From an uncultured Cytophagales bacterium (GTDB lineage Bacteria; Bacteroidota; Bacteroidia; Cytophagales; Bernardetiaceae), in the NCBI GenBank assembly GCA_963719525.1, contig CAVRCG010000004.1, positions 989,579 through 1,053,578 of the forward strand: 64,000 nt of DNA, given 5' to 3'. Of this stretch, positions 1-64,000 are shown piece by piece. Both the position numbers and the translations under genes were made by a program. The notes under the pieces are model-generated. The model was not told where the DNA came from. It searched no databases and saw nothing but the letters and a program-made list of their open reading frames with translations. Each line of letters begins with the position of its first letter. Positions within the stretch are counted from its first letter, which is position 1.

Positions 1-321
1 GATGGAGAGAAGGCAATGGAATATCTTTACGAAAAATTAGAAAGCGATAAAACTAATCTACCTGATTTAATAATTTTAGACCTAAATATGCCTCGTAAAG
101 ATGGTAGAGAGGTTTTGGTAGAAGTAAAAGGACACGAACAACTTTGTCTTATTCCTGTCGTAATTATGACTACTTCTGAAAATGAAGAAGATGTCAAATT
201 TGCTTACAAACATCACGCAAATAGCTATATCAGCAAGCCTGTTGATATGGACGAATTTACAAAAATTGTATCTTCCATCAATGATTTTTGGCTTACTATT
301 GTAAGACTTCCGAAAATATGA
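1..321 (+). CDS. Response regulator receiver domain protein (5' end outside the window)
   Basis: The frame is open from position 1. It contains the LIILDLNMPRKDG phospho-acceptor region and the later SKP motif typical of CheY-like receiver domains. Stop codon TGA at 319-321. Confidence 0.7.
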   Translation, partial: DGEKAMEYLYEKLESDKTNLPDLIILDLNMPRKDGREVLVEVKGHEQLCLIPVVIMTTSENEEDVKFAYKHHANSYISKPVDMDEFTKIVSSINDFWLTIVRLPKI

Positions 322-390
322 TTATCTTTATAGACACTAAATATATCCATTTTTATTTTAAAGCTAAACAAAAACATATAGACCAGAATT

Positions 391-1554
391 TTGAGTGAAG
401 CAATAAAATCTTACCCCATGAAATCAACTTTGAATAAAATACATATCTTATTAATTGAAGACAATATGGCCGATCAGTTTTTGATGCAGGAAATATTGGA
501 AAGAACTACTTTTCCTGTAAAAAACTTGATTACAGCAGCTTCTCTTGCCGACGGTCTTCAAGAACTCAATACAAAACAAATAGATTTAGTATTTTTAGAT
601 TTATCGTTGCCTGATAGTCATGGAATGGACACGTGTAAGACGATTATAGATAATTATTATGGAATGCCTGTTATTGTTCTGACAGGATTAAACGATGTTC
701 ATGTAGGTTTGGAAGCCATTTCTTTAGGTGCTGCTGATTATATTGTAAAAGGAACGCTTGATGAGTTTGGTATGGAAAGAGCGATTTTGTATGCCTTGCA
801 GCGCAATGATACGCAAAAGCAAATGAGCAAAACAATGGATATTCTTAGAGGATACAATCAAAAATTAGAACAGTTTGCTCATATTATTTCTCACGACCTT
901 ATGTCGCCTATTGTATCTATAAAAGCATCTATTCAGCTTTACGAATTAGAAAAAAAGCATAATGATTTGACACAAACTGCCGAAGAAGTAATGGGCGAAG
1001 TTTATGAAGGAGTGGACAAATTACACATAAAACTAAAATCACTCGTCAAGACATTAGTAGAACAACAAACTTCGGGTTCTAAATTTGATACAATAGAACT
1101 GTCTTCTTTTACTAGAAAGGTAATTTCGGATATGAGGGATATTTATAATCAACCCAATATTGACATTGAGGTAGATTTGACAGATGAACAAACGATTTCT
1201 TTTGTTCCAGACTTAATGTATAGTATTATGCAAAATTTATTATCAAATGCTATAAAATATCGTTCTCCCAAACGTTCTCCAAAAATTAGAATTTGGGCAG
1301 AACCCAATGAAGAATATTACTGCTTAAATGTACAAGATAATGGAATCGGAATTGATATGGAAGCAAATGAAAATCGCCTTTTCGGAATGTTTCAACGCTT
1401 GCACGAGGACAGAACAGAAATAGAAGGAAGAGGAATCGGACTTCACTTAGTACGAAATATAGTGCATAGTAATGGGGGAAAGATAGATGTGAAAAGCAAG
1501 GTCGATGAAGGAACTACATTTATCGTTTGTTTGCCTAGAGAACCAAAGTTTTAA
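391..1554 (+). CDS. Hybrid two-component sensor: N-terminal receiver + HisKA (H-box FAHIISHDLMSP) + HATPase_c (GIGLHLV G-box)
   Basis: Domain motifs read directly from the translation. It is adjacent to the receiver gene. Confidence 0.8.
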   Translation: MSEAIKSYPMKSTLNKIHILLIEDNMADQFLMQEILERTTFPVKNLITAASLADGLQELNTKQIDLVFLDLSLPDSHGMDTCKTIIDNYYGMPVIVLTGLNDVHVGLEAISLGAADYIVKGTLDEFGMERAILYALQRNDTQKQMSKTMDILRGYNQKLEQFAHIISHDLMSPIVSIKASIQLYELEKKHNDLTQTAEEVMGEVYEGVDKLHIKLKSLVKTLVEQQTSGSKFDTIELSSFTRKVISDMRDIYNQPNIDIEVDLTDEQTISFVPDLMYSIMQNLLSNAIKYRSPKRSPKIRIWAEPNEEYYCLNVQDNGIGIDMEANENRLFGMFQRLHEDRTEIEGRGIGLHLVRNIVHSNGGKIDVKSKVDEGTTFIVCLPREPKF

Positions 1555-1644
1555 GTAAAAAATCCTTTTCTATACTAAAATAGAAAAGGATTTTACGTTT
1601 TAAGAACAATGCCATTTTCGGTGTCCTTACTGACGACTTCATAA

Positions 1645-1956
1645 TTATTTCTGTAAATAAGGTTCTACCATTGACCGAAGACCTGCAAGAGGCATCATAC
1701 CCGACTGACGAGCAACAGGTTCTCCTTTTTGAAATACAATAAAAGTAGGGATTCCACGTACATTAAATGTTGAAGCAACAGCAGGATTTGTATCTACATT
1801 TATCTTTAATACTTTTACTTTTTCTCCCATTTCGGCAGAAAAATCAGTAATTACAGGTGTCATGGCCTGACAAGGACCACACCAATCTGCATAAAAATCT
1901 ACTAAGACAGGTGTTTCGGATTGAATAATATCTTGGAATGAAGGTTTAACTTCCAT
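1645..1956 (-). CDS. trxA: Thioredoxin
   Basis: WCGPCQ active-site motif and a thioredoxin fold of about 104 aa starting at MEVKPSF. The upstream part of the ORF-track ORF (to 2037) is probably non-coding leader. Confidence 0.85.
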   Translation of the reverse strand: MEVKPSFQDIIQSETPVLVDFYADWCGPCQAMTPVITDFSAEMGEKVKVLKINVDTNPAVASTFNVRGIPTFIVFQKGEPVARQSGMMPLAGLRSMVEPYLQK

Positions 1957-2319
1957 ACTATAGAATAATTTAAAATTTTGATAATTATAAGCTGAAAAAG
2001 TGAGTTGATAAATTAGTTTATACAAACATATCAACATTCCTTCATATATACGCTACTCTTTTTGTAAAGGTTTTGTTTTTACAAATTATTTGCGTTTTCT
2101 ATAGATTTTTGATTGTAATTTAATTTGTCCGTTAAATCTTATTAAAACCGTTCGGAAATAAAAATTATACTCATTTTTTGAGTAAAATATAAGTTATCTT
2201 AGTAAGATTATTGACAGTAATTAATTAAAGATAAATCAGTAAAATAATAGTTTTATTTTAGTTGCAGAGCAACGTTCTATTTGTAGCAAATATTTATATA
2301 ATTTTTATAGTATAGTTTT

Positions 2320-4080
2320 ATGTCAGAAAGTAATTCTGGTTCTTCCGATTCTTCAAGCGAACGTCTTATTTATACACGTTCTACACCAAAAGAAAATCAA
2401 GCAAAGACAAAATCTAGTTCATCCATTACGGCTGCTCAAATCAAGCTACCTATTTTTACGGCTATTGCTTTAGGAGTAGGACTAATTTTTGGCGCACGAT
2501 TTTTTGGAGGAAATGATAATTCTTTTTCCTCTGTACTTACTGGACTTCAAACAGAAGAAAGTGCATCTGACCAAGCCAAAAAACTCCGTCAGGTGCTTTC
2601 TTATATTGAAGATTATTATGTAGATAGTGCCGATTTGACCGAAATTACAGACCATGCTATAAAGGAAATGTTATCCAAACTTGATCCTCATACAAGTTAT
2701 ATTCCTGTAAAAGATGTAGAGATAATGAACTCTCAATTGGAAGGAGATTTTGAAGGAATAGGAGTTGAATTTGTGCTTTTTGAAGATAGTATTCAAGTAA
2801 TTATGCCCATTCCGAATAGTCCGTCTTCACGAGCAGGAATAGAAGCAGGCGACAGAATAATTAAAGTAGATGATACGCCAGTAGCTAATGTAAAGATTGA
2901 TAATAGAAAAGTGTTTGACTTGCTGCGTGGAAAGAAAAACTCAAAAGTAAATCTGACGGTTTTCCGTCCGTATCAAAATAGAGAACTGACTTTGACGGTT
3001 GAGCGTGGTACGATTCCTACCTACACAGTAGAGGTGGGTTATATGCTTACACCACAAACAGGGTATATAAAAGTTTCTCGTTTTGGAATGAATACGTTCA
3101 AGGAATTTGAAAAGGAATTAAACAAACTTTTGCGTGAAGGAATGAAGGATTTAGTGTTAGATTTGCGTGGAAACCCAGGTGGATATATGGATCAAGCTGT
3201 CAAAATGGTTGATGAACTTCTGGCAGGAAAAGAAATGATTGTTTATACCGACGGAAAAAAAGCTCGTTTTGATAGTGAAGAAAAAGCACATCGAAAAGGA
3301 GAATTCGAAGAAGGTGCAGTCGTAGTTTTGCTAGATGAAGGAAGTGCTTCGGCTTCTGAAATTGTAGCTGGTGCGTTGCAAGACAATGATAGAGCTTTAA
3401 TTGTCGGTAGGCGTTCGTTTGGAAAAGGATTGGTTCAAAAACCGATTACTCTTCGTGATGGTTCAGAATTACGTTTGACTATTTCAAGATATTATACGCC
3501 AAGTGGTCGCAGCATTCAAAAACCATATAGTGATACAACTGATTACAGTTTGGAAATAATGGAACGTTACACAAATGGCGAATTATATGAAGCTGATAGC
3601 TCGAAAATGGACATAAAACATATTTACAAAACTATTCATGGAAGAACAGTTTATGGAAGTGGTGGGATAATGCCAGATATTTTTGTTCCACGAGATACCT
3701 CTTATTTTACGCCTTTTGTAGATTCGTTGTACTCAAAAAATGTAGTCAGAAACTGGACAAGTACGTATTACAACCTCAATAAAGAGAAACTTAAAGCGAT
3801 GAGAGTAGAAGAGTTTATCTCTACTTTTACGATTGATAAAAGGTTAGAAGATGACTTTGTGAAATTTGCAATAAATCAAAAAGTTGTTTTTAATAATTCG
3901 GAATATCAAATTTCAAGAGCTTTTATTTTGAATCAATTAAAGGCAAATTTGGCAAAATTAAGCTGGCAAAATGAAGGTTATTATCCTGTAATCAATCAAG
4001 AAGACAAAGAAATAAAAGTAGCCTTAGAAAATCTTGGTAAAGCAGAAGAACTTAAAAAGTATTATTTAATGAAAGAATAA
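2320..4080 (+). CDS. Carboxyl-terminal processing protease (peptidase S41, PDZ domain)
   Basis: PDZ segment (GIGVEF...GDRIIKVDD), the DLRGNPGG motif, the catalytic Ser region VLLDEGSASASEI and the FGKG motif are typical of Ctp/Prc proteases. An N-terminal TM anchor is present. Confidence 0.85.
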   Translation: MSESNSGSSDSSSERLIYTRSTPKENQAKTKSSSSITAAQIKLPIFTAIALGVGLIFGARFFGGNDNSFSSVLTGLQTEESASDQAKKLRQVLSYIEDYYVDSADLTEITDHAIKEMLSKLDPHTSYIPVKDVEIMNSQLEGDFEGIGVEFVLFEDSIQVIMPIPNSPSSRAGIEAGDRIIKVDDTPVANVKIDNRKVFDLLRGKKNSKVNLTVFRPYQNRELTLTVERGTIPTYTVEVGYMLTPQTGYIKVSRFGMNTFKEFEKELNKLLREGMKDLVLDLRGNPGGYMDQAVKMVDELLAGKEMIVYTDGKKARFDSEEKAHRKGEFEEGAVVVLLDEGSASASEIVAGALQDNDRALIVGRRSFGKGLVQKPITLRDGSELRLTISRYYTPSGRSIQKPYSDTTDYSLEIMERYTNGELYEADSSKMDIKHIYKTIHGRTVYGSGGIMPDIFVPRDTSYFTPFVDSLYSKNVVRNWTSTYYNLNKEKLKAMRVEEFISTFTIDKRLEDDFVKFAINQKVVFNNSEYQISRAFILNQLKANLAKLSWQNEGYYPVINQEDKEIKVALENLGKAEELKKYYLMKE

Positions 4081-4094
4081 TTGAGAATTAGAGT

Positions 4095-4128
4095 AGCCGA
4101 CAGTTTAATAAACTGTCGGTTTTTTTTG
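4095..4128 (+). terminator. Rho-independent terminator (CCGACAGTTT..AACTGTCGG hairpin + T8)
   Basis: Perfect stem followed by a T-run immediately after the ctp stop codon. Confidence 0.7.
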
Positions 4129-4625
4129 TGAAATTTTTAAATTGAAATAACACTTTTTTATCAAGAGTAAATTTGTCCGTAGTTATAAGAAACTATCATT
4201 TTTTTCGAAAACAAGTTTATATGCAGAAATTGGAAAATGTTACTCATAGTGTAACTCAAGTTACGTATTACAGATTTCTTATTTTATGTAACTAAAAAAT
4301 GAGCTATTTTAACGACAAATTCCTATTTATTTAGATTAGAAATTCTAAAATATGGCATACTGCACAACTTGAAATATGTAGATAAAGTGTTGATAACAGC
4401 CAGCTAATTAAAAGTGATTGGTAACAAACTTTGATTAAAAGGTTTAATTTTTGAAGAAGTAAGTACTGACAGAAATTGTACGTTCATAGAGGAACTAATA
4501 AAACGAATAAATACATCGTTTTGTGTAATTTTAGAGTAAATGGTACGTTGTTAATTAAATAACTGATATTCTTGAAAGTACTAGAGCAACACAACAACTG
4601 CAATAAACAGAACTTTTGAACAATA

Positions 4626-5000
4626 AATGTTATCACGGTTAATTTAGTAATGTTCATCTTTCCATAATGACAGATTTGCAAACCCTATCGATTACCCACA
4701 AGTCTAAAATGTGTATTTTTCGGTAAAAAAGGACTAAAATTTTGAATTAAAGGGAAAAGGCACGCCTTTTCCTAAACATAGTGTGTAATTTCGACTGAAA
4801 TATCAACGACCGACTAGGAAAAGGCGTGCCTTTTCCCTACACATACAGAAATTTCATTCAACATCTAATGTTTTTTTGCCTTCAAAAAACATGTGGGTAA
4901 ACAGTAGGATTTGCAAACCTTTCATTATGGAAAAAGAAGACTGTTTTGCTTTTCTATAACAATTGATTATTAGACCTGTAGAAAACCGTGATAACGTTTA
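4626..5000. repeat. Copy A of a MITE-like nested-palindromic element: outer inverted repeats GTTATCACGGTT/AACCGTGATAAC, inner arms around a GATTTGCAAACC core, and an innermost GGAAAAGGCACGCCTTTTCC hairpin pair
   Basis: Several nested inverted repeats were read directly from the sequence. Related copies occur at 43146-43277 and 57075-57451. Confidence 0.6.
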
Positions 5001-5234
5001 ATGTTACTGTGAAGCAGTTGAATTTATTTCAAACAAAGAACAGACGAGTTGTAGATAAAAATGCTTATCTTTGTGATAATTTCATTTTTAAATCAGAAAA
5101 CAAAAGTAATTGTAGCTTCCTCAAATTCTCAACAACGCTACCATAATTAATATAGTACTGAAATACCTTAACTAGTACAAACAAATCTAAGAACATAAAA
5201 TACTACCATTTTTTTATATCATTCAAAGGAAAAT

Positions 5235-8200
5235 ATGCAGAATATTAATACAAATTTTACCAATCTCTTTGACATCAACAAGAAAGTCAAAACCTTATTT
5301 CTTTTATTCTTTGGTTTCTTTTTATCCTTTCAACTACAGGCTGCTGATTTTTTCTGGGTTGGAGGAAATGGAAACTGGAATGACTTTGCCACCCATTGGG
5401 CTACTACCTCTGGAGGAGGAACGTTTCACGCAAATGCACCAACAGCAACAGATAATATTTTTTTTGATGCAAATTCAGGTGCAGCAGGTTATACAGTTAC
5501 CTTAGATGTTGCAGCAGTAGCAAACAATTTTACATTTAGTGGAAATGCTTTTTCTTTTGCAGGAGCGAATAGTCTTACTGTAAACGGAACTTCTACAAAC
5601 TCTTCTACACAAGCAATTACTTTTGGAGGAACAAATACTTATACATTTACAGGAGCTTATACAGCCGTTGCAGGTTCTACTACTGGTTTTACTGGTTCTG
5701 GAGCAGTTGCTTTTAATAATAGCGTAACGATTGGAAACGGTTCTACATTTGGTTTTACCTCTTTAGCTACCACTACTGTTACAGGAGCTTTTAATTCTAC
5801 TACTACTTGTGCAGCCTTAAATACCATTAATTCTACTGGTGGAGCTGCAAATGTTACTTTTAATACTGCTTCTGCTTGGACAAATACAGATGTTACAAAT
5901 ATTGCAGCTACAGGTTCTGCCGTAACATTGCAAGGTGGTTCATTAACGACGAGTTCTGGAATTACAGTTACGCCTTCAGCACCTAGAAATTTATTTTGGA
6001 TTGGAGGAACAGGAAACTGGAACAACACAGCAAACTGGTCTTTAACAACTGGTGGTACAGGTGGAGAATGTATTCCGACAGCAACTGATGACGTAAATTT
6101 TGATGCAAATTCAGGTGTAGCAGGATATACCGTAACATTAAATGTAGCTGCAGTAGCTAATAATTTTACATTTAGTGGAAATGCTTTTTCATTTGATGGA
6201 GCAAGTAGCCTAACTGTAAGTGGAGTTTCTACTAACTCTTCTACAAATGCTATCACTTTTGGAGGTGCTGGCTCATATACGTTTGTAGGAGCTTACACAG
6301 CTAGTCCAGCTTCTACTACTCGTTTTACGACTACTTCTGCAGTTGCTTTTAATAATAGTGTAACGATAGGAAATGGTTCTACATTTAGTTTTACGCCTTC
6401 TGCTACTACTACAATAACAGGAGCATTTAATTCTACTACTACTTGTGCAGCTTTGAATACAATTAATTCTACTGGTGGAGCTGCAAATGTTACTTTTACA
6501 GGAGTTGCCAATTGGACAAATACAAACATTACAAATATTGCAGCCACAGGAGGTGTAACACTACAAAGTGGAACAATAACTACAAGTTCTGGAATTACAG
6601 ATTTGACTGTAAATAGAAATCTATTTTGGATTGGTGGAACAGGAAATTGGAACAATACTGCAAACTGGTCTTTGACAAGTGGAGGAACGGGTGGAGAATG
6701 TATTCCGACAGCAAACGATGATGTAAATTTTGATGGAGCTTCTGGTCTTGCAGGTGGAACAGTTACTTTGAATGTAGCTGCGCCTGTTCGTAATTTCAAT
6801 TATGATGTCGCTGGTGCTACTTTTGTGGCTGCAAATGCACTTACTGTAAATGGAATTACTACGATTGCAGCAACAAGAGCAATAAGTTTTAATGGAGTAA
6901 GTAGTTATATCTTTACAGGAAATTTTGTTGCTGGTACTACTACAACGACTAGCTTCTCTAGCTCGAATGGCTATTCGTTTGGCAATGTTACTGTTGGTGC
7001 AGGTTCTACGTTTAGGTTCTCTGCTAATGGGGCATTAGCTACTGCTACTGTTTCAGGTACATTTACACCAAACGGAACGTGTTCTAATCCTGTAATTTTA
7101 TCCTCAACTGGAGGTACTGCGCCTGTCAACTTTACAAACCCTCAAACTTGGAACGGTGTTAATGTAAGTCAAATTAATTCTACGGGTGCAAACGTAACTG
7201 TTAATAGTATTAGTGTCGTCGTAACAGGAAATTTTACAAACAATACAATTGCTGGCAGAACTTTATTCTGGGTAGGAGGAACTGGAAACTGGGACGACGA
7301 AACACATTGGTCGCTTACAAGTGGTTCGCCAACAGGGGGAGAATGTATTCCAACGATACTTGATGATGTAATTTTCAATAACGCATCCTTTTCAGCAGCA
7401 GGACAAATAGTAACGATGAATATTAATGGTATTTGTAAAAATATGACTTGGACAGGTATTACACCAGCCAGAAGTCCTGTATTTACAGGTGCAACTGCAA
7501 TAGAGTTTACATTAGCTGGTTCGTTGGTACTTAGTCCGAATATGACACAAACAGGAAATGCTCCTACTTTTCAAGGATTATGGAATTTTTCTTCTAACGT
7601 AGCCCAAACAGTTACTTCAAATGGAAGAGCATTAAACAGAGTTCAGTTTCAAACAGGAGCAACAGCTTCTTGGACATTACAAGATGCTTTCTTAGTTCAA
7701 AATAATACGCAACTTATATCAGGAACATTAAACACAAATAATCGACCTATATCTTCTGGTACACTTTCTACAAACAACGTAGTTCCTGTCGCTAGAACAC
7801 TCAATTTAGGTTCTTCTACTATTACGCTTACAAGTCCTTCTACTACTGTTTTAAACTATGGCAATGACGCTGATTTAACGCTTAACTCAGCTACAAGTAC
7901 TATCAACATTACAGCTACAAACTCTACAATAGAAACAGGAACATTAGCCAAAACAATGTCTAATCTAGTATATGCAGTATTAGGAAATGGAAACAGAGTA
8001 ATTAATACAGCTTCTAATACAAATATTATTACATTCCAATACATTTCAGTTTCTGATGGAGGTACTTTTAATATAAATGGAACCTCTCCAAAAGTATATC
8101 AAAATATTGATATTGGAAGTAATGTAGGAGGTACAATTACAGGTGCAGCGACAAATTTAGGAAATACAGTAAATGGAACTATTGCTGTTGGTAATAACGG

Positions 8201-10961
8201 AACTACTGTTTTTAGTGGAGGGTATGGAATTACTGGAAATGTAACTACTGGAGTAAATAAAACAATTAATTTCTCTGGAACAGGAAATAATAATTTTGGT
8301 GGAGCAGTAGTTATTGGAAATGGGGGTTCATTTTTATCAGGAGGAACAAAGAATAATACGTTCGTGGGTGTATTTGCACTAAATCCAACAGCAACAGCAA
8401 CATTCAGTAATACACCTGCTGCTTCTGAAAATTTGTTTTCAACTATTAGTATGAATAGTGGGACTACAATTGCGTTTAGTTCAGTAGCCAATTCTAGAGT
8501 TACAGCAACCATAAACTTAGTAGGTTCTTGTGCTGCACCAATTACGCTTACTTCAAACAATCCACCGAATCAAGCAAGATTACAGTTAGCAAATGCACTT
8601 AATTTGTTTGGTGCAACAGTTACAAATATTAATGCGACAGCACAACCTATAAATGTGTCAAATGGAACAGTTGCAAATAATACAAATGTAACTGGAAACG
8701 TAACTAGTAGAAATCTATTTTGGGTACATAGTATAATAGGTGCAGGTACAGCAAACTGGTACGATGCAGCAAATTGGTCTGCTACTTCTGGTGGAACAGC
8801 AGGGCAATGTCCTCCTACTATTTATGATAACGTTCGTTTTGATGCTAACTCATTCTCAGCAGCTAATCAAATTGTTGATATGGATAATGATGCTTTTTGT
8901 AGAAATATGAACTGGACAGGTGTAACAAATTCACCACGTTTACAATCTATTGGAGAAGATACAGATTTATATGTTGGTGGAAATCTAAATTTTGGAGATG
9001 CAACAGCAGCAGGTGCGATGGTAGTTGGTACAGGTGGAACAAATCCAAATGAGATTAGAAATATTAATTATGTAGCTACCGAAGCAATTCTAGGTTCTCC
9101 TGCAACATTAAATAATAGGATTGACTTAGGAATTGGATTGAATGAAAATGCAAATGGAAGACGTTTCAAGAGAGCCTTTTTTGATAAAAATGCAGCAGCA
9201 GGAAATACTGTTACTAGCAATGCTACTTGGACATTTGAATCTGCTTTTAATCTTACACAAGAAGCTAATACTTTTGCTGCACCTATTTATTCTACAGGAA
9301 CACTAAGGATAGTAGATGGAGATTTAATTACCTATAATGGTACTGATGATTTTGATGTGCAAATCAGAATTATTGACGCTAACGCTGTCGTAAACAGTTC
9401 TTTAGATATGGGTAATTCTAGATTTACACTAAGAGCAACAGGCAGGTCAGTAGATTTTACAGACGATACTAACTTTACTTTTATTACTCCAGGACCAAAT
9501 GCCTTTTTTAATATTACAGTAGGTTCTAACTCGGATGTATTTGTAGGTGCAAAGGCAAAAGAACTACCAGATATAGATTGGAATGCAGGCGATATTGATG
9601 TATTTACAGCAAATGGAAATAATCGCATTACATTTAGAAACATTACCATAGATGCAAATGCAAATCTGAATATGACAGGGAACTCTCCTAAAACATATTC
9701 AGAACCATTGGTTTTCCCAAATGGAGTAAACACTACTTTAAGAGGAAGTGACGGAACAACAAATACAAACATTTTTACTGGTGCTATAACTTACGGAACT
9801 GGCGTACAAGCTCGTTTTGATGGAGATAATCAGTTTCAAGGTGCTTTTACAGTAGGTTCAACCGTAAATAATACTACTGGAATTACTTTTACAGGAAATG
9901 GTCGCAATCGTTTTAAAGGAGATGTTACAATGACTGGAAGTAGTAGTAATTTCTTTTCTCTTCAAAATACTTCTGCTAATCCGAATACATTTACAAATGT
10001 ATCTATACAAAATTTACCTGTTTTATTTCCTGCTGTTACACCTGCTACTATTTGGGAGTTTAGTGGAAACTCGCCTAATACAGTAAGTGGAACATTTGCT
10101 ATCAATGCTGACTGTACTGCTCCTGTTTTTGTTAGAGCCAATACAGGAACAGCAAATGTAGCTTTTGCAAACAACCAAACGTGGAGTAATGTAACTGTAA
10201 CAAACATTAATGAAACAGGCGCAGGAACTGTAACTGTCTTGAGTGGTAGTGGAGCTGGCAATACCAATATTGTATTTACAGTAACAAATAGAACTTTATA
10301 TTGGGTAGGAAACAATGGAGATTGGGGTAATACTAATAATTGGTCAGCCATTTCTGGTGGTGCTGGTGGAGAATGTCTTCCTACATTATCGGATGACGTA
10401 TTTTTTGATGCCAATTCATTTAATGGAACAGGTCAAATCGTTACGATTAATGTAGATGCAGAAACAAGAGATATGACGTGGACAAATGCAACTAATAATC
10501 CAACTATCACAGGAACGAACGCTTTCAACTTGCAAATGGGTGGAGATGTTACGCTCATTGCAACCATGAACTGGAATTTTGATGGAGAAACATTCTTCCG
10601 TTATACAGATGCAGACGATGGCAGAAACACTATTATTTCAGCAGGACAAACCTTTAATGGACATGCAAATTTCTTTGATAATGATGGAGTTATTGATGGA
10701 ATATGGGAACTTGCAGATGCTTTTTCTACTGATAGAGTTTTCAGACTTACAGCAGGTACATTCACGACAAGCACAGCAAATCACGCTTTGAGAGCAGTCA
10801 TGCTAGATGTGAGTCAGGTAGGTGACCAGACAAGAACATTAAACCTTAACGGTTCGGTAACTACTGTATTCCGTAATAATGGACTGGCAGTAGATTTTAG
10901 AGGAAACACGACTAATTTTACATTAGCTTCTACACCAGCTTCTCAAATTCGCCTTACATGA
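5235..10961 (+). CDS. Giant repeat-rich T9SS adhesin-like protein, segment 1 of 3 (signal peptide + tandem ~210-aa repeats with the GTGNWNNTANWS...GGECIPT...DDVNFDANS motif)
   Basis: N-terminal signal peptide. Thr/Asn/Gly-rich tandem repeats are visible at both protein and DNA level. The ORF ends at a TGA, but the repeat structure continues in the +1 frame. Confidence 0.7.
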   Translation: MQNINTNFTNLFDINKKVKTLFLLFFGFFLSFQLQAADFFWVGGNGNWNDFATHWATTSGGGTFHANAPTATDNIFFDANSGAAGYTVTLDVAAVANNFTFSGNAFSFAGANSLTVNGTSTNSSTQAITFGGTNTYTFTGAYTAVAGSTTGFTGSGAVAFNNSVTIGNGSTFGFTSLATTTVTGAFNSTTTCAALNTINSTGGAANVTFNTASAWTNTDVTNIAATGSAVTLQGGSLTTSSGITVTPSAPRNLFWIGGTGNWNNTANWSLTTGGTGGECIPTATDDVNFDANSGVAGYTVTLNVAAVANNFTFSGNAFSFDGASSLTVSGVSTNSSTNAITFGGAGSYTFVGAYTASPASTTRFTTTSAVAFNNSVTIGNGSTFSFTPSATTTITGAFNSTTTCAALNTINSTGGAANVTFTGVANWTNTNITNIAATGGVTLQSGTITTSSGITDLTVNRNLFWIGGTGNWNNTANWSLTSGGTGGECIPTANDDVNFDGASGLAGGTVTLNVAAPVRNFNYDVAGATFVAANALTVNGITTIAATRAISFNGVSSYIFTGNFVAGTTTTTSFSSSNGYSFGNVTVGAGSTFRFSANGALATATVSGTFTPNGTCSNPVILSSTGGTAPVNFTNPQTWNGVNVSQINSTGANVTVNSISVVVTGNFTNNTIAGRTLFWVGGTGNWDDETHWSLTSGSPTGGECIPTILDDVIFNNASFSAAGQIVTMNINGICKNMTWTGITPARSPVFTGATAIEFTLAGSLVLSPNMTQTGNAPTFQGLWNFSSNVAQTVTSNGRALNRVQFQTGATASWTLQDAFLVQNNTQLISGTLNTNNRPISSGTLSTNNVVPVARTLNLGSSTITLTSPSTTVLNYGNDADLTLNSATSTINITATNSTIETGTLAKTMSNLVYAVLGNGNRVINTASNTNIITFQYISVSDGGTFNINGTSPKVYQNIDIGSNVGGTITGAATNLGNTVNGTIAVGNNGTTVFSGGYGITGNVTTGVNKTINFSGTGNNNFGGAVVIGNGGSFLSGGTKNNTFVGVFALNPTATATFSNTPAASENLFSTISMNSGTTIAFSSVANSRVTATINLVGSCAAPITLTSNNPPNQARLQLANALNLFGATVTNINATAQPINVSNGTVANNTNVTGNVTSRNLFWVHSIIGAGTANWYDAANWSATSGGTAGQCPPTIYDNVRFDANSFSAANQIVDMDNDAFCRNMNWTGVTNSPRLQSIGEDTDLYVGGNLNFGDATAAGAMVVGTGGTNPNEIRNINYVATEAILGSPATLNNRIDLGIGLNENANGRRFKRAFFDKNAAAGNTVTSNATWTFESAFNLTQEANTFAAPIYSTGTLRIVDGDLITYNGTDDFDVQIRIIDANAVVNSSLDMGNSRFTLRATGRSVDFTDDTNFTFITPGPNAFFNITVGSNSDVFVGAKAKELPDIDWNAGDIDVFTANGNNRITFRNITIDANANLNMTGNSPKTYSEPLVFPNGVNTTLRGSDGTTNTNIFTGAITYGTGVQARFDGDNQFQGAFTVGSTVNNTTGITFTGNGRNRFKGDVTMTGSSSNFFSLQNTSANPNTFTNVSIQNLPVLFPAVTPATIWEFSGNSPNTVSGTFAINADCTAPVFVRANTGTANVAFANNQTWSNVTVTNINETGAGTVTVLSGSGAGNTNIVFTVTNRTLYWVGNNGDWGNTNNWSAISGGAGGECLPTLSDDVFFDANSFNGTGQIVTINVDAETRDMTWTNATNNPTITGTNAFNLQMGGDVTLIATMNWNFDGETFFRYTDADDGRNTIISAGQTFNGHANFFDNDGVIDGIWELADAFSTDRVFRLTAGTFTTSTANHALRAVMLDVSQVGDQTRTLNLNGSVTTVFRNNGLAVDFRGNTTNFTLASTPASQIRLT

Positions 10962-10983
10962 ACCAGGAAGTCTGGATTTAGAA

Positions 10984-13674
10984 ATGGGAAGTGCAGCCAA
11001 AACAATTCCTAATCTATTTATTGATAATGCAAGTACAGGAGATGTAGTAAACATAAACACATCAGACTTACAAGCTCCAGCCAATCGTATCACGTTTAGA
11101 GATATTACAGGTGCACAAAATGGTCTTACCTTTAATGTAAATGGTGATGCTCCAAAAACGTATGGAAATATTAGTTTTCCAAATGATATGACGGCACGTT
11201 TTAATGGAACTCAAAATCCTCTGACAAATCCATCAACAACATTACCAGAAACAGACACAAATATTTTTGGAGGAACAGTCAATTTTGGTACAAATACAAG
11301 AGTAACTTGGAATTCGGATAATACCTTCAAAGACGATGTGGAAATAATATCTACTCCTACTAACGTTGATAGAGCAGTAAATTTTGTAAGAAATAATATT
11401 TTTACCGTTGATGCACCACTTACATTTACAGGACCAGGTTGGGCAAGAGTTGGATTTAATGCAGATAATACTTTCACAGAGTTTGGAGCAGCCGTTGCTT
11501 TTAATGGAACACGCAACATTCTTAGATTTGATGGAAATGGTAATACAGAGCTTATTTTCAAAAGCACACTTTTTGTTAATTCGAATGGAGGCGCACAAGC
11601 CGATGTAGATTTTAGATCTCAAGCAACATTTGAAGGTAATGTAGAATTCGGAGAAGCTACAGGAGGAGATGCTACGGCAGAAATGTTTTTTAATAATGGT
11701 ATTTCTATGCCCAACATAAATACAACCTTTACGATGGGAGCAGACTCAAGAATGAGAATACGAGGTGCGCCTGTTAGGTTAAGAGATATGATTATTGGAG
11801 AAAACAATGAGATTACGTTTAATAGTACTGTAGAGATAGATAATATGCAGCTCTCCAAATTTGATGTAATTAACTTTCCTCAAAGTAGTGGAGGTGCAAA
11901 TTCAGGAACTACTACCATTAATGAATACATTACTGCTAGAGAAGATTGTGCAGGTTGGATAAATCTTCGCTCAAATCTAACAGGCGTACAAGCGCAGATA
12001 GATTTTGAAACTGCACATACAACAGTAGGAAACAGAAACTTCCTCTATACTTTCGTTCAAGATATTTGGAACAGAGACTTGGGTGGAAATCCATTGCAAG
12101 TAGTACAAGCAGACCCTGATGTAGTTTCTGATATTGGAAATAATGATGGTATTACATTTATCAATAATGTAGCTTCTCGTACTTTCTACTGGGTAAGAAG
12201 TGATAATGAAAAAGCAAATAATCAAAACAGCACAGGAAATTGGAATGATTTGGATCAAGATAATCACTGGGCAACATCTTCTGGAGGAAATGCAGTAGGT
12301 TGTATTCCAACAGCAAACGATAACGTCGTATTTGATGATAATTCATTTAGTTATACAGAAGCAGGTCAAGAACCAGAAGTAGTTACATTAGATAAGTTCT
12401 TCTCGTATGCCAAAAACATAACTTGGAATGTTACTTCAGATGCAAGTAGAGCCAGATTGATAGGAGATGATGCTAATACATTACAAATATTTGGTTCATT
12501 GTTATTCCAAAACAATATCACAGATGCAGATTGGAACGACTTTGAAGGTCTTACAGAATTTAAAGGTATAGCGACAGCCAACACTACAAAAACCATTGCC
12601 ATGAATGGCGCAAGATTAAATGGTCCTATTCTATTCAATGCACCAAATGATGTCTGGACAATCACAGATAATATGCGTGTAGAAGGAGGAGGAAGAGCAG
12701 ATATTACCTTCAACTATGGAGAAGTAAGAGCAGGAAACAATACCATTTCTTTAGAAGATAATTGGACAATAAACCTTCCTACTGCAGGTTTGAACCAATC
12801 TCTTTTTATAGCTGAAACAAGTACAGTAAACTTTAATGGAAATCAAGACGCACATATAAATATACTTGATCATCAAACAAATGCTAACTGTCTGGAGTGT
12901 TCGGATCAGAGTGCTGCCACTTCCCAGTTAAGAGGGTGTAGTGGAAGTCCTTTTTACAATCTTGTAGTGGATAAGCGTTATAATAGAAGATTAGAACTTC
13001 GTCAGACTATCAATATCTATAATAATCTTAGTATTTTAGTAGGAATTCTTGAAGATGACGGCTGGCAGATACGAGGAAATACAATAGGAACAGTAACGAT
13101 GGCAGATAATACGTGGTTACGTTTAGGAGCAGATGATAATGCAACTGCTTTTCCTACATGTTATCCATCTGCAAACATTACGTTAGGAGATGGTAATCCT
13201 GATGGTCGTATGAATAATTCTCTTAATCCAGATAACGTAACTACAAATCTGAAAGCATCTATTGTAGAATACCGTTGTCCAGATGCTCAACTTGTTCGTG
13301 GAGATATTACGTATGGTACTTTGCGTCTTAGAAGTGACGGAGGAGCAGGAGCAGGTAATCATATAAAACGTTTTACAGATGGAAACACGACTATAAATGG
13401 TAGTTTCATTATAGATGAAAGACAAATCGTTTATGATATGGGGTATCAAATAATAGGAAATAGTTTTAGTGAAGGAAATAGATTTGAGATGCGTGGTAAC
13501 TCTCAACTTATTTTAGGTACAAATCAAACTATAGCTGAACGTACTTACAATATAACTGTACGACCAGGTATTACTATTCCAACACCAGTAGCAGCAGATT
13601 TGGTTACTACGTTTCCTAGCTTTACTAATGGAGTCTACTCCTATGAACGACATCGCAAATGGTGGCAAAATTGA
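10984..13674 (+). CDS. Giant T9SS adhesin, segment 2 of 3 (frame +1 relative to segment 1; frame open from 10927)
   Basis: No signal peptide or ribosome-binding site of its own. The sequence family continues from segment 1 (…LFWVGG…NWN…CIPTANDNVVFDDNS). Confidence 0.65.
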   Translation: MGSAAKTIPNLFIDNASTGDVVNINTSDLQAPANRITFRDITGAQNGLTFNVNGDAPKTYGNISFPNDMTARFNGTQNPLTNPSTTLPETDTNIFGGTVNFGTNTRVTWNSDNTFKDDVEIISTPTNVDRAVNFVRNNIFTVDAPLTFTGPGWARVGFNADNTFTEFGAAVAFNGTRNILRFDGNGNTELIFKSTLFVNSNGGAQADVDFRSQATFEGNVEFGEATGGDATAEMFFNNGISMPNINTTFTMGADSRMRIRGAPVRLRDMIIGENNEITFNSTVEIDNMQLSKFDVINFPQSSGGANSGTTTINEYITAREDCAGWINLRSNLTGVQAQIDFETAHTTVGNRNFLYTFVQDIWNRDLGGNPLQVVQADPDVVSDIGNNDGITFINNVASRTFYWVRSDNEKANNQNSTGNWNDLDQDNHWATSSGGNAVGCIPTANDNVVFDDNSFSYTEAGQEPEVVTLDKFFSYAKNITWNVTSDASRARLIGDDANTLQIFGSLLFQNNITDADWNDFEGLTEFKGIATANTTKTIAMNGARLNGPILFNAPNDVWTITDNMRVEGGGRADITFNYGEVRAGNNTISLEDNWTINLPTAGLNQSLFIAETSTVNFNGNQDAHINILDHQTNANCLECSDQSAATSQLRGCSGSPFYNLVVDKRYNRRLELRQTINIYNNLSILVGILEDDGWQIRGNTIGTVTMADNTWLRLGADDNATAFPTCYPSANITLGDGNPDGRMNNSLNPDNVTTNLKASIVEYRCPDAQLVRGDITYGTLRLRSDGGAGAGNHIKRFTDGNTTINGSFIIDERQIVYDMGYQIIGNSFSEGNRFEMRGNSQLILGTNQTIAERTYNITVRPGITIPTPVAADLVTTFPSFTNGVYSYERHRKWWQN

Positions 13675-16600
13675 ATTGAATGGTGCTTCGACTGTTATTT
13701 ACAACGCAAGTGCGAATCAACAGATAGCCAAAGGTTTTACGTATGGTAGTGTTATTCTACGTGCAACAGGCGCAACAACACCAGTAATAAAAACTATATT
13801 TCCTGTAGTCGTTCTTCCAGTTGTGGCTACTGATGAAATAAGAGTAACTAATCAGCTTATCATTGAAGAGTTTAATTACATGATAGATGCAGGAAATCAG
13901 ATAAAAGCCATAGCAGGTGGAAATCCAAAATTGGAAGCTAAAGAAAACACAAAACTGTTTTTAGGAAATCAAACGATTGCTACTAGATTTCCTACTGTTT
14001 TTGTACGAAATGATATAACGTTGTCTGCTACCAATCCAGTTAGTGCAAATGCTCACGAAACGATTTATATTTCTGATGTAGCACAAACGATGTCTACCGA
14101 ACCAGAGTACGCCAACCTAACGCTTGAAGCACCAAATCTAACGCTTGATGCAATGGTAGAAAAACGTTTTTCAAGTGTTGGAACGCCTAGTAATTTGTCA
14201 GATGCTTATATCCGTGGTAATCTTCTAATAAAAATAAGAAATTATCTATTAGATGACGGTAATCAAATAAGAGGACTAAATGGGCTTACACAGAGTTTTA
14301 CGATGAAGGGTGATGTACCTAATCAAGGACGTAGCTGGATTAGTTTGGGTGAAAACACGTTTGGAGATGTTGCGACTCAGTTCCCTACTTTCTTTGAAAA
14401 CGTTAGTTTAGAAGATTCTACAACGGTAGTTTATAATGCAGGTTCTGTTGTTCAGTCTGTGAGAGGAACAGGATTAAATGTTATGACTGCATTGACAACA
14501 CAATCCTATTATAATCTGATTATACAATCAGGTGTAAAAATAAATGCTATTAAACGTCTGCAAGAACCGATGCGTATTCGTAACGATTTTACAATCCGTA
14601 GATTGAATCGTTTTGAAGACAACAAACAGCAAGTAACAGGTAGTACAATAGGAACAATGAGAATGGAAGAGAGTTCCAATCTATATATTGGTATAAATAC
14701 AGGTGCAGCTCCTAGAAGTGTGTTTCCAACTAATTATAGCAGACCAAGAATTATTTTGAATAATAATGCGACTACACCTTCTACAGTTAGATATTTATCA
14801 AGAGGAACAGGAGCAAACATTCAAAAAGTGTCTAGTGAACCTATTTATAGTAATCTGTTTTTGACTTCTGGAAATACAAGTGCAGGAGCAAATATTGTGA
14901 TGCAAGTTGATCCAAATCCTTTAGTTGTGCCTAGCATACCTAGAACAGAAATCAATGTAACCAGAAATCTAACAGTAGATTATAGAGTTCGTTTTGAAGA
15001 TATGGGTGTTCAGATTGTAGGAAATACTACAAATACATTATTAGTAAATGATGGTTCTGAATTGGTGCTAGGTGTAGAAGATATTTCTACACTATTTCCT
15101 ACTAATTTTGTAGCAGCTAATATCAACCTCAAACCAACGGTAGTAAACAAAACAACAGTTATTTATAATTCTGGTGTAATAGGAAATAATATTTCGGGTT
15201 TGCCAAATTATGGTAATCTTACTCTTAATAATGCAAGAGCAACAGGAACGATTACCAAAAACTTACTTGGAGATATAAATGTATTTGGTAATTTACTGGT
15301 AAGGCAACGAAACGTTCTTGAAACAACTACGAATAATTACAACATAAACTTAAAAGGAAATTGGACAGTAGAAACTAACGGAGTGTTTAATTCTCAAGCA
15401 GGTAGAGTAATTCTTAGTGGTAACTCGGTACAGCAGTTGAGAACTAATTCGGCACAAAACCAAAAGTTTTATGAGTTGGAAGCTAATGCTGGTCTGGTAG
15501 GAAGTTTCCGTATGTTTGATAACGTAATTATAAAAACAGGAGGAAAGACTATTTTTAATAATGGTCTATTTGTTCCTAACGATGTAGGTCTAACAAGTAC
15601 TATCAAGATGGTTTTTGAAGCTAATGCTACTGTAGGTGGGACAGGAACATATACGCCAGCTAGTTGGGTAAATATATCTGCTCCTGCATTATCTGCAAAC
15701 GGACCTAGTAATGTTAGTCACGTAGTAGGAAAGGTAGAAAAGCAAGGTACAGATGCCTTTATGTTCCCTATTGGAAATGGTGTAAATTATGCACCAGCAG
15801 GATTAGGAGTAAGAAACAATTCTACTTATGAAATTCGTTACGTCGGACCTCGTTTTCCTACCACAGACGGTTATGATGTAACTCTGAAAGAACCAACTAT
15901 TTATGGAGTAAGTAATGTAGAATATTGGCGTATAGACCCAATCAATGGAACTACTTCAACTTCTGCACCTGCTTATGTGTATTTGAGTTGGGATAACCCT
16001 CGTAGTGTAGCTTATCAACCAGAAGGATTAAAAGTGTTGAGATGGAATGGTGCTTTATGGACAGACAAATTCTTAGGAGGACATTCTAATGCTTCTGCAA
16101 AAGGAGTTATTGCTAGTCAGAATGTCGTAACTGAGTTTAGTCCATTTACTTTAGGAACTATAAACCAATTCAACCCACTTCCATTGGACTTACTTTCTTT
16201 TGATGCCAAAATAGAAGGTGAATCTGTAAAGGTAAGCTGGGAAACGACTAACGAGATAGACAATTCTCACTTTATGGTTCAGCGTAGCCAAGACGGAAAC
16301 TCGTTTGGTACTTTAGGGCGTGTAAATGCAAAAGGAACAGGATTAGAAGGAACATTTAATTATCAGTTCTGGGATGCAGAGCCGTTTGAAAATCTTTCTT
16401 ATTATCGTTTGAAAATGTTTGACTTGAATGGTGATTTTAAATATTCTCCAATAAGAAGTGTATTATTTGAAAAAGTAGTGAGTGGAGTACAAGGAGAAAT
16501 CAGTTTATATCCAAATCCGAATGGTGGCGCACGTTTCTATCTAAACCTTAATGGAATACTGACTACAGATGCAAAGGTACAAGTTATTGATATGGTAGGT

Positions 16601-16741
16601 AGAACGGTTCATACACAAGATGTACAAAAAGGAGGAGATAATATAATAATTACTCCAAACAGAACGCTACCAGCAGGAACATATATTTTACGTTTCGTTA
16701 CTCCGATTGAAACTATTACTAAGAAGTTTGTAGTAGAATAA
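13628..16741 (+). CDS. Giant T9SS adhesin, segment 3 of 3 (frame +1 again; ends in a T9SS C-terminal sorting domain)
   Basis: Overlaps segment 2 by 47 nt in another frame. The C-terminus (…ISLYPNPNGGARFYLNL…GTYILRFVT…KKFVVE) is a Por/T9SS C-terminal domain. Confidence 0.7.
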   Translation: MESTPMNDIANGGKIELNGASTVIYNASANQQIAKGFTYGSVILRATGATTPVIKTIFPVVVLPVVATDEIRVTNQLIIEEFNYMIDAGNQIKAIAGGNPKLEAKENTKLFLGNQTIATRFPTVFVRNDITLSATNPVSANAHETIYISDVAQTMSTEPEYANLTLEAPNLTLDAMVEKRFSSVGTPSNLSDAYIRGNLLIKIRNYLLDDGNQIRGLNGLTQSFTMKGDVPNQGRSWISLGENTFGDVATQFPTFFENVSLEDSTTVVYNAGSVVQSVRGTGLNVMTALTTQSYYNLIIQSGVKINAIKRLQEPMRIRNDFTIRRLNRFEDNKQQVTGSTIGTMRMEESSNLYIGINTGAAPRSVFPTNYSRPRIILNNNATTPSTVRYLSRGTGANIQKVSSEPIYSNLFLTSGNTSAGANIVMQVDPNPLVVPSIPRTEINVTRNLTVDYRVRFEDMGVQIVGNTTNTLLVNDGSELVLGVEDISTLFPTNFVAANINLKPTVVNKTTVIYNSGVIGNNISGLPNYGNLTLNNARATGTITKNLLGDINVFGNLLVRQRNVLETTTNNYNINLKGNWTVETNGVFNSQAGRVILSGNSVQQLRTNSAQNQKFYELEANAGLVGSFRMFDNVIIKTGGKTIFNNGLFVPNDVGLTSTIKMVFEANATVGGTGTYTPASWVNISAPALSANGPSNVSHVVGKVEKQGTDAFMFPIGNGVNYAPAGLGVRNNSTYEIRYVGPRFPTTDGYDVTLKEPTIYGVSNVEYWRIDPINGTTSTSAPAYVYLSWDNPRSVAYQPEGLKVLRWNGALWTDKFLGGHSNASAKGVIASQNVVTEFSPFTLGTINQFNPLPLDLLSFDAKIEGESVKVSWETTNEIDNSHFMVQRSQDGNSFGTLGRVNAKGTGLEGTFNYQFWDAEPFENLSYYRLKMFDLNGDFKYSPIRSVLFEKVVSGVQGEISLYPNPNGGARFYLNLNGILTTDAKVQVIDMVGRTVHTQDVQKGGDNIIITPNRTLPAGTYILRFVTPIETITKKFVVE

Positions 16742-16777
16742 TCGACAATAAGACAGAAGTAAAATTGTAAGCAAATA

Positions 16778-16816
16778 GAAAAGCCTTTTATCAGAAATGA
16801 TAAAAGGCTTTTTTCA
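16778..16816 (+). terminator. Rho-independent terminator (AAAAGCCTTTTA..TAAAAGGCTTTTTT)
   Basis: Stem-loop plus T-run 37 nt after the adhesin stop codon. Confidence 0.7.
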
Positions 16817-16904
16817 TACTTCAAAAAAACTATTTCACGCTTTATTGATAAACCATATTATTTAAAAAAGATAAAACAATAAAGTCAGAAGGCAATTTCC
16901 TTAA

Positions 16905-16935
16905 CTGGTAACTGGTAACTGGTAACTGGTAACTG
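16905..16935. repeat. Heptamer microsatellite (GGTAACT)x4
   Basis: Four perfect tandem copies. Related TGGTAACTG / CTGATAACTG runs occur at 55135-55160 and 58447-58480. Confidence 0.6.
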
Positions 16936-16938
16936 ATT

Positions 16939-17462
16939 TTACTTCATCACAGGTTCTGCAAAAACACAGGCGTTTACATTTCCAAAACGAAGTGTATCAA
17001 AACTTTGTGCTTTTTTGCGAAGCTCATCAATCGTAATTCTCAATTCTCCAATAAGATCATCATCATTATAAAAACGACCTGTCTTTACGCCCATTTTCTT
17101 ATCGTAATCATAAAACTTAATTGTCAGTTCTACATTTGGTTTTGTATCTGGAATATAAAACGGTTTTACTTTCTTCCATTTTGGTTTGAAGTCATCTTTT
17201 ATAGACTCTGATTCAAAAACTCGGTCTTGCCCAAGCCAAATTTCATAATATACATCTGGTTTATGGTCATACGAAAACATATTTACAGGTGCCAATTGCT
17301 TGAGTTTGAGGGCGATTCGTCAACACTTACAAATGCAGGTCGTATTTGTACGGCATACGTATTTTCTGGCTGCCGAGTACTCTCACAACTAAAAGCCAAA
17401 AAAGAAAACGATAATAAAGTCAGAAACAAATAAAATGAAGAATAGTGTTTTGGTAATTTCAT
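16939..17462 (-). CDS. Hypothetical lipoprotein, apparently frameshifted: a 59-aa ORF carrying a lipoprotein signal peptide (MKLPKHYSSFYLFLTLLSFSFLAFSC, 17283-17462) in a different frame from the 118-aa body ORF 16939-17295
   Basis: The signal-peptide ORF ends 12 nt inside the start of the body ORF. The body has no canonical ATG at its listed start (TTG). The body has weak C2-domain-like character (YDYDKKMGVKTGRFYNDDDLIGELRI). Confidence 0.45.
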
Positions 17463-17594
17463 AGAAATAGAGATTGATTTTGTAAAGAATTTAATAGTAT
17501 TAATATAATAGAAATAAAAAACTGACTACTTTTCAAAAATAATCAGTTTAAGTATAAGTTTTCAATAGTGATGAGAAGGAATAAAATTTAATTT

Positions 17595-18287
17595 TTATTC
17601 CTTAATAATCTTAACTTCTGTACGACGATTTTGTTGTTTTCCTGCACTAGTAGTATTGTCAGCAACAGGTTTTGTATCGCCATATCCCTTAGCAGTAATA
17701 CGATTAGCTTCAATTCCTTTTTTGATTAAATAATTTCTTACGGCTTCTGCTCTCTCTTGCGAGAGTGTTAGGTTTGCAGATTTATCTCCTACATTATCTG
17801 TATGTCCTGCAATTTCTATTTCCATTGTGCTTTTTACTGCCATAGCAGAAGCAAGCTCATCAATAGCTTTGAAAGAAGTATTCTTCAAATTAGCTTTTCC
17901 TGTTTCAAAAAGTACATTATCAAGCGTATAAGCTGTCGCTGGCTGAAATTTTATGAGTACTTTTAGCTCCTTAAGGCGTGCTACATCTGGAATCTGAACT
18001 TTTTGATATTCTACGTCCTTTCCAAAATTCTTGTACTTTATAAGATATTCATTTCCTTTTATTAACACAAAAAAACATTTACCTTCCTTATCACTAATTT
18101 TGGTAAATACTTCTTCTGTTTTTGTATTGACAAACATTACTGTTTCTCCTGGTCTTACTTTCTGCTTAAAGTCCACCACAGTAGTATTGATAAGCACTTT
18201 GTTATTATCTACCTGTGCAAATGTTAAATCATTTGTCCCTAAGAAGAGAAAAACTGAAAGTAGTAAAAATTGTATTTTGTTTTTCAT
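17595..18287 (-). CDS. OmpA-family outer-membrane/peptidoglycan-associated protein
   Basis: Signal peptide. The C-terminal OmpA/MotB motif reads EIAGHTDNVGDKSANLTLSQERAEAVRNYLIKKGI...RRTEVKI. Confidence 0.85.
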   Translation of the reverse strand: MKNKIQFLLLSVFLFLGTNDLTFAQVDNNKVLINTTVVDFKQKVRPGETVMFVNTKTEEVFTKISDKEGKCFFVLIKGNEYLIKYKNFGKDVEYQKVQIPDVARLKELKVLIKFQPATAYTLDNVLFETGKANLKNTSFKAIDELASAMAVKSTMEIEIAGHTDNVGDKSANLTLSQERAEAVRNYLIKKGIEANRITAKGYGDTKPVADNTTSAGKQQNRRTEVKIIKE

Positions 18288-18590
18288 TATATTTTTGCCT
18301 AGTATGTTTTATACAAAACGTCTTTACTAATTAATAGTAAATCTGTTTTTGAATAAAATTTTATGTTTAATTTCTATATGTATAATAATCTGTAACGCAT
18401 TATATTTGTGCTATATTTTCACTTTACACCAAATTATACCAAAATGATACCAATTTATCCAAATCCTGTTAGTACTACAGATAAAGGCTATTTTGTAAAA
18501 ATAATTAGTAAAAACAGGGTTCAATGCGCATTCATTACTTCAAAAGTACATCAAAAATTATCAAATTCATACAAATTTTATTGAAAATGC

Positions 18591-18598
18591 TACCTTTG
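18591..18598 (+). promoter_or_regulatory. Possible Bacteroidota -7 promoter element (TAnnTTTG: TACCTTTG)
   Basis: Matches the Bacteroidetes sigma-A -7 consensus about 100 nt upstream of the FKBP gene ATG. Single motif, weak evidence. Confidence 0.25.
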
Positions 18599-18696
18599 TA
18601 AAAAAGTATCTAAAACGTTGAATCCGTTTTTGTTTTTAAATCTCTATTTTCATTATTTGTTTCTACCAAGAAAAATATCTACAAACCTAGTTTAGT

Positions 18697-19641
18697 ATGA
18701 GTAAATTAATATTCAAACCATTTGCATTCATTAGTATAGTCTTTTCTCTATTTTCATTGAATGCGTGTAAAGAAGGCGAAAATAAAAGTTGTCCTAAAGG
18801 AGCAGTTTGTAACGACCAACTACAAACTACATCTACAGGGCTAAAATATATTCATCACATTCATTATCCCAAAAACAGAAAGCCAGAATACAACGAAATG
18901 ATGACAATGCACTATTTGTTGTTGGCTGAAAATGGAGATACGATCGTAGATACGTACAAACTCAACGAACCTATCGGACAACCTCTTTTGAGGCCTGCTT
19001 ATAAAGGATCGATTGAGGAAGGATTCAAGATGATGAATGTAGGAGATAGTGCGACTTTTTATGTTGATTTAGATTCTATCAAAAATGTAGAATTACCAAT
19101 TGAAACAAACACAAGAGCAACTATGAAAGAAATACGTTACGTAATAAAGCTCTATGCAACTCAAAGTAAAGCTGCCTTCGAAATAGACGAAGAAGCAAGA
19201 CTCAAAAAGCGTACACAAGCACAAGTAGCTATTCAAGACAAAAAAATTTTAGAATATATGAAAAAAGAACTCGTCTTTGAGGGTTCAAAAAAACATCCTT
19301 CTGGCTTGTACTACAACTTCAAAAAGGAAGGAAAAGGAATGCCAGCACAAGTAGGAGATAGTGTTTCATTTACTTTTCAGACGTGGTCAATTCCGTATCA
19401 ACAAGTCATTGATAAATCAAAGGAAGGAGAAACAGTAGGTTTTGTAATTGGCTCTAGAGCAATGCTTCCTGCTTGGCAAATTGCTTTTACACAACTCGCC
19501 AACGAAGGCTCAACAATTCTTCTTTTTTCTCCTTCTCATCTTGCCTTTGGAAACAAAGAATATCAAACTCTAGCTGCTTTTTCTATGCTTCGCTTCGAAA
19601 TCGAAGTAGTAGATATTGTTAGGAAAAATGAAAGGAAATAG
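18697..19641 (+). CDS. FKBP-type peptidyl-prolyl cis-trans isomerase, lipoprotein (two FKBP-like domains)
   Basis: Lipoprotein signal peptide (…SLNAC). The C-terminal domain matches the FKBP pattern (GLYY..KEGKG..A..GD.V.F.F...VGFVIG...LPAWQIA...PS.LAFG...FEIEVVDI). Confidence 0.6.
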   Translation: MSKLIFKPFAFISIVFSLFSLNACKEGENKSCPKGAVCNDQLQTTSTGLKYIHHIHYPKNRKPEYNEMMTMHYLLLAENGDTIVDTYKLNEPIGQPLLRPAYKGSIEEGFKMMNVGDSATFYVDLDSIKNVELPIETNTRATMKEIRYVIKLYATQSKAAFEIDEEARLKKRTQAQVAIQDKKILEYMKKELVFEGSKKHPSGLYYNFKKEGKGMPAQVGDSVSFTFQTWSIPYQQVIDKSKEGETVGFVIGSRAMLPAWQIAFTQLANEGSTILLFSPSHLAFGNKEYQTLAAFSMLRFEIEVVDIVRKNERK

Positions 19642-19757
19642 GTTTATTAGAATTACGAATTTTTCCTTTTACAAAACATTCATTTCTAGATTCGTCAAAT
19701 CCGTATTATCTGTGTTTCTACTTTATTTATAAAAATTATTTACAAAAAAACATAATT

Positions 19758-21440
19758 ATGACTTTTCAAAAAAAATCAAAAAATACTATTCTTGCAGTTG
19801 CTATCTGCTTGAGTTTTTGTCAATGTACGCCAGACAAAAAAGTGGATAACGACACGCCTACTGACACAACAAGCATAGCTATAGAAACCAAAAATGAACT
19901 TGTTCGTCCAGAAATATATGCTCCCTTTAAGCTCACAACAGATATAAGCAGTCTTTCAGAAAGTGAGAAAAAAATGATTCCATTACTTATAGAAGCAGCC
20001 AAAATAATGGATAATCTGTTTTGGAAACAAGCCTATATGGGCAATAAAGACAGCTTGTTAGCAACCATTGAAAGTGCTGATGCTAAAAAGTTTGTGCAAA
20101 TAAATTATGGTCTTTGGGATAGGTTAGCAGAAAACCAACCTTTTATGGACGGAGTGGAAGCAAAACCTCTTGGCGCAAATTTTTATCCAACTGACATGAC
20201 AAAAGAAGAATATGAAGACTTTGATAACAAAGAAAAATCAAGTCTTTATACATTACTTCGAAGAGATGAAGAGGGTAATTTAATTACTGTTCCGTATCAC
20301 GAAATATTCAAAGAAGAATTAGAAAAAGCAGCCGATTATTTGCGTCAAGCATCAGAAGTTGCCGAAGATGCAAGTCTGAAAAATTATCTTACTTTGCGTG
20401 CCGATGCTCTCGTTACAGACGATTATATGGCAAGTGATATGGCGTGGATGGATATGAAAACAAACGGAATTGATATTATTATCGGTGCAATAGAAACCTA
20501 TGAAGACCATTTATTCGGACAAAAAGCTGCCTTTTCTTCTTATGTTTTGGTAAAAGACAAGTCGTGGAGCGAACGCTTAGAAAAATATGCTGCCCTTCTA
20601 CCACAACTTCAAAAAGGATTGCCTGTCGATGCCAAATACAAAGCCGAAAAACCTGGGTCAGATTCTCAATTAAACGCCTATGATGTAATTTTTTATGGTG
20701 GAGATTGTAATGCAGGGAGCAAAACCATTGCCGTAAATCTTCCAAATGATGAAGAAGTACAACTCAAAAAAGGTACTCGTCGTTCGCAATTAAAGAATGC
20801 TATGAGAGCAAAGTTTGACCAAATTTTACTTCCTATTTCTGAAATGTTGATTACTCCAGAACAAAGGAAACACATTACTTTTGATGCCTTTTTCGAAAAT
20901 ACAATGTTTCACGAAGTAGCACATGGATTGGGGATAAAAAATACCATTAACAAAAAAGGAACAGTTAGAGAATCTTTGAAAGATATGGCTTCTGCACTTG
21001 AAGAAGGAAAAGCTGATGTTTTAGGGTTGTATATGGTAACAAAACTGCGTGAAATGGGCGAGCTTTCAGAAGGCGAATTAATGGATAATTACACTACTTT
21101 TTTAGCTGGTATTTTTCGTTCGGTTCGTTTTGGAGCAGCTTCGGCACACGGAAAAGCAAATATGATTCGTTTTAATTTCTTCAATGAAAAAGGAGCTTTT
21201 GAGAAATTAGAAGACGGAACATACAAAGTAAATCCTGATAAAATGGCAATTGCTGTAAACGAGCTTTCTGCTAAAATACTTACGCTACAAGGTGATGGCG
21301 ATTATGAAGGTGTTACCAAATTGGCTGATGAAATGGGAGTGATAAAAGCAGACTTACAAGCAGATTTAGATAGACTTTCGGCTGCAAATATTCCTGTTGA
21401 TATTATCTTTGAGCAGGGTACTGATGTTTTGGGACTTTAA
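19758..21440 (+). CDS. Zinc-dependent metallopeptidase lipoprotein (HExxH…EEGKAD; possibly DPP-III/M49-like)
   Basis: Lipoprotein signal peptide (…CLSFCQC). An HEVAHGLG motif is followed about 30 aa later by EEGKADVLG, resembling the HExxGH / EExxAE pair of M49 peptidases. Family assignment is uncertain. Confidence 0.5.
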   Translation: MTFQKKSKNTILAVAICLSFCQCTPDKKVDNDTPTDTTSIAIETKNELVRPEIYAPFKLTTDISSLSESEKKMIPLLIEAAKIMDNLFWKQAYMGNKDSLLATIESADAKKFVQINYGLWDRLAENQPFMDGVEAKPLGANFYPTDMTKEEYEDFDNKEKSSLYTLLRRDEEGNLITVPYHEIFKEELEKAADYLRQASEVAEDASLKNYLTLRADALVTDDYMASDMAWMDMKTNGIDIIIGAIETYEDHLFGQKAAFSSYVLVKDKSWSERLEKYAALLPQLQKGLPVDAKYKAEKPGSDSQLNAYDVIFYGGDCNAGSKTIAVNLPNDEEVQLKKGTRRSQLKNAMRAKFDQILLPISEMLITPEQRKHITFDAFFENTMFHEVAHGLGIKNTINKKGTVRESLKDMASALEEGKADVLGLYMVTKLREMGELSEGELMDNYTTFLAGIFRSVRFGAASAHGKANMIRFNFFNEKGAFEKLEDGTYKVNPDKMAIAVNELSAKILTLQGDGDYEGVTKLADEMGVIKADLQADLDRLSAANIPVDIIFEQGTDVLGL

Positions 21441-21583
21441 TTTTAGAATAGATTTTTGTAAAATAAACTTTGTCAGTAGTTGTTTTGGTAATCCAAAATA
21501 ACTCTGACAATAGTTTAAAAAAAAAGTGTTCAAGTAAGTTGAAAACGGATTTCTATTCAAACATCAGTAAAGATGGAAGCCTA

Positions 21584-22006
21584 CTACTCCTCAAACTCAC
21601 CATCTTCAGTAACTATTTTTGTAATATCTATTGTAGGCAAGATAAAATTGTTAAATTTTGTATTAGTAGTTTTTGAATGTAATACTCCTCGTGTTGTACC
21701 AACTGTAATCGTAGATAAATGCACCAAAAAACCTTGTGGAATAATTAGTTTACCTTCTTTAAGAAATTCATTCCAGTTACTTTTCTCAACACTAAATTCA
21801 CAAGAAACTTCTATGATTAGAAAAGATTTCTCGTTTTGTTTGAACTGAAATTTAATAATTGAAACAATAGAAGAACTTTCTGAACTTATTCCAAAACTTA
21901 TATGAATCTCTAAATTCATATCCTCAATTTGACTATTATAAGCATCTTCAATGATAGCAAATTGTTCTGTATTAATTTTTTTTAAACTAAACTGTATTCC
22001 TTCCAT
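21584..22006 (-). CDS. Hypothetical protein (140 aa), translationally coupled (ATGA overlap) to the upstream XRE regulator
   Basis: ORF with a 4-nt start/stop overlap with the XRE gene. No recognisable motifs. Confidence 0.4.
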   Translation of the reverse strand: MEGIQFSLKKINTEQFAIIEDAYNSQIEDMNLEIHISFGISSESSSIVSIIKFQFKQNEKSFLIIEVSCEFSVEKSNWNEFLKEGKLIIPQGFLVHLSTITVGTTRGVLHSKTTNTKFNNFILPTIDITKIVTEDGEFEE

Positions 22007-22461
22007 TAGTTGTACATTTCTGTTAAAATTTGATTATTTATAGGTAGTATTTCCACTACTTTTGCTGACTTTTTTTGATAAAAATCATCTTCTTGAGTTG
22101 GTTGTGTATAGGTAAGGTCTGTTTTTTTAAAAATTACTTTAGTTTTCTTTTCTCTATTAGAATCAAGTCCTAATAATGAAATTCCTAAGGCTTTTTCAAT
22201 TTTAGATATTGTTTGCAAAGTTAGATTTTCTCTTCCCTTAACTATTTTACTTACCTGTTGAGGAGAAACATTTAGTAAGGTAGCTAGTTCCTGCTTCTGC
22301 ATCCCACTAGATTTGAGAAAAATATTAATTCTAACAGCTATTATTCTTGAATGCTTGAGCCAATAGTCATTTTCTATTAAATGTATAGCTTTTTCTTCCC
22401 AATTGCTTTTATTACCAACAGTAAGAGCATCAAGCTTGCTTTGTAAGTCTTTAACAGCCAT
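22006..22461 (-). CDS. XRE-family helix-turn-helix transcriptional regulator
   Basis: Canonical HTH_XRE segment ELATLLNVSPQQVSKIVKGRENLTLQTISKIEKALGISL. Confidence 0.7.
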   Translation of the reverse strand: MAVKDLQSKLDALTVGNKSNWEEKAIHLIENDYWLKHSRIIAVRINIFLKSSGMQKQELATLLNVSPQQVSKIVKGRENLTLQTISKIEKALGISLLGLDSNREKKTKVIFKKTDLTYTQPTQEDDFYQKKSAKVVEILPINNQILTEMYN

Positions 22462-22472
22462 AATTATTTGTT

Positions 22473-22658
22473 TTATATTTCTAGATATTCTAAATCATCC
22501 TCATCAAGGATTCCTTTATCAATTAAATATTGTTTTGTTATCTCTAGTTTTCTTAACTCTTTTTGTAAATGCTTAGGCTTCATATTCTCCGTCAGTTTGA
22601 TGGATACGCCAGAAACGAAAAAGCAATTTTTTGAAACTCTAATTGCATATACCCTCAA
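22473..22658 (-). CDS. Possible small protein upstream of the XRE gene (the real start may be the internal MKPKHLQ…)
   Basis: Short ORF 11 nt upstream of the XRE gene on the same strand. No other support. Confidence 0.2.
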   Translation of the reverse strand: MRVYAIRVSKNCFFVSGVSIKLTENMKPKHLQKELRKLEITKQYLIDKGILDEDDLEYLEI

Positions 22659-23001
22659 CCAACTTTTACGTTCTGAACCATATGCTTTTGATTTTTGAAC
22701 TTTGCAAGTCTTTTTTCAAGTCCTTATTTAATTTTCAATGGACAATCAATATATTCTAATCAGATATTTGCCTATTTTAAAGATAATACAATTTTATTAT
22801 ATTTCAAAAACACAAAAATCACTTATTTATTTCCAAAAACGAGCATTTAGTAAACAAATAGAATTTTCCTTGAATTACAAAATCTAACAAACAAAAATTA
22901 CCTAAGTACAAAACTATTTTTTAGCTTTGTGTTATCAATTTACATTCAAAATACTACCGTTGTTGGTATCTACACCAACGACATATTTAACCTCACATAC
23001 T

Positions 23002-24216
23002 ATGTCCACTACCACACAAACGCCTGATATTTTAGCTCGTCGAATTTCTGAAATGGAGGAATCTCAAACCCTTGCTATGGCTCGTAAAAGCCGTGAATTA
23101 AAAGAGCAAGGCATTGATATTATAAACATGAATTTGGGAGAACCCGATTTCAAAACGCCTCTTTTTATTCAAGAAGCTGCCAAAAAAGCTATCAACGACG
23201 GACATTTTTATTACACGCCTGTTTCTGGAATTAATCCACTTCGCCAGGCGATTGTTGATAAGCTCAAAAGAGAAAATCAGTTAGATTATTCTATGGAACA
23301 GATTGTAGTTTCAACAGGTGCAAAACAATCGATTGCAAACGTCATGCTTTCTATTATTGACAAAGATGACGAAGTGATTATTATTACTCCGTATTGGGTT
23401 TCGTATGTCGGAATTGTACAACTAGCACAAGGAACACCTGTTTTTGTGGAAGGAAAATTGGAAAATGACTATAAAGCAACTGCAAAAGACGTAAAAGCAG
23501 CCATTACTTCGAAAACAAAAGCAGTCATTTTCTCATCGCCTTGTAATCCTACTGGAAGTGTTTTTTCTGAAAAAGAACTAAGAGAAATAGCAGAAGTAAT
23601 TGCTCCACACAAACAAATTACAGTTGTGGCAGACGAGATTTATGAATATATTAATTTTGGAGATGCTCATTTTAGTATTGGAAGAGTAGAATCATTGAAA
23701 GACAGAGTAGTTACGATTAATGGACTTTCAAAGGGTTTTGCCATGACGGGCTGGCGTTTGGGTTATATGGCTGCACCTTTAGCGATTGCAAAAGCATGTG
23801 ACAAAATTCAAGGACAGGTTACCTCTGGTACAAACTCAATTACTCAATATGCTGCCGTAACAGCTCTTAATGGAAGCAGAAAAGAAGTAGAAGAAATGAA
23901 AGTTGCGTATGAAAAAAGAGGGAAACTGATTAAATCATTATTAGATAAAGTAGAAGGTTTTAAATGTAATACGCCACAAGGTGCATTTTATGTTTTTCCT
24001 GATATTAGTGATTTTTATGGTAAAAAATACGAAGGTAAAACGATTACTAATTCAGAAGACTTTGCTATGTTTTTGTTGGAAGAAGCAAATGTAGCCGTAG
24101 TTATGGGAGATGCCTTTGGCGCACCTTCTTGTATTCGTCTTTCTTTTGCCACTTCAGAAGACTTAATTAAAAAAGCGATTGAGAGAATTTCAACGGCTGT
24201 GGAGAAATTGAGTTAA
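23002..24216 (+). CDS. Class I/II pyridoxal-phosphate aminotransferase (aspartate aminotransferase-like)
   Basis: Aminotransferase class-I signatures (…NLGEPDF…, SKGFAMTGWRLGY with the PLP-binding Lys). The start was chosen at MSTTTQ (ATG 23002) rather than the ORF-track start. Confidence 0.85.
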   Translation: MSTTTQTPDILARRISEMEESQTLAMARKSRELKEQGIDIINMNLGEPDFKTPLFIQEAAKKAINDGHFYYTPVSGINPLRQAIVDKLKRENQLDYSMEQIVVSTGAKQSIANVMLSIIDKDDEVIIITPYWVSYVGIVQLAQGTPVFVEGKLENDYKATAKDVKAAITSKTKAVIFSSPCNPTGSVFSEKELREIAEVIAPHKQITVVADEIYEYINFGDAHFSIGRVESLKDRVVTINGLSKGFAMTGWRLGYMAAPLAIAKACDKIQGQVTSGTNSITQYAAVTALNGSRKEVEEMKVAYEKRGKLIKSLLDKVEGFKCNTPQGAFYVFPDISDFYGKKYEGKTITNSEDFAMFLLEEANVAVVMGDAFGAPSCIRLSFATSEDLIKKAIERISTAVEKLS

Positions 24217-24597
24217 ATTACATACCATTTTATTATGAGAAATTAAAAAGCAATTCTATTATACAGAGTTGCTTTTTCTATTTCAAAAATAACCTCTAAC
24301 AACGTATAGCCTAAAATCACAAAAAATAAATATTTGTTAAAAAAATCGTAAGCTAACTTAGCTTTTATAAATAAAAAGTGTTATCTTTAAACTACACGCT
24401 ACAAATATTACTTCGCTTTTATTTTATTCTAACTAGAATATTAATCCTATTAAATCATAACAACTATGTATTTTAATACTATTTTGTTAAACTATGGTTT
24501 TTGAGTTGATAAGAGAAGTAACCACTAATAATTAAAATTGAATAAAACTTTTTTATTCAATTCCAATTTGCTTTATTATTTTAAACCTTATTGCCTT

Positions 24598-27500
24598 ATG
24601 TACAAAAATTACATAATCGGTATTTTTTTATCATGTCTATTTTTAGGCTTCTTAATGATAAATCAAAATGCCTTCGCACAGACAGAACAATGTGCTACTG
24701 AAACTATCCACGATTCAAAAATGGCTAATGACCCTATATATAGAGCCAAGTTTGAAGACAACCAAGAAAAAATGAAAGCGCATATCGCTAGAATAGTAGA
24801 AAACTCTTCTAATCAGCGTACAGAAGCGACTGTTTATACTATTCCTGTTGTAGTTCATATTGTCCGTCCTAATGATACAGAACCACAATATAATCCTAGT
24901 GATGCCTTAGTAAATGCTATGATTCAGAAAATGAACGATGACTATAGAGCCGTAAATAGTGGTACAGATGTAGAAGTGCAGTTTGTTTTGGCGCAAAGAA
25001 ATCCAAACTGTGGTACTACAAATGGAATAAACAGGATTTTATATACAGACGCTACTTATGTAGCTAGTGGAGTGAGTGTACCTGTTAATCCTCCTACTAC
25101 ACCAGGACCAGGAATAACTGATTTGGCATTAAAAAATGAATCTAGAAATCAATCTGGAAGATGGTCAAATACAGATTATTATAACATTTGGGTAGTACAT
25201 AAATTAGATGGGTTGAATGGAGATAACGTAACACCAGGACAAGGATATACAGCAGGTTACGCTTATTTTGCTTCTGGCAATAACGCAGATACAGATGGAA
25301 CGATATTAATTGCAGATCAAGTAAACGCTACAAGTACTACGGCTACTCACGAAGTAGGTCATGCGTTAGACTTGTATCATACTTTTAGAGGAGTAACACA
25401 AACAGGCGCAACTACATATAACTGTCCAACAGGAGCTTGTGCTACTTCAGGAGATGAAATCTGTGATACTGAACCTCATCATGTCAATCATTGTGGAAAT
25501 GAAAATGTATGTGCAACAGTTACTGATAATTCAATAAAAAATTATATGTCTTATTGTGGTGGAACTGATAGGTTTACGGCTAATCAAATTACTCGTATGC
25601 GTGCAGCTTTGGAAACACTAAGAGGAGGACTTATTTCTTCTTTGGGAGGAACTGCTCCTAGTGGAACATTGCCAGTAGTTGCTTGTACTCCAACACATTC
25701 AGGTACAGCAGACAATAGTGTAGGAATTACAAGAGTTAAGTTGAATACAATAAATGTTGTTTCGCCTGGTGCAGGAGAAGGAACATACACAGACAGAACC
25801 TGTTTGCAGGCAACCACTGTATCAGCAGGTTCAGCTCATACTATTACAGTCGAAACGGCTTTTAATCCTCACAACATAAAAGTATATATAGATTATAATA
25901 GAGATGGCGATTTTTTAGATACTGGAGAAGAAATTGCTTCGGGTTCTTCAACAAATGCATTCGGAGTCTTAACGTTTAGTGCTAATTATAATTTTCCTAG
26001 TACAGGAATCACATTTAATCAGCCTTTGCGCCTTCGTGTCATAACGGCATTCGTAAATACTACGCCTAGTTCGTGTGCTATGACAGAAGGAGAAGCAGAA
26101 GATTATTCTATTACGGTTCAAAGTACAGCCACAAACACAATTACTTTAGGAACAATACCTACTACTACCTATTGTGCAGGCTCTACTATCTTTGTTCCCT
26201 TTACCTTTACAGGTACTTTCACAGGAACAAATACATTTACAGCACAACTTTCAGATGCTGCTGGTAATTTTGGAACGCCTAGCGCAACCCAAATAGGAAC
26301 AAGTTCGATTGCTTTAACTATTCCTACAACTGCCACAGCTTCTGCAAATTATAAAGTACGTGTAATTGCTTCTGACCCAGTTACTACGAGTAATGAATCA
26401 GCCTTAATTACTATCAATGTGCTACCACTAGACCGAACTATTACAGCAAATCCTGCTAGTATTACAAGTGGAAATACTACAACTGTTGAAGTTCCAAACT
26501 CAGAAAATGGAGTTTCTTATCAGTTGCAAGACGTTTCAAATGGTAATGCAGATGTAGGAACAGCAGTAGTAGGAAATGGAGGAACAATTCAACTTCCTAC
26601 TCAAAATCTTACAGCAAACAATGATTTTAGAGTAGTAGCCACGAATGCTACAACTACTTGTTCACGTACATTAAATACAGTAACGGTTACAGTAACGGCA
26701 GCTACAGCACCTACTATTTCTGTAACTACTCCTACTACTGGTTGTTCTGGAGAAAATATCAATATTGCTTTCACTACTACTGGCACGTTCGCAGGTGCAA
26801 ATACCTTTACAGCACAGGTATCTGATGCAACAGGAAATTTTGCTACACCATTTGCAACAGGAACAGGAACATCAAGTCCGATAACAGTTGCAGTACCAGC
26901 AGCTTCTACAGCGTTTGCAAATTATAAAGTTCGTGTACTCGCTTCAAGCCCAGCCACAACAAGTAATGAATCAGGTACTTTTGGATTGAATGAAGCACCT
27001 CTTCAACGAACAGTAGTTGCGACACAATCAAGTGTTCCGACAGGAACAGGTACAACCCTAAAAATTCCTAATTCAGAAGTAGGAGTAAGTTATAATCACG
27101 ACGGAACTCCGACAGCAGGAACAGGAAATGATTTGTTCCTTCCTACTGGAAACCTAACATCGGATACAGATTTTACTGTAGCGGCACAGCACGACAATTC
27201 TCTCTGCCCAGCTTACTTTAATGTAGTAACCATTACGGTAACAGCAGCTCCTACAAACACAATTACTTTGGGTACTATTAATCCAACCTATTGTGCAGGC
27301 GCAACTATCAACGTTCCCTTTACCTTTACAGGTACTTTCACAGGAACAAATACATTTACAGCACAACTTTCAGATGCTGCTGGTAATTTTGGAACGCCTA
27401 GCGCAACCCAAACAGGAACAAGTTCGATTGCTTTAACTATTCCTACAACTGCCACAGCTTCTGCAAATTATAAAGTACGTGTAATTGCTTCTGACCCAGT

Positions 27501-29895
27501 TACTACAAGTAATTTATCGCCTGACATTACTATTAACGTAATTCCGAATGATAGAACCATAACAGCAACAGCGACTAGTGTTCCGACAGGAACAGGAACA
27601 ACTATAAAAGTTCCTAATTCAGAAGTAGGAACAAGTTATGCACTAATAATAAATGGTACACCACAACCTACTCCAGTACTAGTAGGAAATGGTGGGGAAT
27701 TATCATTCAATACAGGAAATCTAACAGCGAATACAAACTTTAGTGTAGGAGGAGGAATTGTTGCTACTTCTTGTACTCGTCAATTTAATACTGTAACTGT
27801 TACAGTAACAGCAGCTCCTGTTTGTTCTATTACAGCAATTAGTAGTACAGGACTTACCCAAACTACTTGTGTTCCAGCAACGAATACTTATACGCAGCAA
27901 GTGAGAGTAACTTATTCTAATCCACCAACAACAGGTAATTTACTTATAAACGGACAAAGTTTTGCCATTACAGGAAGTCCACAAACCGTAACACTTACAG
28001 GCTTGACAGCAGATGGAAATGCAGTTAATGCAGTTGCTTCTTTTTCTGATAATGCAGCTTGTACATTCACACAAAATAGTGCATTTACTGCTCCTGCTGA
28101 TTGTTCGGTAGCAACTGGAAATATTCGAAATGTAACGCTGAATGTGCTTTATGGTACTATTCAAGCAGCCGTTGATGCAGCCAATAATGGAGATGAAATC
28201 AAAATTCTTGCAAATGGCACGTATGCTGAAGATGTAACCATTACAAATAAGAGTTTGACGTTTACTTCTGTTGCAACCGATTATACACAACTTACCATTA
28301 AACAAATTATTTTTAATGGAACAGGAAGAACGCTGACAATTTCCACTCACATGGGAATTTCAGAAGTGTTAAATATGCAAGAAGGTAACATAGTCGTAAC
28401 AGTAGGCAATAATTTTGCTCTTCGCTCAACTATTGCAGGAACAGCTTTAGTAATCAATGATGATGCTAATACTGTTGTAGGTAATGTAATTATGGAAAGA
28501 TATATGCCAGCCGTTTCTGACTTATCAGGTGGATTTGATGGACAGGCATATCACTTATTTTCTTCTCCATTTGTATCTGCACCAATTTCACAATTTGGCG
28601 ACAACATGGCAGCAGGATTAGTTCTGAATACAGCTTACAATACAGCTCCAGAACCAGCTTTTGTACGTCCTTTTCCTACATTTTTCCATTATCAAGAAAC
28701 AAACGGAAGAGCAAACACAAGTGCTTATTTCAATCCATTTATTTCTAATTATAAAGTACCAACCACAACTAATTTAGAAGTAGCAAAAGGTTATCAAGCT
28801 AATATTCAAACTGGAACAACTATAGATTTGAACGGTACACTAAATAATGGAACTGTTTCTATTGCAGTTACTAATTCTAGTGGAAATACAGCCGATGGTT
28901 ATAATCTTGTTGGAAATCCCTATCCTTCTCCAATTAATTGGGATTTGGTTCATGCAGCTTCTTCAAATTTAGAAAGTGCACTTTATTTAGAAATTCCGAC
29001 AAGTCAGTACGACGGACGTTTCGCAGAGTATGTAGCAGGAACAGGTGTTGTAAATAATGGAGGTAAAAAAGAAATTGCTTCAATGCAAGGATTCTTTGTC
29101 AGAACAATGGCTGGAGGAACTGTTAATATGAACAATACAGTTCGTTTGGGTACAGATACTCGTTTTTACAAAACTACCGAAACACAAGACACCAAAGAAG
29201 GATTAGTTAGAGTAGCCTTGAAAGGGAATAATTTGTTGGATGAAACGACCGTTTATTTCCAAAACGGAGCAACTTCTAATTTTGATGGAAAGTACGATGC
29301 AGCCAAAATTCATAAATTCAATAGCAAATTATCTACACTTTATTCTTATAATGAAAATGCAGATGCTCCTGAATATTTTGCCATTAATGGTTTGGGCAGT
29401 TTTGATGCTGATCAAACTTTACCTTTAGCTATGAATATTCTTACAGCAGGAGAATACGAAATTACGCTTCGTGATATGAAGTATTTCCACTCCAAGCACC
29501 AGCTTTATTTGTATGATTCTCTAACAGATTCACTTCATAATTTGCGTGCAGAAGGCGATTATAAATTTACGGCTACAGAAGGAAATGAAATCAAACGTTT
29601 TGTGCTTCTATTCAAAACAGATGGGAGTCAAGAGTTCTTTACAGATGAAAAAGTAGTAGTTTATCCAAATCCAACTCCAGATGAATTTTCATACAGCTTA
29701 AAAACTGCTAGAGAAGGAACTTATACAATTCGTCTTTTTGATGCAACGGGTAGAGTAATCTTTGAAGAAAGCAAAACTAAAGAAGGTGCGTTTTTGGAAG
29801 GGACAATCAATTTGGAGAAAAATGCTGCTGGACTTTATTTGCTGCAAGTATCAGATTCTGAAAAAACAACAACAGTACGTATTGTAAAAGAGTAG
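24598..29895 (+). CDS. M43 (pappalysin/cytophagalysin-like) zinc metalloprotease with a GEVED-like segment, three about 370-aa internal repeats and a T9SS C-terminal sorting domain
   Basis: Signal peptide (MYKNYIIGIFLSCLFLGFLMINQNAFAQ). HEVGHALDLYHTF matches the M43 HExxHxxGxxH motif. GEAEDYSITV motif present. The C-terminus is …VYPNPTPDEF…LYLLQVSDSEKTTTVRIVKE. Confidence 0.8.
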   Translation: MYKNYIIGIFLSCLFLGFLMINQNAFAQTEQCATETIHDSKMANDPIYRAKFEDNQEKMKAHIARIVENSSNQRTEATVYTIPVVVHIVRPNDTEPQYNPSDALVNAMIQKMNDDYRAVNSGTDVEVQFVLAQRNPNCGTTNGINRILYTDATYVASGVSVPVNPPTTPGPGITDLALKNESRNQSGRWSNTDYYNIWVVHKLDGLNGDNVTPGQGYTAGYAYFASGNNADTDGTILIADQVNATSTTATHEVGHALDLYHTFRGVTQTGATTYNCPTGACATSGDEICDTEPHHVNHCGNENVCATVTDNSIKNYMSYCGGTDRFTANQITRMRAALETLRGGLISSLGGTAPSGTLPVVACTPTHSGTADNSVGITRVKLNTINVVSPGAGEGTYTDRTCLQATTVSAGSAHTITVETAFNPHNIKVYIDYNRDGDFLDTGEEIASGSSTNAFGVLTFSANYNFPSTGITFNQPLRLRVITAFVNTTPSSCAMTEGEAEDYSITVQSTATNTITLGTIPTTTYCAGSTIFVPFTFTGTFTGTNTFTAQLSDAAGNFGTPSATQIGTSSIALTIPTTATASANYKVRVIASDPVTTSNESALITINVLPLDRTITANPASITSGNTTTVEVPNSENGVSYQLQDVSNGNADVGTAVVGNGGTIQLPTQNLTANNDFRVVATNATTTCSRTLNTVTVTVTAATAPTISVTTPTTGCSGENINIAFTTTGTFAGANTFTAQVSDATGNFATPFATGTGTSSPITVAVPAASTAFANYKVRVLASSPATTSNESGTFGLNEAPLQRTVVATQSSVPTGTGTTLKIPNSEVGVSYNHDGTPTAGTGNDLFLPTGNLTSDTDFTVAAQHDNSLCPAYFNVVTITVTAAPTNTITLGTINPTYCAGATINVPFTFTGTFTGTNTFTAQLSDAAGNFGTPSATQTGTSSIALTIPTTATASANYKVRVIASDPVTTSNLSPDITINVIPNDRTITATATSVPTGTGTTIKVPNSEVGTSYALIINGTPQPTPVLVGNGGELSFNTGNLTANTNFSVGGGIVATSCTRQFNTVTVTVTAAPVCSITAISSTGLTQTTCVPATNTYTQQVRVTYSNPPTTGNLLINGQSFAITGSPQTVTLTGLTADGNAVNAVASFSDNAACTFTQNSAFTAPADCSVATGNIRNVTLNVLYGTIQAAVDAANNGDEIKILANGTYAEDVTITNKSLTFTSVATDYTQLTIKQIIFNGTGRTLTISTHMGISEVLNMQEGNIVVTVGNNFALRSTIAGTALVINDDANTVVGNVIMERYMPAVSDLSGGFDGQAYHLFSSPFVSAPISQFGDNMAAGLVLNTAYNTAPEPAFVRPFPTFFHYQETNGRANTSAYFNPFISNYKVPTTTNLEVAKGYQANIQTGTTIDLNGTLNNGTVSIAVTNSSGNTADGYNLVGNPYPSPINWDLVHAASSNLESALYLEIPTSQYDGRFAEYVAGTGVVNNGGKKEIASMQGFFVRTMAGGTVNMNNTVRLGTDTRFYKTTETQDTKEGLVRVALKGNNLLDETTVYFQNGATSNFDGKYDAAKIHKFNSKLSTLYSYNENADAPEYFAINGLGSFDADQTLPLAMNILTAGEYEITLRDMKYFHSKHQLYLYDSLTDSLHNLRAEGDYKFTATEGNEIKRFVLLFKTDGSQEFFTDEKVVVYPNPTPDEFSYSLKTAREGTYTIRLFDATGRVIFEESKTKEGAFLEGTINLEKNAAGLYLLQVSDSEKTTTVRIVKE

Positions 29896-29928
29896 TCAAA
29901 ATATAGTGAAATCGTAATACTATTTTGA

Positions 29929-29972
29929 TAGAATAGCCGTATAATTAGTACGGCTATTCTACTTTTTAAAAA
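29929..29972 (+). terminator. Rho-independent terminator (GAATAGCCGTA…TACGGCTATTC + T-run)
   Basis: Perfect 11-bp stem followed by TACTTTTT. Confidence 0.65.
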
Positions 29973-30009
29973 ATTTCAAAAAATATTTACTCATTAAATT
30001 AGTTAAGCT

Positions 30010-30222
30010 ATGTTCAAAAAAATTGTATTATTCCTAATTAGTTTTTTTATTATAGATTTTGCGTTCGGACAAGGGGGAGGATTTCCTGTCGATCCAAATG
30101 CTGCTGTACCCATAGACGGAGGGCTTTCTCTTCTTTTGGCAGCAGGTGCAGCTTATGGAGCTAAAAAAGTCTATGACTTTAAAAATAAAGACAATCAAGA
30201 TGAAGAAAACGAAGCGAAATAA
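30010..30222 (+). CDS. Small secreted or membrane-anchored peptide (70 aa) with a sorting-signal-like tail (VPIDGG, hydrophobic helix, KK)
   Basis: Signal peptide MFKKIVLFLISFFIIDFAFGQ. Then PIDGGLSLLLAAGAAYGAKK, which resembles the Pro/GlyGly-TM-basic architecture of exosortase/rhombosortase-type C-terminal sorting signals. Then an acidic tail. Confidence 0.4.
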   Translation: MFKKIVLFLISFFIIDFAFGQGGGFPVDPNAAVPIDGGLSLLLAAGAAYGAKKVYDFKNKDNQDEENEAK

Positions 30223-30369
30223 GGTTGCTTTATAAAACTTTATGTAGATCCTTATTTTTTGCTTTTTTGAAGTGAAAAGTAAGGATTTTTTATTTGTTTA
30301 AATTTGTTACTTCTGTTTAAATTTTCCATATTTAATGTCATTAATTTTTATGTTTTAAATTATTTAGAT

Positions 30370-32373
30370 ATGTCCAAAAATTATACAATTAAGATTTTAA
30401 TAGTATTTCTACTTTCTATAAGTCAAAATATTTTTGCCCAAACAGAATTCTGTGCAACAGAAATTTTGCACCAACAAAAATTAGCTTCTGACCCAAATTA
30501 CAAAGCTAATTTTCAAGAAATGCAGCTTAGTTTGCAAAAACGGATAGCCGAAAAAATGGCTAATGATGCTGTTTCAAAAACAGAAAATATAGTCTATCGA
30601 ATTCCTGTAGTCTTTCATATCATCGAAACAGGAGAGCCAGTAAGTATTACAAATAATCTACAAAATTATGATATTAGAAAAGCAGTAAAAACACTCAACG
30701 AGAATTTTAGAGCTATTCATAGTGGAACAGACATAGAAATAGAGTTTGCTTTAGCTACAAGAAGTCCTGATTGTACTCCTACCACAGGTATAAATAGAAT
30801 AGATGCCTCCATGATTACAAGGTATGTGGAAAATGGAATAAATTTTAACGGACTAAGTGAGCGAGAGGTAAAAGCATTAAGATATTGGTCTAATACTGAA
30901 TATTATAATGTTTGGGTAGTCAATAAGATTGGAGATGGTGCAGGAGGTTTCTCTGCTTTCCCCGGTGGAGATCCTAAACTAGATGAAATAGTGATAGCAT
31001 CGCAAGCAATGGCTGCCCCTGCTATTCTAACCCATGAATTTGGTCATAGTTTTTTTCTTTACCATACTTTTCACCGAGCTGAAACGGGTAATGATAGCTC
31101 TGATGCAACTGATTGTCCACTAAATACAGACTGTACCAGACAAGGGGATATGATTTGTGATACAGATCCTCATGGACGTATGCTATTGGATTGCTTACCA
31201 GTAAATTGTGATAGAACTATTTCTAAAGCTACTTTTGAAAATTACATGTCTTATTGCAGATATACTGATAATTTTACACCTAACCAAAAAACTCGTATGC
31301 GTGCATCAATAGAAACATCACGAAGAGAGCTTATTGCTTCTTTGGGTGCTACTCCTTTTGACTCCAATCTTCCAATGCCTGCGTGTGTGCCTACAAATAT
31401 AGGAATAGGAAGTAAAATGGGAATAACTCGTTTTGCGTTAAACGAACTAAATGTAGTTTCTCAAGGTGCAAGACTAGAAGGAAAAAATTATTTGGATATA
31501 GTATGTAATCAAGAAATAACACTAGATTCAGGTTCAGAATATCCTATAAAAGTTGAAACTTCTCTTACTCCACACAACATAAAAGTATATGTAGATTATA
31601 ATGGCGATGGATATTTTACAGATGAAGGAGAGGAAATAACATCAGGAAATACAGAAGAAATAGAAGGCATACAAACTTTTAATAGTATTTATAAAGTGCC
31701 TTATTCAAACATAGTATTCAATCAACCTTTACGTATGCGAGTAGCTGCTTCTGCTATTACTGACGGAACTGCTACTTCTTGCGAAGTATTCAAAGGAGAA
31801 GCCGAAGATTATTCCCTTACTATCAAAAAGGTAGCTTGTACGATTGATGCTGTAGAAATAAGAACTCAAAGTGAGTGTAATTCGAAAACTAGCACTTATT
31901 CTCAATCATTAGTTATCAGTTATATAAATCAACCTCCAACAGGAAGTTTGGTAATAAATGGTCAAGGTTTTGCAATAACTGAAAGCCCTCAAACTTTAAC
32001 TCTTACTAATCTTGTGGCTGATGGTAAGCTAGTAGATATAATAGTTAACTTTTCAGACGATACAGATTGTCAGTCTGTACAAAGTGGTGTTTTTACTGCT
32101 CCTAGTCCTTGTATTAGTATAAAAAGTGGTTTATCTATTTATCCAAATCCAACTTCAAAAGAATTTTTATATAGCCTAAATTCTGATATAAAAGGAGAAC
32201 ATACAATTCGTACTTTTGATGCAATAGGGAAACTAATTTTTGAAGAAAACATAATAAAAATAGAACCAACTTTAGAAGGAATAATCAATCTAGAAAAATA
32301 TGCCAAGGGAATGTATTTACTGCAAATCTCAAATTCTGAAAATACAAAACATATTCGTATTGTAAAAGAATAA
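30370..32373 (+). CDS. M43 zinc metalloprotease paralog with a T9SS C-terminal sorting domain
   Basis: Signal peptide. THEFGHSFFLYHTF motif. GEAEDYSLTI motif. It shares the N-terminal protease, GEVED and CxxxxVRVTYSNPPTTGNLLINGQSFAITGSPQT-type domains with the 24598-29895 protein. T9SS C-terminal domain present. Confidence 0.8.
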   Translation: MSKNYTIKILIVFLLSISQNIFAQTEFCATEILHQQKLASDPNYKANFQEMQLSLQKRIAEKMANDAVSKTENIVYRIPVVFHIIETGEPVSITNNLQNYDIRKAVKTLNENFRAIHSGTDIEIEFALATRSPDCTPTTGINRIDASMITRYVENGINFNGLSEREVKALRYWSNTEYYNVWVVNKIGDGAGGFSAFPGGDPKLDEIVIASQAMAAPAILTHEFGHSFFLYHTFHRAETGNDSSDATDCPLNTDCTRQGDMICDTDPHGRMLLDCLPVNCDRTISKATFENYMSYCRYTDNFTPNQKTRMRASIETSRRELIASLGATPFDSNLPMPACVPTNIGIGSKMGITRFALNELNVVSQGARLEGKNYLDIVCNQEITLDSGSEYPIKVETSLTPHNIKVYVDYNGDGYFTDEGEEITSGNTEEIEGIQTFNSIYKVPYSNIVFNQPLRMRVAASAITDGTATSCEVFKGEAEDYSLTIKKVACTIDAVEIRTQSECNSKTSTYSQSLVISYINQPPTGSLVINGQGFAITESPQTLTLTNLVADGKLVDIIVNFSDDTDCQSVQSGVFTAPSPCISIKSGLSIYPNPTSKEFLYSLNSDIKGEHTIRTFDAIGKLIFEENIIKIEPTLEGIINLEKYAKGMYLLQISNSENTKHIRIVKE

Positions 32374-32433
32374 TTAAAATAAACCCATACAAATTCTTAT
32401 TTTTTACTTTGATGAAGTAAGAGATAAGAATTT

Positions 32434-33051
32434 TTATTTGTCTAAAAAATTCCTCGCTCCCAAGCTATCTATTTCTCGTATTTCATAGTTAATAAATTCT
32501 ATCCCAAATTTTTGCCATTGATAATTAGCTACCAAGAACTTTCCGTTTTTTTCCTGTTCAATAGTTCTGATAATACATTTTTTATTGTTTTCATTTAAAG
32601 AATCAATCAAATAAGCAGGCGCAAAATCTACTAAAGGCTTGCTCATTCTAGAACCTAACCACAACGGACGTATTTTTCCTTCAATAATCTTAAACAAAAA
32701 AAGTCGTTTTCGTAAGTTCTTGTCAAAACGAGTTTCTTTGATTACACCAACCCAAATATCACCTTGTCCGTCGTTATCTGCATCGGCTATTTGAAAATTG
32801 TAAACTGGATAAGGTAATTTCCATTCATCTAAAATCATATTTTTATTTGTATCATCTTTATTCAAAAAAGTTTGAATTACAAAGCTAAGTTTGTTTTTTG
32901 CACTTTCTTTTTTAGAATTAATTTCAATCAAACGAACACCTATTTCTTGTCCGTCTTTAAGAGTAGTATAAAAACTATTTTCTTCTTCTTTCTTTTGACA
33001 ATCAGAAAACAGAAAAATTAAGAAAGCAAAATAGATAAAACGAAACTGCAT
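32434..33051 (-). CDS. Hypothetical lipoprotein (contains a DADNDGQGD calcium-binding-like loop)
   Basis: Signal peptide ending in FSDC. No confident family. Confidence 0.45.
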   Translation of the reverse strand: MQFRFIYFAFLIFLFSDCQKKEEENSFYTTLKDGQEIGVRLIEINSKKESAKNKLSFVIQTFLNKDDTNKNMILDEWKLPYPVYNFQIADADNDGQGDIWVGVIKETRFDKNLRKRLFLFKIIEGKIRPLWLGSRMSKPLVDFAPAYLIDSLNENNKKCIIRTIEQEKNGKFLVANYQWQKFGIEFINYEIREIDSLGARNFLDK

Positions 33052-33214
33052 GTAGCTTACTCTTTAGAGTGAGAAATAATGTACCGTAAACTTTAGTTTT
33101 CGGCTAAAACGTAGTTCAAATCTAAATGAAAATATAATTTTATCTAAACAAGAAACTACTTTTTTACGTTTTTATAATCAAAATCCTATTAGAAGCCTAT
33201 AAAAATACCATTTT

Positions 33215-33790
33215 ATGCACGATATAGAACCTTTCTTTGGTTGGGAATTTAACTATGATTCAAATGAAGATGAGCGTTCGCCTTTTCATAAAGCCGAGTA
33301 CGATACCAATCAATACACAAACACAATTTACGGATATTATATTCATCCCTATTGGGATTATATAGAATCCGAAACGCTATATGTAAAAGTTTTGATGGCA
33401 GATTATCATCGAAATTTTGTCATCATAGAATTTATTGGAGAATGGAACGATGCGTTGCACAATGATATAATGTATTTAAAGAGGAATGTAATTGATCATT
33501 TTACGCAGCAAGGAATTATTCATTTTATTTTGATAGGCGAAAACATACTTAATTTTCACGGTTCGGACGATGAATATTATGAAGAATGGTTTGAAGATGT
33601 AGAAAATGGTTGGATTGTTCTACTGAATTTCAGAGAATTTGTACTTAGAGAAATGAATGCTTTTAATTTGGATTCCTATCTTATTTGGGGAGGAATTTTG
33701 GATGAATTAGATACGTGGCGCACCACAGACCCACGAAAATTATTTGAATTTGTTAAGAAAGAAGTAGAGAAGCGAATTGCTTTATTTTAG
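33215..33790 (+). CDS. Hypothetical acidic cytoplasmic protein (191 aa)
   Basis: ORF with no recognisable motifs. Its 3' end overlaps the convergent TPR gene by 9 nt. Confidence 0.4.
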   Translation: MHDIEPFFGWEFNYDSNEDERSPFHKAEYDTNQYTNTIYGYYIHPYWDYIESETLYVKVLMADYHRNFVIIEFIGEWNDALHNDIMYLKRNVIDHFTQQGIIHFILIGENILNFHGSDDEYYEEWFEDVENGWIVLLNFREFVLREMNAFNLDSYLIWGGILDELDTWRTTDPRKLFEFVKKEVEKRIALF

Positions 33791-36052
33791 AGTTTGTTTT
33801 ATTTGTTCTTTTACAGATCGTATCTTATAATGGTCTTCCTCAAACTTTTTTAAATAGATTTTCAATGCTTTTTGATAATGCTGATTTGCTTCTTGATTTT
33901 TATTTTGTTGTTTTGCTAAATCTCCATAAGCAACCTCAATATCTGCGAAATTAGTATGGTCTTTATCGATTTTATCAAATAAATCTTGATTCATTTTCAA
34001 GGAAACAACAAGATTATTTTCTGATTTTTGATATTCCTTTTTCAAAATATACAGTTTTGCCATATTAAGGTGTAAAGTAGCCAAAGAAGGATTTGAGGTT
34101 TTGAAAATAGCTTGGTGAATTTCTAAAGATTGATGAAAAAGACTATCAGCTTGAATGTATTTTTTATTATTCATTTCTAATAAACCTAAACCGTTTAAAG
34201 CAATTCCTGTAGTAAGAGCTTTTGTATCATTGTGTTTTTCATCTACTTTAATTACTATTTCATATATTTTTCTTGAAATAAAATAATTTCCTGCTGAATA
34301 ATTCAGATAAGCGAGTTCATTACCAAAGTGATCTAAACCACTAGAGTTTTGTCCTTCTAATGTTGGTATTTTCTCATTTGCTTGTTTAGCATAATTTTCT
34401 ACTTCGTCTAATTTGGAAAGATTTACCTTTGTAATTGCCAACTGAACTAGTAATTTGAGCGTTTTAGAACTGTTTTCTGATTTGTTTTCACTTATACCGA
34501 AAGCTTCTTGATATTGCTTTTCGGCTTCTTTGTAATTACTCAAAACAGAATTTAAGTTTGCATAAGTAGCCAAACAGCTTACATAATTGGCATTATCTCC
34601 CATATACCTGCTTATTTTTGTAGCTTCTTTTATGTATTTTTCGGCTTCTTCATAATTTCCTAACTGAATATTTATTTGTGAACGCAAAATTTTGCAAGTT
34701 CCTACATTAGTCATTCCTTTTTTGCCTAATTTTTCATACATTCCTATACATTCTAAAAAAATAGAATCTGCTTTTTTGTAGTTGTGAAGTTGAATCTGTG
34801 CATTTGCATAATATATGCAAGTTACCATATATGTATCACTATTTTTATCTTCTGAATAATGAAATACTTTTTGATAAGATTGTATAGCTTTATCTGTTTT
34901 TGATAGTTTAACATAATTCTTGCCCATTTCCATATAGTTTTCAGCCAAATCTTGTTTAATACTTGTATTTAGAGAGTCTTGCAACTGAATGTCAATTGAA
35001 GATTCATAATAATTATTTGATTTTTCATAAAGACCTCTCATAGCTAAAGACCTTGCAGTTACACTATAAGCAAAACTGATTTTGTTTGAATCAACATTTA
35101 AAGAATTAATTAATGAAAAAGCCTTATTAAACTCTCTATCAGCTTTTTCAAATTGATTCAAGTAGCTTAAAGTTTTTCCGATATTAGCAAAAGAAACCAC
35201 ATTTTGCTGTTCCCATTGTCCATCATTTAGATTATAAATATAAAGAATTTGATGTGCTATTTTATAATTTTTTAGTGCTTGCTGATCATCATCATTTTCT
35301 AAATTATCATTCGCCAAATTAGTATAAGCAGTATAAAGTCTAACATATACACCATTCATATTTCTTAAAGGTAACTTTTTCAAAAAAGTAGTATCTAATT
35401 CTCCATTCTCTAAAAAAATAGGATTATCAGGAAGTAAAAATCCTCTTCTACCTTCTAATTCAGCCATTAATGAATATTGAACAGCTTTATCGTAATTTTC
35501 ATTATCTATTTCTTTTTGTGATTTTCCATGATATTTTGCCATATTCAGATTGTGCTGCATTCTTTCACTACTTGCATTCATAGAGCGAATCAAATCATTG
35601 TAAGGTTCGAACTCTATAGGAATGTAAAAGAAAAAACAAGTGAAAATAAGAATGACAAAAGAACGAATTAAGATAGGTTTATTACTTTTCGTGAAAGTAG
35701 GATTATTCCTTTCTCTAATTAGTAAAATTAATAAAACTATAAAAAATAAAATATTCACAAAGGGAAGGTAAAATATAATTTCATTTGGAGTAACTATTAT
35801 CCTAGTCCAAAAGCAAATAAGAGCAATACCAAAAGCAAAACCTGCAAAAATAGAAATAGCTCTGTTTTCAGTTTCTTCTCCATCATTTTGTTTCTTTTTG
35901 AATAACCAGTAACCACCAATAAAATAAGAAAGAGCCAAGAGAGTATTTGCTGAAAACAAAATTATCAAGGCTATATCTTCGCTTACGTTGAAAAATTGAA
36001 GGATAATAGCGATGATAAACAAGGTAAGAATGATAATTTCGTATAATTTCAT
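33782..36052 (-). CDS. Membrane-anchored tetratricopeptide-repeat protein (about 4 N-terminal TM helices + TPR array)
   Basis: Hydrophobic N-terminal segments followed by many TPR-like repeats (…YYESSIDIQL…, …NMAKLYILKKEYQKSE…). Confidence 0.7.
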   Translation of the reverse strand: MKLYEIIILTLFIIAIILQFFNVSEDIALIILFSANTLLALSYFIGGYWLFKKKQNDGEETENRAISIFAGFAFGIALICFWTRIIVTPNEIIFYLPFVNILFFIVLLILLIRERNNPTFTKSNKPILIRSFVILIFTCFFFYIPIEFEPYNDLIRSMNASSERMQHNLNMAKYHGKSQKEIDNENYDKAVQYSLMAELEGRRGFLLPDNPIFLENGELDTTFLKKLPLRNMNGVYVRLYTAYTNLANDNLENDDDQQALKNYKIAHQILYIYNLNDGQWEQQNVVSFANIGKTLSYLNQFEKADREFNKAFSLINSLNVDSNKISFAYSVTARSLAMRGLYEKSNNYYESSIDIQLQDSLNTSIKQDLAENYMEMGKNYVKLSKTDKAIQSYQKVFHYSEDKNSDTYMVTCIYYANAQIQLHNYKKADSIFLECIGMYEKLGKKGMTNVGTCKILRSQINIQLGNYEEAEKYIKEATKISRYMGDNANYVSCLATYANLNSVLSNYKEAEKQYQEAFGISENKSENSSKTLKLLVQLAITKVNLSKLDEVENYAKQANEKIPTLEGQNSSGLDHFGNELAYLNYSAGNYFISRKIYEIVIKVDEKHNDTKALTTGIALNGLGLLEMNNKKYIQADSLFHQSLEIHQAIFKTSNPSLATLHLNMAKLYILKKEYQKSENNLVVSLKMNQDLFDKIDKDHTNFADIEVAYGDLAKQQNKNQEANQHYQKALKIYLKKFEEDHYKIRSVKEQIKQTLK

Positions 36053-36252
36053 GAATTTTTTTCTATGATTTTTTTGAACTATATGTTCAATCTAATTTTT
36101 AGTATGTACGTTGTTAAATTAGAAAAGGTTGAGTTTAGCTTTTAATTGCAATGAATTTTTAATTGACTTTCAAAAGCAAATTCGAAGTCCATTTCTACAA
36201 CTATATTTCATTCGTTAACTCTAAACTCTACCTTCTAAAATCTAAATTTGTT

Positions 36253-38574
36253 TTACTTCTCCGTCTGAATAAGCATAAAAGCACCCCAATAAAAAGGCTC
36301 TGGATATTCTTTTTTAAGTTTTGCTTGTGCTTTTCTGAAGGCTTCGTTTACATTCGAATTCAAATTATTATTTTCTGTCAGATTTTGGTAAAAATACGTC
36401 ATTAATTTTGCTGTCGCTTCGTCACTCACTTGCCAAAGACTCATAATTGTCGATTTTGCACCTGCCAATTGAAACGCTCTTTGCAGACCATAAACGCCTT
36501 CTCCTGCTTTCACATCGCCCAAACCTGTTTCGCAAGCTGACAAAATTACTAAATCTGTTCCTTCCAAATTTAGTCCTCTTGCTTCGTAGGCTGTCAAAAT
36601 TCCATTATTACTCTCCGTTTTGTCCTTCGAATTTTTGTCTTCTAAAGCTGATTCTGCACCCGTAAGCATCAAACCAGAACGTAAAAGTGGGTTTTGGCGA
36701 ACCAAATTTGCTTGCAAACCAAACGAACGAGCATTCTCTCCAACAGAAATTGCGTGGTCTTCTAAGAAAAAACCGTGTGTAGCAATATGTAAAATACGAG
36801 GATTCTGAATGGCTTTAATGGTTTTCTCATCTGCCGAATTTCCCATAATTACCTCTACTTTTTGCTTATTTTTTTGTAGTAATTTTTGGATTGCTTCTAC
36901 TTCTGTTTTTGTACCAAGAAGTGGATTAATTCTTCCTTTATTTCCATAATTAGGAAAACCTACTAAAACTATTTTATCATTAGCAGAAGAATTAATTTCA
37001 CTTTTTTCTTTTGTCAAATCTTTTAAATTATTCAGAAAAACTAGGTTTTGATGGTCAATTAAATAAGAACCGTCAGAAAGTAGTAATGTATTCAGATTAA
37101 TTTGATTATAAATTCCATCTAAAGAAACAAATATTTTTTCTGTCTTTTCCTTTGCTTTTATAGCTTCCAATTCTTCATAAATCGGTTTCCAATAAGCGTT
37201 AAAACTATCTTCGTCTTCTATTTTTATTTGAATCGTATTTTTATGATACTCAAAATCTCCTTTATCCAATTCTTCACTATTTTTCAAAATTATCATCTTT
37301 GGAGAAGCAAAATTTGGCGTTCCAATCAAAGCGACATAATTTGTTTTACCTAGTTTATCATTTTGATAGTTGGGAAAAGTAATTATATCTACGAAAGCCG
37401 TTTTCTGTGGCAATGCCTTTTTGATGTCTGGATAGGTTTTGAAATCACTTTCTTTGAAAAGTTCTGGCAAACTTGCTGATAGATTTTTTTCAATTTGATT
37501 GGTTTCTTTTTCCAATCCATCTCTATCAATTCCTTGTTCTTTGAGTTCTTCTGGATTGTAGGAATAAAGTTCGATAAGCTGTTCTCTATTACTAATCCAT
37601 TTTTGATAATCGTCTTTCAGTTTTTGATTCGAACCTTTCATAACACTTTCCTTAATTCTGTTTGTAGAGTTTAACAAAATTGCCTTTGTTGCCAAATGTG
37701 AATTGTGCATTTGCGTAACCAAAGAAGGATATTTGTTTGGGTATTTTGTTTCCGTATCGATTACAAAATTATAAAAACGCAAAAAAGTAGGACGGATTTT
37801 GTCCCAATATTTCTCTTTTTCTGTTTCACTCATGGCAGGAAAATAGCTTTTTACAAAGTCGTAATTATGAGCAATTACATTTTCAAACAAGATTTTACTT
37901 TTCTCAATTTCATTCTGTTTCCAATACAAAAGAGCTAATTGTTCTTGTGTTTCGATAGTCTTGACGTGATTTGCTCCCAACTGTTTTGCTCTAATTTCTA
38001 ATGCTGTTTTAAGTTGCTTTTCCGATTCATTTAGCTTTTTCTTATTATCAAACGTTCTATAAAACTGACCTAAATAATTACTCGCAGTTGCATAAGAAAG
38101 ATTATCATCGCCTAACTGTTTCTCATAAATTCGTTGTGCTTCTAAAAGCAAATCCTCTGTTTTCTCATTCTTGCCCATTTCTATATAAAGAGCTGCCAAA
38201 CCAGTTAGCATGTGCGCCAAATCTGGATGGTTTCTTGTTCCAATTCGTTTTTCTTTTAATTTTATACTTTGTAAAAAAAGCTGTTCGGCTTCATCGTAAC
38301 GTTTCATTTGTTGGTACAAAAGAGCCTGATTAATCAGAAAACGCTGATAGGTATTTGATTTTCCCTTTAAAGTAAGAGCTGCAATTTCCATTGCTTGCGA
38401 TAGATATTTTTCTGCTTCTTGATAGCGTCCCAATTCTTGAAACAGAATCGCTTGATTGTTCAGAACGATAGCAGACGAAACCGTTTTATCACTTTTATTT
38501 TTGGCTTGAATTTCTTTTATTTCTACAAACTGCTTTTCAGATTCGGTATAAAGTCCTTTATCTTTCCAAATCAT
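36253..38574 (-). CDS. TPR + CHAT-domain (caspase-like) protease, C-terminal segment; continuous with 38606-39226 after a 1-nt correction
   Basis: TPR repeats. Then the CHAT catalytic region …RILHIATHGFF… and …LVILSACETGLGDVKAGEGVYGLQRAF…. Confidence 0.7.
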   Translation of the reverse strand: MIWKDKGLYTESEKQFVEIKEIQAKNKSDKTVSSAIVLNNQAILFQELGRYQEAEKYLSQAMEIAALTLKGKSNTYQRFLINQALLYQQMKRYDEAEQLFLQSIKLKEKRIGTRNHPDLAHMLTGLAALYIEMGKNEKTEDLLLEAQRIYEKQLGDDNLSYATASNYLGQFYRTFDNKKKLNESEKQLKTALEIRAKQLGANHVKTIETQEQLALLYWKQNEIEKSKILFENVIAHNYDFVKSYFPAMSETEKEKYWDKIRPTFLRFYNFVIDTETKYPNKYPSLVTQMHNSHLATKAILLNSTNRIKESVMKGSNQKLKDDYQKWISNREQLIELYSYNPEELKEQGIDRDGLEKETNQIEKNLSASLPELFKESDFKTYPDIKKALPQKTAFVDIITFPNYQNDKLGKTNYVALIGTPNFASPKMIILKNSEELDKGDFEYHKNTIQIKIEDEDSFNAYWKPIYEELEAIKAKEKTEKIFVSLDGIYNQINLNTLLLSDGSYLIDHQNLVFLNNLKDLTKEKSEINSSANDKIVLVGFPNYGNKGRINPLLGTKTEVEAIQKLLQKNKQKVEVIMGNSADEKTIKAIQNPRILHIATHGFFLEDHAISVGENARSFGLQANLVRQNPLLRSGLMLTGAESALEDKNSKDKTESNNGILTAYEARGLNLEGTDLVILSACETGLGDVKAGEGVYGLQRAFQLAGAKSTIMSLWQVSDEATAKLMTYFYQNLTENNNLNSNVNEAFRKAQAKLKKEYPEPFYWGAFMLIQTEK

Positions 38575-38605
38575 TGCTTGATTGTTGAGTGCAGCCGTAT
38601 AATTT

Positions 38606-39226
38606 TCATTTTTTTCCTTCTGACTTAACTGTAATGCTTGTTGAATATAATTTTCTGCCTTCTTCGATCTGTTTAGTTGTATAATAAAGCAAACCCAAAT
38701 TATTGATAAGTTTTGGATATAATGGATGTGAGGTTTTGTTCAATCGTTTAAATTCTTGTTCTGACTTCAAAAAACTCTGTTCTGCACGTTTGTAAGAACG
38801 AGAAGAATAAGCAATTTCTCCCAAATCATAAAAATCTTTTGCAGCCTGTAAAGGGTCGTTTGAGTTTTGGTCAGTTACTCCAGATTCGTCAGAAAGACGA
38901 ACCAAAAGACGCTTTGTTTTTTGTCCTTTTTGTTTTTCTTCATACAAATCAGTATTGTCTATAAAAGCAATCGCATAACCAAAAGTAGCTGTATCATACG
39001 AAGTTCGAAGTTCTGTAAGTTCTTCATTTACAATGTTTTCAGCTCGTTCTTCTACTTTATCCTCTGCTTCATTGAGTATTTTGTCTTGCAATTTTTCTGC
39101 TTTTTCTTCTGCTTTTTTCTTGATTTTATCCAGCCAACCTTGAGCGTACAGATTGGTAGAAAATAAGATTGAAATTGTGAAAATAAGAGAGAGTACAGAG
39201 AGTTTAAAAAATAATTGATTTTTCAT
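38606..39226 (-). CDS. N-terminal segment of the TPR-CHAT protein (signal peptide + coiled-coil + first TPR); separated from the rest by a frameshift in a T7/A7 homopolymer at 38609-38615
   Basis: Signal peptide MKNQLFFKLSVLSLIFTISILFSTNLYAQG. The ORF ends …SEGKK* inside an A7 run. The next frame reads …ENYTAALNNQAMIWKDKGLY…, continuing the TPR pattern. Confidence 0.65.
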   Translation of the reverse strand: MKNQLFFKLSVLSLIFTISILFSTNLYAQGWLDKIKKKAEEKAEKLQDKILNEAEDKVEERAENIVNEELTELRTSYDTATFGYAIAFIDNTDLYEEKQKGQKTKRLLVRLSDESGVTDQNSNDPLQAAKDFYDLGEIAYSSRSYKRAEQSFLKSEQEFKRLNKTSHPLYPKLINNLGLLYYTTKQIEEGRKLYSTSITVKSEGKK

Positions 39227-39444
39227 AATTGAACAAGTATAAATGAATGTAAATTTTGGTGTGTTTTATTTATATAACGTTGGAAGTCAGTATTTTGTGT
39301 TGATTGCATAAAAAATGGAAATCTTGTAACTGAATTTGTTAAACAATCTACACTACAACTATGTTCTACTTTCACAGATTCTCAAAAATCAGTTAGAAAA
39401 TCTATTTTTTTAGACTTTATTTTTTAAACTTATTTTTTATCATT

Positions 39445-39882
39445 ATGCTAACTCAAAAAAACTCGTTATTATTCGCTCTTTTATTCTCTTTCGCTTTCTT
39501 TTTTTCATCGTGTGCCAAAAAAACAGTTTCTCAAGGAACTGATATGATGGATGACAAAGTAGCTGTAGATGCTCGTGTAACCAATAAATACACACAAGAT
39601 GTAGGTGGAACAATGAAATATTTTGCTGTTCTGTATTATTTTGCTTCTCCAGAAGTGGATGATTCAGAAAAGAACACAAACGGAGAAAATCAAAATTTAT
39701 CAGACGTTTTGGAAGATATTGGAGAAGGAATTGAAAACACAGGAAAAGAATTAGGAAGAACAGATAATCTGACTTCGACAAGTGTGGAAGTTACCAAAAA
39801 TCAGTATGATAATATGAATGTAGGACAAGATGTAGATATTTATTATTCTACCGAAAATAAGAAAAATGTTACTATCCGTTAA
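39445..39882 (+). CDS. Hypothetical lipoprotein (145 aa)
   Basis: Lipoprotein signal peptide (…FFFSSCAKK). Acidic, low-complexity mature part. Confidence 0.5.
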   Translation: MLTQKNSLLFALLFSFAFFFSSCAKKTVSQGTDMMDDKVAVDARVTNKYTQDVGGTMKYFAVLYYFASPEVDDSEKNTNGENQNLSDVLEDIGEGIENTGKELGRTDNLTSTSVEVTKNQYDNMNVGQDVDIYYSTENKKNVTIR

Positions 39883-39957
39883 GAAATAAGTAGCCGACAG
39901 TTTTCAACTGTCGTAAAAGTACGTATTTCTGACACTTGGAAAGTGTCAGCTACGTTA

Positions 39958-39995
39958 AATCACAAATCAAATTCGTTTGGTTTGTGATTTTTTTG
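39958..39995 (+). terminator. Rho-independent terminator (CACAAATCAAA…TTTGGTTTGTG + T7), preceded by two further hairpins at 39893-39949
   Basis: Stem-loop and T-run downstream of the lipoprotein gene. The first hairpin (TAGCCGACAGTTT…) resembles the ctp terminator at 4095. Confidence 0.5.
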
Positions 39996-40137
39996 TTTTA
40001 GACAAAACTGAATTAGAAATTTTGAGTTTACATAAAGTGGAAGTAAAGAAATAAAGAGAAATGTAAACTATAAAAAGTAAAATCACGTTTGTAGAAGTAA
40101 CGTTACTTAAAATACTATTACTATAAATCAAAAAGAT

Positions 40138-40353
40138 ATGCGAGATCAAGAAATATACTCAAAATTATTCTTATTAAATTCAGAAAATTTGAAACAAGAA
40201 CTACTCAATTTTATGGATTATTTGCTTACAAAACAGTTTGAAGAAGTATCAACAAAGAAAATTCCTCAGTTTGGTTGTGCGAAGGGAAAGTTTAGAATGA
40301 GTGATGATTTTGATGAGCCTTTAGACCATTTTGATGACTACATGCCTAATTGA
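40138..40353 (+). CDS. DUF2281-like antitoxin-type small protein (orphan; no adjacent PIN/toxin gene)
   Basis: C-terminal …GCAKGKFRMSDDFDEPLDHFDDYM matches the GSAKG-x-MSDDFDAPL-x-F-x-YM signature I recall for DUF2281 antitoxins. Family recalled from memory, not searched. Confidence 0.45.
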   Translation: MRDQEIYSKLFLLNSENLKQELLNFMDYLLTKQFEEVSTKKIPQFGCAKGKFRMSDDFDEPLDHFDDYMPN

Positions 40354-40404
40354 TTAGAACAGATAATTTAAAAAGAATATTCCACTCAATTACAAAACAA
40401 AACT

Positions 40405-43038
40405 TTAAAAACCAACTCCCAAAGTCAAGAAAAAAGCTCTTCCATCGGCAGGAATAATTCCAGGTCCGGGATAACCGTCTGCACGTCTTGTAAAATACGA
40501 ATTATTGGTCAAATTATTTATACTTCCTTCTACTTTTAGCCATTTATATCCATAGCTCATCGACAAATCCATTACATCATAAGAAGGAATAATCCCACTA
40601 ACTGCTGTTGCACTTCGAACAACATTGGTGGCATCTGTAAAATGTTCTTTTGTATAAGAATATTGATACGAAAGTTTGAAATCCTTGTAACCAAATTGTA
40701 ACCCTGTACGCAACGTAACGGGTGGAACAAGCTCAACCTGTCTTCCTAAAACTGCCGTTTCTTCAGAATTTGTATAACGACTTTTCAAAACTGCCGTATT
40801 CAAATAAACTCCCAAATAAGATTTTGGTAGAATATTCTCAATCCAATTATTACCAATCTTTCCAATATTAAATTCTAGCAGCGATTCCAAACCATAAATT
40901 TTAGCTTGTGCAATATTTCCTCTAAAACGGTACGGATTGAATGTTGGAGCAACTCCTGTACGTTCTACTTGACTGATTCTATCATTATAATTCAAGTAAA
41001 AAAGACTTATATCAAACTGCAAAAGCGTATTAATTTTTCCTCTAAAACCTAAGTCTGCATTATAACCACTTTCATCTTTAATGTCTGGACTAATTACTAA
41101 ATTCGGATTCTGAATACGCAAATCACTAAAAGTAACTGAACGGTAATTTTGTGAGAAATTAGCATAAATTTCTAACTCATTTTTATTGTATTTTTCTATG
41201 AAAATAGGTTTATAACTAATTCCGATTCCACCCAAAATAAAACTCCTCGGTCGCTCTTGCTGCTCTTCAACTTTAGTTTCTGCAATCAAATTACCTGCAA
41301 AATCAAAAACTCGTTCTTTATAAAATCCATCAGATTGTGTCTTGATATATTCGGCTCTAATTCCAGGAGTAATACTCCATTTGTCAGACAGATTAAAAAC
41401 GTTTTCTATAAAAAAAGAAGCATTTTGATTCGGAAATTGATAGGAAGAGTTTTCTAAATTTTCAGAATTAAGGAAAGCAAAATTAGGTTTGTTTGTCGCA
41501 TCTGCATCGCCTTGTCGCTGCGTTGTAAAACCGTTGTAATACCTAAAACCAGTTATGAAAGCGTGCGTTTGTTTTTTGAGTTTTTCGCCTAAAAAATTGA
41601 TAGAATAACGGTGCAAAAGACGAGTTTCGTTACCAAAATTTTTGAAATCTCCATCAATCATTGTTCTGTTTTTACCAAAATCGATAACACTTATCTTATC
41701 CAAATTTCCGATGGTTGTTCTTCCTGCATAAAGCCCAAAAGTACGGCTATTTATCTTTGTTTTGTCCGAAATTTTGTAATCCAAAACGATTGCTCCCAAG
41801 TTCCAATTTACGGCAAACCAGTTTCTATCACGAATAGATTGACGTGGATTTTGCTCAAACAAAACGTCTGTAAGTCCTCCAGCTTGCTGCGCTAAATAGT
41901 TCATTCCTGTATATTCTACTGCTATTTTTAGTTTTGAAGTCGGACGAAAAGTAAGTTTTGCAAAACCTGTATGAACATCAAAACCAGAATTTTCTCTCCA
42001 ACCATCGCCTTGTTTGTATTGATAGAAAGCGTAATAACTTAGTTTTGAGTTTCCATCTTGATTTTGCTTTCCTAAATTTCCACCTACATCTATAAAGCTA
42101 CTTGTAAAGCCAAAAGAACCAACAGTTTGTCGAAAATTTAATGCAAAATTCTTATCTTTTCCGTTATTTTGGGGCGCATCTTTCATTACAAAATTTAGCA
42201 TTCCTCCAAACTGCGTTCCGTACTGTAAAGAAGCTGCACCACGCACAAGTTCAATTCGTTCAACTGCCTCTACAGGTGGCGTATAGTAGCTTTCTGGATA
42301 ACCAAGCGCATCAGCCGAAATATCATAACCGTTTTGGCGAGTATTAAAATTTGCCGTTCGATTGGGTGAAAGTCCTCTTGCTCCAATTCCTAATTGTATT
42401 CCTGCTCCATCACTTTCCCAAACATTCAGACCTGCTACTTTTGCATAAATTTGTCTAGAATTATTAGCTGCAAGATTTGCCGTTGTGTTGCTCAAAACGA
42501 TTACTTCACTTTTTTTGGATTCATAAATTCCCATTCCATCAACCGAATTTAGACGAGCTAGTAAGTTTGAGTTTTCTAATTTCCCATCAATAATGACTGT
42601 TTTTAAAGAGTCTTGTAAGTCTTCTAAAACAAAATTTATATTCAAAACTAGATTTTCTTTTATTTCTATTTCTTTCGAAATCGTTTTGAAACCGTATAAA
42701 TAAGCAACTATTGTGTAAGTAGATTGATTTGAAAGAGCAGCAGAAGGAAGTAAAAATTCTAACACAAAATTACCTTTCTCATCACTTTGAGCATATTTAT
42801 TGAGTTCTTGAATGACGATTGTTGCGCCAAAAAGTGGTTCGTTCTTAGAATACGAAGAGGTTGAAACGTTTCCTTTTATTCTAATTTGATTTTCTATTTT
42901 GGGACTTTCTTTTACAATAGCTGCAAAATTTTGTGCGTTTTGAGCAAAACTAGAGTTAAGCATAACACCACAGCAACAACAAAATGTAAAAATACGACCA
43001 CAAAAACAGCACAACGAATCTTGAAAGAAAGGTTTCAT
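40405..43038 (-). CDS. TonB-dependent outer-membrane receptor (carboxypeptidase-regulatory-like N-domain + plug + beta-barrel)
   Basis: Its size, the beta-strand-rich sequence and the terminal aromatic residue (…LTLGVGF) are typical. The N-terminal start is uncertain (odd CCCC-containing leader). Confidence 0.8.
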   Translation of the reverse strand: MKPFFQDSLCCFCGRIFTFCCCCGVMLNSSFAQNAQNFAAIVKESPKIENQIRIKGNVSTSSYSKNEPLFGATIVIQELNKYAQSDEKGNFVLEFLLPSAALSNQSTYTIVAYLYGFKTISKEIEIKENLVLNINFVLEDLQDSLKTVIIDGKLENSNLLARLNSVDGMGIYESKKSEVIVLSNTTANLAANNSRQIYAKVAGLNVWESDGAGIQLGIGARGLSPNRTANFNTRQNGYDISADALGYPESYYTPPVEAVERIELVRGAASLQYGTQFGGMLNFVMKDAPQNNGKDKNFALNFRQTVGSFGFTSSFIDVGGNLGKQNQDGNSKLSYYAFYQYKQGDGWRENSGFDVHTGFAKLTFRPTSKLKIAVEYTGMNYLAQQAGGLTDVLFEQNPRQSIRDRNWFAVNWNLGAIVLDYKISDKTKINSRTFGLYAGRTTIGNLDKISVIDFGKNRTMIDGDFKNFGNETRLLHRYSINFLGEKLKKQTHAFITGFRYYNGFTTQRQGDADATNKPNFAFLNSENLENSSYQFPNQNASFFIENVFNLSDKWSITPGIRAEYIKTQSDGFYKERVFDFAGNLIAETKVEEQQERPRSFILGGIGISYKPIFIEKYNKNELEIYANFSQNYRSVTFSDLRIQNPNLVISPDIKDESGYNADLGFRGKINTLLQFDISLFYLNYNDRISQVERTGVAPTFNPYRFRGNIAQAKIYGLESLLEFNIGKIGNNWIENILPKSYLGVYLNTAVLKSRYTNSEETAVLGRQVELVPPVTLRTGLQFGYKDFKLSYQYSYTKEHFTDATNVVRSATAVSGIIPSYDVMDLSMSYGYKWLKVEGSINNLTNNSYFTRRADGYPGPGIIPADGRAFFLTLGVGF

Positions 43039-43145
43039 TTATTTAGACTAATTATAGATAATCTTATTTCCTGCAAAAATAAGATAGTTAGGGCATAAAA
43101 AAAAATGACTTCTGTCATTTTTTAGAATAATTCTAAATAAAAAAG

Positions 43146-43277
43146 GGTATCACAGTTGATTTAGTGCTGTCATTTTCCATAGTACTAGGTTTGCAAACCT
43201 AGTACTATAGAAAAATAAGACTGTTTTGCATTTCATATAACTTATTGATTACCAAATCTGTAAGTAACCGTGATACC
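43146..43277. repeat. Copy B of the MITE-like element (inverted repeats GGTATCACAGTT / AACCGTGATACC; perfect 34-bp palindrome CTATAGTACTAGGTTTGCAAACCTAGTACTATAG)
   Basis: Terminal inverted repeats and the TTTGCAAAC-centred palindrome. The right half is homologous to 4930-5000 (AAGACTGTTTTGC…AACCGTGATA). Confidence 0.6.
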
Positions 43278-43735
43278 GTTTAAAGATAAGAAATTATTAT
43301 TCAAAAATGTAGCAAATGCGTAAGCCTTCGGAAGTAAGGCAGCAAAAGAATGAACTAGCTTTAAATTTATAACCAAAAAATCAAAGTTACCTTGTCTTAG
43401 CAGTTAAAATAAAAACTTAAAATAGACATTATTTTAGTGAAAATTCAAGCAAAACCCCTATAAAATTTCTTTATTTAGAAATATTCAAAATAAGCAAAAT
43501 TTAGAATTACATATTGCAATGCTATTTTTTGTAACGTACCTTTGAATAGAGTTATTAGACTTAGTTAGACTTAATAAAATTATAAATTAATTTGCTTAAT
43601 TCTGTATAAATAGGTAAATAGAACCTACATTAAATTTAGTTTTGGCTCAAATTATTGCACCCAAAGAAAACAAAATCAACAACAATTTCTTTATTTTATA
43701 TTCTTTCACAAATTAATCACTAAAACCAACTTCCT

Positions 43736-44569
43736 ATGAATTGGATTATACGCACCCTGACAAGCAGCGTAGGCAAAAAAGTCTTGATGTCGCTCACAGG
43801 GTTATTCTTAGTTACCTTTCTGATTGTACACATGGTCGGAAATTTTCAGTTACTTATTCCTGATATCGAAGAAGCATCGGCTAGTTTTAATAAATATGCC
43901 GTTTTTATGACTACATTTCCTCTCATTAAAGCTACCTCGTATTTACTTTATGGTTCTATTTTATTTCATACACTTTTAGCTATCATTACTACTTGGCAAA
44001 ACAAACAAGCTCGTCCTGTTGGATATGCCGTAGATGGTCATTCGGAAGTAAATTGGATGTCCCGTTATATGGGTGTTTTCGGAACTGTTATTTTTGTTTT
44101 TCTTATCGTTCACATGGGAAATTTTTGGTTTAGATACCATTTTGGAGATGTTTTGCCTATTATGGAAATTGATGGCGAAATCTACAAAAACCTTTATGCT
44201 GTCGTTGCGACTTCATTTATGGTGTGGTGGTATTCTCTTTTTTATATCGTTGCTATGTTTGCTGTCGGCTTTCACTTGTGGCACGGTTTCCAAAGTGGTT
44301 TTCAGACGCTTGGGCTTCGTCATATCAAATATACTTCAATTGTTTCTATCACAAGCAAACTTCTAGCGATTGCTTTTATTGTAGGTTTTGCTTCTATGCC
44401 TATTTATATGATGGCTCGTTTTGGAGTAGAAAATGACTTTGAAACGGCTGCTGATAGAGTAAGAGATATGTCTGAAGAGGCAGGAATAGAATGGAAAACA
44501 GCTGAATGGTCTGATATAGAAAGGCACAGAACGTGGCAAGAAGTAGAAGCTGATGAACCTGTTGAATAA
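43736..44569 (+). CDS. sdhC: Succinate dehydrogenase/fumarate reductase cytochrome b subunit (Bacteroides-type)
   Basis: Multi-TM protein with conserved His residues, immediately upstream of the flavoprotein and iron-sulfur subunits. Confidence 0.75.
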   Translation: MNWIIRTLTSSVGKKVLMSLTGLFLVTFLIVHMVGNFQLLIPDIEEASASFNKYAVFMTTFPLIKATSYLLYGSILFHTLLAIITTWQNKQARPVGYAVDGHSEVNWMSRYMGVFGTVIFVFLIVHMGNFWFRYHFGDVLPIMEIDGEIYKNLYAVVATSFMVWWYSLFYIVAMFAVGFHLWHGFQSGFQTLGLRHIKYTSIVSITSKLLAIAFIVGFASMPIYMMARFGVENDFETAADRVRDMSEEAGIEWKTAEWSDIERHRTWQEVEADEPVE

Positions 44570-44817
44570 ATTTGTAAATCAAAATTCAGAATTTGAATTT
44601 TAGCTGCATAACAGCACAATGTTGGTAACGTAAAGGTTTTTTCAATTTAATTAGAAAAATTCTAAATTAAGGTTACTTTCAAAACTTTTTTACAAACAAA
44701 TTATTCAGTATCATATAGTTAAAGTATCGTTTCAAAACATTCAGTTTAGATTGAATGCTATTCGAAATGATTTATAAGAAATGTATTATTCGTAAAATAC
44801 AACCAAAAAAAACAATT

Positions 44818-46752
44818 ATGTCAGAACTCAATTCAAAAATCCCTGAAGGCTCAATTGGCGAAAAATGGGACAAACATAAATTTAATATTCGCTTAGTCAA
44901 TCCTGCTAACAAACGAAAATATACTATTATTATCGTCGGAACAGGTCTTGCAGGTGCAGCAGCAGCAGCTTCTATGGCTGAACTTGGTTATAATGTAAAA
45001 GCATTTACTTTCCACGATAGCCCACGAAGAGCGCACTCTATTGCAGCACAAGGAGGAATTAATGCAGCCAAAAATTATCAAAACGATGGCGATAGTGTGT
45101 ATCGTCTGTTTTATGATACTGTAAAAGGTGGAGATTACCGTTCAAGAGAAGGAAATGTACACCGTTTGGCAGAAGTAAGTGTAAATATTATCGACCAATG
45201 TGTGGCTCAAGGTGTTCCTTTTGCTCGTGAATATGGTGGAATGTTAGATAACCGTTCTTTTGGTGGAGCACTCGTTTCACGTACTTTTTATGCAAAAGGA
45301 CAAACAGGACAACAGTTATTATTAGGAGCTTATTCTGCTCTTAGTCGTCAGGTAGCAACAGGAAAAGTAGAAATGTTTACTCGTACTGAAATGCTTGATA
45401 TTGTCAAAATTGATGGAAAAGCACGAGGAATTATTACTCGTAATCTTGTTACAGGAGAAATTGAATCACACGCAGGACATGCTGTTTTGCTTTGTACAGG
45501 TGGTTACTCAAATGTGTTTTTCCTTTCTACCAATGCAATGGCGTGTAATGCGACGGCAGCGTGGAGAGCGCACAAAAAAGGAGCTTATTTTGCAAATCCT
45601 TGTTATACTCAAATTCACCCTACTTGTATTCCAGTTTCAGGCGACCATCAATCAAAACTTACGTTGATGTCTGAATCGCTTCGTAATGACGGACGTGTTT
45701 GGGTGCCTCGCAATCCAGAAGATAAAGCTAAAAAAGCTTCTGAAATTCCAGATGCAGATCGTTTTTATTATTTAGAAGAAAAATATCCAACCTTTGGTAA
45801 TCTTGTTCCTCGTGATGTGGCTTCAAGAAATGCAAAATATGTTTGTGATGAAGGTTTGGGAGTAGGAGCGACAGGAAAAGCTGTTTATCTTGATTTTAGA
45901 GATGCAATTAAAAGAGATGGACAAAAATATGTAGAGGACAAATATGGTAATTTGTTTGATATGTACAAGCAAATTACAAACGAAGACCCCTATAAAGTTC
46001 CGATGAAAATTTATCCAGCACCACATTATACAATGGGTGGACTTTGGGTAGATTATAACCTCATGACAAATGTCGATGGATTGTACGCACTTGGAGAAGC
46101 TAATTTTTCAGACCACGGAGCAAATCGTTTGGGAGCTAGTGCTTTGATGCAAGGCTTAGCAGATGGATATTTTGTTGCTCCTTATACCGTTGGAGATTTC
46201 TTAGCTACACAGCCTTACAAAATTGAAGATACTTCTCACGAAGAATTTGCAAAAGCAAGAGCAGCCGTAGCCGACAGAATCAAAACCGTTATGAGTATTA
46301 ATGGAAACCAAACGCCTGATGAAATTCATAAAAAATTAGGTCGTATTATGTGGGATCATTGTGGAATGTCAAGAAATGCAGACGGACTAAAACTTGCTCG
46401 TACAGAAGTACAAAAACTTCGTCAGGAGTTTTGGAGCGACGTAAAAGTAGTAGGAACTGAAAACCAACTCAACGCAGAACTTGAAAAAGCACTTCGTGTA
46501 GCTGACTTTTTAGAACTTGGCGAACTGATGATTATTGATGCCCTTGATAGAAATGAATCGTGTGGTGGACACTTTAGAGAAGAGTACGAAATCAATGGAG
46601 AGGCACTACGTGATGATGAAAATTACTCGTATGTAGCTGCTTGGGAATATCCGAATGAGAATCCGATGGAACACATGAAAGGCGAACCAATTTTACACAA
46701 AGAAGAATTAGTCTTCGAAAATGTAAAACTTACTCAACGTAGTTATAAATAA
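44818..46752 (+). CDS. sdhA: Succinate dehydrogenase/fumarate reductase flavoprotein subunit
   Basis: FAD-binding [13 protein letters not shown] motif, HSIAAQGG(INAA) motif and a C-terminal …HFREEY… region. Start chosen at MSELNS (ATG 44818). Confidence 0.9.
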
Positions 46753-46756
46753 TATT

Positions 46757-46789
46757 AGACCCTAAGGGTTTTAAAAACCCTTAGGGTCT
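46757..46789 (+). other. Perfect 33-nt palindrome between sdhA and sdhB (AGACCCTAAGGGTTTT A AAAACCCTTAGGGTCT), followed by TTTGCAAAC
   Basis: 16-bp arms, GC-rich for this genome, 5 nt after the sdhA stop codon. A weak T-tract argues against a strong terminator. Confidence 0.6.
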
Positions 46790-46831
46790 TTGCAAACAAC
46801 AACTTTCAATTAAATAGAAATACATAAAATT

Positions 46832-47602
46832 ATGGCAGAACAACATAATTCATATAAAATAAAAGTTTGGAGACAAGCCACTCACAATTCAAAGGGCGAG
46901 TTTAAGAATTACAAATTAGACAATGTTTCGACAGACATGTCATTTTTAGAAATGATGGATATGTTAAACGCAAGTCTGATAAGTCAGAATATAGATCCAG
47001 TAAGTTTCGACCACGATTGCCGTGAAGGAATTTGTGGTTCGTGTGCTATGTACATCAACGGACATCCTCATGGGAATGTGCGAGGTGTTACGACGTGTCA
47101 GTTGCACATGCGTTCTTTTCCAAACAACACAACGATTACTATTGAGCCTTGGAGAGCAAAAGCATTTCCAGTAATTAAGGATTTGACAGTCAATAGAACT
47201 TCTTTTGATAGGATTATTCAATCAGGAGGATATGTTTCTGTAAATACAGGAAATGCTCGTGATGCAAATGAAATGCCTATTCCAAAAGAAATCGCTGATG
47301 AAGCCTTTGAAGCAGCAGCTTGTATTGGTTGTGGTGCGTGCGTGGCAGCATGTAAAAATGCGTCGGCAATGCTTTTTGTTTCGGCAAAAGTTTCACAGCT
47401 TGCACTTCTTCCACAAGGAAAAGCAGAAGCACAAAAACGTGCTGAAAATATGGTCGCTCAAATGGACGAGGAAGGTTTTGGAGCGTGTACTAATACAGGT
47501 GCGTGTTCAATAGAATGTCCAAAGCTTATCGGACAAGAACATATTGCTCGTTTAAATAGAGAATATCTGACTGCAAAAGCGACTTCTGATTTTGTAGGAT
47601 AA
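46832..47602 (+). CDS. sdhB: Succinate dehydrogenase/fumarate reductase iron-sulfur subunit
   Basis: Cys clusters CREGICGSC and [11 protein letters not shown], plus CSIEC for the 3Fe/4Fe centres. Confidence 0.9.
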
Positions 47603-47645
47603 AAATGTAGCGTGGACTTTAGTCTGCGAGATTACACATTAAATT

Positions 47646-47674
47646 CCAATACAGAAAATTATTTTTGTATTGGA
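47646..47674. terminator. Bidirectional terminator hairpin shared by sdhB (+) and the Uma2 gene (-)
   Basis: CCAATACAGAAAA…TTTTGTATTGG stem with T-runs on both sides. Confidence 0.55.
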
Positions 47675-48321
47675 TTTTTCTTTTCATCTTTTTCTTCAAA
47701 ATCTACATCTACATAAATATCTTTCAACGAAATTTCTATCTTTTCATCATTTGAAAGGTCTAAAGAAATTTTTTTGTCCAAACCTTCTAATGTTGTAATT
47801 CTCCAAAGTGAAGTATCAGTTATGTTATCATTTTTGGTTGCTTGTAAATCTTCTCTTCTTGAAAAAATTTCTACTAACGGTTTTTCTTGACTTATCAAAA
47901 CATAATGACGAAGTGAAGAAAGCTGCCTGTAAGCATAAAACTTATCTCCTCTATCATATCCTTCTGTAGATTTTGATAAAACTTCAATGATAATAACTGG
48001 ATTTGTAATAGAATCTTTATGATTTTTTCCCAATTCAAACTCGCCACAAACTACCATACAATCAGGGTAAACATATCTATTTTCTTTTTTTATCCATAAT
48101 TTCATTTGACTATTTATAGCTTTGAACTTCTTACCTTTGAGTAAAACTCCTATTTCTCCAAATATATTTCCTCCTATCAAACTATGTGGAATCGTTCCTC
48201 CAGACATAGCATATACATAACCATCGTGATATTCATATTTTTGCTCGTTTTGTTCTTCCAATTTTAGATATTCTTCTAACGTTAGTTTTTCGTTCAACTC
48301 ATAATTCGGCTGTGCTCTCAT
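47659..48321 (-). CDS. Uma2-family (DUF820) PD-(D/E)xK-type endonuclease
   Basis: Pattern …EYHDGYVYAMSGG…H…PD…IIEVLS… is typical of Uma2/DUF820 proteins. Family recalled from memory. Confidence 0.65.
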   Translation of the reverse strand: MRAQPNYELNEKLTLEEYLKLEEQNEQKYEYHDGYVYAMSGGTIPHSLIGGNIFGEIGVLLKGKKFKAINSQMKLWIKKENRYVYPDCMVVCGEFELGKNHKDSITNPVIIIEVLSKSTEGYDRGDKFYAYRQLSSLRHYVLISQEKPLVEIFSRREDLQATKNDNITDTSLWRITTLEGLDKKISLDLSNDEKIEISLKDIYVDVDFEEKDEKKNPIQK

Positions 48322-48395
48322 AATTTTTTATTTTTGCTTCTCTTTCTTTATCTAATATACGAAATAAAAAATAGTATAGTTTTTTTCAAAATCAA

Positions 48396-48432
48396 AAACT
48401 CCTCACTCAAAATAAATTGAATGAGGAGTTTT
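48396..48432 (-). terminator. Rho-independent terminator downstream of tex
   Basis: AACTCCTCA(C/T)TCA stem followed by a T-rich tract on the minus strand. Confidence 0.55.
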
Positions 48433-48509
48433 GTGTTTTAATCTTTACGAAGACTAAAGTCTTCGGTACAGCTTCTCACTCTAAAGAGTGAGCTACATTT
48501 GAGCTACAT

Positions 48510-49514
48510 TTACTTGCCAAATTTGTTTTGAAGAGCAGCTAATTTGTCAGCCATTGTTCCACCTGTTTCTGGTGCTTCTTCTTTTGGTTTTGATTTCTCT
48601 TTTTCTTGTTTTTGAATAAATGAATCTGCCTTTTTGTAAGATGATTTTCTAGCCTTACGCTCTTTTGGCTTATTTGTATCATCTTCTAAAGAACTTCCTC
48701 TACTAAATTTAGAATCATTCTTTCTATCTTTACCCATTTCCGAAATGGCTTCTTTTTCTACTTTCGTAATCGGTTTTCTGGTTGCAACTCTTTGTGGTTG
48801 TTGCGCTCTAGCTTCTGAAAGAGTAGTATTTGTTCCTCCTCTTTTTACATCTGAATCTGCACCAAAAGGTTCAGACTTTAGACTTAATGAAATTCTTTTT
48901 CTAGCCAAATCAACTTCCATAACAGTTGCTTCTACTTTCTGATGAACTTTTACGGCATCGGTTGGGTGCTTAATAAAATTATCTGAAAGCTGACTAATAT
49001 GAGCTAATCCGTCTTGATGAACTCCTACATCTATAAAAGCACCAAAATCTGTAATATTGGTTACAATGCCTGAAAGTTTCATTCCGACTGTCAAGTCTTC
49101 CATTTTTTCTACGCCTTCTACAAAAGAGAAAGCCTCAAACTGCTCACGAGGATCACGCCCCGGTTTGGCAAGCTCGGAAACAATATCTTCAAGGGTTGGA
49201 AGTCCGACCGTATCGGTAACATAATCTTTCGGATTAATCTGCTTGCGTAATTCTTCGTTTTTGATAAGATCATCAACGGTTGTGTTTAAGTCTTTAGCCA
49301 TTTTTTCTACTATTGGATAACTTTCTGGGTGAACTGCACTAGAATCTAATAAATTTTTGGCATCACGAATACGTAAAAATCCTGCTGCCTGTTCAAAAGC
49401 CTTATCGCCTAAACGAGGAACTTTTTTGAGTTGCGCTCTACTTTTAAAAGCACCTTTTTCATTTCTAAACTCTACAATATTTTTGGCAAGAGAAGGTCTC
49501 CAAACCAGAAACAT
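48510..49514 (-). CDS. tex: Transcription accessory protein Tex, C-terminal segment (HhH + S1 domain + Lys-rich tail)
   Basis: S1 domain EDLTVGMKLSGIVTNITDFGAFIDVGVHQDGLAHISQLSD. The segment begins …LAKNIVEFRNEKGAFKSRAQLKKVPRLG, which in Tex follows …LLSYVSGLG. Confidence 0.8.
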   Translation of the reverse strand: MFLVWRPSLAKNIVEFRNEKGAFKSRAQLKKVPRLGDKAFEQAAGFLRIRDAKNLLDSSAVHPESYPIVEKMAKDLNTTVDDLIKNEELRKQINPKDYVTDTVGLPTLEDIVSELAKPGRDPREQFEAFSFVEGVEKMEDLTVGMKLSGIVTNITDFGAFIDVGVHQDGLAHISQLSDNFIKHPTDAVKVHQKVEATVMEVDLARKRISLSLKSEPFGADSDVKRGGTNTTLSEARAQQPQRVATRKPITKVEKEAISEMGKDRKNDSKFSRGSSLEDDTNKPKERKARKSSYKKADSFIQKQEKEKSKPKEEAPETGGTMADKLAALQNKFGK

Positions 49515-51078
49515 AACTCAATAATTCTTTACTTGCCGTATTTACCTCCACACCAACAGCATTTACACAACTCATAACCGTATCATCAAGACTATTTTTG
49601 AGTTGTTTTTGATCAACATCGTGCTGATACTGACCTACACCGATAGATTTTGGATCTAATTTTACAAGTTCTGCTAACGGGTCCATTAAACGACGACCAA
49701 TTGAAACTGCACCACGAACTGTCAAATCATAATCTGCAAATTCTTCACGAGCAACAGCAGAAGCCGAATAAATAGATGCACCACTTTCACTTACCACTAC
49801 AATCTGAATTGTTTTTGGTAATCCTTTAATGGCTTTTATAAAACGCTCTGTTTCTCTGCTTGCCGTTCCGTTTCCGATTGCAATCGCTTCAATAGCATAT
49901 TTTTCACACAGAGCTAAGATTATATTTCCTGCTTTTTCGGTATCTTTTTGAGGTTCGTTTGGATAAATAGTATCATTATAAACGAGTTTTCCTTGTTTGT
50001 CCAAAACGACTAATTTACAACCTGTTCTGAATCCAGGATCTAGAGCTAATGTATTTTTTTGTCCTAACGGTGCAGATAATAAAAGTTGTCTAAGATTTTC
50101 TGCAAAAATAGAAATGGCTTCTTCGTCGGCTTTTTGTTTTGAAAGCATACGAATTTCTGTTTCCATTGATGGTTTCAAAAGTCTTTTATAGGCATCTTTT
50201 ACAGCTAATTGTACCTGTTCTGAAGATTTTGTATTGCTATGAACAAAATTATCTTCCAATAAAGTAATTGCTCGGTGTTCATTGGGTTGCAAATCTAAAA
50301 GCAAGATTCCTTCTTTTTCTGCTCTGCGAAGTGCCAAAACACGGTGCGAAGGAGCTTCAATTAATGGTTCTGACCATTCAAAATAATCTCTATATTTTTC
50401 GCCTTCTTTTTCTTTTCCAGTAATTACACGAGCCGAAATGGTACCTTCTTTCTCAAAAACGGAACGCATTTTTGCACGAGTTTCTGCGTGTTCGTTGATA
50501 TGCTCGGCAATAATATCTCTTGCACCTGCTAATGCTTCTTCAAGTGTTTTTACTCCTTTTTCTTCATCGATAAATTGCTTTGCTGTTTTCTCTAAATCCA
50601 TTCTTCCCTGTTCCAAAATCTGTAACGCTAAAGGCTCTAATCCTTTTTCTTTTGCCATCGAAGCACGAGTTTTGCGTTTTTGTTTGTAAGGCAAATACAA
50701 ATCTTCCAAAGCAGAGAGAGTCTGGACAGCATTAATTTTCTCTTCTAATTCTGGAGTAAGTTTTTCTTGTTCCGAAATAGATTTCAAAATTGCTTCACGT
50801 CTTTTATCTAATTCACGAAGCTGAACGAGCCTATCTCTAACAGTCGCTACCTGTACCTCATCAAGCGTACCCGTAACTTCTTTACGATAGCGAGAAATAA
50901 AAGGAACAGTTGCCCCTTCATCTAAAAGCTGTGCCGTTGCTTCTACTTGTTTGACACGCACACCAATTTCGGCAGCGATTTGAACGATATGTTGAGCATC
51001 TAAAAGAGCCTGATCCATAGTTTTGTCTTGATTCTTTTCGTAGGAAAAATGAAAATAGTTTGCTAATTGTAGAAGCAA
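49465..51078 (-). CDS. tex: Transcription accessory protein Tex, N-terminal segment (HTH / YqgF-like / HhH); overlaps the C-terminal segment by 50 nt in another frame (frameshift)
   Basis: …FISRYRKEVTG…, the YqgF-like region and …VNTASKELLSYVSGL. The ORF then ends with the non-native ETFSCQKYCRV*. Confidence 0.8.
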   Translation of the reverse strand: MLLQLANYFHFSYEKNQDKTMDQALLDAQHIVQIAAEIGVRVKQVEATAQLLDEGATVPFISRYRKEVTGTLDEVQVATVRDRLVQLRELDKRREAILKSISEQEKLTPELEEKINAVQTLSALEDLYLPYKQKRKTRASMAKEKGLEPLALQILEQGRMDLEKTAKQFIDEEKGVKTLEEALAGARDIIAEHINEHAETRAKMRSVFEKEGTISARVITGKEKEGEKYRDYFEWSEPLIEAPSHRVLALRRAEKEGILLLDLQPNEHRAITLLEDNFVHSNTKSSEQVQLAVKDAYKRLLKPSMETEIRMLSKQKADEEAISIFAENLRQLLLSAPLGQKNTLALDPGFRTGCKLVVLDKQGKLVYNDTIYPNEPQKDTEKAGNIILALCEKYAIEAIAIGNGTASRETERFIKAIKGLPKTIQIVVVSESGASIYSASAVAREEFADYDLTVRGAVSIGRRLMDPLAELVKLDPKSIGVGQYQHDVDQKQLKNSLDDTVMSCVNAVGVEVNTASKELLSYVSGLETFSCQKYCRV

Positions 51079-51112
51079 AAATACGAAATATTTGGGAGAA
51101 ATGTTTGTTTTT

Positions 51113-51510
51113 GTGAAAAATACTAGGGGCGAGGGAATAGGGGCGAGGGTCGTGGGAATTACTGGGTCGTGAAAAATACTAGGGGCGAGGGAATAGGGGC
51201 GAGGGTCGTGGAAATTACTGGGGGCGAGGGAATAGGGTTGAGGGTCGTGGGAATTACTGGGTCGTGGAAATTACTGGGGGCGAGGGAATTGGGGCGAGAG
51301 TCGTGGGAATTACTGGGTCGTGGAAATTACTGGGGGCGAGGGAATAGGGTTGAGGGTCGTGGGAATAAGGAATAATAAAAAAATGACTTTTCACACGCCC
51401 CTCGCCCCAATTCACACGCTCCAACTTTCATTTCACACGCCCCTCGCCCCAATTCCCACGCTCCAACTTTCATTTCACACGCCCCTCGCCCCAATTCACA
51501 CGCCCCTAAC
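51113..51510. repeat. GC-rich tandem repeat arrays: 51113-51378 (~56-bp unit GAAAAATACTAGGGGCGAGGGAATAGGGGCGAGGGTCGTGGGAATTACTGGGTCGT, about 4.5 copies) then the reverse-complement family 51380-51510 (~42-bp unit TTTCACACGCCCCTCGCCCCAATTCACACGCTCCAACTTTCA, about 3 copies)
   Basis: Directly repeated GC-rich units in an AT-rich genome. The two halves are mutual reverse complements (GGGGCGAGGG vs CCCTCGCCCC). The ORF-track ORFs 51169-51375 and 51320-51535 are only translations of these repeats. Confidence 0.8.
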
Positions 51511-51868
51511 TTCTAGCCTTCAAAGACCTTATTAATCCTCCCATTAGATTTCCCACCTTTTGAGCTTGTTGCAACATATCGTTTTGTTGATTCAAATTTA
51601 TATATTCCAATCGACAGGCTATCATTATTTGCGTTTCTAATTCTCCTAAAGAACCTCTTGCTATTGATAAAAATTGCAAGAATTGTGCAGTTGTATGACG
51701 CTGATGTCCTTCTGCTATATTCGATGGAACTGAAACGGCTGCTCTTCTCATTTGGCTAGTCAGTCCATAAACTTCTTCTCTTGGAAATGCCTTTGTTTTC
51801 TTATAAATATCAGTTACTAAGTCCATTGCTTCTTTCCACACATTTAAGTCTTTATACGATTTTATCAT
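51506..51868 (-). CDS. Four-helix-bundle protein (23S rRNA intervening-sequence type, TIGR02436-like)
   Basis: Strong match to the family pattern …KAFPREEVYGLTSQMRRAAVSVPSNIAEG…FLSIARGSLGELETQIMIA… Flanked on both sides by GC-rich repeats. Confidence 0.8.
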   Translation of the reverse strand: MIKSYKDLNVWKEAMDLVTDIYKKTKAFPREEVYGLTSQMRRAAVSVPSNIAEGHQRHTTAQFLQFLSIARGSLGELETQIMIACRLEYINLNQQNDMLQQAQKVGNLMGGLIRSLKARS

Positions 51869-51942
51869 TTTTGATTTTTATTAAATTAATTTTAATACAA
51901 ACAAAAGAAAAGAAATAATAATGATGAAGATAACAAAAAATT

Positions 51943-52100
51943 CCCTAATCTCTCGCCCCTCACTCATTCATTCTCGCCCCTCGCCCCTAATCTCTCGCCC
52001 CCTCACTCATTCATTCTCGCCTTTCGCCCCTAATCCCTCGCCCCCTCACTCATTCATTCTCGCCTTTCGCCCCTAATCCCTCGCCCCCTCATTCCCCTAA
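51943..52100. repeat. GC-rich tandem repeat array (~49-bp unit CCTAATCYCTCGCCCCCTCACTCATTCATTCTCGCCYYTCGCC, about 3 copies), same CCCTCGCCCC family; overlaps the 3' end of the RM gene
   Basis: Direct repeats. The last 15-18 codons of ORF 52054-55032 (…RGMRGRGIRGERRE*) are encoded by these repeats. Confidence 0.8.
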
Positions 52101-55100
52101 TAATTTCCATCGTTTCCACACTTACCGTACAAACACGCTGCAAAAGCTCAATTACCTCTTCTTTATAATCTTCAAATTTGTAGGTATTAAATTTTTCTCT
52201 AATCGTTTCATCTCGTGGCTTCTTTTCTTTGTACTGATCCAAAATCCACTCTAAAGCAGAACGATTTCCCAATTTATACTCCCACGCAGCAGCAGGAATG
52301 TTTTTTAATGTCGTTTGCTGGTCTAAAATAATTTCTCCTTTTTCTTTGTCGGCTTTTAGTTTGGCTTTATTCAAACTACTGCTTTTCAAAACATTTTCCT
52401 CACGCTGCAAATCATATTTTTCTATGGTTTCATAATCCAAATGAAGAGCCATTAATTCTTTTCCTTTTGCAGACCAAAAACCAAAATCTTCATAAAATGG
52501 AATGCGTGGAAATTCCCTTTTTAGATTCAATTCATACTTTTCACGGTACACAGGATTGTGCAGAACGCCATACACATAATGAAAAATGTCTTCACGATTG
52601 ATTTTTTTATCGTTATAGTTTTCTCTAAATTCATTTACTGCCCATTGTGTGATATTGTCTATGCGTTTGCCTTCTTTTGTGTAACGGTAAAGGGGAAGGG
52701 TTTGAGCATAATCGGCACTATACATAGCATAATTAACTACCATATTAGACACGAAGCAAGAAAAGTCTAATCTACCTCCTTGAGAAAAACCAATAATTTT
52801 GTTTTCATCGGAAAATATTTGTGGCATTTGATACTGCATTTCATTCAATTCTTTCGCAAAATAAATTATCTTTTTACAAAATGGTCTATATAAACTAGTA
52901 ACAATATTTAATTTATCATATTCATATTTTCGTCCTTTACTCAAATCATTTTTTACTGCTCTTGACCACTTTATCGAATAATCTACTTGATTTCTAATTT
53001 CATCTTTCGTTTTTCCTTGTAATTTATCAACATCTTTATTGTAAGCATTAATTAAAAAATTAACTTTATTTTCTAAATTATTCTTATCAAAATCACAAAC
53101 CCATTCATCTCTAGCTGTAACAACTCCTAAAGAATATAATCTAAAAATAGCTTTCTCATCTTTTCCTGCTTTCGTTTCTTTACTACAAACAGGCATTAAT
53201 TCCTCAAAATCATTATCAGCCAAATTAATCCAATTATTCTTTTTACTTGGTTGAATAAGTTTAAATTCTAATGTTTCAATTTTATTTTCACTCAAATAGC
53301 TCTTTTTTCTTTCAGCTTTTGCATAATCTTCAATAGCATTGTAATATATTTTACAACCCTTTCTATTCTCATTTCTAATAAAAAAATAAATAGCTACTCC
53401 TACTCTAATTTGGTCATTAAATACATTTCCACCTTCTTTTTTACGTTGCTCACCAGCAGTTCTAGCATTTCCTTTTAAATCAATAACCCATATTTCATTA
53501 AAATCTTTAGCTACTGTTTTTCTAAAACCATCAAAAGTACGACTATTTATAAAAGAACTATTTGATACAAAAGCAAGAATACCATTTGTATCAAGTCTAT
53601 CAGTTGCCCATCTCAAAAATCTAGTGTACATGTCATACAATTTCGTCTTCTGTGCCGTACTTTCCTTTATATAGGTATCTTTTATTCGCTTATCAATTTC
53701 TGGATATTCTCTATTTTTATTATTATCATTTTCGTTTTGTTGATTGGCATTATAAGGAGGATTTCCAATAATAACCGATATTTTACGCTTGTTTTGTCTT
53801 TGAATACGCTCCAAATTTTCAGCCGACAGGCTCGTAAAAAGTCCTGTTTGTTTTCCTGTAAAACCAAAACCCATATTATCTAATGTATCGACAAAAACTA
53901 GATTTTCGAATTCCTTATACTCGCCTGTTTTTTGTTGATAAGCATATTCAATATTCAGATTGGCAATATAATAAGGTAAAATACTGACTTCGTTGGCGTG
54001 AATTTCATTGAGGTATTTGTGTCTAATCTGTTCTATTTTTTGTTTGGGAAAATAATCTATCAAATCAGTAATAAACGTTCCTGTTCCTGTTGCTGGGTCT
54101 AATATTTCTACTCCTTCACTCAAAAGTTCTTTTCCAAAATGTTCGTACAAAAGATAATCTGTACTTTCAATCATAAAACGTACAATTTCGTTGGGCGTAT
54201 AGACAATTCCTAAACGGTCAGCACCTTTTGGATTGTAGGCTTTGTAAAAATCTTCATAAATTACCTTCAAAAAAGTCTGTTTTTCTCTTACGTCATCTAT
54301 TCGTGCAGCCACCGTTTTGATGACTTGGTAATAATTACGGATTTTTGGATAAAAATTTCGCTTCGTTTCTTTTCTAAAAAAGGTTTTCAAAACGTTTTCC
54401 AATTCAAAAGCAATATTATTCGACTTATGAAAATCAGCTTCATCAAAAATAGTAGTGAAAATATCTTCTGTCAGAATGTGCTGCACAAGCATTTCACGAA
54501 TATCATTTGGCGTAATATCTGGATTAATACTATCCTGACAAATTTTTAAAAACTTGGTTTTTGCTGCCACAAATTCCTTGTTTTGTTTGGCTTCTTCGTC
54601 CATCAAAGTGCGTAATTCCTTGATAATGGGAGGAATATCGGTTTTGAAATCTTCTAAGGCTTGTCTGAACTCGGTATATTCAGGTCTTTCAAAACTGACA
54701 AACTGCTGCAAAAGGGAATACAAATCTAGTCCGTCGTCTTGCATCGGTGCAGTAGCGACACGCTTTCCATTTTGATATAAAATGGCTTGCTGTGTATCTT
54801 CAAAAATAATATTATCGTTGGGATAACCTTTGGCAAATTTCTTTTTTATCTCGTCTTCAATATCATCGGCTTCATCTTTTGATTCCCAATATCCCCAATC
54901 CAAACGGTTTACACCTTTCACAATTCCGTCTGGACGAATCGTTTTTCCTTGCGAATTTTTGATACTAATTTCTTCTACCAAAACGAGGTTTTTGGTCTGA
55001 CAGAATATCGTAAAGCAGGTTTGAAAAAGCACGTTTTACAGCCATTTCATTTTTTGCTCCTACTTGGTGGAGTTCAGAGAGTTTTCTTTGAAAATTATGG

Positions 55101-55117
55101 ACAAGATGGATAGACAT
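52054..55117 (-). CDS. Type IIG (MmeI/Eco57I-like) restriction-modification enzyme: N-terminal PD-(D/E)xK nuclease + N6-adenine methyltransferase (motif I LDPATGTGTF, motif IV NPPY) + C-terminal target-recognition domain; apparent frameshift near the N-terminus
   Basis: RPDG…GYWESKD nuclease motif, DPATGTGTF, VIIGNPPY and the C-terminal …FHYVYGVLHNPVYREKYELNLKREFPRIPF… block. The likely true start is ATG 55117 (MSIHLVHNFQRKLSEL…, a 50-aa ORF), which joins the main frame near an A5/T5 run at about 54989-55007. Confidence 0.65.
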
Positions 55118-55523
55118 ATTCAGTTTTCAGTAAGTAGTTACCAGTAATCAGTAAATGAGTGAATGTTGTTTTTGATTTTTAGATATTTTACAAATCTTAC
55201 AAATCTTACAAATATAGATAAATTGTTTACTTATTTTTGTTTTCTTTGAAACCAAAATTTATGATTTCTATGTATCTTTGATAAACGACTTATTAGAACT
55301 AAATGAATAGATTATGAATATTACTTCATTAGACCAACTAGATTTTAACAAAACCTATTCAGAAAAATGTATTAAATTTATCTACTGGAAAATATGAAGT
55401 AGAAGGATTTTATGGAATTGATAATATGATTTCTGCGACTGTTTTATCAGGTTTTGAAGTAGAAGTGAATAGAGTTTTTAGGTAAAAAGGTAAGTCAATA
55501 TAAGTGACACTTCTGTATAAAAA

Positions 55524-55555
55524 AACAGTCTATAAAACCAAATTTATAGACTGTT
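55524..55555. terminator. Bidirectional terminator hairpin (AACAGTCTATAAA…TTTATAGACTGTT) downstream of the OmpH gene
   Basis: 13-bp perfect stem with A/T runs on both sides. Confidence 0.6.
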
Positions 55556-55584
55556 TTTTATGAATCAAAATTGCAAATCAGTAA

Positions 55585-56232
55585 TTAGTTAGCTTGTAAA
55601 CTATCTTTTTCAGATTTATATTTTTGGTTCAAAAGTTCTAACACAGGTTTTGTAATATCCAAGTTTTTGTCTGCATAAAGAATTGTAGAAGCTCCTTTTT
55701 GAGTTCCTAACACTACTTTATAACCTTTTTCTTCTTTGTATTTCTGCAAAACGTCTTCAATATTCGCAAAAATTTTGTCCATATCTTTTTCATTTTGCGC
55801 CATCAATGCTTCTGATTTGGATGCTTTCTGTCTGTCTAACATTTGTGCCTTTGCTTGAATGTCTTGTTGTTCTTTTTTGGCTGCGTTTTCAGACAAAAGT
55901 CCTTGTTGATAACGTTTTTGAAAACTCTCTGCTTCGCTTTGTAACTGAATTTCACTTTGTTCGAATTGTCTTCTGGCATCAAGTTGATTTCTTTCCGAAC
56001 GCTCTTTTATCTCTACATAAAAATCGTAATAAATAGTTAGGGAATCAATATTGATATAAGCAATATCACCATTATTAGAGGAACTAGAACTAGAAGTAGT
56101 GGCTGTAGAAGCATTTGCAGTAGTAGCAGAATCTTTTGGCTGACAACCTGTAAATGAAATTAGAGAAACGAGTAAAGCAATAAACAAATGCAATGAATTA
56201 GTAACTGTAGTTTGAATTATATTTTGAGTCAT
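55585..56232 (-). CDS. OmpH/Skp-family periplasmic chaperone (lipoprotein form)
   Basis: Lipoprotein signal (…FTGC). Coiled-coil Q/E/K-rich middle. OmpH-like C-terminus …KGYKVVLGTQKGASTILYADKNLDITKPVLELLN. Confidence 0.65.
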   Translation of the reverse strand: MTQNIIQTTVTNSLHLFIALLVSLISFTGCQPKDSATTANASTATTSSSSSSNNGDIAYINIDSLTIYYDFYVEIKERSERNQLDARRQFEQSEIQLQSEAESFQKRYQQGLLSENAAKKEQQDIQAKAQMLDRQKASKSEALMAQNEKDMDKIFANIEDVLQKYKEEKGYKVVLGTQKGASTILYADKNLDITKPVLELLNQKYKSEKDSLQAN

Positions 56233-56382
56233 GAGATTGAAATTGAGAAATAAACGAGATAATTTTTATTATAAATGAAGGCACAAAGATAAGAGAATTT
56301 TATTGATTAAATTTGTTAGAATAACAAACATCAAAGTTCTGATCAAGGTGTACTGCGTAACCAATACCGTTTGTTTGCTGTA

Positions 56383-57000
56383 CTAAGCAGCAGGCTTTCT
56401 AATAATCATTTTTATACGAAAAGAACCTGTAATATCTGAGGTAAGAGCTTTAGTTTTGTCATCCAGATTTTGTACTTGACCTTTGAAAGTCCCTTCGTAC
56501 ATATTCCCTTCCACCTTATCAATAGTCATTTCGAAATCTTCGCCATCTTTCCATTGTCCTTTAAATTCCCCTTTATTATTAGTTAAAATAAGATTAATGA
56601 TAATATCTTTTCTCATTTTTACGCCCAAATCTTCTTTCAAGGTAAAAGGAGCTTCTTGGTTTAAGTCAAAGTTATGAGCTTGTAGATAAAAATTCTGTTT
56701 GCAATGATCATCTGCACAACGCTCAATTCTAAACAAATCATTTTTCATTAGATTATAGCCATCTCTACCATCAAGAGGTAGATAATTGAAATTATATTCT
56801 TTTCCATCAATGGTTGCTTTGATATAATTTTCGTTGTCTATAGCAGCCGAAGCTGGGCGAACATCTGGCTCTTCTATTTCTTCTACCTGCGTAGAATCCG
56901 ACGTAGTTTCAGAACTTTTAGAACCATCACAAGCCCAGAGTCCATACGAACTAATGGCAGCAAAGATGAACAGTATATAGATTGATTTAATCTTTTTCAT
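56383..57000 (-). CDS. Hypothetical lipoprotein (205 aa)
   Basis: Signal peptide with a lipobox (…LWAC). No recognisable family. Confidence 0.5.
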   Translation of the reverse strand: MKKIKSIYILFIFAAISSYGLWACDGSKSSETTSDSTQVEEIEEPDVRPASAAIDNENYIKATIDGKEYNFNYLPLDGRDGYNLMKNDLFRIERCADDHCKQNFYLQAHNFDLNQEAPFTLKEDLGVKMRKDIIINLILTNNKGEFKGQWKDGEDFEMTIDKVEGNMYEGTFKGQVQNLDDKTKALTSDITGSFRIKMIIRKPAA

Positions 57001-57074
57001 AGATTTTTAGTATTTTTTTGAGAAATTAAAAAGAAATAAGTTGAGCAATAATAAAAAAAGCTGTATGATAAAAT

Positions 57075-57451
57075 GGTATCACGGTTACTTGCAAGTCTAA
57101 TAATCAGTAATTCACTAATGTTATGCAACATCAAAGTTTAGAGAAGTTTAGACCAAACCCACGAATTTATTCGTGGGAAAGTAACCACTACTTTTTACAT
57201 AAATCTACTTTACATAAATCTACTTTTCCGTTTTATTAAAATTACTCCTTTTATTTTATTTCAGAATAGAGTAGAAACAAAAAAACGAAGAAGGTAGTGG
57301 TAGCTTCCACGAATAAATTCGTGGGTTTCATTTTAATTGCGTAACATCAGTAATTCATATAAAATAGAAATAGGCTTGTTTCTCCATAGCAACACGTTTG
57401 CAAACCTGTTGTTATGGAGAAATGAACAGTACTAAATGGATCGTGATAACC
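57075..57451. repeat. Copy C of the MITE-like element (inverted repeats GGTATCACGGTTA / ATCGTGATAACC; core palindrome CTCCATAGCAACACGTTTGCAAACCTGTTGTTATGGAG), carrying a nested ~170-bp insertion that is itself palindromic (two CCCACGAATTTATTCGTGGG palindromes, a tandem TACATAAATCTACTT x2 and GTAACCACTAC/GTAGTGGTAGC arms)
   Basis: Inverted repeats and palindromes read directly from the sequence. Confidence 0.6.
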
Positions 57452-57767
57452 TTTATTATTTAGGAAGCACAAAATTCCAAAAAAATAGTGTCTTATCAAA
57501 TTTATTTTCAAATATGTCTCTAAAATTAAATTAACTTATACATCATCCTATCTTAACCCTACTTAGTTTAATTGTTTCTTATTCGACTTTAACTTGTTTG
57601 ATTTCGTAAAATCTATACGCAATAAAAGAAGATATACAAAAGACTTTTCAAAAATTTGATACAAACATACGGCATTTTCAATAAATTTGCTTACTTTTAA
57701 CTGTATAGTTAGTAAATATATTCTATCTTTAGTTTAAAATATATAAAGAACAAAAACGATTTCAATT

Positions 57768-58358
57768 TTGTCAAAATTCAAAATAAATACCGTTTCAGAA
57801 GCCTATAAGCCTGAAAATCAGACTGAACCGTCTTTTTTGATTGAACCTTCCCTCAACTCAAAAAGTAAGAACGATGCCAAAAATACAAAACTCTATATCA
57901 AGCCAAAGGCTATAAAACAGATTTTTGAACACATTTCTTGGGGACAAACAACGAAAGAAAACGTCGTCGAACAAGGTGGTGTTTTGCTTGGAAAAGTATT
58001 TTTTGATGAGAAAAAAAATCTTATGTATGGCGTAGTAGAGGAAGCATTAGCAGGAAAGGAAGCGAAAGGGAGTTCTGCTTATCTGGAAATGGATCACGAG
58101 GTGTGGAAAGAAATGTTAGATGAGTTTGATGCTATTTTGGATAAAGATGAAGACAAACAATGGCAAATGATAGGCTGGTATCATACCCACCCAAACAATC
58201 TTTCCGTTTTTATGTCGGGAACAGATATGGGAACGCAGCAACGTTTTTTCTCTAATGACTGGCAATACGCAATTATTTTTAATCCACACAAACAAATTTG
58301 GAAGTCTTTTGTAGGTAATGAAGCCGTAGAATGTGCTGGAATGATTGTGAAAGACTAG
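57768..58358 (+). CDS. Stand-alone JAB/MPN (JAMM-like) metalloprotease-domain protein with an N-terminal extension
   Basis: …IGWYHTHPNNLSVFMSGTD matches the HxH…S..D zinc-binding core, with candidate upstream Glu residues (VEQGG / VVEEAL). No ATG is available; the likely start is TTG at 57768. Confidence 0.55.
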   Translation: MSKFKINTVSEAYKPENQTEPSFLIEPSLNSKSKNDAKNTKLYIKPKAIKQIFEHISWGQTTKENVVEQGGVLLGKVFFDEKKNLMYGVVEEALAGKEAKGSSAYLEMDHEVWKEMLDEFDAILDKDEDKQWQMIGWYHTHPNNLSVFMSGTDMGTQQRFFSNDWQYAIIFNPHKQIWKSFVGNEAVECAGMIVKD

Positions 58359-58481
58359 TTTTCACAACTTGTAAAATTATTATTTTTTAAACCAGTTTGC
58401 CTATGATTAATGAAGAATTAAATCAAAGAATGTGATTTTGTATTCACTGGTAACTGATAACTGTTTACTGATAACTGATAT

Positions 58482-59231
58482 ATGGATACTTATTTTTTCT
58501 ATCCTGATTTAGAACTTGGAGCTAAGATTACACTTCCAGAAGAGGAAGCCAAACATCTCAAAACGCTTAGAGTAAAAGAGGGTGATTTTTTGGATATTGT
58601 GAATGGAAAAGGAATTTTGGCAAAGGGAAAAGTACTTTCTCCAAACGTCAAAAACTCATTAATAGAGATTACACAGATTGTAAGTACAGAGGCAAAACGC
58701 CCTTTTTACATTCATATTGCCGTTGCAGCGACTAAAAATGCTGATAGAATGGAATGGTTTTTAGAGAAAGCTATAGAAATAGGCATCGATGAGATTTCGT
58801 TTATCGAAACAGGTAGAAGTGAATATAATAATCTAAAATCTGATAGATTAGTCAAAAAAAGTATTGCTGCTATCAAACAATCTCTACGTGCTACCCTTCC
58901 AAAAATAAACTCTCCTAAAGAATTTAAAGATTTTATAAAAAAGTACCATTCCGACAGAAAGAATCAAACCAAACACGGAGAAGAAACGCTAGAAATTCAG
59001 CGTTTTATAGCCTATACACCAACAGATACAAATGCCATTTTGGAAACATGTGCCACCAAAAATGCGTATTATTTGGTTATGATTGGAAGCGAAGGAGGCT
59101 TTTCGCCAGAAGAAGTGCATCAAGCGCAACAATCTGGTTTTGAGTGTGTTAGCTTAGGAAAATATAGACTTCGTACCGAAACGGCTGCGCTTTATTCGTG
59201 TATGGCGTTGAATAGTATTAATCGGATTTAG
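58482..59231 (+). CDS. rsmE: 16S rRNA (uracil1498-N3)-methyltransferase
   Basis: RsmE architecture (N-terminal PUA-like + SPOUT domain). C-terminal …ECVSLGKYRLRTETAAL. Confidence 0.8.
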   Translation: MDTYFFYPDLELGAKITLPEEEAKHLKTLRVKEGDFLDIVNGKGILAKGKVLSPNVKNSLIEITQIVSTEAKRPFYIHIAVAATKNADRMEWFLEKAIEIGIDEISFIETGRSEYNNLKSDRLVKKSIAAIKQSLRATLPKINSPKEFKDFIKKYHSDRKNQTKHGEETLEIQRFIAYTPTDTNAILETCATKNAYYLVMIGSEGGFSPEEVHQAQQSGFECVSLGKYRLRTETAALYSCMALNSINRI

Positions 59232-59235
59232 AAAA

Positions 59236-59272
59236 TGAGGTTTTTGGGGCGAGAGGCGAGAGAATAGGGGTT
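59236..59272. repeat. Isolated copy of the GC-rich repeat family (GGGGCGAGAGGCGAGAGAATAGGGG)
   Basis: Same GGGGCGAG…AATAGGGG motif as at 51120-51370, here 5 nt after the rsmE stop codon. Confidence 0.6.
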
Positions 59273-59393
59273 CGAAAATTACAAATACTATTCATTTCTG
59301 TTTTTAGTTTCTCAAAATATGTACTTTGAAAACGCACTTTTATTTCTTTGTACTTCTGTATTTCTCTTAATGTCTTATTTATAATTAACAATA

Positions 59394-60068
59394 ATGAAAT
59401 ATATAGTAATTCTTTTAACTTTAGTTTTATTTTCCTTTGTTCCCAACAAATCGATTCTAAAACCAAATGCTACTTACAAAATAGCCAAATTAAAATATAA
59501 TGGTGGTGGAGATTGGTATTCAAACAAAACTTCTTTACCTAATTTAATAGAGTTTTGTAATGAAAATCTAAGGACGCAAATAGATAAAGAAGAAGAAGTA
59601 GTGGAAGTGGGAAGTGCAGAGCTTTTCAGTTATCCCTTTGTACACATGACAGGACATGGAAATGTTATTTTCTCTAGTGGGGAAGCCCAAAACCTGCGTA
59701 ATTACTTAATTGGAGGTGGTTTTTTACACATCGATGATAATTATGGATTAGATAAATTTGTTCGTTTGGAAATGAAAAAAGTGTTTCCAGAATTAGATTT
59801 TATTGAGCTTCCCTATTCACATTCTGTTTATACGATCAATTATAAATTCCCTGACGGACTTCCAAAAATCCACGAACACGACGGAAAACCAGCACAAGGT
59901 TTTGGTTTAATTTACGAAGGGCGTTTGGTATGTTATTATTCCTACGAATCAGATTTGGGAAATGGTTGGGAGGATTCTTCTATTCATAATGACCCAGAAG
60001 AAAAACGACAAGCTGCCTTGAAAATGGGTGCTAATTTAGTGCTTTTTGCTTTTACGCAACTTCAGTAA
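59394..60068 (+). CDS. DUF4159-like secreted protein
   Basis: Signal peptide. The IAKLKYNGGGDWYSN…LPNL pattern is one I recall as typical of DUF4159 proteins of Bacteroidota. Family recalled from memory. Confidence 0.5.
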   Translation: MKYIVILLTLVLFSFVPNKSILKPNATYKIAKLKYNGGGDWYSNKTSLPNLIEFCNENLRTQIDKEEEVVEVGSAELFSYPFVHMTGHGNVIFSSGEAQNLRNYLIGGGFLHIDDNYGLDKFVRLEMKKVFPELDFIELPYSHSVYTINYKFPDGLPKIHEHDGKPAQGFGLIYEGRLVCYYSYESDLGNGWEDSSIHNDPEEKRQAALKMGANLVLFAFTQLQ

Positions 60069-60143
60069 ACGAAAATACCGTTGTTGATGTTTTAGCGAAG
60101 CGACACCAACAACATCATTAGAAAAGAAAATCAATAATTAAAT

Positions 60144-60512
60144 CTATTTATTGTAATTTCGTTTTCTCTCCAAAGTAACCTTTGACCATTTGCAAACTCC
60201 TCCAATGGGTGCGTTGTATTTGTGTACAATTACGGTTGCACTATCTACTTTTGGTATTTCGCTTAATATTCTGGTCAAAATATTTCCTGCTAAATGTTCC
60301 AAAAGTTTGGCTGGTGTGTTTACTTCTCGTTCCACAATCTTGTACAGATGTCCGTAATCAACGGTATCTTTTACGTTGTCGCTCTTTGAGGCTTCTTCCA
60401 GATCGGCTTCTACTTCGACATCTATTCAATATCAATTTCCGATTATTTGTTCTTCTTTGAGTACGCCGTGTTTGGCAAAAAACTCTAATTCTTCTAAGGC
60501 TATTTTTCCCAT
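60144..60512 (-). CDS. folB: Dihydroneopterin aldolase interrupted by two in-frame TGA codons (…EEQIIGN*Y*IDVEVEAD…)
   Basis: The N-terminal part MGKIALEELEFFAKHGVLKEEQIIGN and the C-terminal part IDVEVEADLEEASKSDNVKDTVDYGHLYKIVEREVNTPAKLLEHLAGNIL… lie in the same frame and align with FolB. TGA codons are at 60432-60434 and 60426-60428 (minus strand). Confidence 0.6.
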
Positions 60513-60547
60513 TCTGCAATAAATTTTTTTTATTCTTTAAAAACAAA

Positions 60548-63400
60548 TTAGTTTACTACAAAACGTTTTGTAATCATTCCTTTAGTGGTTTCGAAACGAA
60601 CAAAGTAAAGTCCTTTTGGTAAATTATTTATCTGTATAGTTTTATCGGATGGCAAAACTCCCGTTTTTATAGTCGTTCCAAGTACATTTACGATGGAATA
60701 ATTTTTTAATTCAATAGAATTTGCTTCTATAGCAATAAAATCAGATGCAGGATTGGGAAATAATTTTATATTTTCTGCAAAACTGTTTTGTTCTTCTGAC
60801 GACAAAATTTTGTTTGAAGTCATAATTGGATAAATTGCATGTGCTGCTAAAATCCCTTTTCCTCCTTCTGATTTTGACTTTGAATAAGGTTGCCAAGCAT
60901 TATCTGCTAGTTGAGTCCAAGCTGTGTTTTCTTTTTCCAAACTAGCTGGAGTAGTTAGAATAGAAAATCTATGATTGTCATAGTAATTCAAATTAACGCT
61001 TACATAAAAATCTCCTAAAACTTCAATAGGTCTATCAAAACGAATTCTTACGAATCCGTATTTGTCTATCAATTTTTTCAATTTGTAAAAAGGAACAAAA
61101 ACAGAGTCTACCAAAACTTTAGGCGATTTGTCATAAGAATCAGCAGTTAGAACATCAATACGCAGCAATTTATTTTCATTTCCTTGTACTTCAAGTGCTG
61201 ATAAATAAATTTCTACTCCCTCTAAGACAGCATTCTGAAAACCAGAAAAGTATTCAGCTTTTGCTTTATCATTCTTAGCATTGTGTCCTGCTACAAAACC
61301 TATACTATTCTCCAAAACAGTTGGTCTACCTTCTGTATTTTTGACTAAAAGATAATTCTCTATTATTTTGATATAATCTTGTCTTCTAAGTTGAGTTGTT
61401 CCATCAAAATTGGTTGCCTCTAGCAAAACATCGTACTCTCCTTCTTTTGTATATTTTGTTTTGACGATAGATTTATCTGATTGTGAAACGGTTGCACCTT
61501 CAAAAATCCATTCCAAACTTATAGGAGCATTTCCAGATAAATCACTAAATTCTATTTCTTCATTCGGAAGAGCCAACGTAAAGTCAGCTACAAAATCTAT
61601 GATAGGTTTTCCGTCGAATACTGGATAAATAGAATAAGAAGTTGAAATTCCTACTCCTCCCTCTGCAATAGGTGTAGATAAAGATTGCCATTTTCCATCA
61701 TCTGTTTTCTCCCAAGCCTTATTTGCTTCATTAGGAATATTGCAAGCTCCTTTCCAGAAAAATAAATTTGTATTGCTTTTTACAGAGATATAAAAGTTAT
61801 CGGAAACTTCTAAAAGTTGGTCAAATAAAAATAAGTAATTATTTCTTTGCGAAACTTGATTCTTAAAATCTCTAGCACTCATCTGCACAGATTTCAAAAC
61901 TGTTTTTGGAGATTGATTTATTCCATCAGCATCCAAAATTGAAATGACTATATCAGAAGTCTCATTATTGTTTTCTAAAAAACCAGCTTTAAGCTGAATA
62001 CCTTTCAAGAGGGAAGAATTTCTAGAAGACACATACTCAGCTCGTTCTACATCAGTACTTTGATTAGGAAAAGTAAAAAGATGTTCTGTACTTTCTTCTG
62101 GTAGTAAAGAATAAGGAGGTGTTTCTACGCTACAACCTCTGCTATCTATTATTTTGGCTTTAAACCAATACACTTCATTTTCTGTGGTTGTATAATAAAG
62201 AGAGGGCGTTCTATCAAAACGATCTCTTGGCATCCAATCTACTCTTTCCCAATTTGAGCTTTGGTTAGGAACTTCTTGTTCAGTATTTGAACTCGTTACA
62301 TACCAAATTATTTTTTGTGTACCTATCGCACCCTCTATAAGTATAGATAATTCACTAATAAAAAACGGACAATGGACAGATAAACTATTACGAAAATTAG
62401 CTTTAAAAGCTGATCCTTCAAAGATAAAATTAAGTACCGAACGCTGCCCATTTTCATCAAAGGCTTCCATTACATAATATTCACCTGGTGTACATACAGG
62501 ATTCAAATCTAATGAATACCAATTTTTACCTACATTTTTCTCTAATCTCAATGTTCCTATTTTACATCGTTCTGCATTGTAAAGATAGGCTTCTAACATA
62601 CCTTCTCTATATCTTTCGTAAAACTTAAAACTAAGAAAACCGTGAAATGTAGAATAATAACTTGAAGATAAATCTTCAGTAAGACTCACATAAGAACTAA
62701 GTCCTTTGTATAGATAACCGTAATTAGAAATTGGATAATCAGGCATACAAACACCACGAATTATTAGATGTGGAGCTTCAATTTTTGTAGCACATGTTTG
62801 ATTTTCGTTCCAAACAGTAAGCTCATAAATTCCTGCGTCTTCTTCTGTAAGTGAAGATTTGGAGAAATTTTTAGTAGTACTCAAAACAGCAGGATTTGTA
62901 ATTTCTGCCATTAATTTTGTTTTTATTTTGCGCCATTCGTAGGTATAATTTCCATTAGAATTTTCCAAAATAGGAGAAAAAGTAACATTATCTCCTCTAT
63001 TGAGCATACATCCATCAGACTCAATAGCAATAACAACGGCTTTTTTATCAATCGTAATCGGAACTTCTACACTGCTACTCTTCGAGCCATTTAAGGAAGC
63101 TACTGCATAAATTTTATTTCTTCCAAGTCCGAACGTAATTATAGAATCTAAAGGAAATATTTCTCCATTTTGTGAAATTGTAAAAGGTTGAGTTGCATTA
63201 ACATTATTACTCATATACCATTCTATACTTGCATTTTGTGTAGAAGAAGTAGCCGAAATAAGCATTTTATCTCCCTGACAATAAACAGAATAATTTGCAA
63301 CTGGAGCATTAACTTGTCCAAAAACAAACGATGGCAAAAAAGCCATTGAAAAAACGAGTTGGAACAAAAATGCACTTTTTTTAGGTATTCTTAATTTCAT
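60548..63400 (-). CDS. Large secreted protein with Ig/PKD-like domains and a T9SS C-terminal sorting domain
   Basis: Signal peptide. PKD-like segment (…LEWIFEGATVSQSDKSIVKTKYTKEGEYDVLLEATNFDG…). C-terminus …LFPNPASDFIAIEAN…GLYFVRFETTKGMITKRFVVN. Confidence 0.75.
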   Translation of the reverse strand: MKLRIPKKSAFLFQLVFSMAFLPSFVFGQVNAPVANYSVYCQGDKMLISATSSTQNASIEWYMSNNVNATQPFTISQNGEIFPLDSIITFGLGRNKIYAVASLNGSKSSSVEVPITIDKKAVVIAIESDGCMLNRGDNVTFSPILENSNGNYTYEWRKIKTKLMAEITNPAVLSTTKNFSKSSLTEEDAGIYELTVWNENQTCATKIEAPHLIIRGVCMPDYPISNYGYLYKGLSSYVSLTEDLSSSYYSTFHGFLSFKFYERYREGMLEAYLYNAERCKIGTLRLEKNVGKNWYSLDLNPVCTPGEYYVMEAFDENGQRSVLNFIFEGSAFKANFRNSLSVHCPFFISELSILIEGAIGTQKIIWYVTSSNTEQEVPNQSSNWERVDWMPRDRFDRTPSLYYTTTENEVYWFKAKIIDSRGCSVETPPYSLLPEESTEHLFTFPNQSTDVERAEYVSSRNSSLLKGIQLKAGFLENNNETSDIVISILDADGINQSPKTVLKSVQMSARDFKNQVSQRNNYLFLFDQLLEVSDNFYISVKSNTNLFFWKGACNIPNEANKAWEKTDDGKWQSLSTPIAEGGVGISTSYSIYPVFDGKPIIDFVADFTLALPNEEIEFSDLSGNAPISLEWIFEGATVSQSDKSIVKTKYTKEGEYDVLLEATNFDGTTQLRRQDYIKIIENYLLVKNTEGRPTVLENSIGFVAGHNAKNDKAKAEYFSGFQNAVLEGVEIYLSALEVQGNENKLLRIDVLTADSYDKSPKVLVDSVFVPFYKLKKLIDKYGFVRIRFDRPIEVLGDFYVSVNLNYYDNHRFSILTTPASLEKENTAWTQLADNAWQPYSKSKSEGGKGILAAHAIYPIMTSNKILSSEEQNSFAENIKLFPNPASDFIAIEANSIELKNYSIVNVLGTTIKTGVLPSDKTIQINNLPKGLYFVRFETTKGMITKRFVVN

Positions 63401-63805
63401 ATCTTTAAATTTAATTTAACTGATTTGGGTAATACAAAGATACAATTTTACTTTGACAAGTAGGTTGATTAAATCTAACAATGAAGTTTCTTCTTTTTCT
63501 ATTGGCTGCGTAATTAATAAACAACAATTTCAAATTATTTTTATATAAAAAACCCAAAAAACGATTTAGATTTGTTTCTTTGACTAAACTACTATAAATT
63601 AGTTCTATCAACTTTCAAATCTATATTTATTTTCAAATTTGCTTGTGATTTGTTGTTTCAATATTTTGTATCAAAATCTGCTTTTAGGAATAAAGATTAA
63701 TTAGAATTATATTGTTTATTATTTGTAATGAATTGCATTCGTAATTGTCTTTATAATCTAACTAGTCTAATTACTACTTTGATGAATATTTATTTTACTC
63801 GTTTT

Positions 63806-64000
63806 ATGCCCAACCAAAAACTGCTTACTGTTTCGGTTTTTTCTGTCTTTTTATTTCTCTGTTTTTCGAAGACTTTGTACAGTCAAACTTTAATTCCTTT
63901 TCATCAAATTAGCGAAGACGGAGAGACTGAAAAGTATGGCTATAAAGACAAAAAAACAGGAATGATTCTTATTGCTGCTCATTACTCTCAAGCATTAGAT
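63806..64000 (+). CDS. Secreted protein, 5' part only (possible WG-repeat protein: KYGYKDKKTGMILI)
   Basis: ATG at 63806, signal peptide MPNQKLLTVSVFSVFLFLCFSKTLYSQ. The frame is open to the window end. Confidence 0.3.
   Translation, partial: MPNQKLLTVSVFSVFLFLCFSKTLYSQTLIPFHQISEDGETEKYGYKDKKTGMILIAAHYSQALD

Follow-up and report, generated by a model that had tools for sequence, protein, structure and literature searches.

Among the small mobile repeats described in bacteria, the Correia elements of Neisseria have 26-bp repeats, an IHF site, and a TA duplication, and the IS5 subgroups IS1031, ISL2, and IS427 produce duplications of 2-4 bp. Within the Cytophagales, MITECca01 of Cardinium is a MITE of the IS982 family that derives from ISCca4 and carries the ISCca4 inverted repeats, and it is the nearest reported MITE within the order (PMC9769881). 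The repeat family described here was recognized in a 64-kb stretch of DNA (the window, which always refers to this whole stretch) from an uncultured member of the Bernardetiaceae, a family of the same order. The repeats are very probably non-autonomous transposable elements (MITEs) of the Bernardetiaceae, and two of the three copies in the window (A and C, but not B) would owe their present form to a history of successive insertions. The MITE family is real, has recently been active in Bernardetia, and is ordinary in kind. It is also apparently undescribed so far; a literature search on the core sequence, and on repeats or MITEs in Bernardetia, found no relevant paper.

Intact units are 133-148 bp long (about 140-145 bp), contain no ORF, and end in 17-bp terminal inverted repeats, AAACGTTATCACGGTTA ... 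TAACCGTGATAACGTTT, rather than the ~12-bp repeats given in an earlier note that was made from the window sequence. Across 16 copies (alignment A3), these termini are 90% paired, and both partners have changed in only 3 pairs. The asymmetric interior contains a perfect central hairpin of 44-50 bp, T5CCATAG-N6-GGTTTGCAAACC-N6'-CTATGGA5, and the consensus for the whole unit is TAAACGTTATCACGGTTAATTTAGTAATGTTCATTTTTCCATAG-N6-GGTTTGCAAACC-N6'-CTATGGAAAAATAAGACTGTTTTGCTTTTCTCTAACTAATTGATTATTAGACCTGTAAATAACCGTGATAACGTTTA. The family thus has the small size, the terminal inverted repeats, and the lack of coding capacity that are typical of MITEs, as are its fixed 3-bp target duplication, dispersed copies, and presence or absence between close relatives. 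By eye, the features of integron attC sites are not apparent, as the copies are solitary, the palindrome has no bulges, and no GTTRRRY core is seen.

Within the 64-kb window, an nhmmer search with a profile of seven sequences, including copy B and a reconstituted copy A, found exactly three loci, which correspond to copies A, B, and C (Table 1). The earlier note had reported the same three copies and had placed them to within a few bases. Its observations that copy B is homologous to the right half of copy A, and that all three copies share an internal near-perfect palindrome, were likewise borne out, the latter by inverted-repeat detection. One correction concerns orientation, as copy C runs opposite to A and B. 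The neighbors of copy A are an S41 peptidase gene and a 1908-aa ORF that share the + strand, those of copy B are a TonB-dependent receptor gene and an sdhC-like gene in divergent arrangement, and those of copy C are a 205-aa ORF and a JAB-domain gene, likewise divergent. No ORF of at least 90 aa overlaps any of the three, in agreement with the earlier description of them as non-coding. A search for tRNA genes in the window found none, and none of the 16 window proteins scanned against Pfam was identified as a transposase.

Table 1. Coordinates of the family copies in the window, of the elements nested in them, and of related elements in other loci. Refined copy limits were drawn from the sequence and alignment A3; positions without a locus name are those of the window.
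Feature	Position	Strand	Length	Details
Copy A, family unit split by nested insert	4625-4999	+	375 bp	Found by profile and inverted repeats
Copy A, flanks	4622-4624; 5000-5002			AAT; AAT
Copy A, termini	4625-4641; 4983-4999			AAATGTTATCACGGTTA; its complement
Copy A, profile matches	4624-4686; 4904-5001			
Copy A, outer arms	4619-4640 / 4984-5005		22 nt	91% complementary (inverted-repeat detection)
Copy A, hairpin arms	4659-4703 / 4889-4933		45 nt	84% complementary (inverted-repeat detection)
Copy A, inner arms	4751-4774 / 4815-4838		24 nt	100% complementary (inverted-repeat detection)
Copy A, left arm of central hairpin	4657-4684	+		Ends with first GATTTGCAAACC tip, 4673-4684
Copy A, second tip and right arm of central hairpin	4908-4935	+		Tip at 4908-4919
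Nested element X in copy A	4685-4907		223 bp	Terminal inverted repeats CTATCGATTACCCACAAGT / ACATGTGGGTAAACAGTAG; lies between direct duplicates of the hairpin tip
REP-doublet-like hairpin pair inside X	4751-4838			GTAG-flanked, G+C-rich GGAAAAGGCACGCCTTTTCC twice, in inverted orientation
Copy B, compact uninterrupted unit	43142-43281	+	140 bp	Flanks AAA / AAA
Copy B, terminal arms	43142-43157 / 43266-43281			
Copy B, central hairpin	43173-43214			Palindrome with 21-nt arms
Copy C, full unit, right arm split by nested MITE	57071-57454	-	384 bp	
Copy C, terminal arms	57071-57083 / 57442-57454			
Copy C, central hairpin	57379-57422			TTTCTCCATAGCAACACGTTTG / CAAACCTGTTGTTATGGAGAAA; 22-nt arms, 91% complementary
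Copy C, inner arms	57155-57176 / 57307-57328			Belong to nested Y element
Nested Y-family MITE inside copy C	57110-57354		~245 bp	Termini TACTGATGTTAYGCAA
Central hairpin in another shell	L021 13641-13810			Termini CAACATGAGTGACATTT
Central hairpin in another shell	L021 767-950			Termini GGCTCTTA...
Central hairpin in IS5-ended MITE	L035 28463-28598		~136 bp	Termini GAAGTTGTTTAAGAATA
Central hairpin in IS5-ended MITE	L042 about 11062-11220			Termini GAAGTTGTTTAAGAATA
Sister MITE family	L036 43917-44040			
Sister MITE family	L026 15525-15600			
Sister MITE family	L036 13240-13312			
Sister MITE family	L042 about 11068-11347			

The genome is AT-rich, and the 9-mer TTTGCAAAC is found outside the elements too, as are short palindromes, which would speak for chance resemblance among AT-rich intergenic hairpins, or among ordinary terminators or operators. 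A second profile was built from thirteen copies, all from other genomes, with the window copies left out. It recovered copy B with an E-value of 2.1e-29, copy C with 3.1e-21, and the two halves of copy A with 7.2e-22 and 7.1e-16, and after the three copies, the next-best match in the window reached only 0.56. Single-strand folding, a check that the earlier note had proposed, gave z-scores of -5.5 for copy B, -12.5 for copy A, and -8.4 for copy C against dinucleotide-preserving shuffles, none of which folded as well as the real copies. Matches to GGTTTGCAAACC with up to 2 mismatches number 10 in the window against 2.5 expected, and the four with at most 1 mismatch all lie in copies A, B, and C. 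A chance origin is barely conceivable in the face of E-values of 2e-29 to 3e-21 from a model that holds no window copy, and of the recurrence of the 140-bp unit in other genera. Together with the filled and empty site described below, the profile E-values have already refuted it.

It is clear from a comparison of close relatives that the family is mobile as DNA. In the Bernardetia strains Wsw4-3y2 (L029 35337-35481) and MNP-M8 (L030 11059-11203), 6 bp separate a copy from the stop codon of the preceding M48 peptidase gene, whereas in GCA_020630575 (L032) and the Logan contig SRR14416825 (L033), whose M48 protein is 97% identical, the corresponding intergenic region is 144 bp shorter. The flanks of the filled and empty sites are nearly identical over ~240 aligned bases (alignment A4). 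The empty allele reads ...TTAATCT ATT ATGAATTAC, and the filled allele reads ...TTAATCT ATT followed by the element, AAAGGTTATCAC ... GTGATAACGTTT, and then ATT ATGAATTAC, so that the two differ by a precise 144-bp insertion accompanied by a 3-bp duplication of ATT. The duplication argues for insertion at this site rather than excision. This direct evidence of mobility comes from one filled/empty pair; a second pair was sought at the L025 locus, where the site is likewise filled in MNP-M8, the one close relative available. Over the 16 aligned copies, the trinucleotides that abut the AAACG...CGTTT ends are A-W-T. In 8 of the 10 copies with AWT on both sides, including copy A (AAT / AAT), the two are the same, against 5 expected, a rate that taken alone is only suggestive. 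A relative with the same termini in ABR2-2B (L042) is flanked by ATT / ATT, and a systematic search for an outer-element target duplication of 6-14 bp found none.

The spacer between the M48 and RND-adaptor genes, occupied by the polymorphic copy in Wsw4-3y2 and MNP-M8, corresponds to L042 11041-11690 in ABR2-2B, where it contains three other small elements, one inside another. This spacer is a hot spot for MITE insertion.

The family is also dispersed among genomes. Besides a match in a Methanotrichaceae MAG (L005) that was set aside as a chance pattern match, a scan for the pattern in species-representative genomes returned five true matches, in OM2101, three Flexibacter sp. MAG contigs, and one Cytophagales MAG. 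A metagenome scan added fifteen further contigs, several of which represent the same population as the MAG. In a BLASTN search against plasmids, the sole match was a 601-kb replicon of Bernardetia sp. Wsw4-3y2, the first 400 kb of which contain two full copies and one hairpin-only match, and a copy is also present in Bernardetia sp. MNP-M8. No family copy was found in a phage collection or in two viral-contig scans, the sole viral-scan match (L039) being a chance match within a coding region. The further copies that the earlier note had suggested seeking in related genomes are therefore present, in other genera as well, and the MITE reading that it favored is supported both by the scatter of copies over four or more other genomes and by the filled and empty site with its 3-bp duplication.

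Copies with N6 = CGACAG form a subfamily that is 91-95% identical among OM2101, Wsw4-3y2, and the Flexibacter MAG. This degree of identity exceeds what recognition of the terminal repeats would need, and it hints at either recent transfer between genomes or selection on the interior. By comparison, the three window copies share only 73-77% mutual identity and are therefore taken to be older, decayed members of the family.

Two side observations concern the Wsw4-3y2 loci. The 601-kb replicon (NZ_CP147018.1; L026-L029 and L035-L038) is labelled a plasmid, carries numerous housekeeping genes, among them gyrB, uvrA, radA, rplS, thrS, trpS, and murD, and is collinear with MNP-M8 chromosome regions (L030 and L040) in both regions compared; it looks like a chromid or chromosome fragment, not a plasmid. 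The CDF transporter encoded at L025 5315-6184 is 82-85% identical to Flavobacteriaceae proteins (Lutibacter and Winogradskyella) and has only one close relative within Bernardetia, in MNP-M8 (99%), which suggests that its gene was acquired horizontally and recently.

The unusual length of copies A and C is explained by elements nested within them. Copy A had been described as one continuous imperfect palindrome; it is in fact an ordinary unit interrupted by the insertion of another element, X. In the Cytophagales MAG (L003), an insert that has the same CTAYYGWTTACCCACAWGT termini as X, and an unrelated interior, occupies the same hairpin-tip site, and in both cases the tip is present on either side of the insert. 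The palindromic tip, 12 bp long, would be a specific target for X. In copy A, the tip (GATTTGCAAACC) is asymmetric over its 12 bp and is repeated in direct orientation, which argues for a genuine 12-bp target duplication by X rather than for element ends that mimic the palindrome. A duplication of this length would predict an IS4-like enzyme as the partner of X. Single GTAG hairpins similar to GGAAAAGGCACGCCTTTTCC, which X carries twice, occur at L009 1185 and L014 1959. The nested palindromic insertion that the earlier note had seen in copy C is a member of a further family, Y, with the inner hairpin AAACCCACGAWTTTAWTCGTGG. The Y element is flanked by AAT on both sides (junctions read by eye), and its removal restores the family consensus. 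A solo Y copy is found at L021 about 557-734, and further Y copies at L026 15663-15729 and L042 about 11375-11535. The nested-palindrome appearance of these copies thus arose step by step, as one small palindromic element inserted into another.

To a greater degree than the termini, the central hairpin retains its pairing through change on both sides. Across the 16 copies of alignment A3, its 20 pairs are paired in 97.5% of cells, and 8 of the 20 are changed on both sides. Six of these eight are N6 positions, at which 3-7 of the 16 sequences differ on both sides. The base and tip of the hairpin are nearly invariant, and the middle 6 bp are hypervariable yet paired. The covariation score of 0.216 (0.101 in shuffles) was reached by 0 of 500 shuffles, and slid hairpin controls had only 40-47% of cells paired. 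In ~330 kb of scanned DNA, GGTTTGCAAACC at no more than 1 mismatch occurs within the hairpin context only, the sole exception in the further loci being a 1-mismatch match in a coding region (GGTTTGCAAAAC, L030 10225).

Such structure-preserving covariation might be expected of a non-coding or cis-regulatory RNA, for which the hairpin or the whole unit would be selected in the transcript, as an RNase III site or through an effect on stability or attenuation, with its spread being secondary. The 91-95% identity of the whole 140 bp between distinct genomes would fit such an RNA, and in RNA the hairpin with its T5 and A5 runs would pair perfectly over more than 20 bp. We nevertheless consider this explanation unlikely. 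The presence or absence of copies with a target duplication shows DNA mobility, and copies occur in either orientation and between genes of every arrangement (tandem for A, divergent for B and C, convergent at L025, and just past a stop codon at L029). A perfect palindrome, moreover, means that neither strand is distinguished. An intrinsic terminator was rejected, as T5 precedes the stem and an A-run (A5), not a T-run, comes after it on both strands. A Bacteroidetes -7 box (TAnnTTTG) in the tip was also discounted, since it fits only copy B and the L035 element, not the consensus CAGGTTTG. Rfam gave 0 matches in the 64 kb at gathering thresholds, in keeping with the earlier suggestion of an unannotated element, and a permissive search of copy B with E-values up to 10 returned only generic hairpin matches to miRNA-precursor models, at no more than 27 bits against thresholds of 50-245.

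The hairpin also occurs apart from the AAACGTTATCACGGTTA termini. It is found in two other shells and in MITEs with GAAGTTGTTTAAGAATA termini (Table 1), and the latter are the termini of a full IS5-family element (L026 13833-14771) with a 3-bp ATG duplication. By eye, the two IS5-ended MITEs, which come from two Bernardetia species (L035 and L042), agree at nearly 90% of positions outside N6; averaged by column over the full alignment, with flanks and indels counted, their identity is 84%. Most of their N6 positions differ, in both arms. Conversely, a member of the CAACATGAGTGACATTT family (L020 2-244) has REP-like repeats in place of the hairpin. From these comparisons, we infer that the termini specify the transposase and that the hairpin would be an exchangeable interior module in which intrastrand pairing is important, since a reader of duplex DNA only would not require N6 to be self-complementary. 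A bolder version of this idea, in which the hairpin is an independent, structure-selected module that has entered four or more MITE lineages whose termini are unrelated, as a reusable "mobility enhancer" cassette, is tentative, and we regard it as possible rather than probable. A sister MITE family with TTATCACGGTT termini and interior hairpins AACAGTCTGGAAGACTGTT, without the GGTTTGCAAACC hairpin, was also observed (Table 1); the left terminus of its member in L042 is broken by the IS5-ended MITE.

The earlier note had offered a small-RNA or REP-like family as the alternative to a MITE, and neither is the primary identity of these repeats, even though the central hairpin covaries with its structure kept. 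A hairpin of the REP/REPIN type would move in single-stranded form, mobilized by a RAYT, which is a HUH transposase like those of IS200/IS605. The hairpin is the most conserved part of the unit and its pairing is maintained, Wsw4-3y2 has an IS200/IS605-family tnpA, and copy A contains the GTAG-flanked, G+C-rich hairpin doublet, all of which would suit such a mechanism. However, terminal inverted repeats and a 3-bp duplication are not products of HUH transposition, and the hairpin has no constant GTAG. The RAYT-like tnpA (L027 3960-4430) is flanked by GTTGCAG(A/C)GCAACG, with the family hairpin absent from its flanks, and the density of the family is low, at 2 full copies per 400 kb of the Wsw4-3y2 replicon. 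A REP/REPIN origin is thus very improbable, and transposition as a MITE remains the preferred reading. Just upstream of this lone tnpA, at L027 3700-3940, lie repeats of the form GTTGCAG(A/C)GCAACG...TTTGTAGAAC. The same REP-like repeat occurs at L020 30-200 and L009 150-220, and in the Flexibacter MAG it is found inside the CAACATGAGTGACATTT-ended MITE shell.

The family would be moved in trans by a cut-and-paste transposase whose staggered cuts, 3 bp apart, fall at A-W-T sites. Of this scheme, the target and its duplication are observed, and we infer the transposase. Copy B would then represent a decayed solo copy, copy A would later have been hit by X at its hairpin tip, with duplication of 12 bp, and copy C would have been hit by a third MITE, Y, with duplication of AAT. 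The hairpin would most likely serve as a cruciform or hinge that joins the ends of a very short element, or else as a site recognized in its folded-strand form by a protein of the host or the transposon. A search for a cognate transposase with matching inverted repeats, as the earlier note had suggested, found no autonomous element with the family termini around a transposase gene in ~760 kb of related DNA, which comprised the window, 400 kb of the Wsw4-3y2 replicon, and other loci. Two resident IS5-family elements were considered as the parent and rejected, as their termini, GAAGTTGTTTAAGAATA and GAGCCTGTTCGAGTTT, are unrelated to AAACGTTATCACGGTTA. A link to the IS5 family would accordingly be suggested by the 3-bp length of the duplication and by the common hairpin module, not by the termini.

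The earlier note had also placed the core of the family after the sdhA-sdhB palindrome at 46790. This occurrence, the 9-mer TTTGCAAAC at 46789, is a coincidence; it follows an ordinary terminator-like sdhA hairpin, has no hairpin context or other family feature, and is unmatched by the first profile. The window contains 12 occurrences of the 9-mer, where 1.9 would be expected, six inside the three elements and six elsewhere, and the latter (10164, 22211, 26913, 30530, 46789, and 60189) all lack the hairpin context. Near copy B, the window SdhC-like protein is 77%, 65%, and 64% identical to those of the Bernardetia sp. strains MNP-M8, ABR2-2B, and OM2101, respectively. The element is absent from the region upstream of the sdhC orthologue in Bernardetia sp. 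MNP-M8, and no precise empty site was found there, where the alignment covers the proximal promoter region only. About 80 bp upstream of sdhC, CTTTATTTAGAAATATTCAAAATAAGCAAAA...TTACATATTGCAATGCTATTTTTTG, are almost identical between the window (43469-43550) and MNP-M8 (L022 9718-9800), and the remaining spacer is unalignable between the two. This conserved stretch is probably the sdhCAB promoter or operator.

Recognition of the family accounts for several long structured intergenic regions that could be misread as RNA genes or as regulatory sites, and its copies provide markers for strain typing. The defined termini and the 3-bp A-W-T target also offer a handle for seeking the parent transposase. 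The host belongs to a little-studied family of marine Cytophagales, for which these repeats represent an apparently undescribed MITE family whose recent movement is documented directly by a filled and an empty site. The covarying hairpin in MITEs with unrelated termini further poses a testable question, namely how the two ends of a very short transposon are brought together. If the hairpin is indeed a reusable module, it could be a cruciform hinge that joins the ends of elements shorter than the DNA persistence length, or alternatively a folded-strand site for a protein.

In comparison with the systems introduced above, MITECca01 comes from the same bacterial order and is unrelated to the present family in termini and hairpin (PMC9769881). 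The Correia or NEMIS elements of Neisseria resemble the family in size (~100-155 bp), in their long, hairpin-folding terminal inverted repeats, and in their intergenic scatter near genes, but they share no sequence similarity with it and belong to another host phylum, and the present family duplicates 3 bp at A-W-T. The ERIC or IRU sequences of enterobacteria are likewise imperfect palindromes of ~127-140 bp that are conserved across genera and have larger variants through insertions at fixed internal sites. They are not homologous to the present family, and their mobility and duplication are not established, in contrast to the filled/empty pair available here. With the REP and REPIN sequences, the family shares a hairpin whose pairing is kept by compensatory change, and REP-like doublets are passengers inside copy A, but it differs from them in having terminal repeats and a target duplication and in lacking an association with a RAYT. 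A further parallel is with MITEs derived from the IS5 family, which are also small and non-coding, with terminal inverted repeats of ~17 bp and a 3-bp duplication. The resident IS5-family elements of Bernardetia make 3-bp duplications too (ATG and TTA), and one of them has a MITE derivative that bears the same central hairpin, although the AAACGTTATCACGGTTA termini of the present family differ from those of these resident elements.

Follow-up and report, generated by a model that had tools for sequence, protein, structure and literature searches.

A giant gene for a T9SS-exported protein in a Cytophagales bacterium, divided over three reading frames by two extra bases of probably technical origin

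To judge from sequence and homology, three successive reading frames in the genome of an uncultured Cytophagales bacterium are a single ancestral gene for a surface protein of about 3,830 residues, broken by two extra bases. These bases, together with three further one-base lesions in neighbouring genes, are probably indel errors in the consensus of the deposited 3.8-Mb assembly, stemming from base calling or polishing. The gene lies in a stretch of 64,000 nucleotides that was analysed as a whole and is called the window below.

In the table of open reading frames, the + strand carries three large ORFs at 5235-10961 (1908 aa), 10984-13674 (896 aa) and 13628-16741 (1037 aa). Their start coordinates modulo 3 are 0, 1 and 2, which bears out the two successive +1 shifts that an earlier note on this DNA had claimed. 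Segment 1 (5235-10961, +) occupies frame 0 with 1908 codons and closes on a TGA at 10959-10961. Segment 2 (10927-13674, +) is open throughout in frame +1, with a first ATG at 10984, and segment 3 (13592-16741, +) is open in frame +2 from 13592, with a first ATG at 13628. Two frames are open together over 35 nt, from the opening of frame 1 at 10927 to the closing of frame 0 at 10961, and over 83 nt, from the opening of frame 2 at 13592 to the closing of frame 1 at 13674; these are exactly the overlaps that had been noted before. When one base is removed per junction, a conceptual protein of 3,834 aa with zero stops is obtained, in agreement with the product of about 3,800 aa proposed earlier. 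In an NCBI/ENA-derived collection, segment 1 is found as protein P0003, on a contig of 3,796,523 bp, and segment 2 as protein P0001.

The export signals are distributed over the two ends of this construct, as the earlier note had observed. On inspection of its translation, segment 1 starts with a Sec-type signal peptide of 36 residues (5235-5342, +; MQNINTNFTNLFDINKKVKTLFLLFFGFFLSFQLQA, with cleavage after LQA and in front of AD), consisting of a K-rich n-region and the hydrophobic core TLFLLFFGFFLSF. The mature protein begins with ADFFWVGG, and a mature end ADF(F/Y)WVGG is common to the L002 ORF and P0002, the two relatives of which the N-termini were read. The N-termini of segments 2 and 3 (MGSAAKTIPNLF... 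and MESTPMNDIANGG...) are not hydrophobic. Residues 960-1036 of segment 3 (16505-16735, +) form a T9SS type A C-terminal sorting domain (Por_Secre_tail), recognized by TIGR04183 (E=1.7e-10, 40.7 bits, cut-off 23) and by PF18962 (E=5.2e-7, 30.3 bits, cut-off 27). As recorded, signal peptide and sorting domain are on separate ORFs, and they come to lie on the same polypeptide only after the removal of one base per junction; in all three relatives they share one polypeptide, which finishes with the type A domain TIGR04183. The region encodes one T9SS-exported protein of about 3,834 residues, interrupted in the record by two single extra bases, each of which pushes the reading frame by +1. If these bases are errors of the record, the real organism would make it as one chain, which would pass the inner membrane by the Sec system; the T9SS would recognize its C-terminal domain, and the protein would end up on the cell surface or be released from it. 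Three further Por_Secre_tail proteins are encoded within the 64-kb window, which suggests that the T9SS is active.

In a search with a junction-spanning query of 1,193 aa and a scan of species-representative genomes, which did not return the source genome itself, three relatives only were found, originating from uncultured Cytophagales and from one sequencing run. The L002 ORF (3,379 aa) is 58.8% identical to the joined protein in one BLASTP alignment, which pairs merged residues 462-3834 with residues 36-3379. P0002 (1,816 aa; 47% identity) and the L003 ORF (3,812 aa; 28% identity) likewise cross both junction positions as single ORFs. The ORFs of L002, L001 and L003 are uninterrupted at both positions, with no frameshift, and segment 3 aligns with their C-terminal parts. 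The closest matches to the giant gene in the searched collections have 47-59% identity, with nothing nearer, and two metagenome scans, one with the alignment and one with the pattern RITFRDIT...PKTYG, yielded zero relatives. No synteny of the flanking genes with the L002 orthologue locus was seen. A comparison with orthologues had been suggested in the earlier note; the relatives have single ORFs, an arrangement of three ORFs with their own starts was not found among them, and the claimed continuity of the sequence family holds, since orthologues pass over both junctions within a single ORF.

Both lesions can be placed within narrow limits. The TGA stop at junction 1 (10953-10961, +) arises through one extra base, at about 10956-10959, within CTT ACA T GA. 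Frame 0 reads ...ASQIRLT up to this stop and frame +1 reads HEPGSLDLEMGSAAKTIPNLFID, while the equivalents in the orthologues are SQIRLTGNGNISIEAGTESKTFPNLFID (L002) and SQLRLLGNGDLTIETGSTAKTIPNIEI (P0002), with unchanged spacing. At junction 2 (13627-13649, +) one extra base falls at some point between FPSFTN in frame +1 and DIANGGK in frame +2, and the single-frame equivalents are FPKFT...DIADGGKIDL (L002) and LPKFTNSGLLDDRANGGKMDL (P0002). The stop of frame +1 comes only at 13672-13674, past this junction.

In the joined protein, seven modules each open with a FWVGGxGNW...GGxCIPTxxDDVxFD motif and are predicted to be beta-solenoids. Furthermore, there are six 'DxGxQIxG...FPTxF' units, one of which is cut by junction 2. 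A 629-aa module, conserved in two orthologues and matched by two paralogous modules within segment 1, is interrupted by junction 1 at its residue 222, inside a predicted beta-solenoid stretch with a pLDDT of 87-88. It is this position, together with the uninterrupted ORFs of the relatives and the non-conserved methionine starts, that argues for one gene rather than three. Three independent genes, the separate products of which would assemble after translation, seem practically out of the question. In-frame ATG codons at 10984 and 13628 are present and two of the three segments are catalogued as proteins, but the segment 2 methionine is Ala or Thr in orthologues and that of segment 3 is Leu. 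In addition, a signal peptide is lacking in segments 2 and 3, homology runs on through the 35- and 83-nt frame overlaps, a conserved module and its predicted solenoid would be cut mid-way, and every relative is a single ORF. The lack of a ribosome-binding site in front of segment 2 is weak evidence, as the use of Shine-Dalgarno sequences is generally low in Bacteroidota. Between 4000 and 17700, a search for terminator-like hairpins gave four matches, which is at chance level, and none is at either junction. The sole match inside the giant gene is a minimal one of 5 pairs in segment 1 (8801-8813), while a terminator-like palindromic hairpin at 16779-16812 is situated downstream of the gene. Matches in a sigma-70 promoter scan of the giant-gene region were at chance level as well, and the Bacteroidota -7 motif TANNTTTG is too common to place promoters.

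The gene does contain internal repeats. At its 5' end (5348-6890, +), a repeat search revealed a unit of about 633 nt (about 211 aa) in three tandem copies, with 65-87% identity and spacings of 636 and 630 nt (family D1/D3), whereas the L002 orthologue carries one such unit. A 56-nt motif occurs in seven copies, one of them in segment 2. The pair that had been given as 5806-5866 and 6440-6500, with about 95% identity, is in fact 89% identical (54/61), and the partner is shifted by +2, to 6442-6502. However, the detectable DNA repeats touch neither junction. In the junction windows there is no homopolymer of more than 4 nt, in line with the earlier statement that neither junction sits in a long one, and neither a repeated 14-mer nor a tandem repeat at either site. 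Recombination between the internal repeats was rejected as a cause, both junctions being outside every repeat, and so was phase variation by slipped-strand mispairing, for which a simple-sequence repeat or long homopolymer is missing at the junctions. Because the junctions are outside the repeats and the same type of lesion is present in three non-repetitive genes, the proneness of the gene to recombination or misassembly, put forward earlier, does not account for its division.

These three genes, encoding Tex, a TPR-CHAT protein and a C2-domain lipoprotein, each contain one isolated 1-nt indel, while their close relatives are intact. The C2 lipoprotein gene (16939-17462, -; 174 aa), which adjoins the giant gene, has one missing base between 17286 and 17285. 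Its downstream fragment matches Pfam C2 (E=1e-9), and the joined construct is covered for 100% by intact homologues of 174 aa with 80-84% identity; where P0281 reads ...NSSNWDMINMFSYDHK, the window gene reads ...NSSNWHL, a stop and then NMFSYDHK. In the TPR-CHAT gene (36253-39226, -), where open frames overlap, there is a surplus base at about 38659 (GAAGAAG[G]CAGAA); once it is removed, an ORF of 990 aa results. Residues 183-985 of the intact, 985-aa protein P0130 align with this ORF starting at query residue 25, which precedes the called ATG, with 85% identity straight across YYTTKQIEEAENYIQ. The Pfam HHH_3 domain of the tex gene (48510-51078, -) is divided between two ORFs (1-23 and 24-65) by an additional base at about 49499 (GGTTTGG[A]GACC). 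The repaired Tex aligns over 20-715 with Tex of P. aeruginosa (2oce/3bzc; E about 1e-213) and shares 88% identity with that of Bernardetia sp. ABR2-2B, which is intact; at the DNA level (85% identity), the base at about 49499 is the one isolated gap with a length not divisible by three. With the giant gene included, 4 of the roughly 43 genes in the window (about 9%) thus carry isolated 1-nt indels, five in total, and these all avoid repeated DNA and runs of more than 2-3 nt. Every gene fragment is still open over its full length, with 75-88% identity to intact relatives, and no nonsense codon, larger deletion or second lesion was seen in the Pfam-checked genes of the window.

It could be imagined that the shifts are programmed, the full-length protein being made by a ribosome shift or a quadruplet-decoding tRNA at both junctions. 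This is very improbable. Both shifts in the giant gene, and most lesions in the window, are +1, and junction 1 is directly at an in-frame UGA, which gives it a superficial resemblance to the frameshift site of prfB. Unlike prfB, however, junction 1 (CGC CUU ACA UGA A) has neither a slippery P-site codon of the CUU-U type nor an upstream Shine-Dalgarno-like stimulator, and re-pairing of its ACA on CAU is impossible. The three relatives are without a frameshift at either position, so that the shift is not conserved in orthologues. Nor is junction 2 at a stop codon: the zero-frame stop comes about 8-16 codons past the shift at junction 2, in tex and in the TPR-CHAT gene, with a minimum of 8 codons at junction 2 even when counted from the last position at which the shift could occur. 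No motif is common to the four +1 sites, and the fifth lesion, in the C2 gene, is opposite in sign. A shared quadruplet codon or methylation site was looked for as well, but TGGAG occurs only at junction 2 and in tex and was dismissed as a coincidence. A search of the window for tRNAs and known RNA elements gave no match. Equally far-fetched is that the lesions are truly in the DNA while full-length proteins such as Tex and the giant protein are made by unusually efficient, context-independent frameshifting or quadruplet decoding, many genes then being spread over more than one frame.

The remaining choice is between errors of the record and real mutations. The earlier note had left open whether the gene is a recent pseudogene or the result of an indel error; a single ancestral gene is retained with either cause, and the balance has now moved from the pseudogene to the record. 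Record error is favoured because three more one-base lesions occur in unrelated, non-repetitive neighbouring genes. The lesion class recurs at high density in unrelated genes of the same record, as in an assembly artefact. This recurrence is shown, as are the location and sign of each lesion and the single-gene ancestry of the giant gene, whereas a technical rather than mutational origin is what we infer. According to one study (PMC12007338), long-read assemblies carry gene-fragmenting frameshifts; the lesions here are similar to such errors of poorly polished or long-read assemblies, as isolated 1-nt indels split intact genes of any family into neighbouring ORFs of shifted frame, in this window several per 64 kb.

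Real and very recent mutations, which would make the giant gene, tex and the TPR-CHAT and C2 lipoprotein genes fresh pseudogenes, are unlikely, though clearly less so than recoding. Such a situation might arise by relaxed selection or an indel-prone spectrum, for example in a relative of Bernardetia that has a reduced genome, is associated with a host or was passaged in the laboratory. The product of segment 1 would in that case be a periplasmic fragment of 1,908 aa without sorting domain, and those of segments 2 and 3 would fail to be exported. The lesions do stand in the deposited sequence, P0001 and P0003 are catalogued separately, the affected genes are all of non-essential types, and the source contig is 3.80 Mb in comparison to the 5.3-Mb contig of the closest named relative, Bernardetia sp. 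ABR2-2B. The avoidance of homopolymers, unlike the commonest sequencing artefact, is also in line with mutation, but real spontaneous 1-nt indels likewise favour homopolymer runs, and such runs are absent at the lesions. Moreover, all five lesions are of 1 nt, without a nonsense mutation, IS insertion, larger deletion or secondary decay being seen, the fragments are otherwise intact, gene density is normal and the intergenic gaps contain no eroded remnants. About 9% of broken genes, with the conserved tex among them, would be unusual for a free-living Cytophagales bacterium.

Several observations were counted against assembly error. For the giant gene, the searched collections offer no match closer than 47-59% identity. 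Nanopore indel errors concentrate in homopolymers (PMC9262707), and the sites found here differ from this pattern in being outside homopolymers. The source genome, with 3.80 Mb, is smaller than the 5.3-Mb contig of Bernardetia sp. ABR2-2B and might belong to a lineage in genome reduction with real, fresh pseudogenes. The four affected genes are all plausibly dispensable.

If the lesions are errors of the record, the main value of the case is one of caution: the largest surface protein, spread over three frames, would be neither a recoding event nor a noteworthy pseudogene, and its division would be a symptom of a record in which about one in ten window genes is broken by a one-base indel. Since about one tenth of the window genes are split, this assembly needs polishing before its gene calls, protein lengths and counts of pseudogenes can be trusted. 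If the lesions are real, they would represent an abrupt, indel-driven loss of genes, the biggest surface protein included. The repaired gene provides a full-length member of a family of T9SS type A cargo proteins in Cytophagales that are rare, uncharacterised and rich in beta-solenoids, with lengths of 1,800-3,800 residues; this is of modest interest for research on gliding and adhesion.

The protein probably acts at the surface, yet the label 'adhesin' given to it before is not sustained, as no adhesin domain was detected and there is only a weak resemblance to beta-helices. An AlphaFold2 model of one module, built on a 4-sequence alignment (pLDDT 72.9, pTM 0.70), consists entirely of short beta-strands. 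In this it weakly resembles autotransporter passengers (pertactin, EspP, EspC, Hbp and Ag43), which are right-handed parallel beta-helices. The best matches of the model to the PDB in Foldseek are exclusively beta-helices, namely such passengers, PL6 lyases and tailspikes; none is significant (best E 0.017, TM 0.2-0.3). In contrast to autotransporters, a beta-barrel translocator is lacking and the T9SS route is used.

The protein is also comparable to the giant T9SS cargo of gliding Bacteroidota, such as SprB and RemA of Flavobacterium johnsoniae and the large CHU_C proteins of Cytophaga hutchinsonii. It shares with them a Bacteroidota host, a Sec signal, a C-terminal sorting domain and thousands of residues of repeated beta-rich modules. 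SprB-type proteins carry a type B sorting domain, whereas the protein described here has type A (TIGR04183) and no Pfam-recognised repeat. The distinction between type A and type B sorting domains is drawn in PMC9143113. Distant homologues of the giant protein bear PF13585 (CHU_C), and one of them is named 'gliding motility-associated-like protein'.

The giant gene at 5235-16741 (+) is divided over three segments, which the ORF table places at 5235-10961 (1908 aa), 10984-13674 (896 aa) and 13628-16741 (1037 aa), all on the + strand. Their starts are 0, 1 and 2 modulo 3, and therefore the frame undergoes two successive +1 shifts, as the earlier note had described. At junction 1, between segments 1 and 2, frame +1 is open from 10927 and frame 0 closes at 10961; at junction 2, between segments 2 and 3, frame +2 is open from 13592 and frame +1 closes at 13674. 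According to this stop-to-stop analysis, the junction windows of that note are exactly the stretches in which two frames are open together. Its assignment of export signals also stands: a classical signal peptide opens segment 1, segment 2 has none and starts non-hydrophobic, as does segment 3, and segment 3 ends in a type IX secretion system (T9SS) sorting domain (TIGR04183, E=1.7e-10; PF18962, E=5e-7; type A).

Removal of two bases, one per junction, yields 3,834 residues with zero stops. With a query of 1,193 residues across both junctions, a protein of 1,816 aa (P0002), whose gene is complete on its own contig, is found at 47% identity and 99% query coverage. A scan of species-representative genomes added two Cytophagales metagenome-assembled genomes, in which the loci L002 and L003 each hold one uninterrupted ORF, of 3,379 and 3,812 aa, respectively. 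In BLASTP, the L002 ORF and the joined protein give a single aligned segment (58.8% identity; residues 462-3834 of the joined protein, 36-3379 of L002), and the N-termini are alignable too. TIGR04183 forms the C-terminal end of all three relatives. Where segments 2 and 3 have their start ATGs, the relatives have Ala/Thr and Leu, respectively, and these ATGs are therefore not conserved starts. The proposed comparison with orthologues thus gives single ORFs and no separately initiated three-gene arrangement; homology rules out three independent genes, a reading that deserves virtually no credence. The junction-spanning query also found segments 1 and 2 themselves, catalogued as separate proteins (P0003 and P0001) from an NCBI/ENA contig of 3,796,523 bp. 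Segment 3, at least with the 13628 start, is absent from the public protein collection and is not among the matches to a query that includes 150 residues from its start. It may be handled otherwise in the source annotation. Judged by these searches, the family appears to be rare, with P0002, L002 and L003 as its only clear relatives, and none was found in a metagenome contig collection. Remoter matches (28-34% identity) contain CHU_C type B domains, and one source labels its copy 'gliding motility-associated-like'.

The relatives also allow the extra bases to be located. At junction 1 they read SQIRLTGNGNISIEAGTESKTFPNLFID and SQLRLLGNGDLTIETGSTAKTIPNIEI, where the window has, at the same spacing, SQIRLT* in frame 0 and HEPGSLDLEMGSAAKTIPNLFID in frame +1, so that a single extra base lies within ACAT at 10956-10959. 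At junction 2 their single-frame reading, FPKFT...DIADGGKIDL and LPKFTNSGLLDDRANGGKMDL, places it between 13627 and 13649. Neither junction has a homopolymer longer than 4 nt, in agreement with the earlier note, and no tandem repeat, repeated 14-mer or terminator-like hairpin was found at either one. The internal repeat, put at about 95% identity before, measures 89% (54/61).

Annotation of the rest of the window by Pfam exposed further split genes. The tex gene (48510-51078, -) consists of ORFs 49465-51078 and 48510-49514, which divide its HHH_3 domain at profile positions 23/24. Without base 49499 the protein aligns at 20-715 to P. aeruginosa Tex (E ~1e-213), and from end to end it shares 88% identity with Tex of Bernardetia sp. 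ABR2-2B; every one of the 120 homologues listed is a single protein of 742-831 aa. Such a match puts the source organism within or close to Bernardetia (Bernardetiaceae, Cytophagales). In the tex DNA, which is 85% identical, the sole isolated gap with a length not divisible by three is the extra window base, GGTTTGG[A]GACC vs GGTTTGG-GGGC. A TPR-CHAT gene (36253-39226, -) is split into ORFs 38606-39226 and 36253-38574, with frames overlapping by 134 nt. Omission of base 38659 (GAAGAAG[G]CAGAA) gives 990 aa, 85% identical and unbroken through YYTTKQIEEAENYIQ when compared with P0130, an intact protein of 985 aa; P0130 aligns from its residue 183 and reaches 31 codons upstream of the called ATG. 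Finally, in a C2-domain lipoprotein gene (16939-17462, -), convergent with the giant gene, a signal-peptide ORF is separated from a C2 ORF, and the alignment indicates one base missing between 17286 and 17285. Eight relatives, 167-174 aa long and 66-84% identical, match the joined product, three of them with full coverage; the intact homologues of 174 aa reach 80-84% identity. Over the whole window, this makes five sites in 4 of about 43 genes, with one base inserted at four of them and one base deleted at the fifth, and none of the five lies in a long homopolymer or within repeated sequence.

The two shifts in the giant gene are probably the result of incomplete consensus correction of the assembly. 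Consensus error fits better than gene decay because the lesions are uniformly isolated 1-nt indels, every fragment is otherwise perfectly preserved, the lesions extend to the conserved housekeeping-type tex and to a small gene of 174 aa, and no nonsense codons, IS elements, bigger deletions or second lesions were seen among the genes checked by Pfam. PMC12007338 describes gene-fragmenting frameshifts as a known feature of long-read assemblies. There is a smaller chance that the lesions are real, very recent mutations, since the named relative has a larger genome than the source, the genes hit are plausibly dispensable, and the sites are non-homopolymer, unlike those where, in the account of PMC9262707, nanopore errors concentrate. 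Programmed +1 frameshifting is all but excluded: the shifts are not conserved in relatives, slippery codon and stimulator are both absent, three of the four +1 sites precede the zero-frame stop by 8-16 codons, the sites share no common motif, and one lesion is opposite in sign. The earlier alternative of a pseudogene or an indel error was broadly right, with an artefact of the record as the best explanation. Its appeal to repeats as the cause fails, as the sites are outside repeated DNA and the same lesions occur in other genes. The giant gene was just the largest target (11.5 kb, two lesions), and neither its size nor its repeats set it apart. The useful outputs are a repaired gene model and a caution on this assembly.

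The repaired protein is modular. A motif of 56 nt that encodes GGxC-IPTxxDDVxFD is present in seven copies, six of them in segment 1 and one in segment 2, each preceded by FWVGGxGNW and starting a module of ~210-630 aa. Modules one to three are tandem N-terminal units of ~633 nt (~211 aa) each, at 5348-6890 (+), the L002 orthologue (7310-17449) has one only, and P0002 is without the first ~1,680 residues and several C-terminal FPT units; therefore, module number varies widely within the family. Junction 1 falls at residue 222 of the sixth module, which aligns to two orthologous and two paralogous modules; the conserved AKTxPN, NRITFRxIT and SPKTY blocks past it belong to segment 2 here, and in all other copies they share one ORF with the part before the junction. 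The AlphaFold2 model built for the sixth module from a 4-sequence alignment predicts short beta-strands only (pLDDT 72.9, pTM 0.70; pLDDT 87-88 around junction 1). Foldseek gave no significant match in the PDB (best E=0.017), and the top matches are all parallel beta-helices, such as the autotransporter passengers EspC, EspP, SepA, Hbp and pertactin, so that a beta-solenoid description of the predicted module is suggestive only. The C-terminal third has six 'DxGxQIxG...LxLG...FPTxF...IxL...TVxY' units, the second of which is interrupted by junction 2. A terminator-like hairpin lies on either side of the locus, at 4095-4121 and at 16779-16812; the sole such match within the gene, at 8801-8813 in segment 1, is minimal (5 pairs). 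T9SS substrates require both a Sec signal peptide and a C-terminal domain, as stated in PMC12618676, and type A proteins are attached to anionic LPS according to PMC9143113. As a surface protein the repaired product is plausible, and the three unrepaired fragments are implausible.

T9SS substrates abound in the window, with two adjacent paralogous cargo genes at 24538-29895 and 30304-32373 (+; M43 peptidase, GEVED, Por_Secre_tail) and a further one of PKD/Ig type at 60548-63400 (-). A small ORF at 30007-30222 (+) encodes a 71-aa exported peptide, whose C-terminal end, a Gly/Ala-rich hydrophobic segment followed by basic residues, looks like a sorting tag, and another at 40111-40353 (+) encodes an antitoxin-like DUF2281 protein (Pfam E=1.6e-16). 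There are 162 copies of the Bacteroidota-type -7 promoter motif TANNTTTG in the whole window vs 102 +/- 10 in shuffles, an excess spread across coding and non-coding sequence and therefore of no help in locating promoters. A 992-aa ORF at 52054-55032 (-), with ~550 nt of non-coding DNA upstream, has Type ISP coupler, N6 methylase and Type_ISP_C specificity domains; nuclease and ATPase parts are absent, which leaves two readings, a motor-less variant and a truncated restriction-modification gene. The ORF adjoins a 23S rRNA intervening-sequence protein gene (51506-51868). Between the latter and tex, the DNA at ~51100-51500 gives, on translation, repetitive low-complexity peptides in several frames (GRGNRGEGRGNYW... 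on one strand, HAPRPNSHAPTF... in another frame) and looks like a tandem repeat.

What the first reader, a model, noticed from the sequence alone, without database searches (positions are those of the whole stretch)
52054..55117. Type IIG restriction-modification enzyme with a probable frameshifted N-terminus, within a small defence-like neighbourhood
The roughly 1,020-aa product has three parts: a PD-(D/E)xK nuclease N-domain (RPDG…GYWESKD), a gamma-class N6-adenine methyltransferase (DPATGTGTF, NPPY), and a C-terminal target-recognition block (…LHNPVYREKYELNLKREFPRIPF…). This is the MmeI-like single-polypeptide architecture. The authentic start appears to be ATG 55117, which opens a 50-aa ORF; that ORF joins the main frame near an A5/T5 tract at about 54989-55007. 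Neighbours are the repeat-flanked four-helix-bundle gene, a Uma2-family nuclease (47659-48321) and a frameshifted tex. The enzyme may be inactive, or a phase-variable RM system.
Basis: partly seen in the sequence, partly recalled or inferred. Interest (0 to 1): 0.5.

Follow-up and report, generated by a model that had tools for sequence, protein, structure and literature searches.

The report
Frameshifted DrdV-type restriction-modification gene
This is an ordinary single-protein restriction-modification gene, a close relative of the solved enzyme DrdV, whose start is cut off by one extra base; four more such one-base breaks lie in the same 64 kb, so the break is more likely an assembly error than biology.

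Summary
With one base removed, window 52054-55117 (minus strand) encodes a 1020-aa protein. It aligns end to end with DrdV (PDB 7LO5, 1029 aa, Type IIL; E=0, 1164 bits). The nuclease active-site residues, methyltransferase motifs I and IV, the ISP coupler domain and the Type_ISP_C recognition domain are all present.

ATG 55117 is the true start. The break is one extra base in GAT-ATTC-TGT at 55003-55006. It is not at the A5 or T5 tract, and the nearest relative (86% aa, intact, 1063 aa) reads GAT-GTC-TGT there. The cut-off part carries the active-site glutamate E24 and the helices that pair two nuclease domains in DrdV.

Phase variation is not supported: there is no slippery tract, and all 120 listed relatives are full length. 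The "defence neighbourhood" is weak. RM-tex-Uma2 is a conserved chromosomal order and tex is a housekeeping-type gene.

The window holds five one-extra-base frameshifts in four otherwise intact genes: this RM gene, tex, a TPR-CHAT gene, and a giant T9SS adhesin hit twice. I therefore read the break as most likely an assembly insertion error (about 0.6). A very recent real inactivation is the main rival (about 0.33). The family is known and large, so interest is low.

The parts
55004..55117 (-). Authentic first 38 codons (MSIHLVHNFQRKLSELHQVGAKNEMAVKRAFSNLLYDI). They lie inside the 50-aa ORF 54965-55117 and include E24 (55046-55048), the equivalent of DrdV E25.
   Evidence: They align position for position with DrdV 1-38 and with relative P0001 residues 1-38.
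55003..55006 (-). Frameshift site: four bases (ATTC) where one codon is expected, i.e. one extra base. The relative has GTC here.
52054..55032 (-). Main ORF as called in public records (992 aa, GTG start, protein P0123). The homologous coding part runs 52102-55002.
54667..55117 (-). PD-ExK endonuclease domain (repaired residues 1-150). Active-site residues are D63 (54928-54930), E78 (54883-54885), K80 (54877-54879) and K93 (54838-54840).
   Evidence: These correspond to DrdV D64, E79, K81 and K94.
54292..54654 (-). Helical connector (Pfam ISP_coupler, residues 155-275).
53152..54267 (-). Gamma-class N6-adenine methyltransferase domain (residues 284-655). Motif I DPATGTGTF is at 54073-54099 and motif IV NPPY at 53752-53763.
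52144..53151 (-). Target-recognition domain (Pfam Type_ISP_C, residues 656-991).
   Evidence: E=6.6e-98.
52054..52101 (-). Non-native C-terminal tail (IRGMRGRGIRGERRE plus the stop codon), encoded by a copy of the GC-rich repeat. Homology to the relative ends at 52102.
51113..52095 (.). GC-rich repeat arrays (core GGGGCGAGGG; 16 of the 17 matches in the window) bracketing the four-helix-bundle gene 51506-51868.
48510..51078 (-). tex gene split into two ORFs by one extra base at 49495-49506. The relative encodes an intact 821-aa Tex.
47659..48321 (-). Uma2-family gene, intact. It occupies the same position in the relative.

Best explanation
The locus encodes a DrdV-type Type IIL (a subclass of Type IIG) restriction-modification enzyme: one chain of about 1005 native residues with an N-terminal PD-ExK nuclease, a helical connector, a gamma-class m6A methyltransferase and a C-terminal recognition domain.

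How it should work, inferred from DrdV: the monomer binds an asymmetric target through the recognition and methyltransferase domains. It flips one adenine and slowly methylates one strand, which protects the host. When several target-bound monomers meet on unmodified DNA, their nuclease domains swap and pair, and they cut both strands at a fixed distance downstream.

In this record one extra base at 55003-55006 separates codons 1-38 from the rest. I judge that this break is most likely an insertion error in the assembly consensus, and that the organism carries an intact, working gene. The break is not phase variation.
For: Identity (shown):
- The repaired protein aligns end to end with 7lo5_A (E=0, 1164 bits), and 7LO5 is DrdV.
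- The DrdV active-site residues D64, E79, K81, K94 and E25 are all conserved here as D63, E78, K80, K93 and E24.
- Motifs I and IV and all four domain models are present.
- There is no ATPase segment: LlaGI and LlaBIII align only from their residues 548 and 713.

Frameshift (shown):
- It is one extra base relative to the intact relative.
- It is the only frame-breaking indel in about 3 kb of coding sequence.
- dN/dS against the relative is 0.11, and 0.145 in the nuclease domain.

Artefact reading (inferred):
- Five frameshifts lie in 64 kb: this RM gene, tex, a TPR-CHAT gene, and the T9SS adhesin twice.
- All five are of the one-extra-base type, and each is the only frame break I found in an otherwise open reading frame. 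I noticed no premature stop codon or one-base deletion, but I did not screen the window for them.
- The hits fall on the longer genes, as random errors would.
- The source is a single 3.80-Mb contig.
- An independently built Logan contig is identical to the window for 1523 bases and stops 4-7 nt before the site.
Against: - The extra bases are not in homopolymers, which is where most long-read consensus errors fall. Runs of 7 to 9 A or T are present in the window, and the genes I examined there show no frame break, so the assembly is not generally poor.
- RM genes are often really inactivated, and a break at the start of the nuclease domain is the non-lethal way to do it.
- The locus has undergone real rearrangement: repeats replace the native 3' end.
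- I could not retrieve the source record or any reads, so the artefact reading rests on the pattern alone.
- The target sequence and the activity are untested.
Confidence: 0.6

Rival explanations
1. The frameshift is real and recent: a one-base insertion has switched off restriction in this strain. No full-length enzyme is made. At most, a product starting at GTG 55032 would lack helix 1, E24 and part of the nuclease-pairing surface. It would be nuclease-dead but might still methylate, acting as an orphan-like methyltransferase. The other four frameshifts would then reflect ongoing gene decay or an insertion-prone mutator in this lineage.
For: - The break is not at a homopolymer, and long homopolymers elsewhere are in frame.
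- The cut-off segment holds the equivalents of DrdV E25 and of the interface residues K8, R12, D15 and E41. The lesion therefore removes restriction specifically and leaves the MTase and TRD reading frame open for 992 codons.
- Repeat invasion of the 3' end shows that the locus is in flux.
- The genome is a 3.80-Mb contig, against a 4.92-Mb contig for Bernardetia litoralis. This is compatible with genome reduction.
Against: - All five events are of the same +1 type. I saw no deletion and no nonsense mutation. With equal odds of gain and loss, five of five has p of about 0.03, and it is less likely still given the deletion bias of bacteria (established knowledge).
- Each broken gene carries no other lesion, and dN/dS is 0.11, so any inactivation would have to be very recent in four genes at once.
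- tex is intact in the sister species.
Confidence: 0.33
2. The gene is switched on and off on purpose. Either slippage at a repeat tract varies the phase, or a programmed +1 ribosomal frameshift restores the full-length enzyme.
For: - Single-chain RM enzymes are phase-variable in some pathogens (general knowledge).
- A Logan contig ends just upstream of the site, which could reflect mixed alleles in the reads.
Against: - The site is ATTC, with at most two identical bases. The A5 and T5 tracts are each read in a single frame.
- A5 runs are commonplace: 435 runs of five in the window and 32 in the gene region 52054-55200.
- No simple-sequence repeat of at least four units lies in the gene.
- None of the 120 listed homologues, nor the 86%-identical relative seen on 24 contigs, shares a break, so no recoding signal is conserved.
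- AUU-C is not a known +1 slippery context (inference).
Confidence: 0.04

Closest known systems
DrdV (Type IIL RM enzyme; PDB 7LO5/7LVV; recognises CATGNAC)
   Same: - Same length class (1020 aa repaired against 1029 aa) and the same four-part order.
- End-to-end sequence alignment.
- All five nuclease active-site residues, motif I and NPPY are conserved.
- No ATPase domain.
   Different: - The target sequence is unknown, and the recognition domain is diverged.
- Several DrdV nuclease-interface residues differ here (K8 is N, R12 is K, D15 is E in the alignment).
- The last 15 residues come from a repeat element.
- The reading frame is broken after codon 38 in this record.
LlaGI / LlaBIII (Type ISP RM enzymes; PDB 5FFJ, 4XQK)
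   Same: The coupler, methyltransferase and recognition domains are homologous (E=2.7e-141 and 4.1e-126; Pfam ISP_coupler and Type_ISP_C).
   Different: The Type ISP enzymes carry a RecA-like ATPase motor and cut after translocation and collision. Here only about 150 residues precede the coupler, and the alignment to LlaGI and LlaBIII starts at their residues 548 and 713. The database names 'type ISP' and 'predicted helicase' given to relatives are therefore misleading.
MmeI (Type IIL RM enzyme)
   Same: The same single-chain architecture (nuclease, gamma-class MTase, TRD). According to the DrdV paper, MmeI likewise needs several target sites for cutting.
   Different: It is a different sequence family. 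No MmeI Pfam model reached E 0.001, and no MmeI chain reached E 0.01 in the PDB search.

Membership tests
DrdV-type Type IIL (Type IIG) RM enzymes | One polypeptide with the order nuclease, helical connector, MTase, TRD, and full-length similarity to DrdV | tested here: met
   residues 1-1009 against 1-1024, E=0; domain models; PDLC03621, E=1.7e-301.
DrdV-type Type IIL (Type IIG) RM enzymes | PD-ExK nuclease active site (DrdV D64, E79, K81, K94, E25) | tested here: met
   D63, E78, K80, K93 and E24 are present in the repaired protein. E24 lies in the cut-off ORF.
DrdV-type Type IIL (Type IIG) RM enzymes | Gamma-class m6A MTase: motif I lies before motif IV (NPPY), and the TRD is C-terminal | tested here: met
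   DPATGTGTF at residue 340, NPPY at 452, Type_ISP_C at 656-991.
DrdV-type Type IIL (Type IIG) RM enzymes | An uninterrupted reading frame giving one chain | tested here: not met
   In this record one extra base at 55003-55006 splits the gene. Whether this is true of the organism cannot be decided here.
DrdV-type Type IIL (Type IIG) RM enzymes | Methylation of one strand and cutting at a fixed distance from an asymmetric site | not testable with these tools
   Needs a methylome analysis and enzyme assays.
Type ISP RM enzymes (LlaGI/LlaBIII) | A RecA-like ATPase/translocase domain between the nuclease and the coupler | tested here: not met
   No helicase model in Pfam. The alignment to LlaGI and LlaBIII begins after their motor domains.
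MmeI family | Sequence match to MmeI domain models or to the MmeI structure | tested here: not met
   No MmeI model at E<=0.001. No MmeI chain at E<=0.01.
Phase-variable RM gene | A simple-sequence or long homopolymer tract at the frame break | tested here: not met
   The break is in ATTC. The longest run at the site is 2. No repeat of at least four units lies in the gene.
Defence island | Several adjacent genes matching defence-system models, in a variable context | tested here: not met
   Only the RM gene and Uma2 (candidate PDC-S03) match. RM-x-tex-Uma2 is conserved in a sister species. The flanks are sdhAB and OmpH.

The most novel reading that the evidence does not exclude
The five one-base insertions are real. 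Under this reading, a Bernardetia-like lineage is undergoing a burst of +1 frameshift mutations. It has just lost restriction while keeping a 992-codon open frame for the methyltransferase and recognition domains. Translated from GTG 55032, that frame would give a natural nuclease-dead DrdV that survives as an orphan, possibly regulatory, adenine methyltransferase.
Probability: 0.1. Interest if true: 0.35.

Novelty: new member of a known kind. Interest (0 to 1): 0.1.

Why it matters
The finding matters little on its own. The family has thousands of full-length members and a solved, mechanistically dissected representative.

It has three practical uses:
- Annotation: relatives are mislabelled 'type ISP' or 'predicted helicase'.
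- Quality control: this 3.8-Mb record appears to carry about one extra-base frameshift per 13 kb, so 'pseudogenes' in it should not be interpreted before the reads are checked.
- Enzyme discovery: the repaired gene is a candidate Type IIL enzyme with a possibly new specificity.

Tried and rejected
- Locating the source record or an independent copy of the site. Exact-protein look-ups of the 992-aa ORF, the 50-aa ORF and the four-helix-bundle gene found nothing on record. Look-ups of Uma2 and OmpH returned only short Logan contigs, and one of these stops at 55010.
- A pattern scan of JGI metagenomes for either allele found nothing.
- The one genome-contig scan found no genome closer than 64% identity.
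- A lineage-specific rate test with L088 as outgroup failed, because L088 is closer to the relative than to the window. It therefore says nothing about relaxed selection on the window branch.
- NCBIfam has no model for this enzyme.
- The 38 upstream residues alone reach only E=0.27 against the PDB. DrdV 1-38 is the single hit, and the case rests instead on the close relatives.
- I looked for a shared sequence motif at the five frameshift sites. Two adhesin sites share ATGAAC and one matches DrdV's CATGNAC. I rejected this as a coincidence because the other three sites share nothing.
- I considered programmed +1 frameshifting and rejected it, because no relative conserves a break.
- I did not run structure prediction, because a closely related (1164-bit) solved structure exists.

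Full report
**What is in the sequence.** On the minus strand there is a 992-codon ORF (52054-55032, GTG start). Just upstream, one base out of frame, is a 50-codon ORF that opens at ATG 55117. Removing one base at the junction gives a 1020-aa protein.

Pfam finds four models in it: ISP_coupler (residues 155-275), N6_Mtase, Eco57I and Type_ISP_C (656-991, E=6.6e-98). PADLOC scores the main ORF as a Type IIG restriction enzyme-methyltransferase (PDLC03621, E=1.7e-301).

Against all PDB sequences, the repaired protein aligns from residue 1 to 1009 with residues 1-1024 of 7lo5_A (1029 aa; E=0, 1164 bits). It aligns with LlaGI and LlaBIII only from their residues 548 and 713 onward. A 2025 paper cites PDB 7LO5 as DrdV.

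**Where the break is.** Relatives fix it more exactly.
- The nearest relative, P0001 (86% aa identity, 1063 aa), reads ...AFSNLLYDVCQTKNLILVEE....
- The window reads AFSNLLYDI in the upstream frame and CQTKNLVLVEE in the main frame.
- At the DNA level the window has TAC GAT ATTC TGT CAG where the relative has TAT GAT GTC TGT CAG.

The lesion is therefore one extra base within 55003-55006. The T5 run (55024-55028) is read wholly in the upstream frame, and the A5 run (54989-54993) wholly in the main frame. Across the 2.5-kb block that covers most of the gene, this is the only net frame-breaking indel against the relative.

**What the break removes.** The DrdV paper (bioRxiv 10.1101/2021.01.06.425610) describes the following.
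- The metal at the scissile phosphate is held by D64 and E79.
- K94 and E25 complete the active site, and K81 is the essential lysine.
- K8, R12, D15, E41 and R46 form the contact between two nuclease domains that is needed for a double-strand cut.

The window keeps D63, E78, K80, K93 and E24. However, E24 and the first helices lie in the cut-off 38 codons. The main ORF alone aligns with DrdV only from residue 32. If the break is real, any product would lack a working nuclease. The methyltransferase (DPATGTGTF at residue 340, NPPY at 452) and the recognition domain would stay in an open frame.

**How it should work (inferred from DrdV).** A monomer binds an asymmetric site. It flips one adenine into the methyltransferase pocket and methylates one strand slowly. 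When several site-bound monomers come together, they swap nuclease domains and pair them, and then cut both strands at a fixed distance downstream. Because single sites are methylated and clustered unmodified sites are cut, the enzyme tells host DNA from foreign DNA. The target sequence of this enzyme cannot be read from the sequence.

**Family placement.** The enzyme has the architecture of MmeI but is not in that sequence family: no MmeI model or chain was hit. It lacks the ATPase motor of the Type ISP enzymes, although public records name relatives "type ISP restriction/modification enzyme" or "predicted helicase". The DrdV authors themselves note that DrdV shares its MTase and TRD with LlaGI and LlaBIII.

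**Context.** SdhA clusters at 90% identity or more with Bernardetia litoralis, and the source is a 3,796,523-bp contig held by NCBI and ENA. Several proteins carry T9SS sorting domains.
- A sister species, seen on 24 metagenome contigs, has an intact 1063-aa RM gene followed by a Y1_Tnp-like gene, an intact 821-aa tex and Uma2. The order RM-x-tex-Uma2 is therefore conserved, and only the middle gene and the upstream flank differ.
- In the window the middle gene is a four-helix-bundle protein (PF05635, TIGR02436). It is bracketed by GC-rich repeats found almost nowhere else in the window: 16 of 17 matches to GGGGCGAGGG lie in 51126-52087, against 0.19 expected.
- One repeat copy supplies the last 15 codons and the stop of the RM ORF. 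Homology to the relative ends at 52102.
- Only the RM gene and Uma2 (candidate PDC-S03) match defence models. The flanks are sdhAB and an OmpH-like gene. I do not regard this as a defence island.

**Is the frameshift biology?** dN/dS between the repaired gene and the relative is 0.11 (dS 0.50) and 0.145 in the nuclease domain. The gene was therefore under purifying selection for nearly all of the divergence.

The decisive observation is that the window contains four more breaks of the same kind.
- tex has one extra base at 49495-49506, where the relative reads GGTTTGG-GAGC.
- A TPR-CHAT gene is split at 38650-38665. A complete TPR repeat is recognised only when one G is removed.
- The three ORFs 5235-10961, 10984-13674 and 13628-16741 step through frames 0, 1 and 2. 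Only the first has a signal peptide, by eye. Only the last has the T9SS sorting domain.
- Homologues span those two junctions in one frame. P0145 (55% identity) spans the first, and P0146 and P0148 (29% identity) span both.

This makes five events in 64 kb. All are of the one-extra-base type, each is the only frame break found in its otherwise open frame, and they fall on the longer genes. I noticed no nonsense mutation or one-base deletion, although I did not screen for them.

That pattern fits insertion errors in a long-read consensus better than natural decay. An independently assembled Logan contig from run ERR12040027 is identical to the window for 1523 bases and ends at 55010, 4-7 nt before the site. 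This is suggestive of disagreement among reads but is not proof.

Against the artefact reading, none of the sites is a homopolymer, and runs of 7-9 A or T elsewhere do not coincide with any frame break I found. RM genes are also commonly inactivated in nature.

I put the artefact reading at about 0.6 and a real recent inactivation at about 0.33. Deliberate switching (phase variation or programmed frameshifting) gets about 0.04, because there is no slippery tract and no relative shares a break.

**Verdict.** The mechanism proposed for the break (the A5/T5 tract, phase variation) and the "defence neighbourhood" framing are not supported. This is a new, uncharacterised member of a well-known kind, probably intact in the organism. 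Interest is low. Checking the reads at five named positions would settle the open question.

Noticed in passing
window 49495-49506, 38650-38665, 10953-10964, 13639-13651: Four further one-extra-base frameshifts: in tex, in a TPR-CHAT gene (38606-39226 plus 36253-38574 form one 990-aa protein), and twice in a T9SS adhesin of about 3835 aa (5235-16741). None is at a homopolymer. This suggests either about one insertion error per 13 kb in the record or a genome-wide process.
   Followed up: yes
window 51113-51514 and 51939-52095: A GC-rich repeat family (core GGGGCGAGGG, with units of about 42, 43 and 56 nt, in both orientations) occurs in a 34% GC window. It brackets the 23S-rRNA-IVP / TIGR02436 four-helix-bundle gene (51506-51868) and overwrites the 3' end of the RM gene. 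It is absent from the sister species' locus. It may be a mobile cassette.
   Followed up: partly
L083 12505-12675 (relative's RM gene) and L083 13355-14023: The sister species' intact RM gene carries an in-frame, palindromic, REP-like insertion of about 183 nt (61 aa, with SVDSHRR and HDG.SVRE repeated) in its recognition domain. It sits next to a Y1_Tnp (RAYT-like) gene. The allele is present on 24 metagenome contigs.
   Followed up: partly
L089 (Logan contig, run ERR12040027) = window 56532-55010: An independently assembled contig is 100% identical to the window and terminates 4-7 nt upstream of the RM frameshift. This could mark read disagreement at the site or could be chance.
   Followed up: partly
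window 55180-55240: Upstream of ATG 55117 there are direct repeats (TTTGTAAGATTTGTAAGATTTGTAAAAT). There is also a TATATTTG element matching the Bacteroidota -7 promoter consensus TAnnTTTG, which I recall from the literature and did not test.
   Followed up: no
window 16939-17295 (-): A 118-aa ORF with a C2-domain hit (E=3.7e-09), which is unusual for a bacterium. It has a TTG start and could be a fragment.
   Followed up: no
L088 213-2015 (GCA_020049755.1): A third relative (P0125, 600 aa) shares the nuclease, coupler and MTase part at about 87% identity. It diverges completely after the MTase domain and ends early, which suggests that the recognition module was swapped or lost.
   Followed up: no
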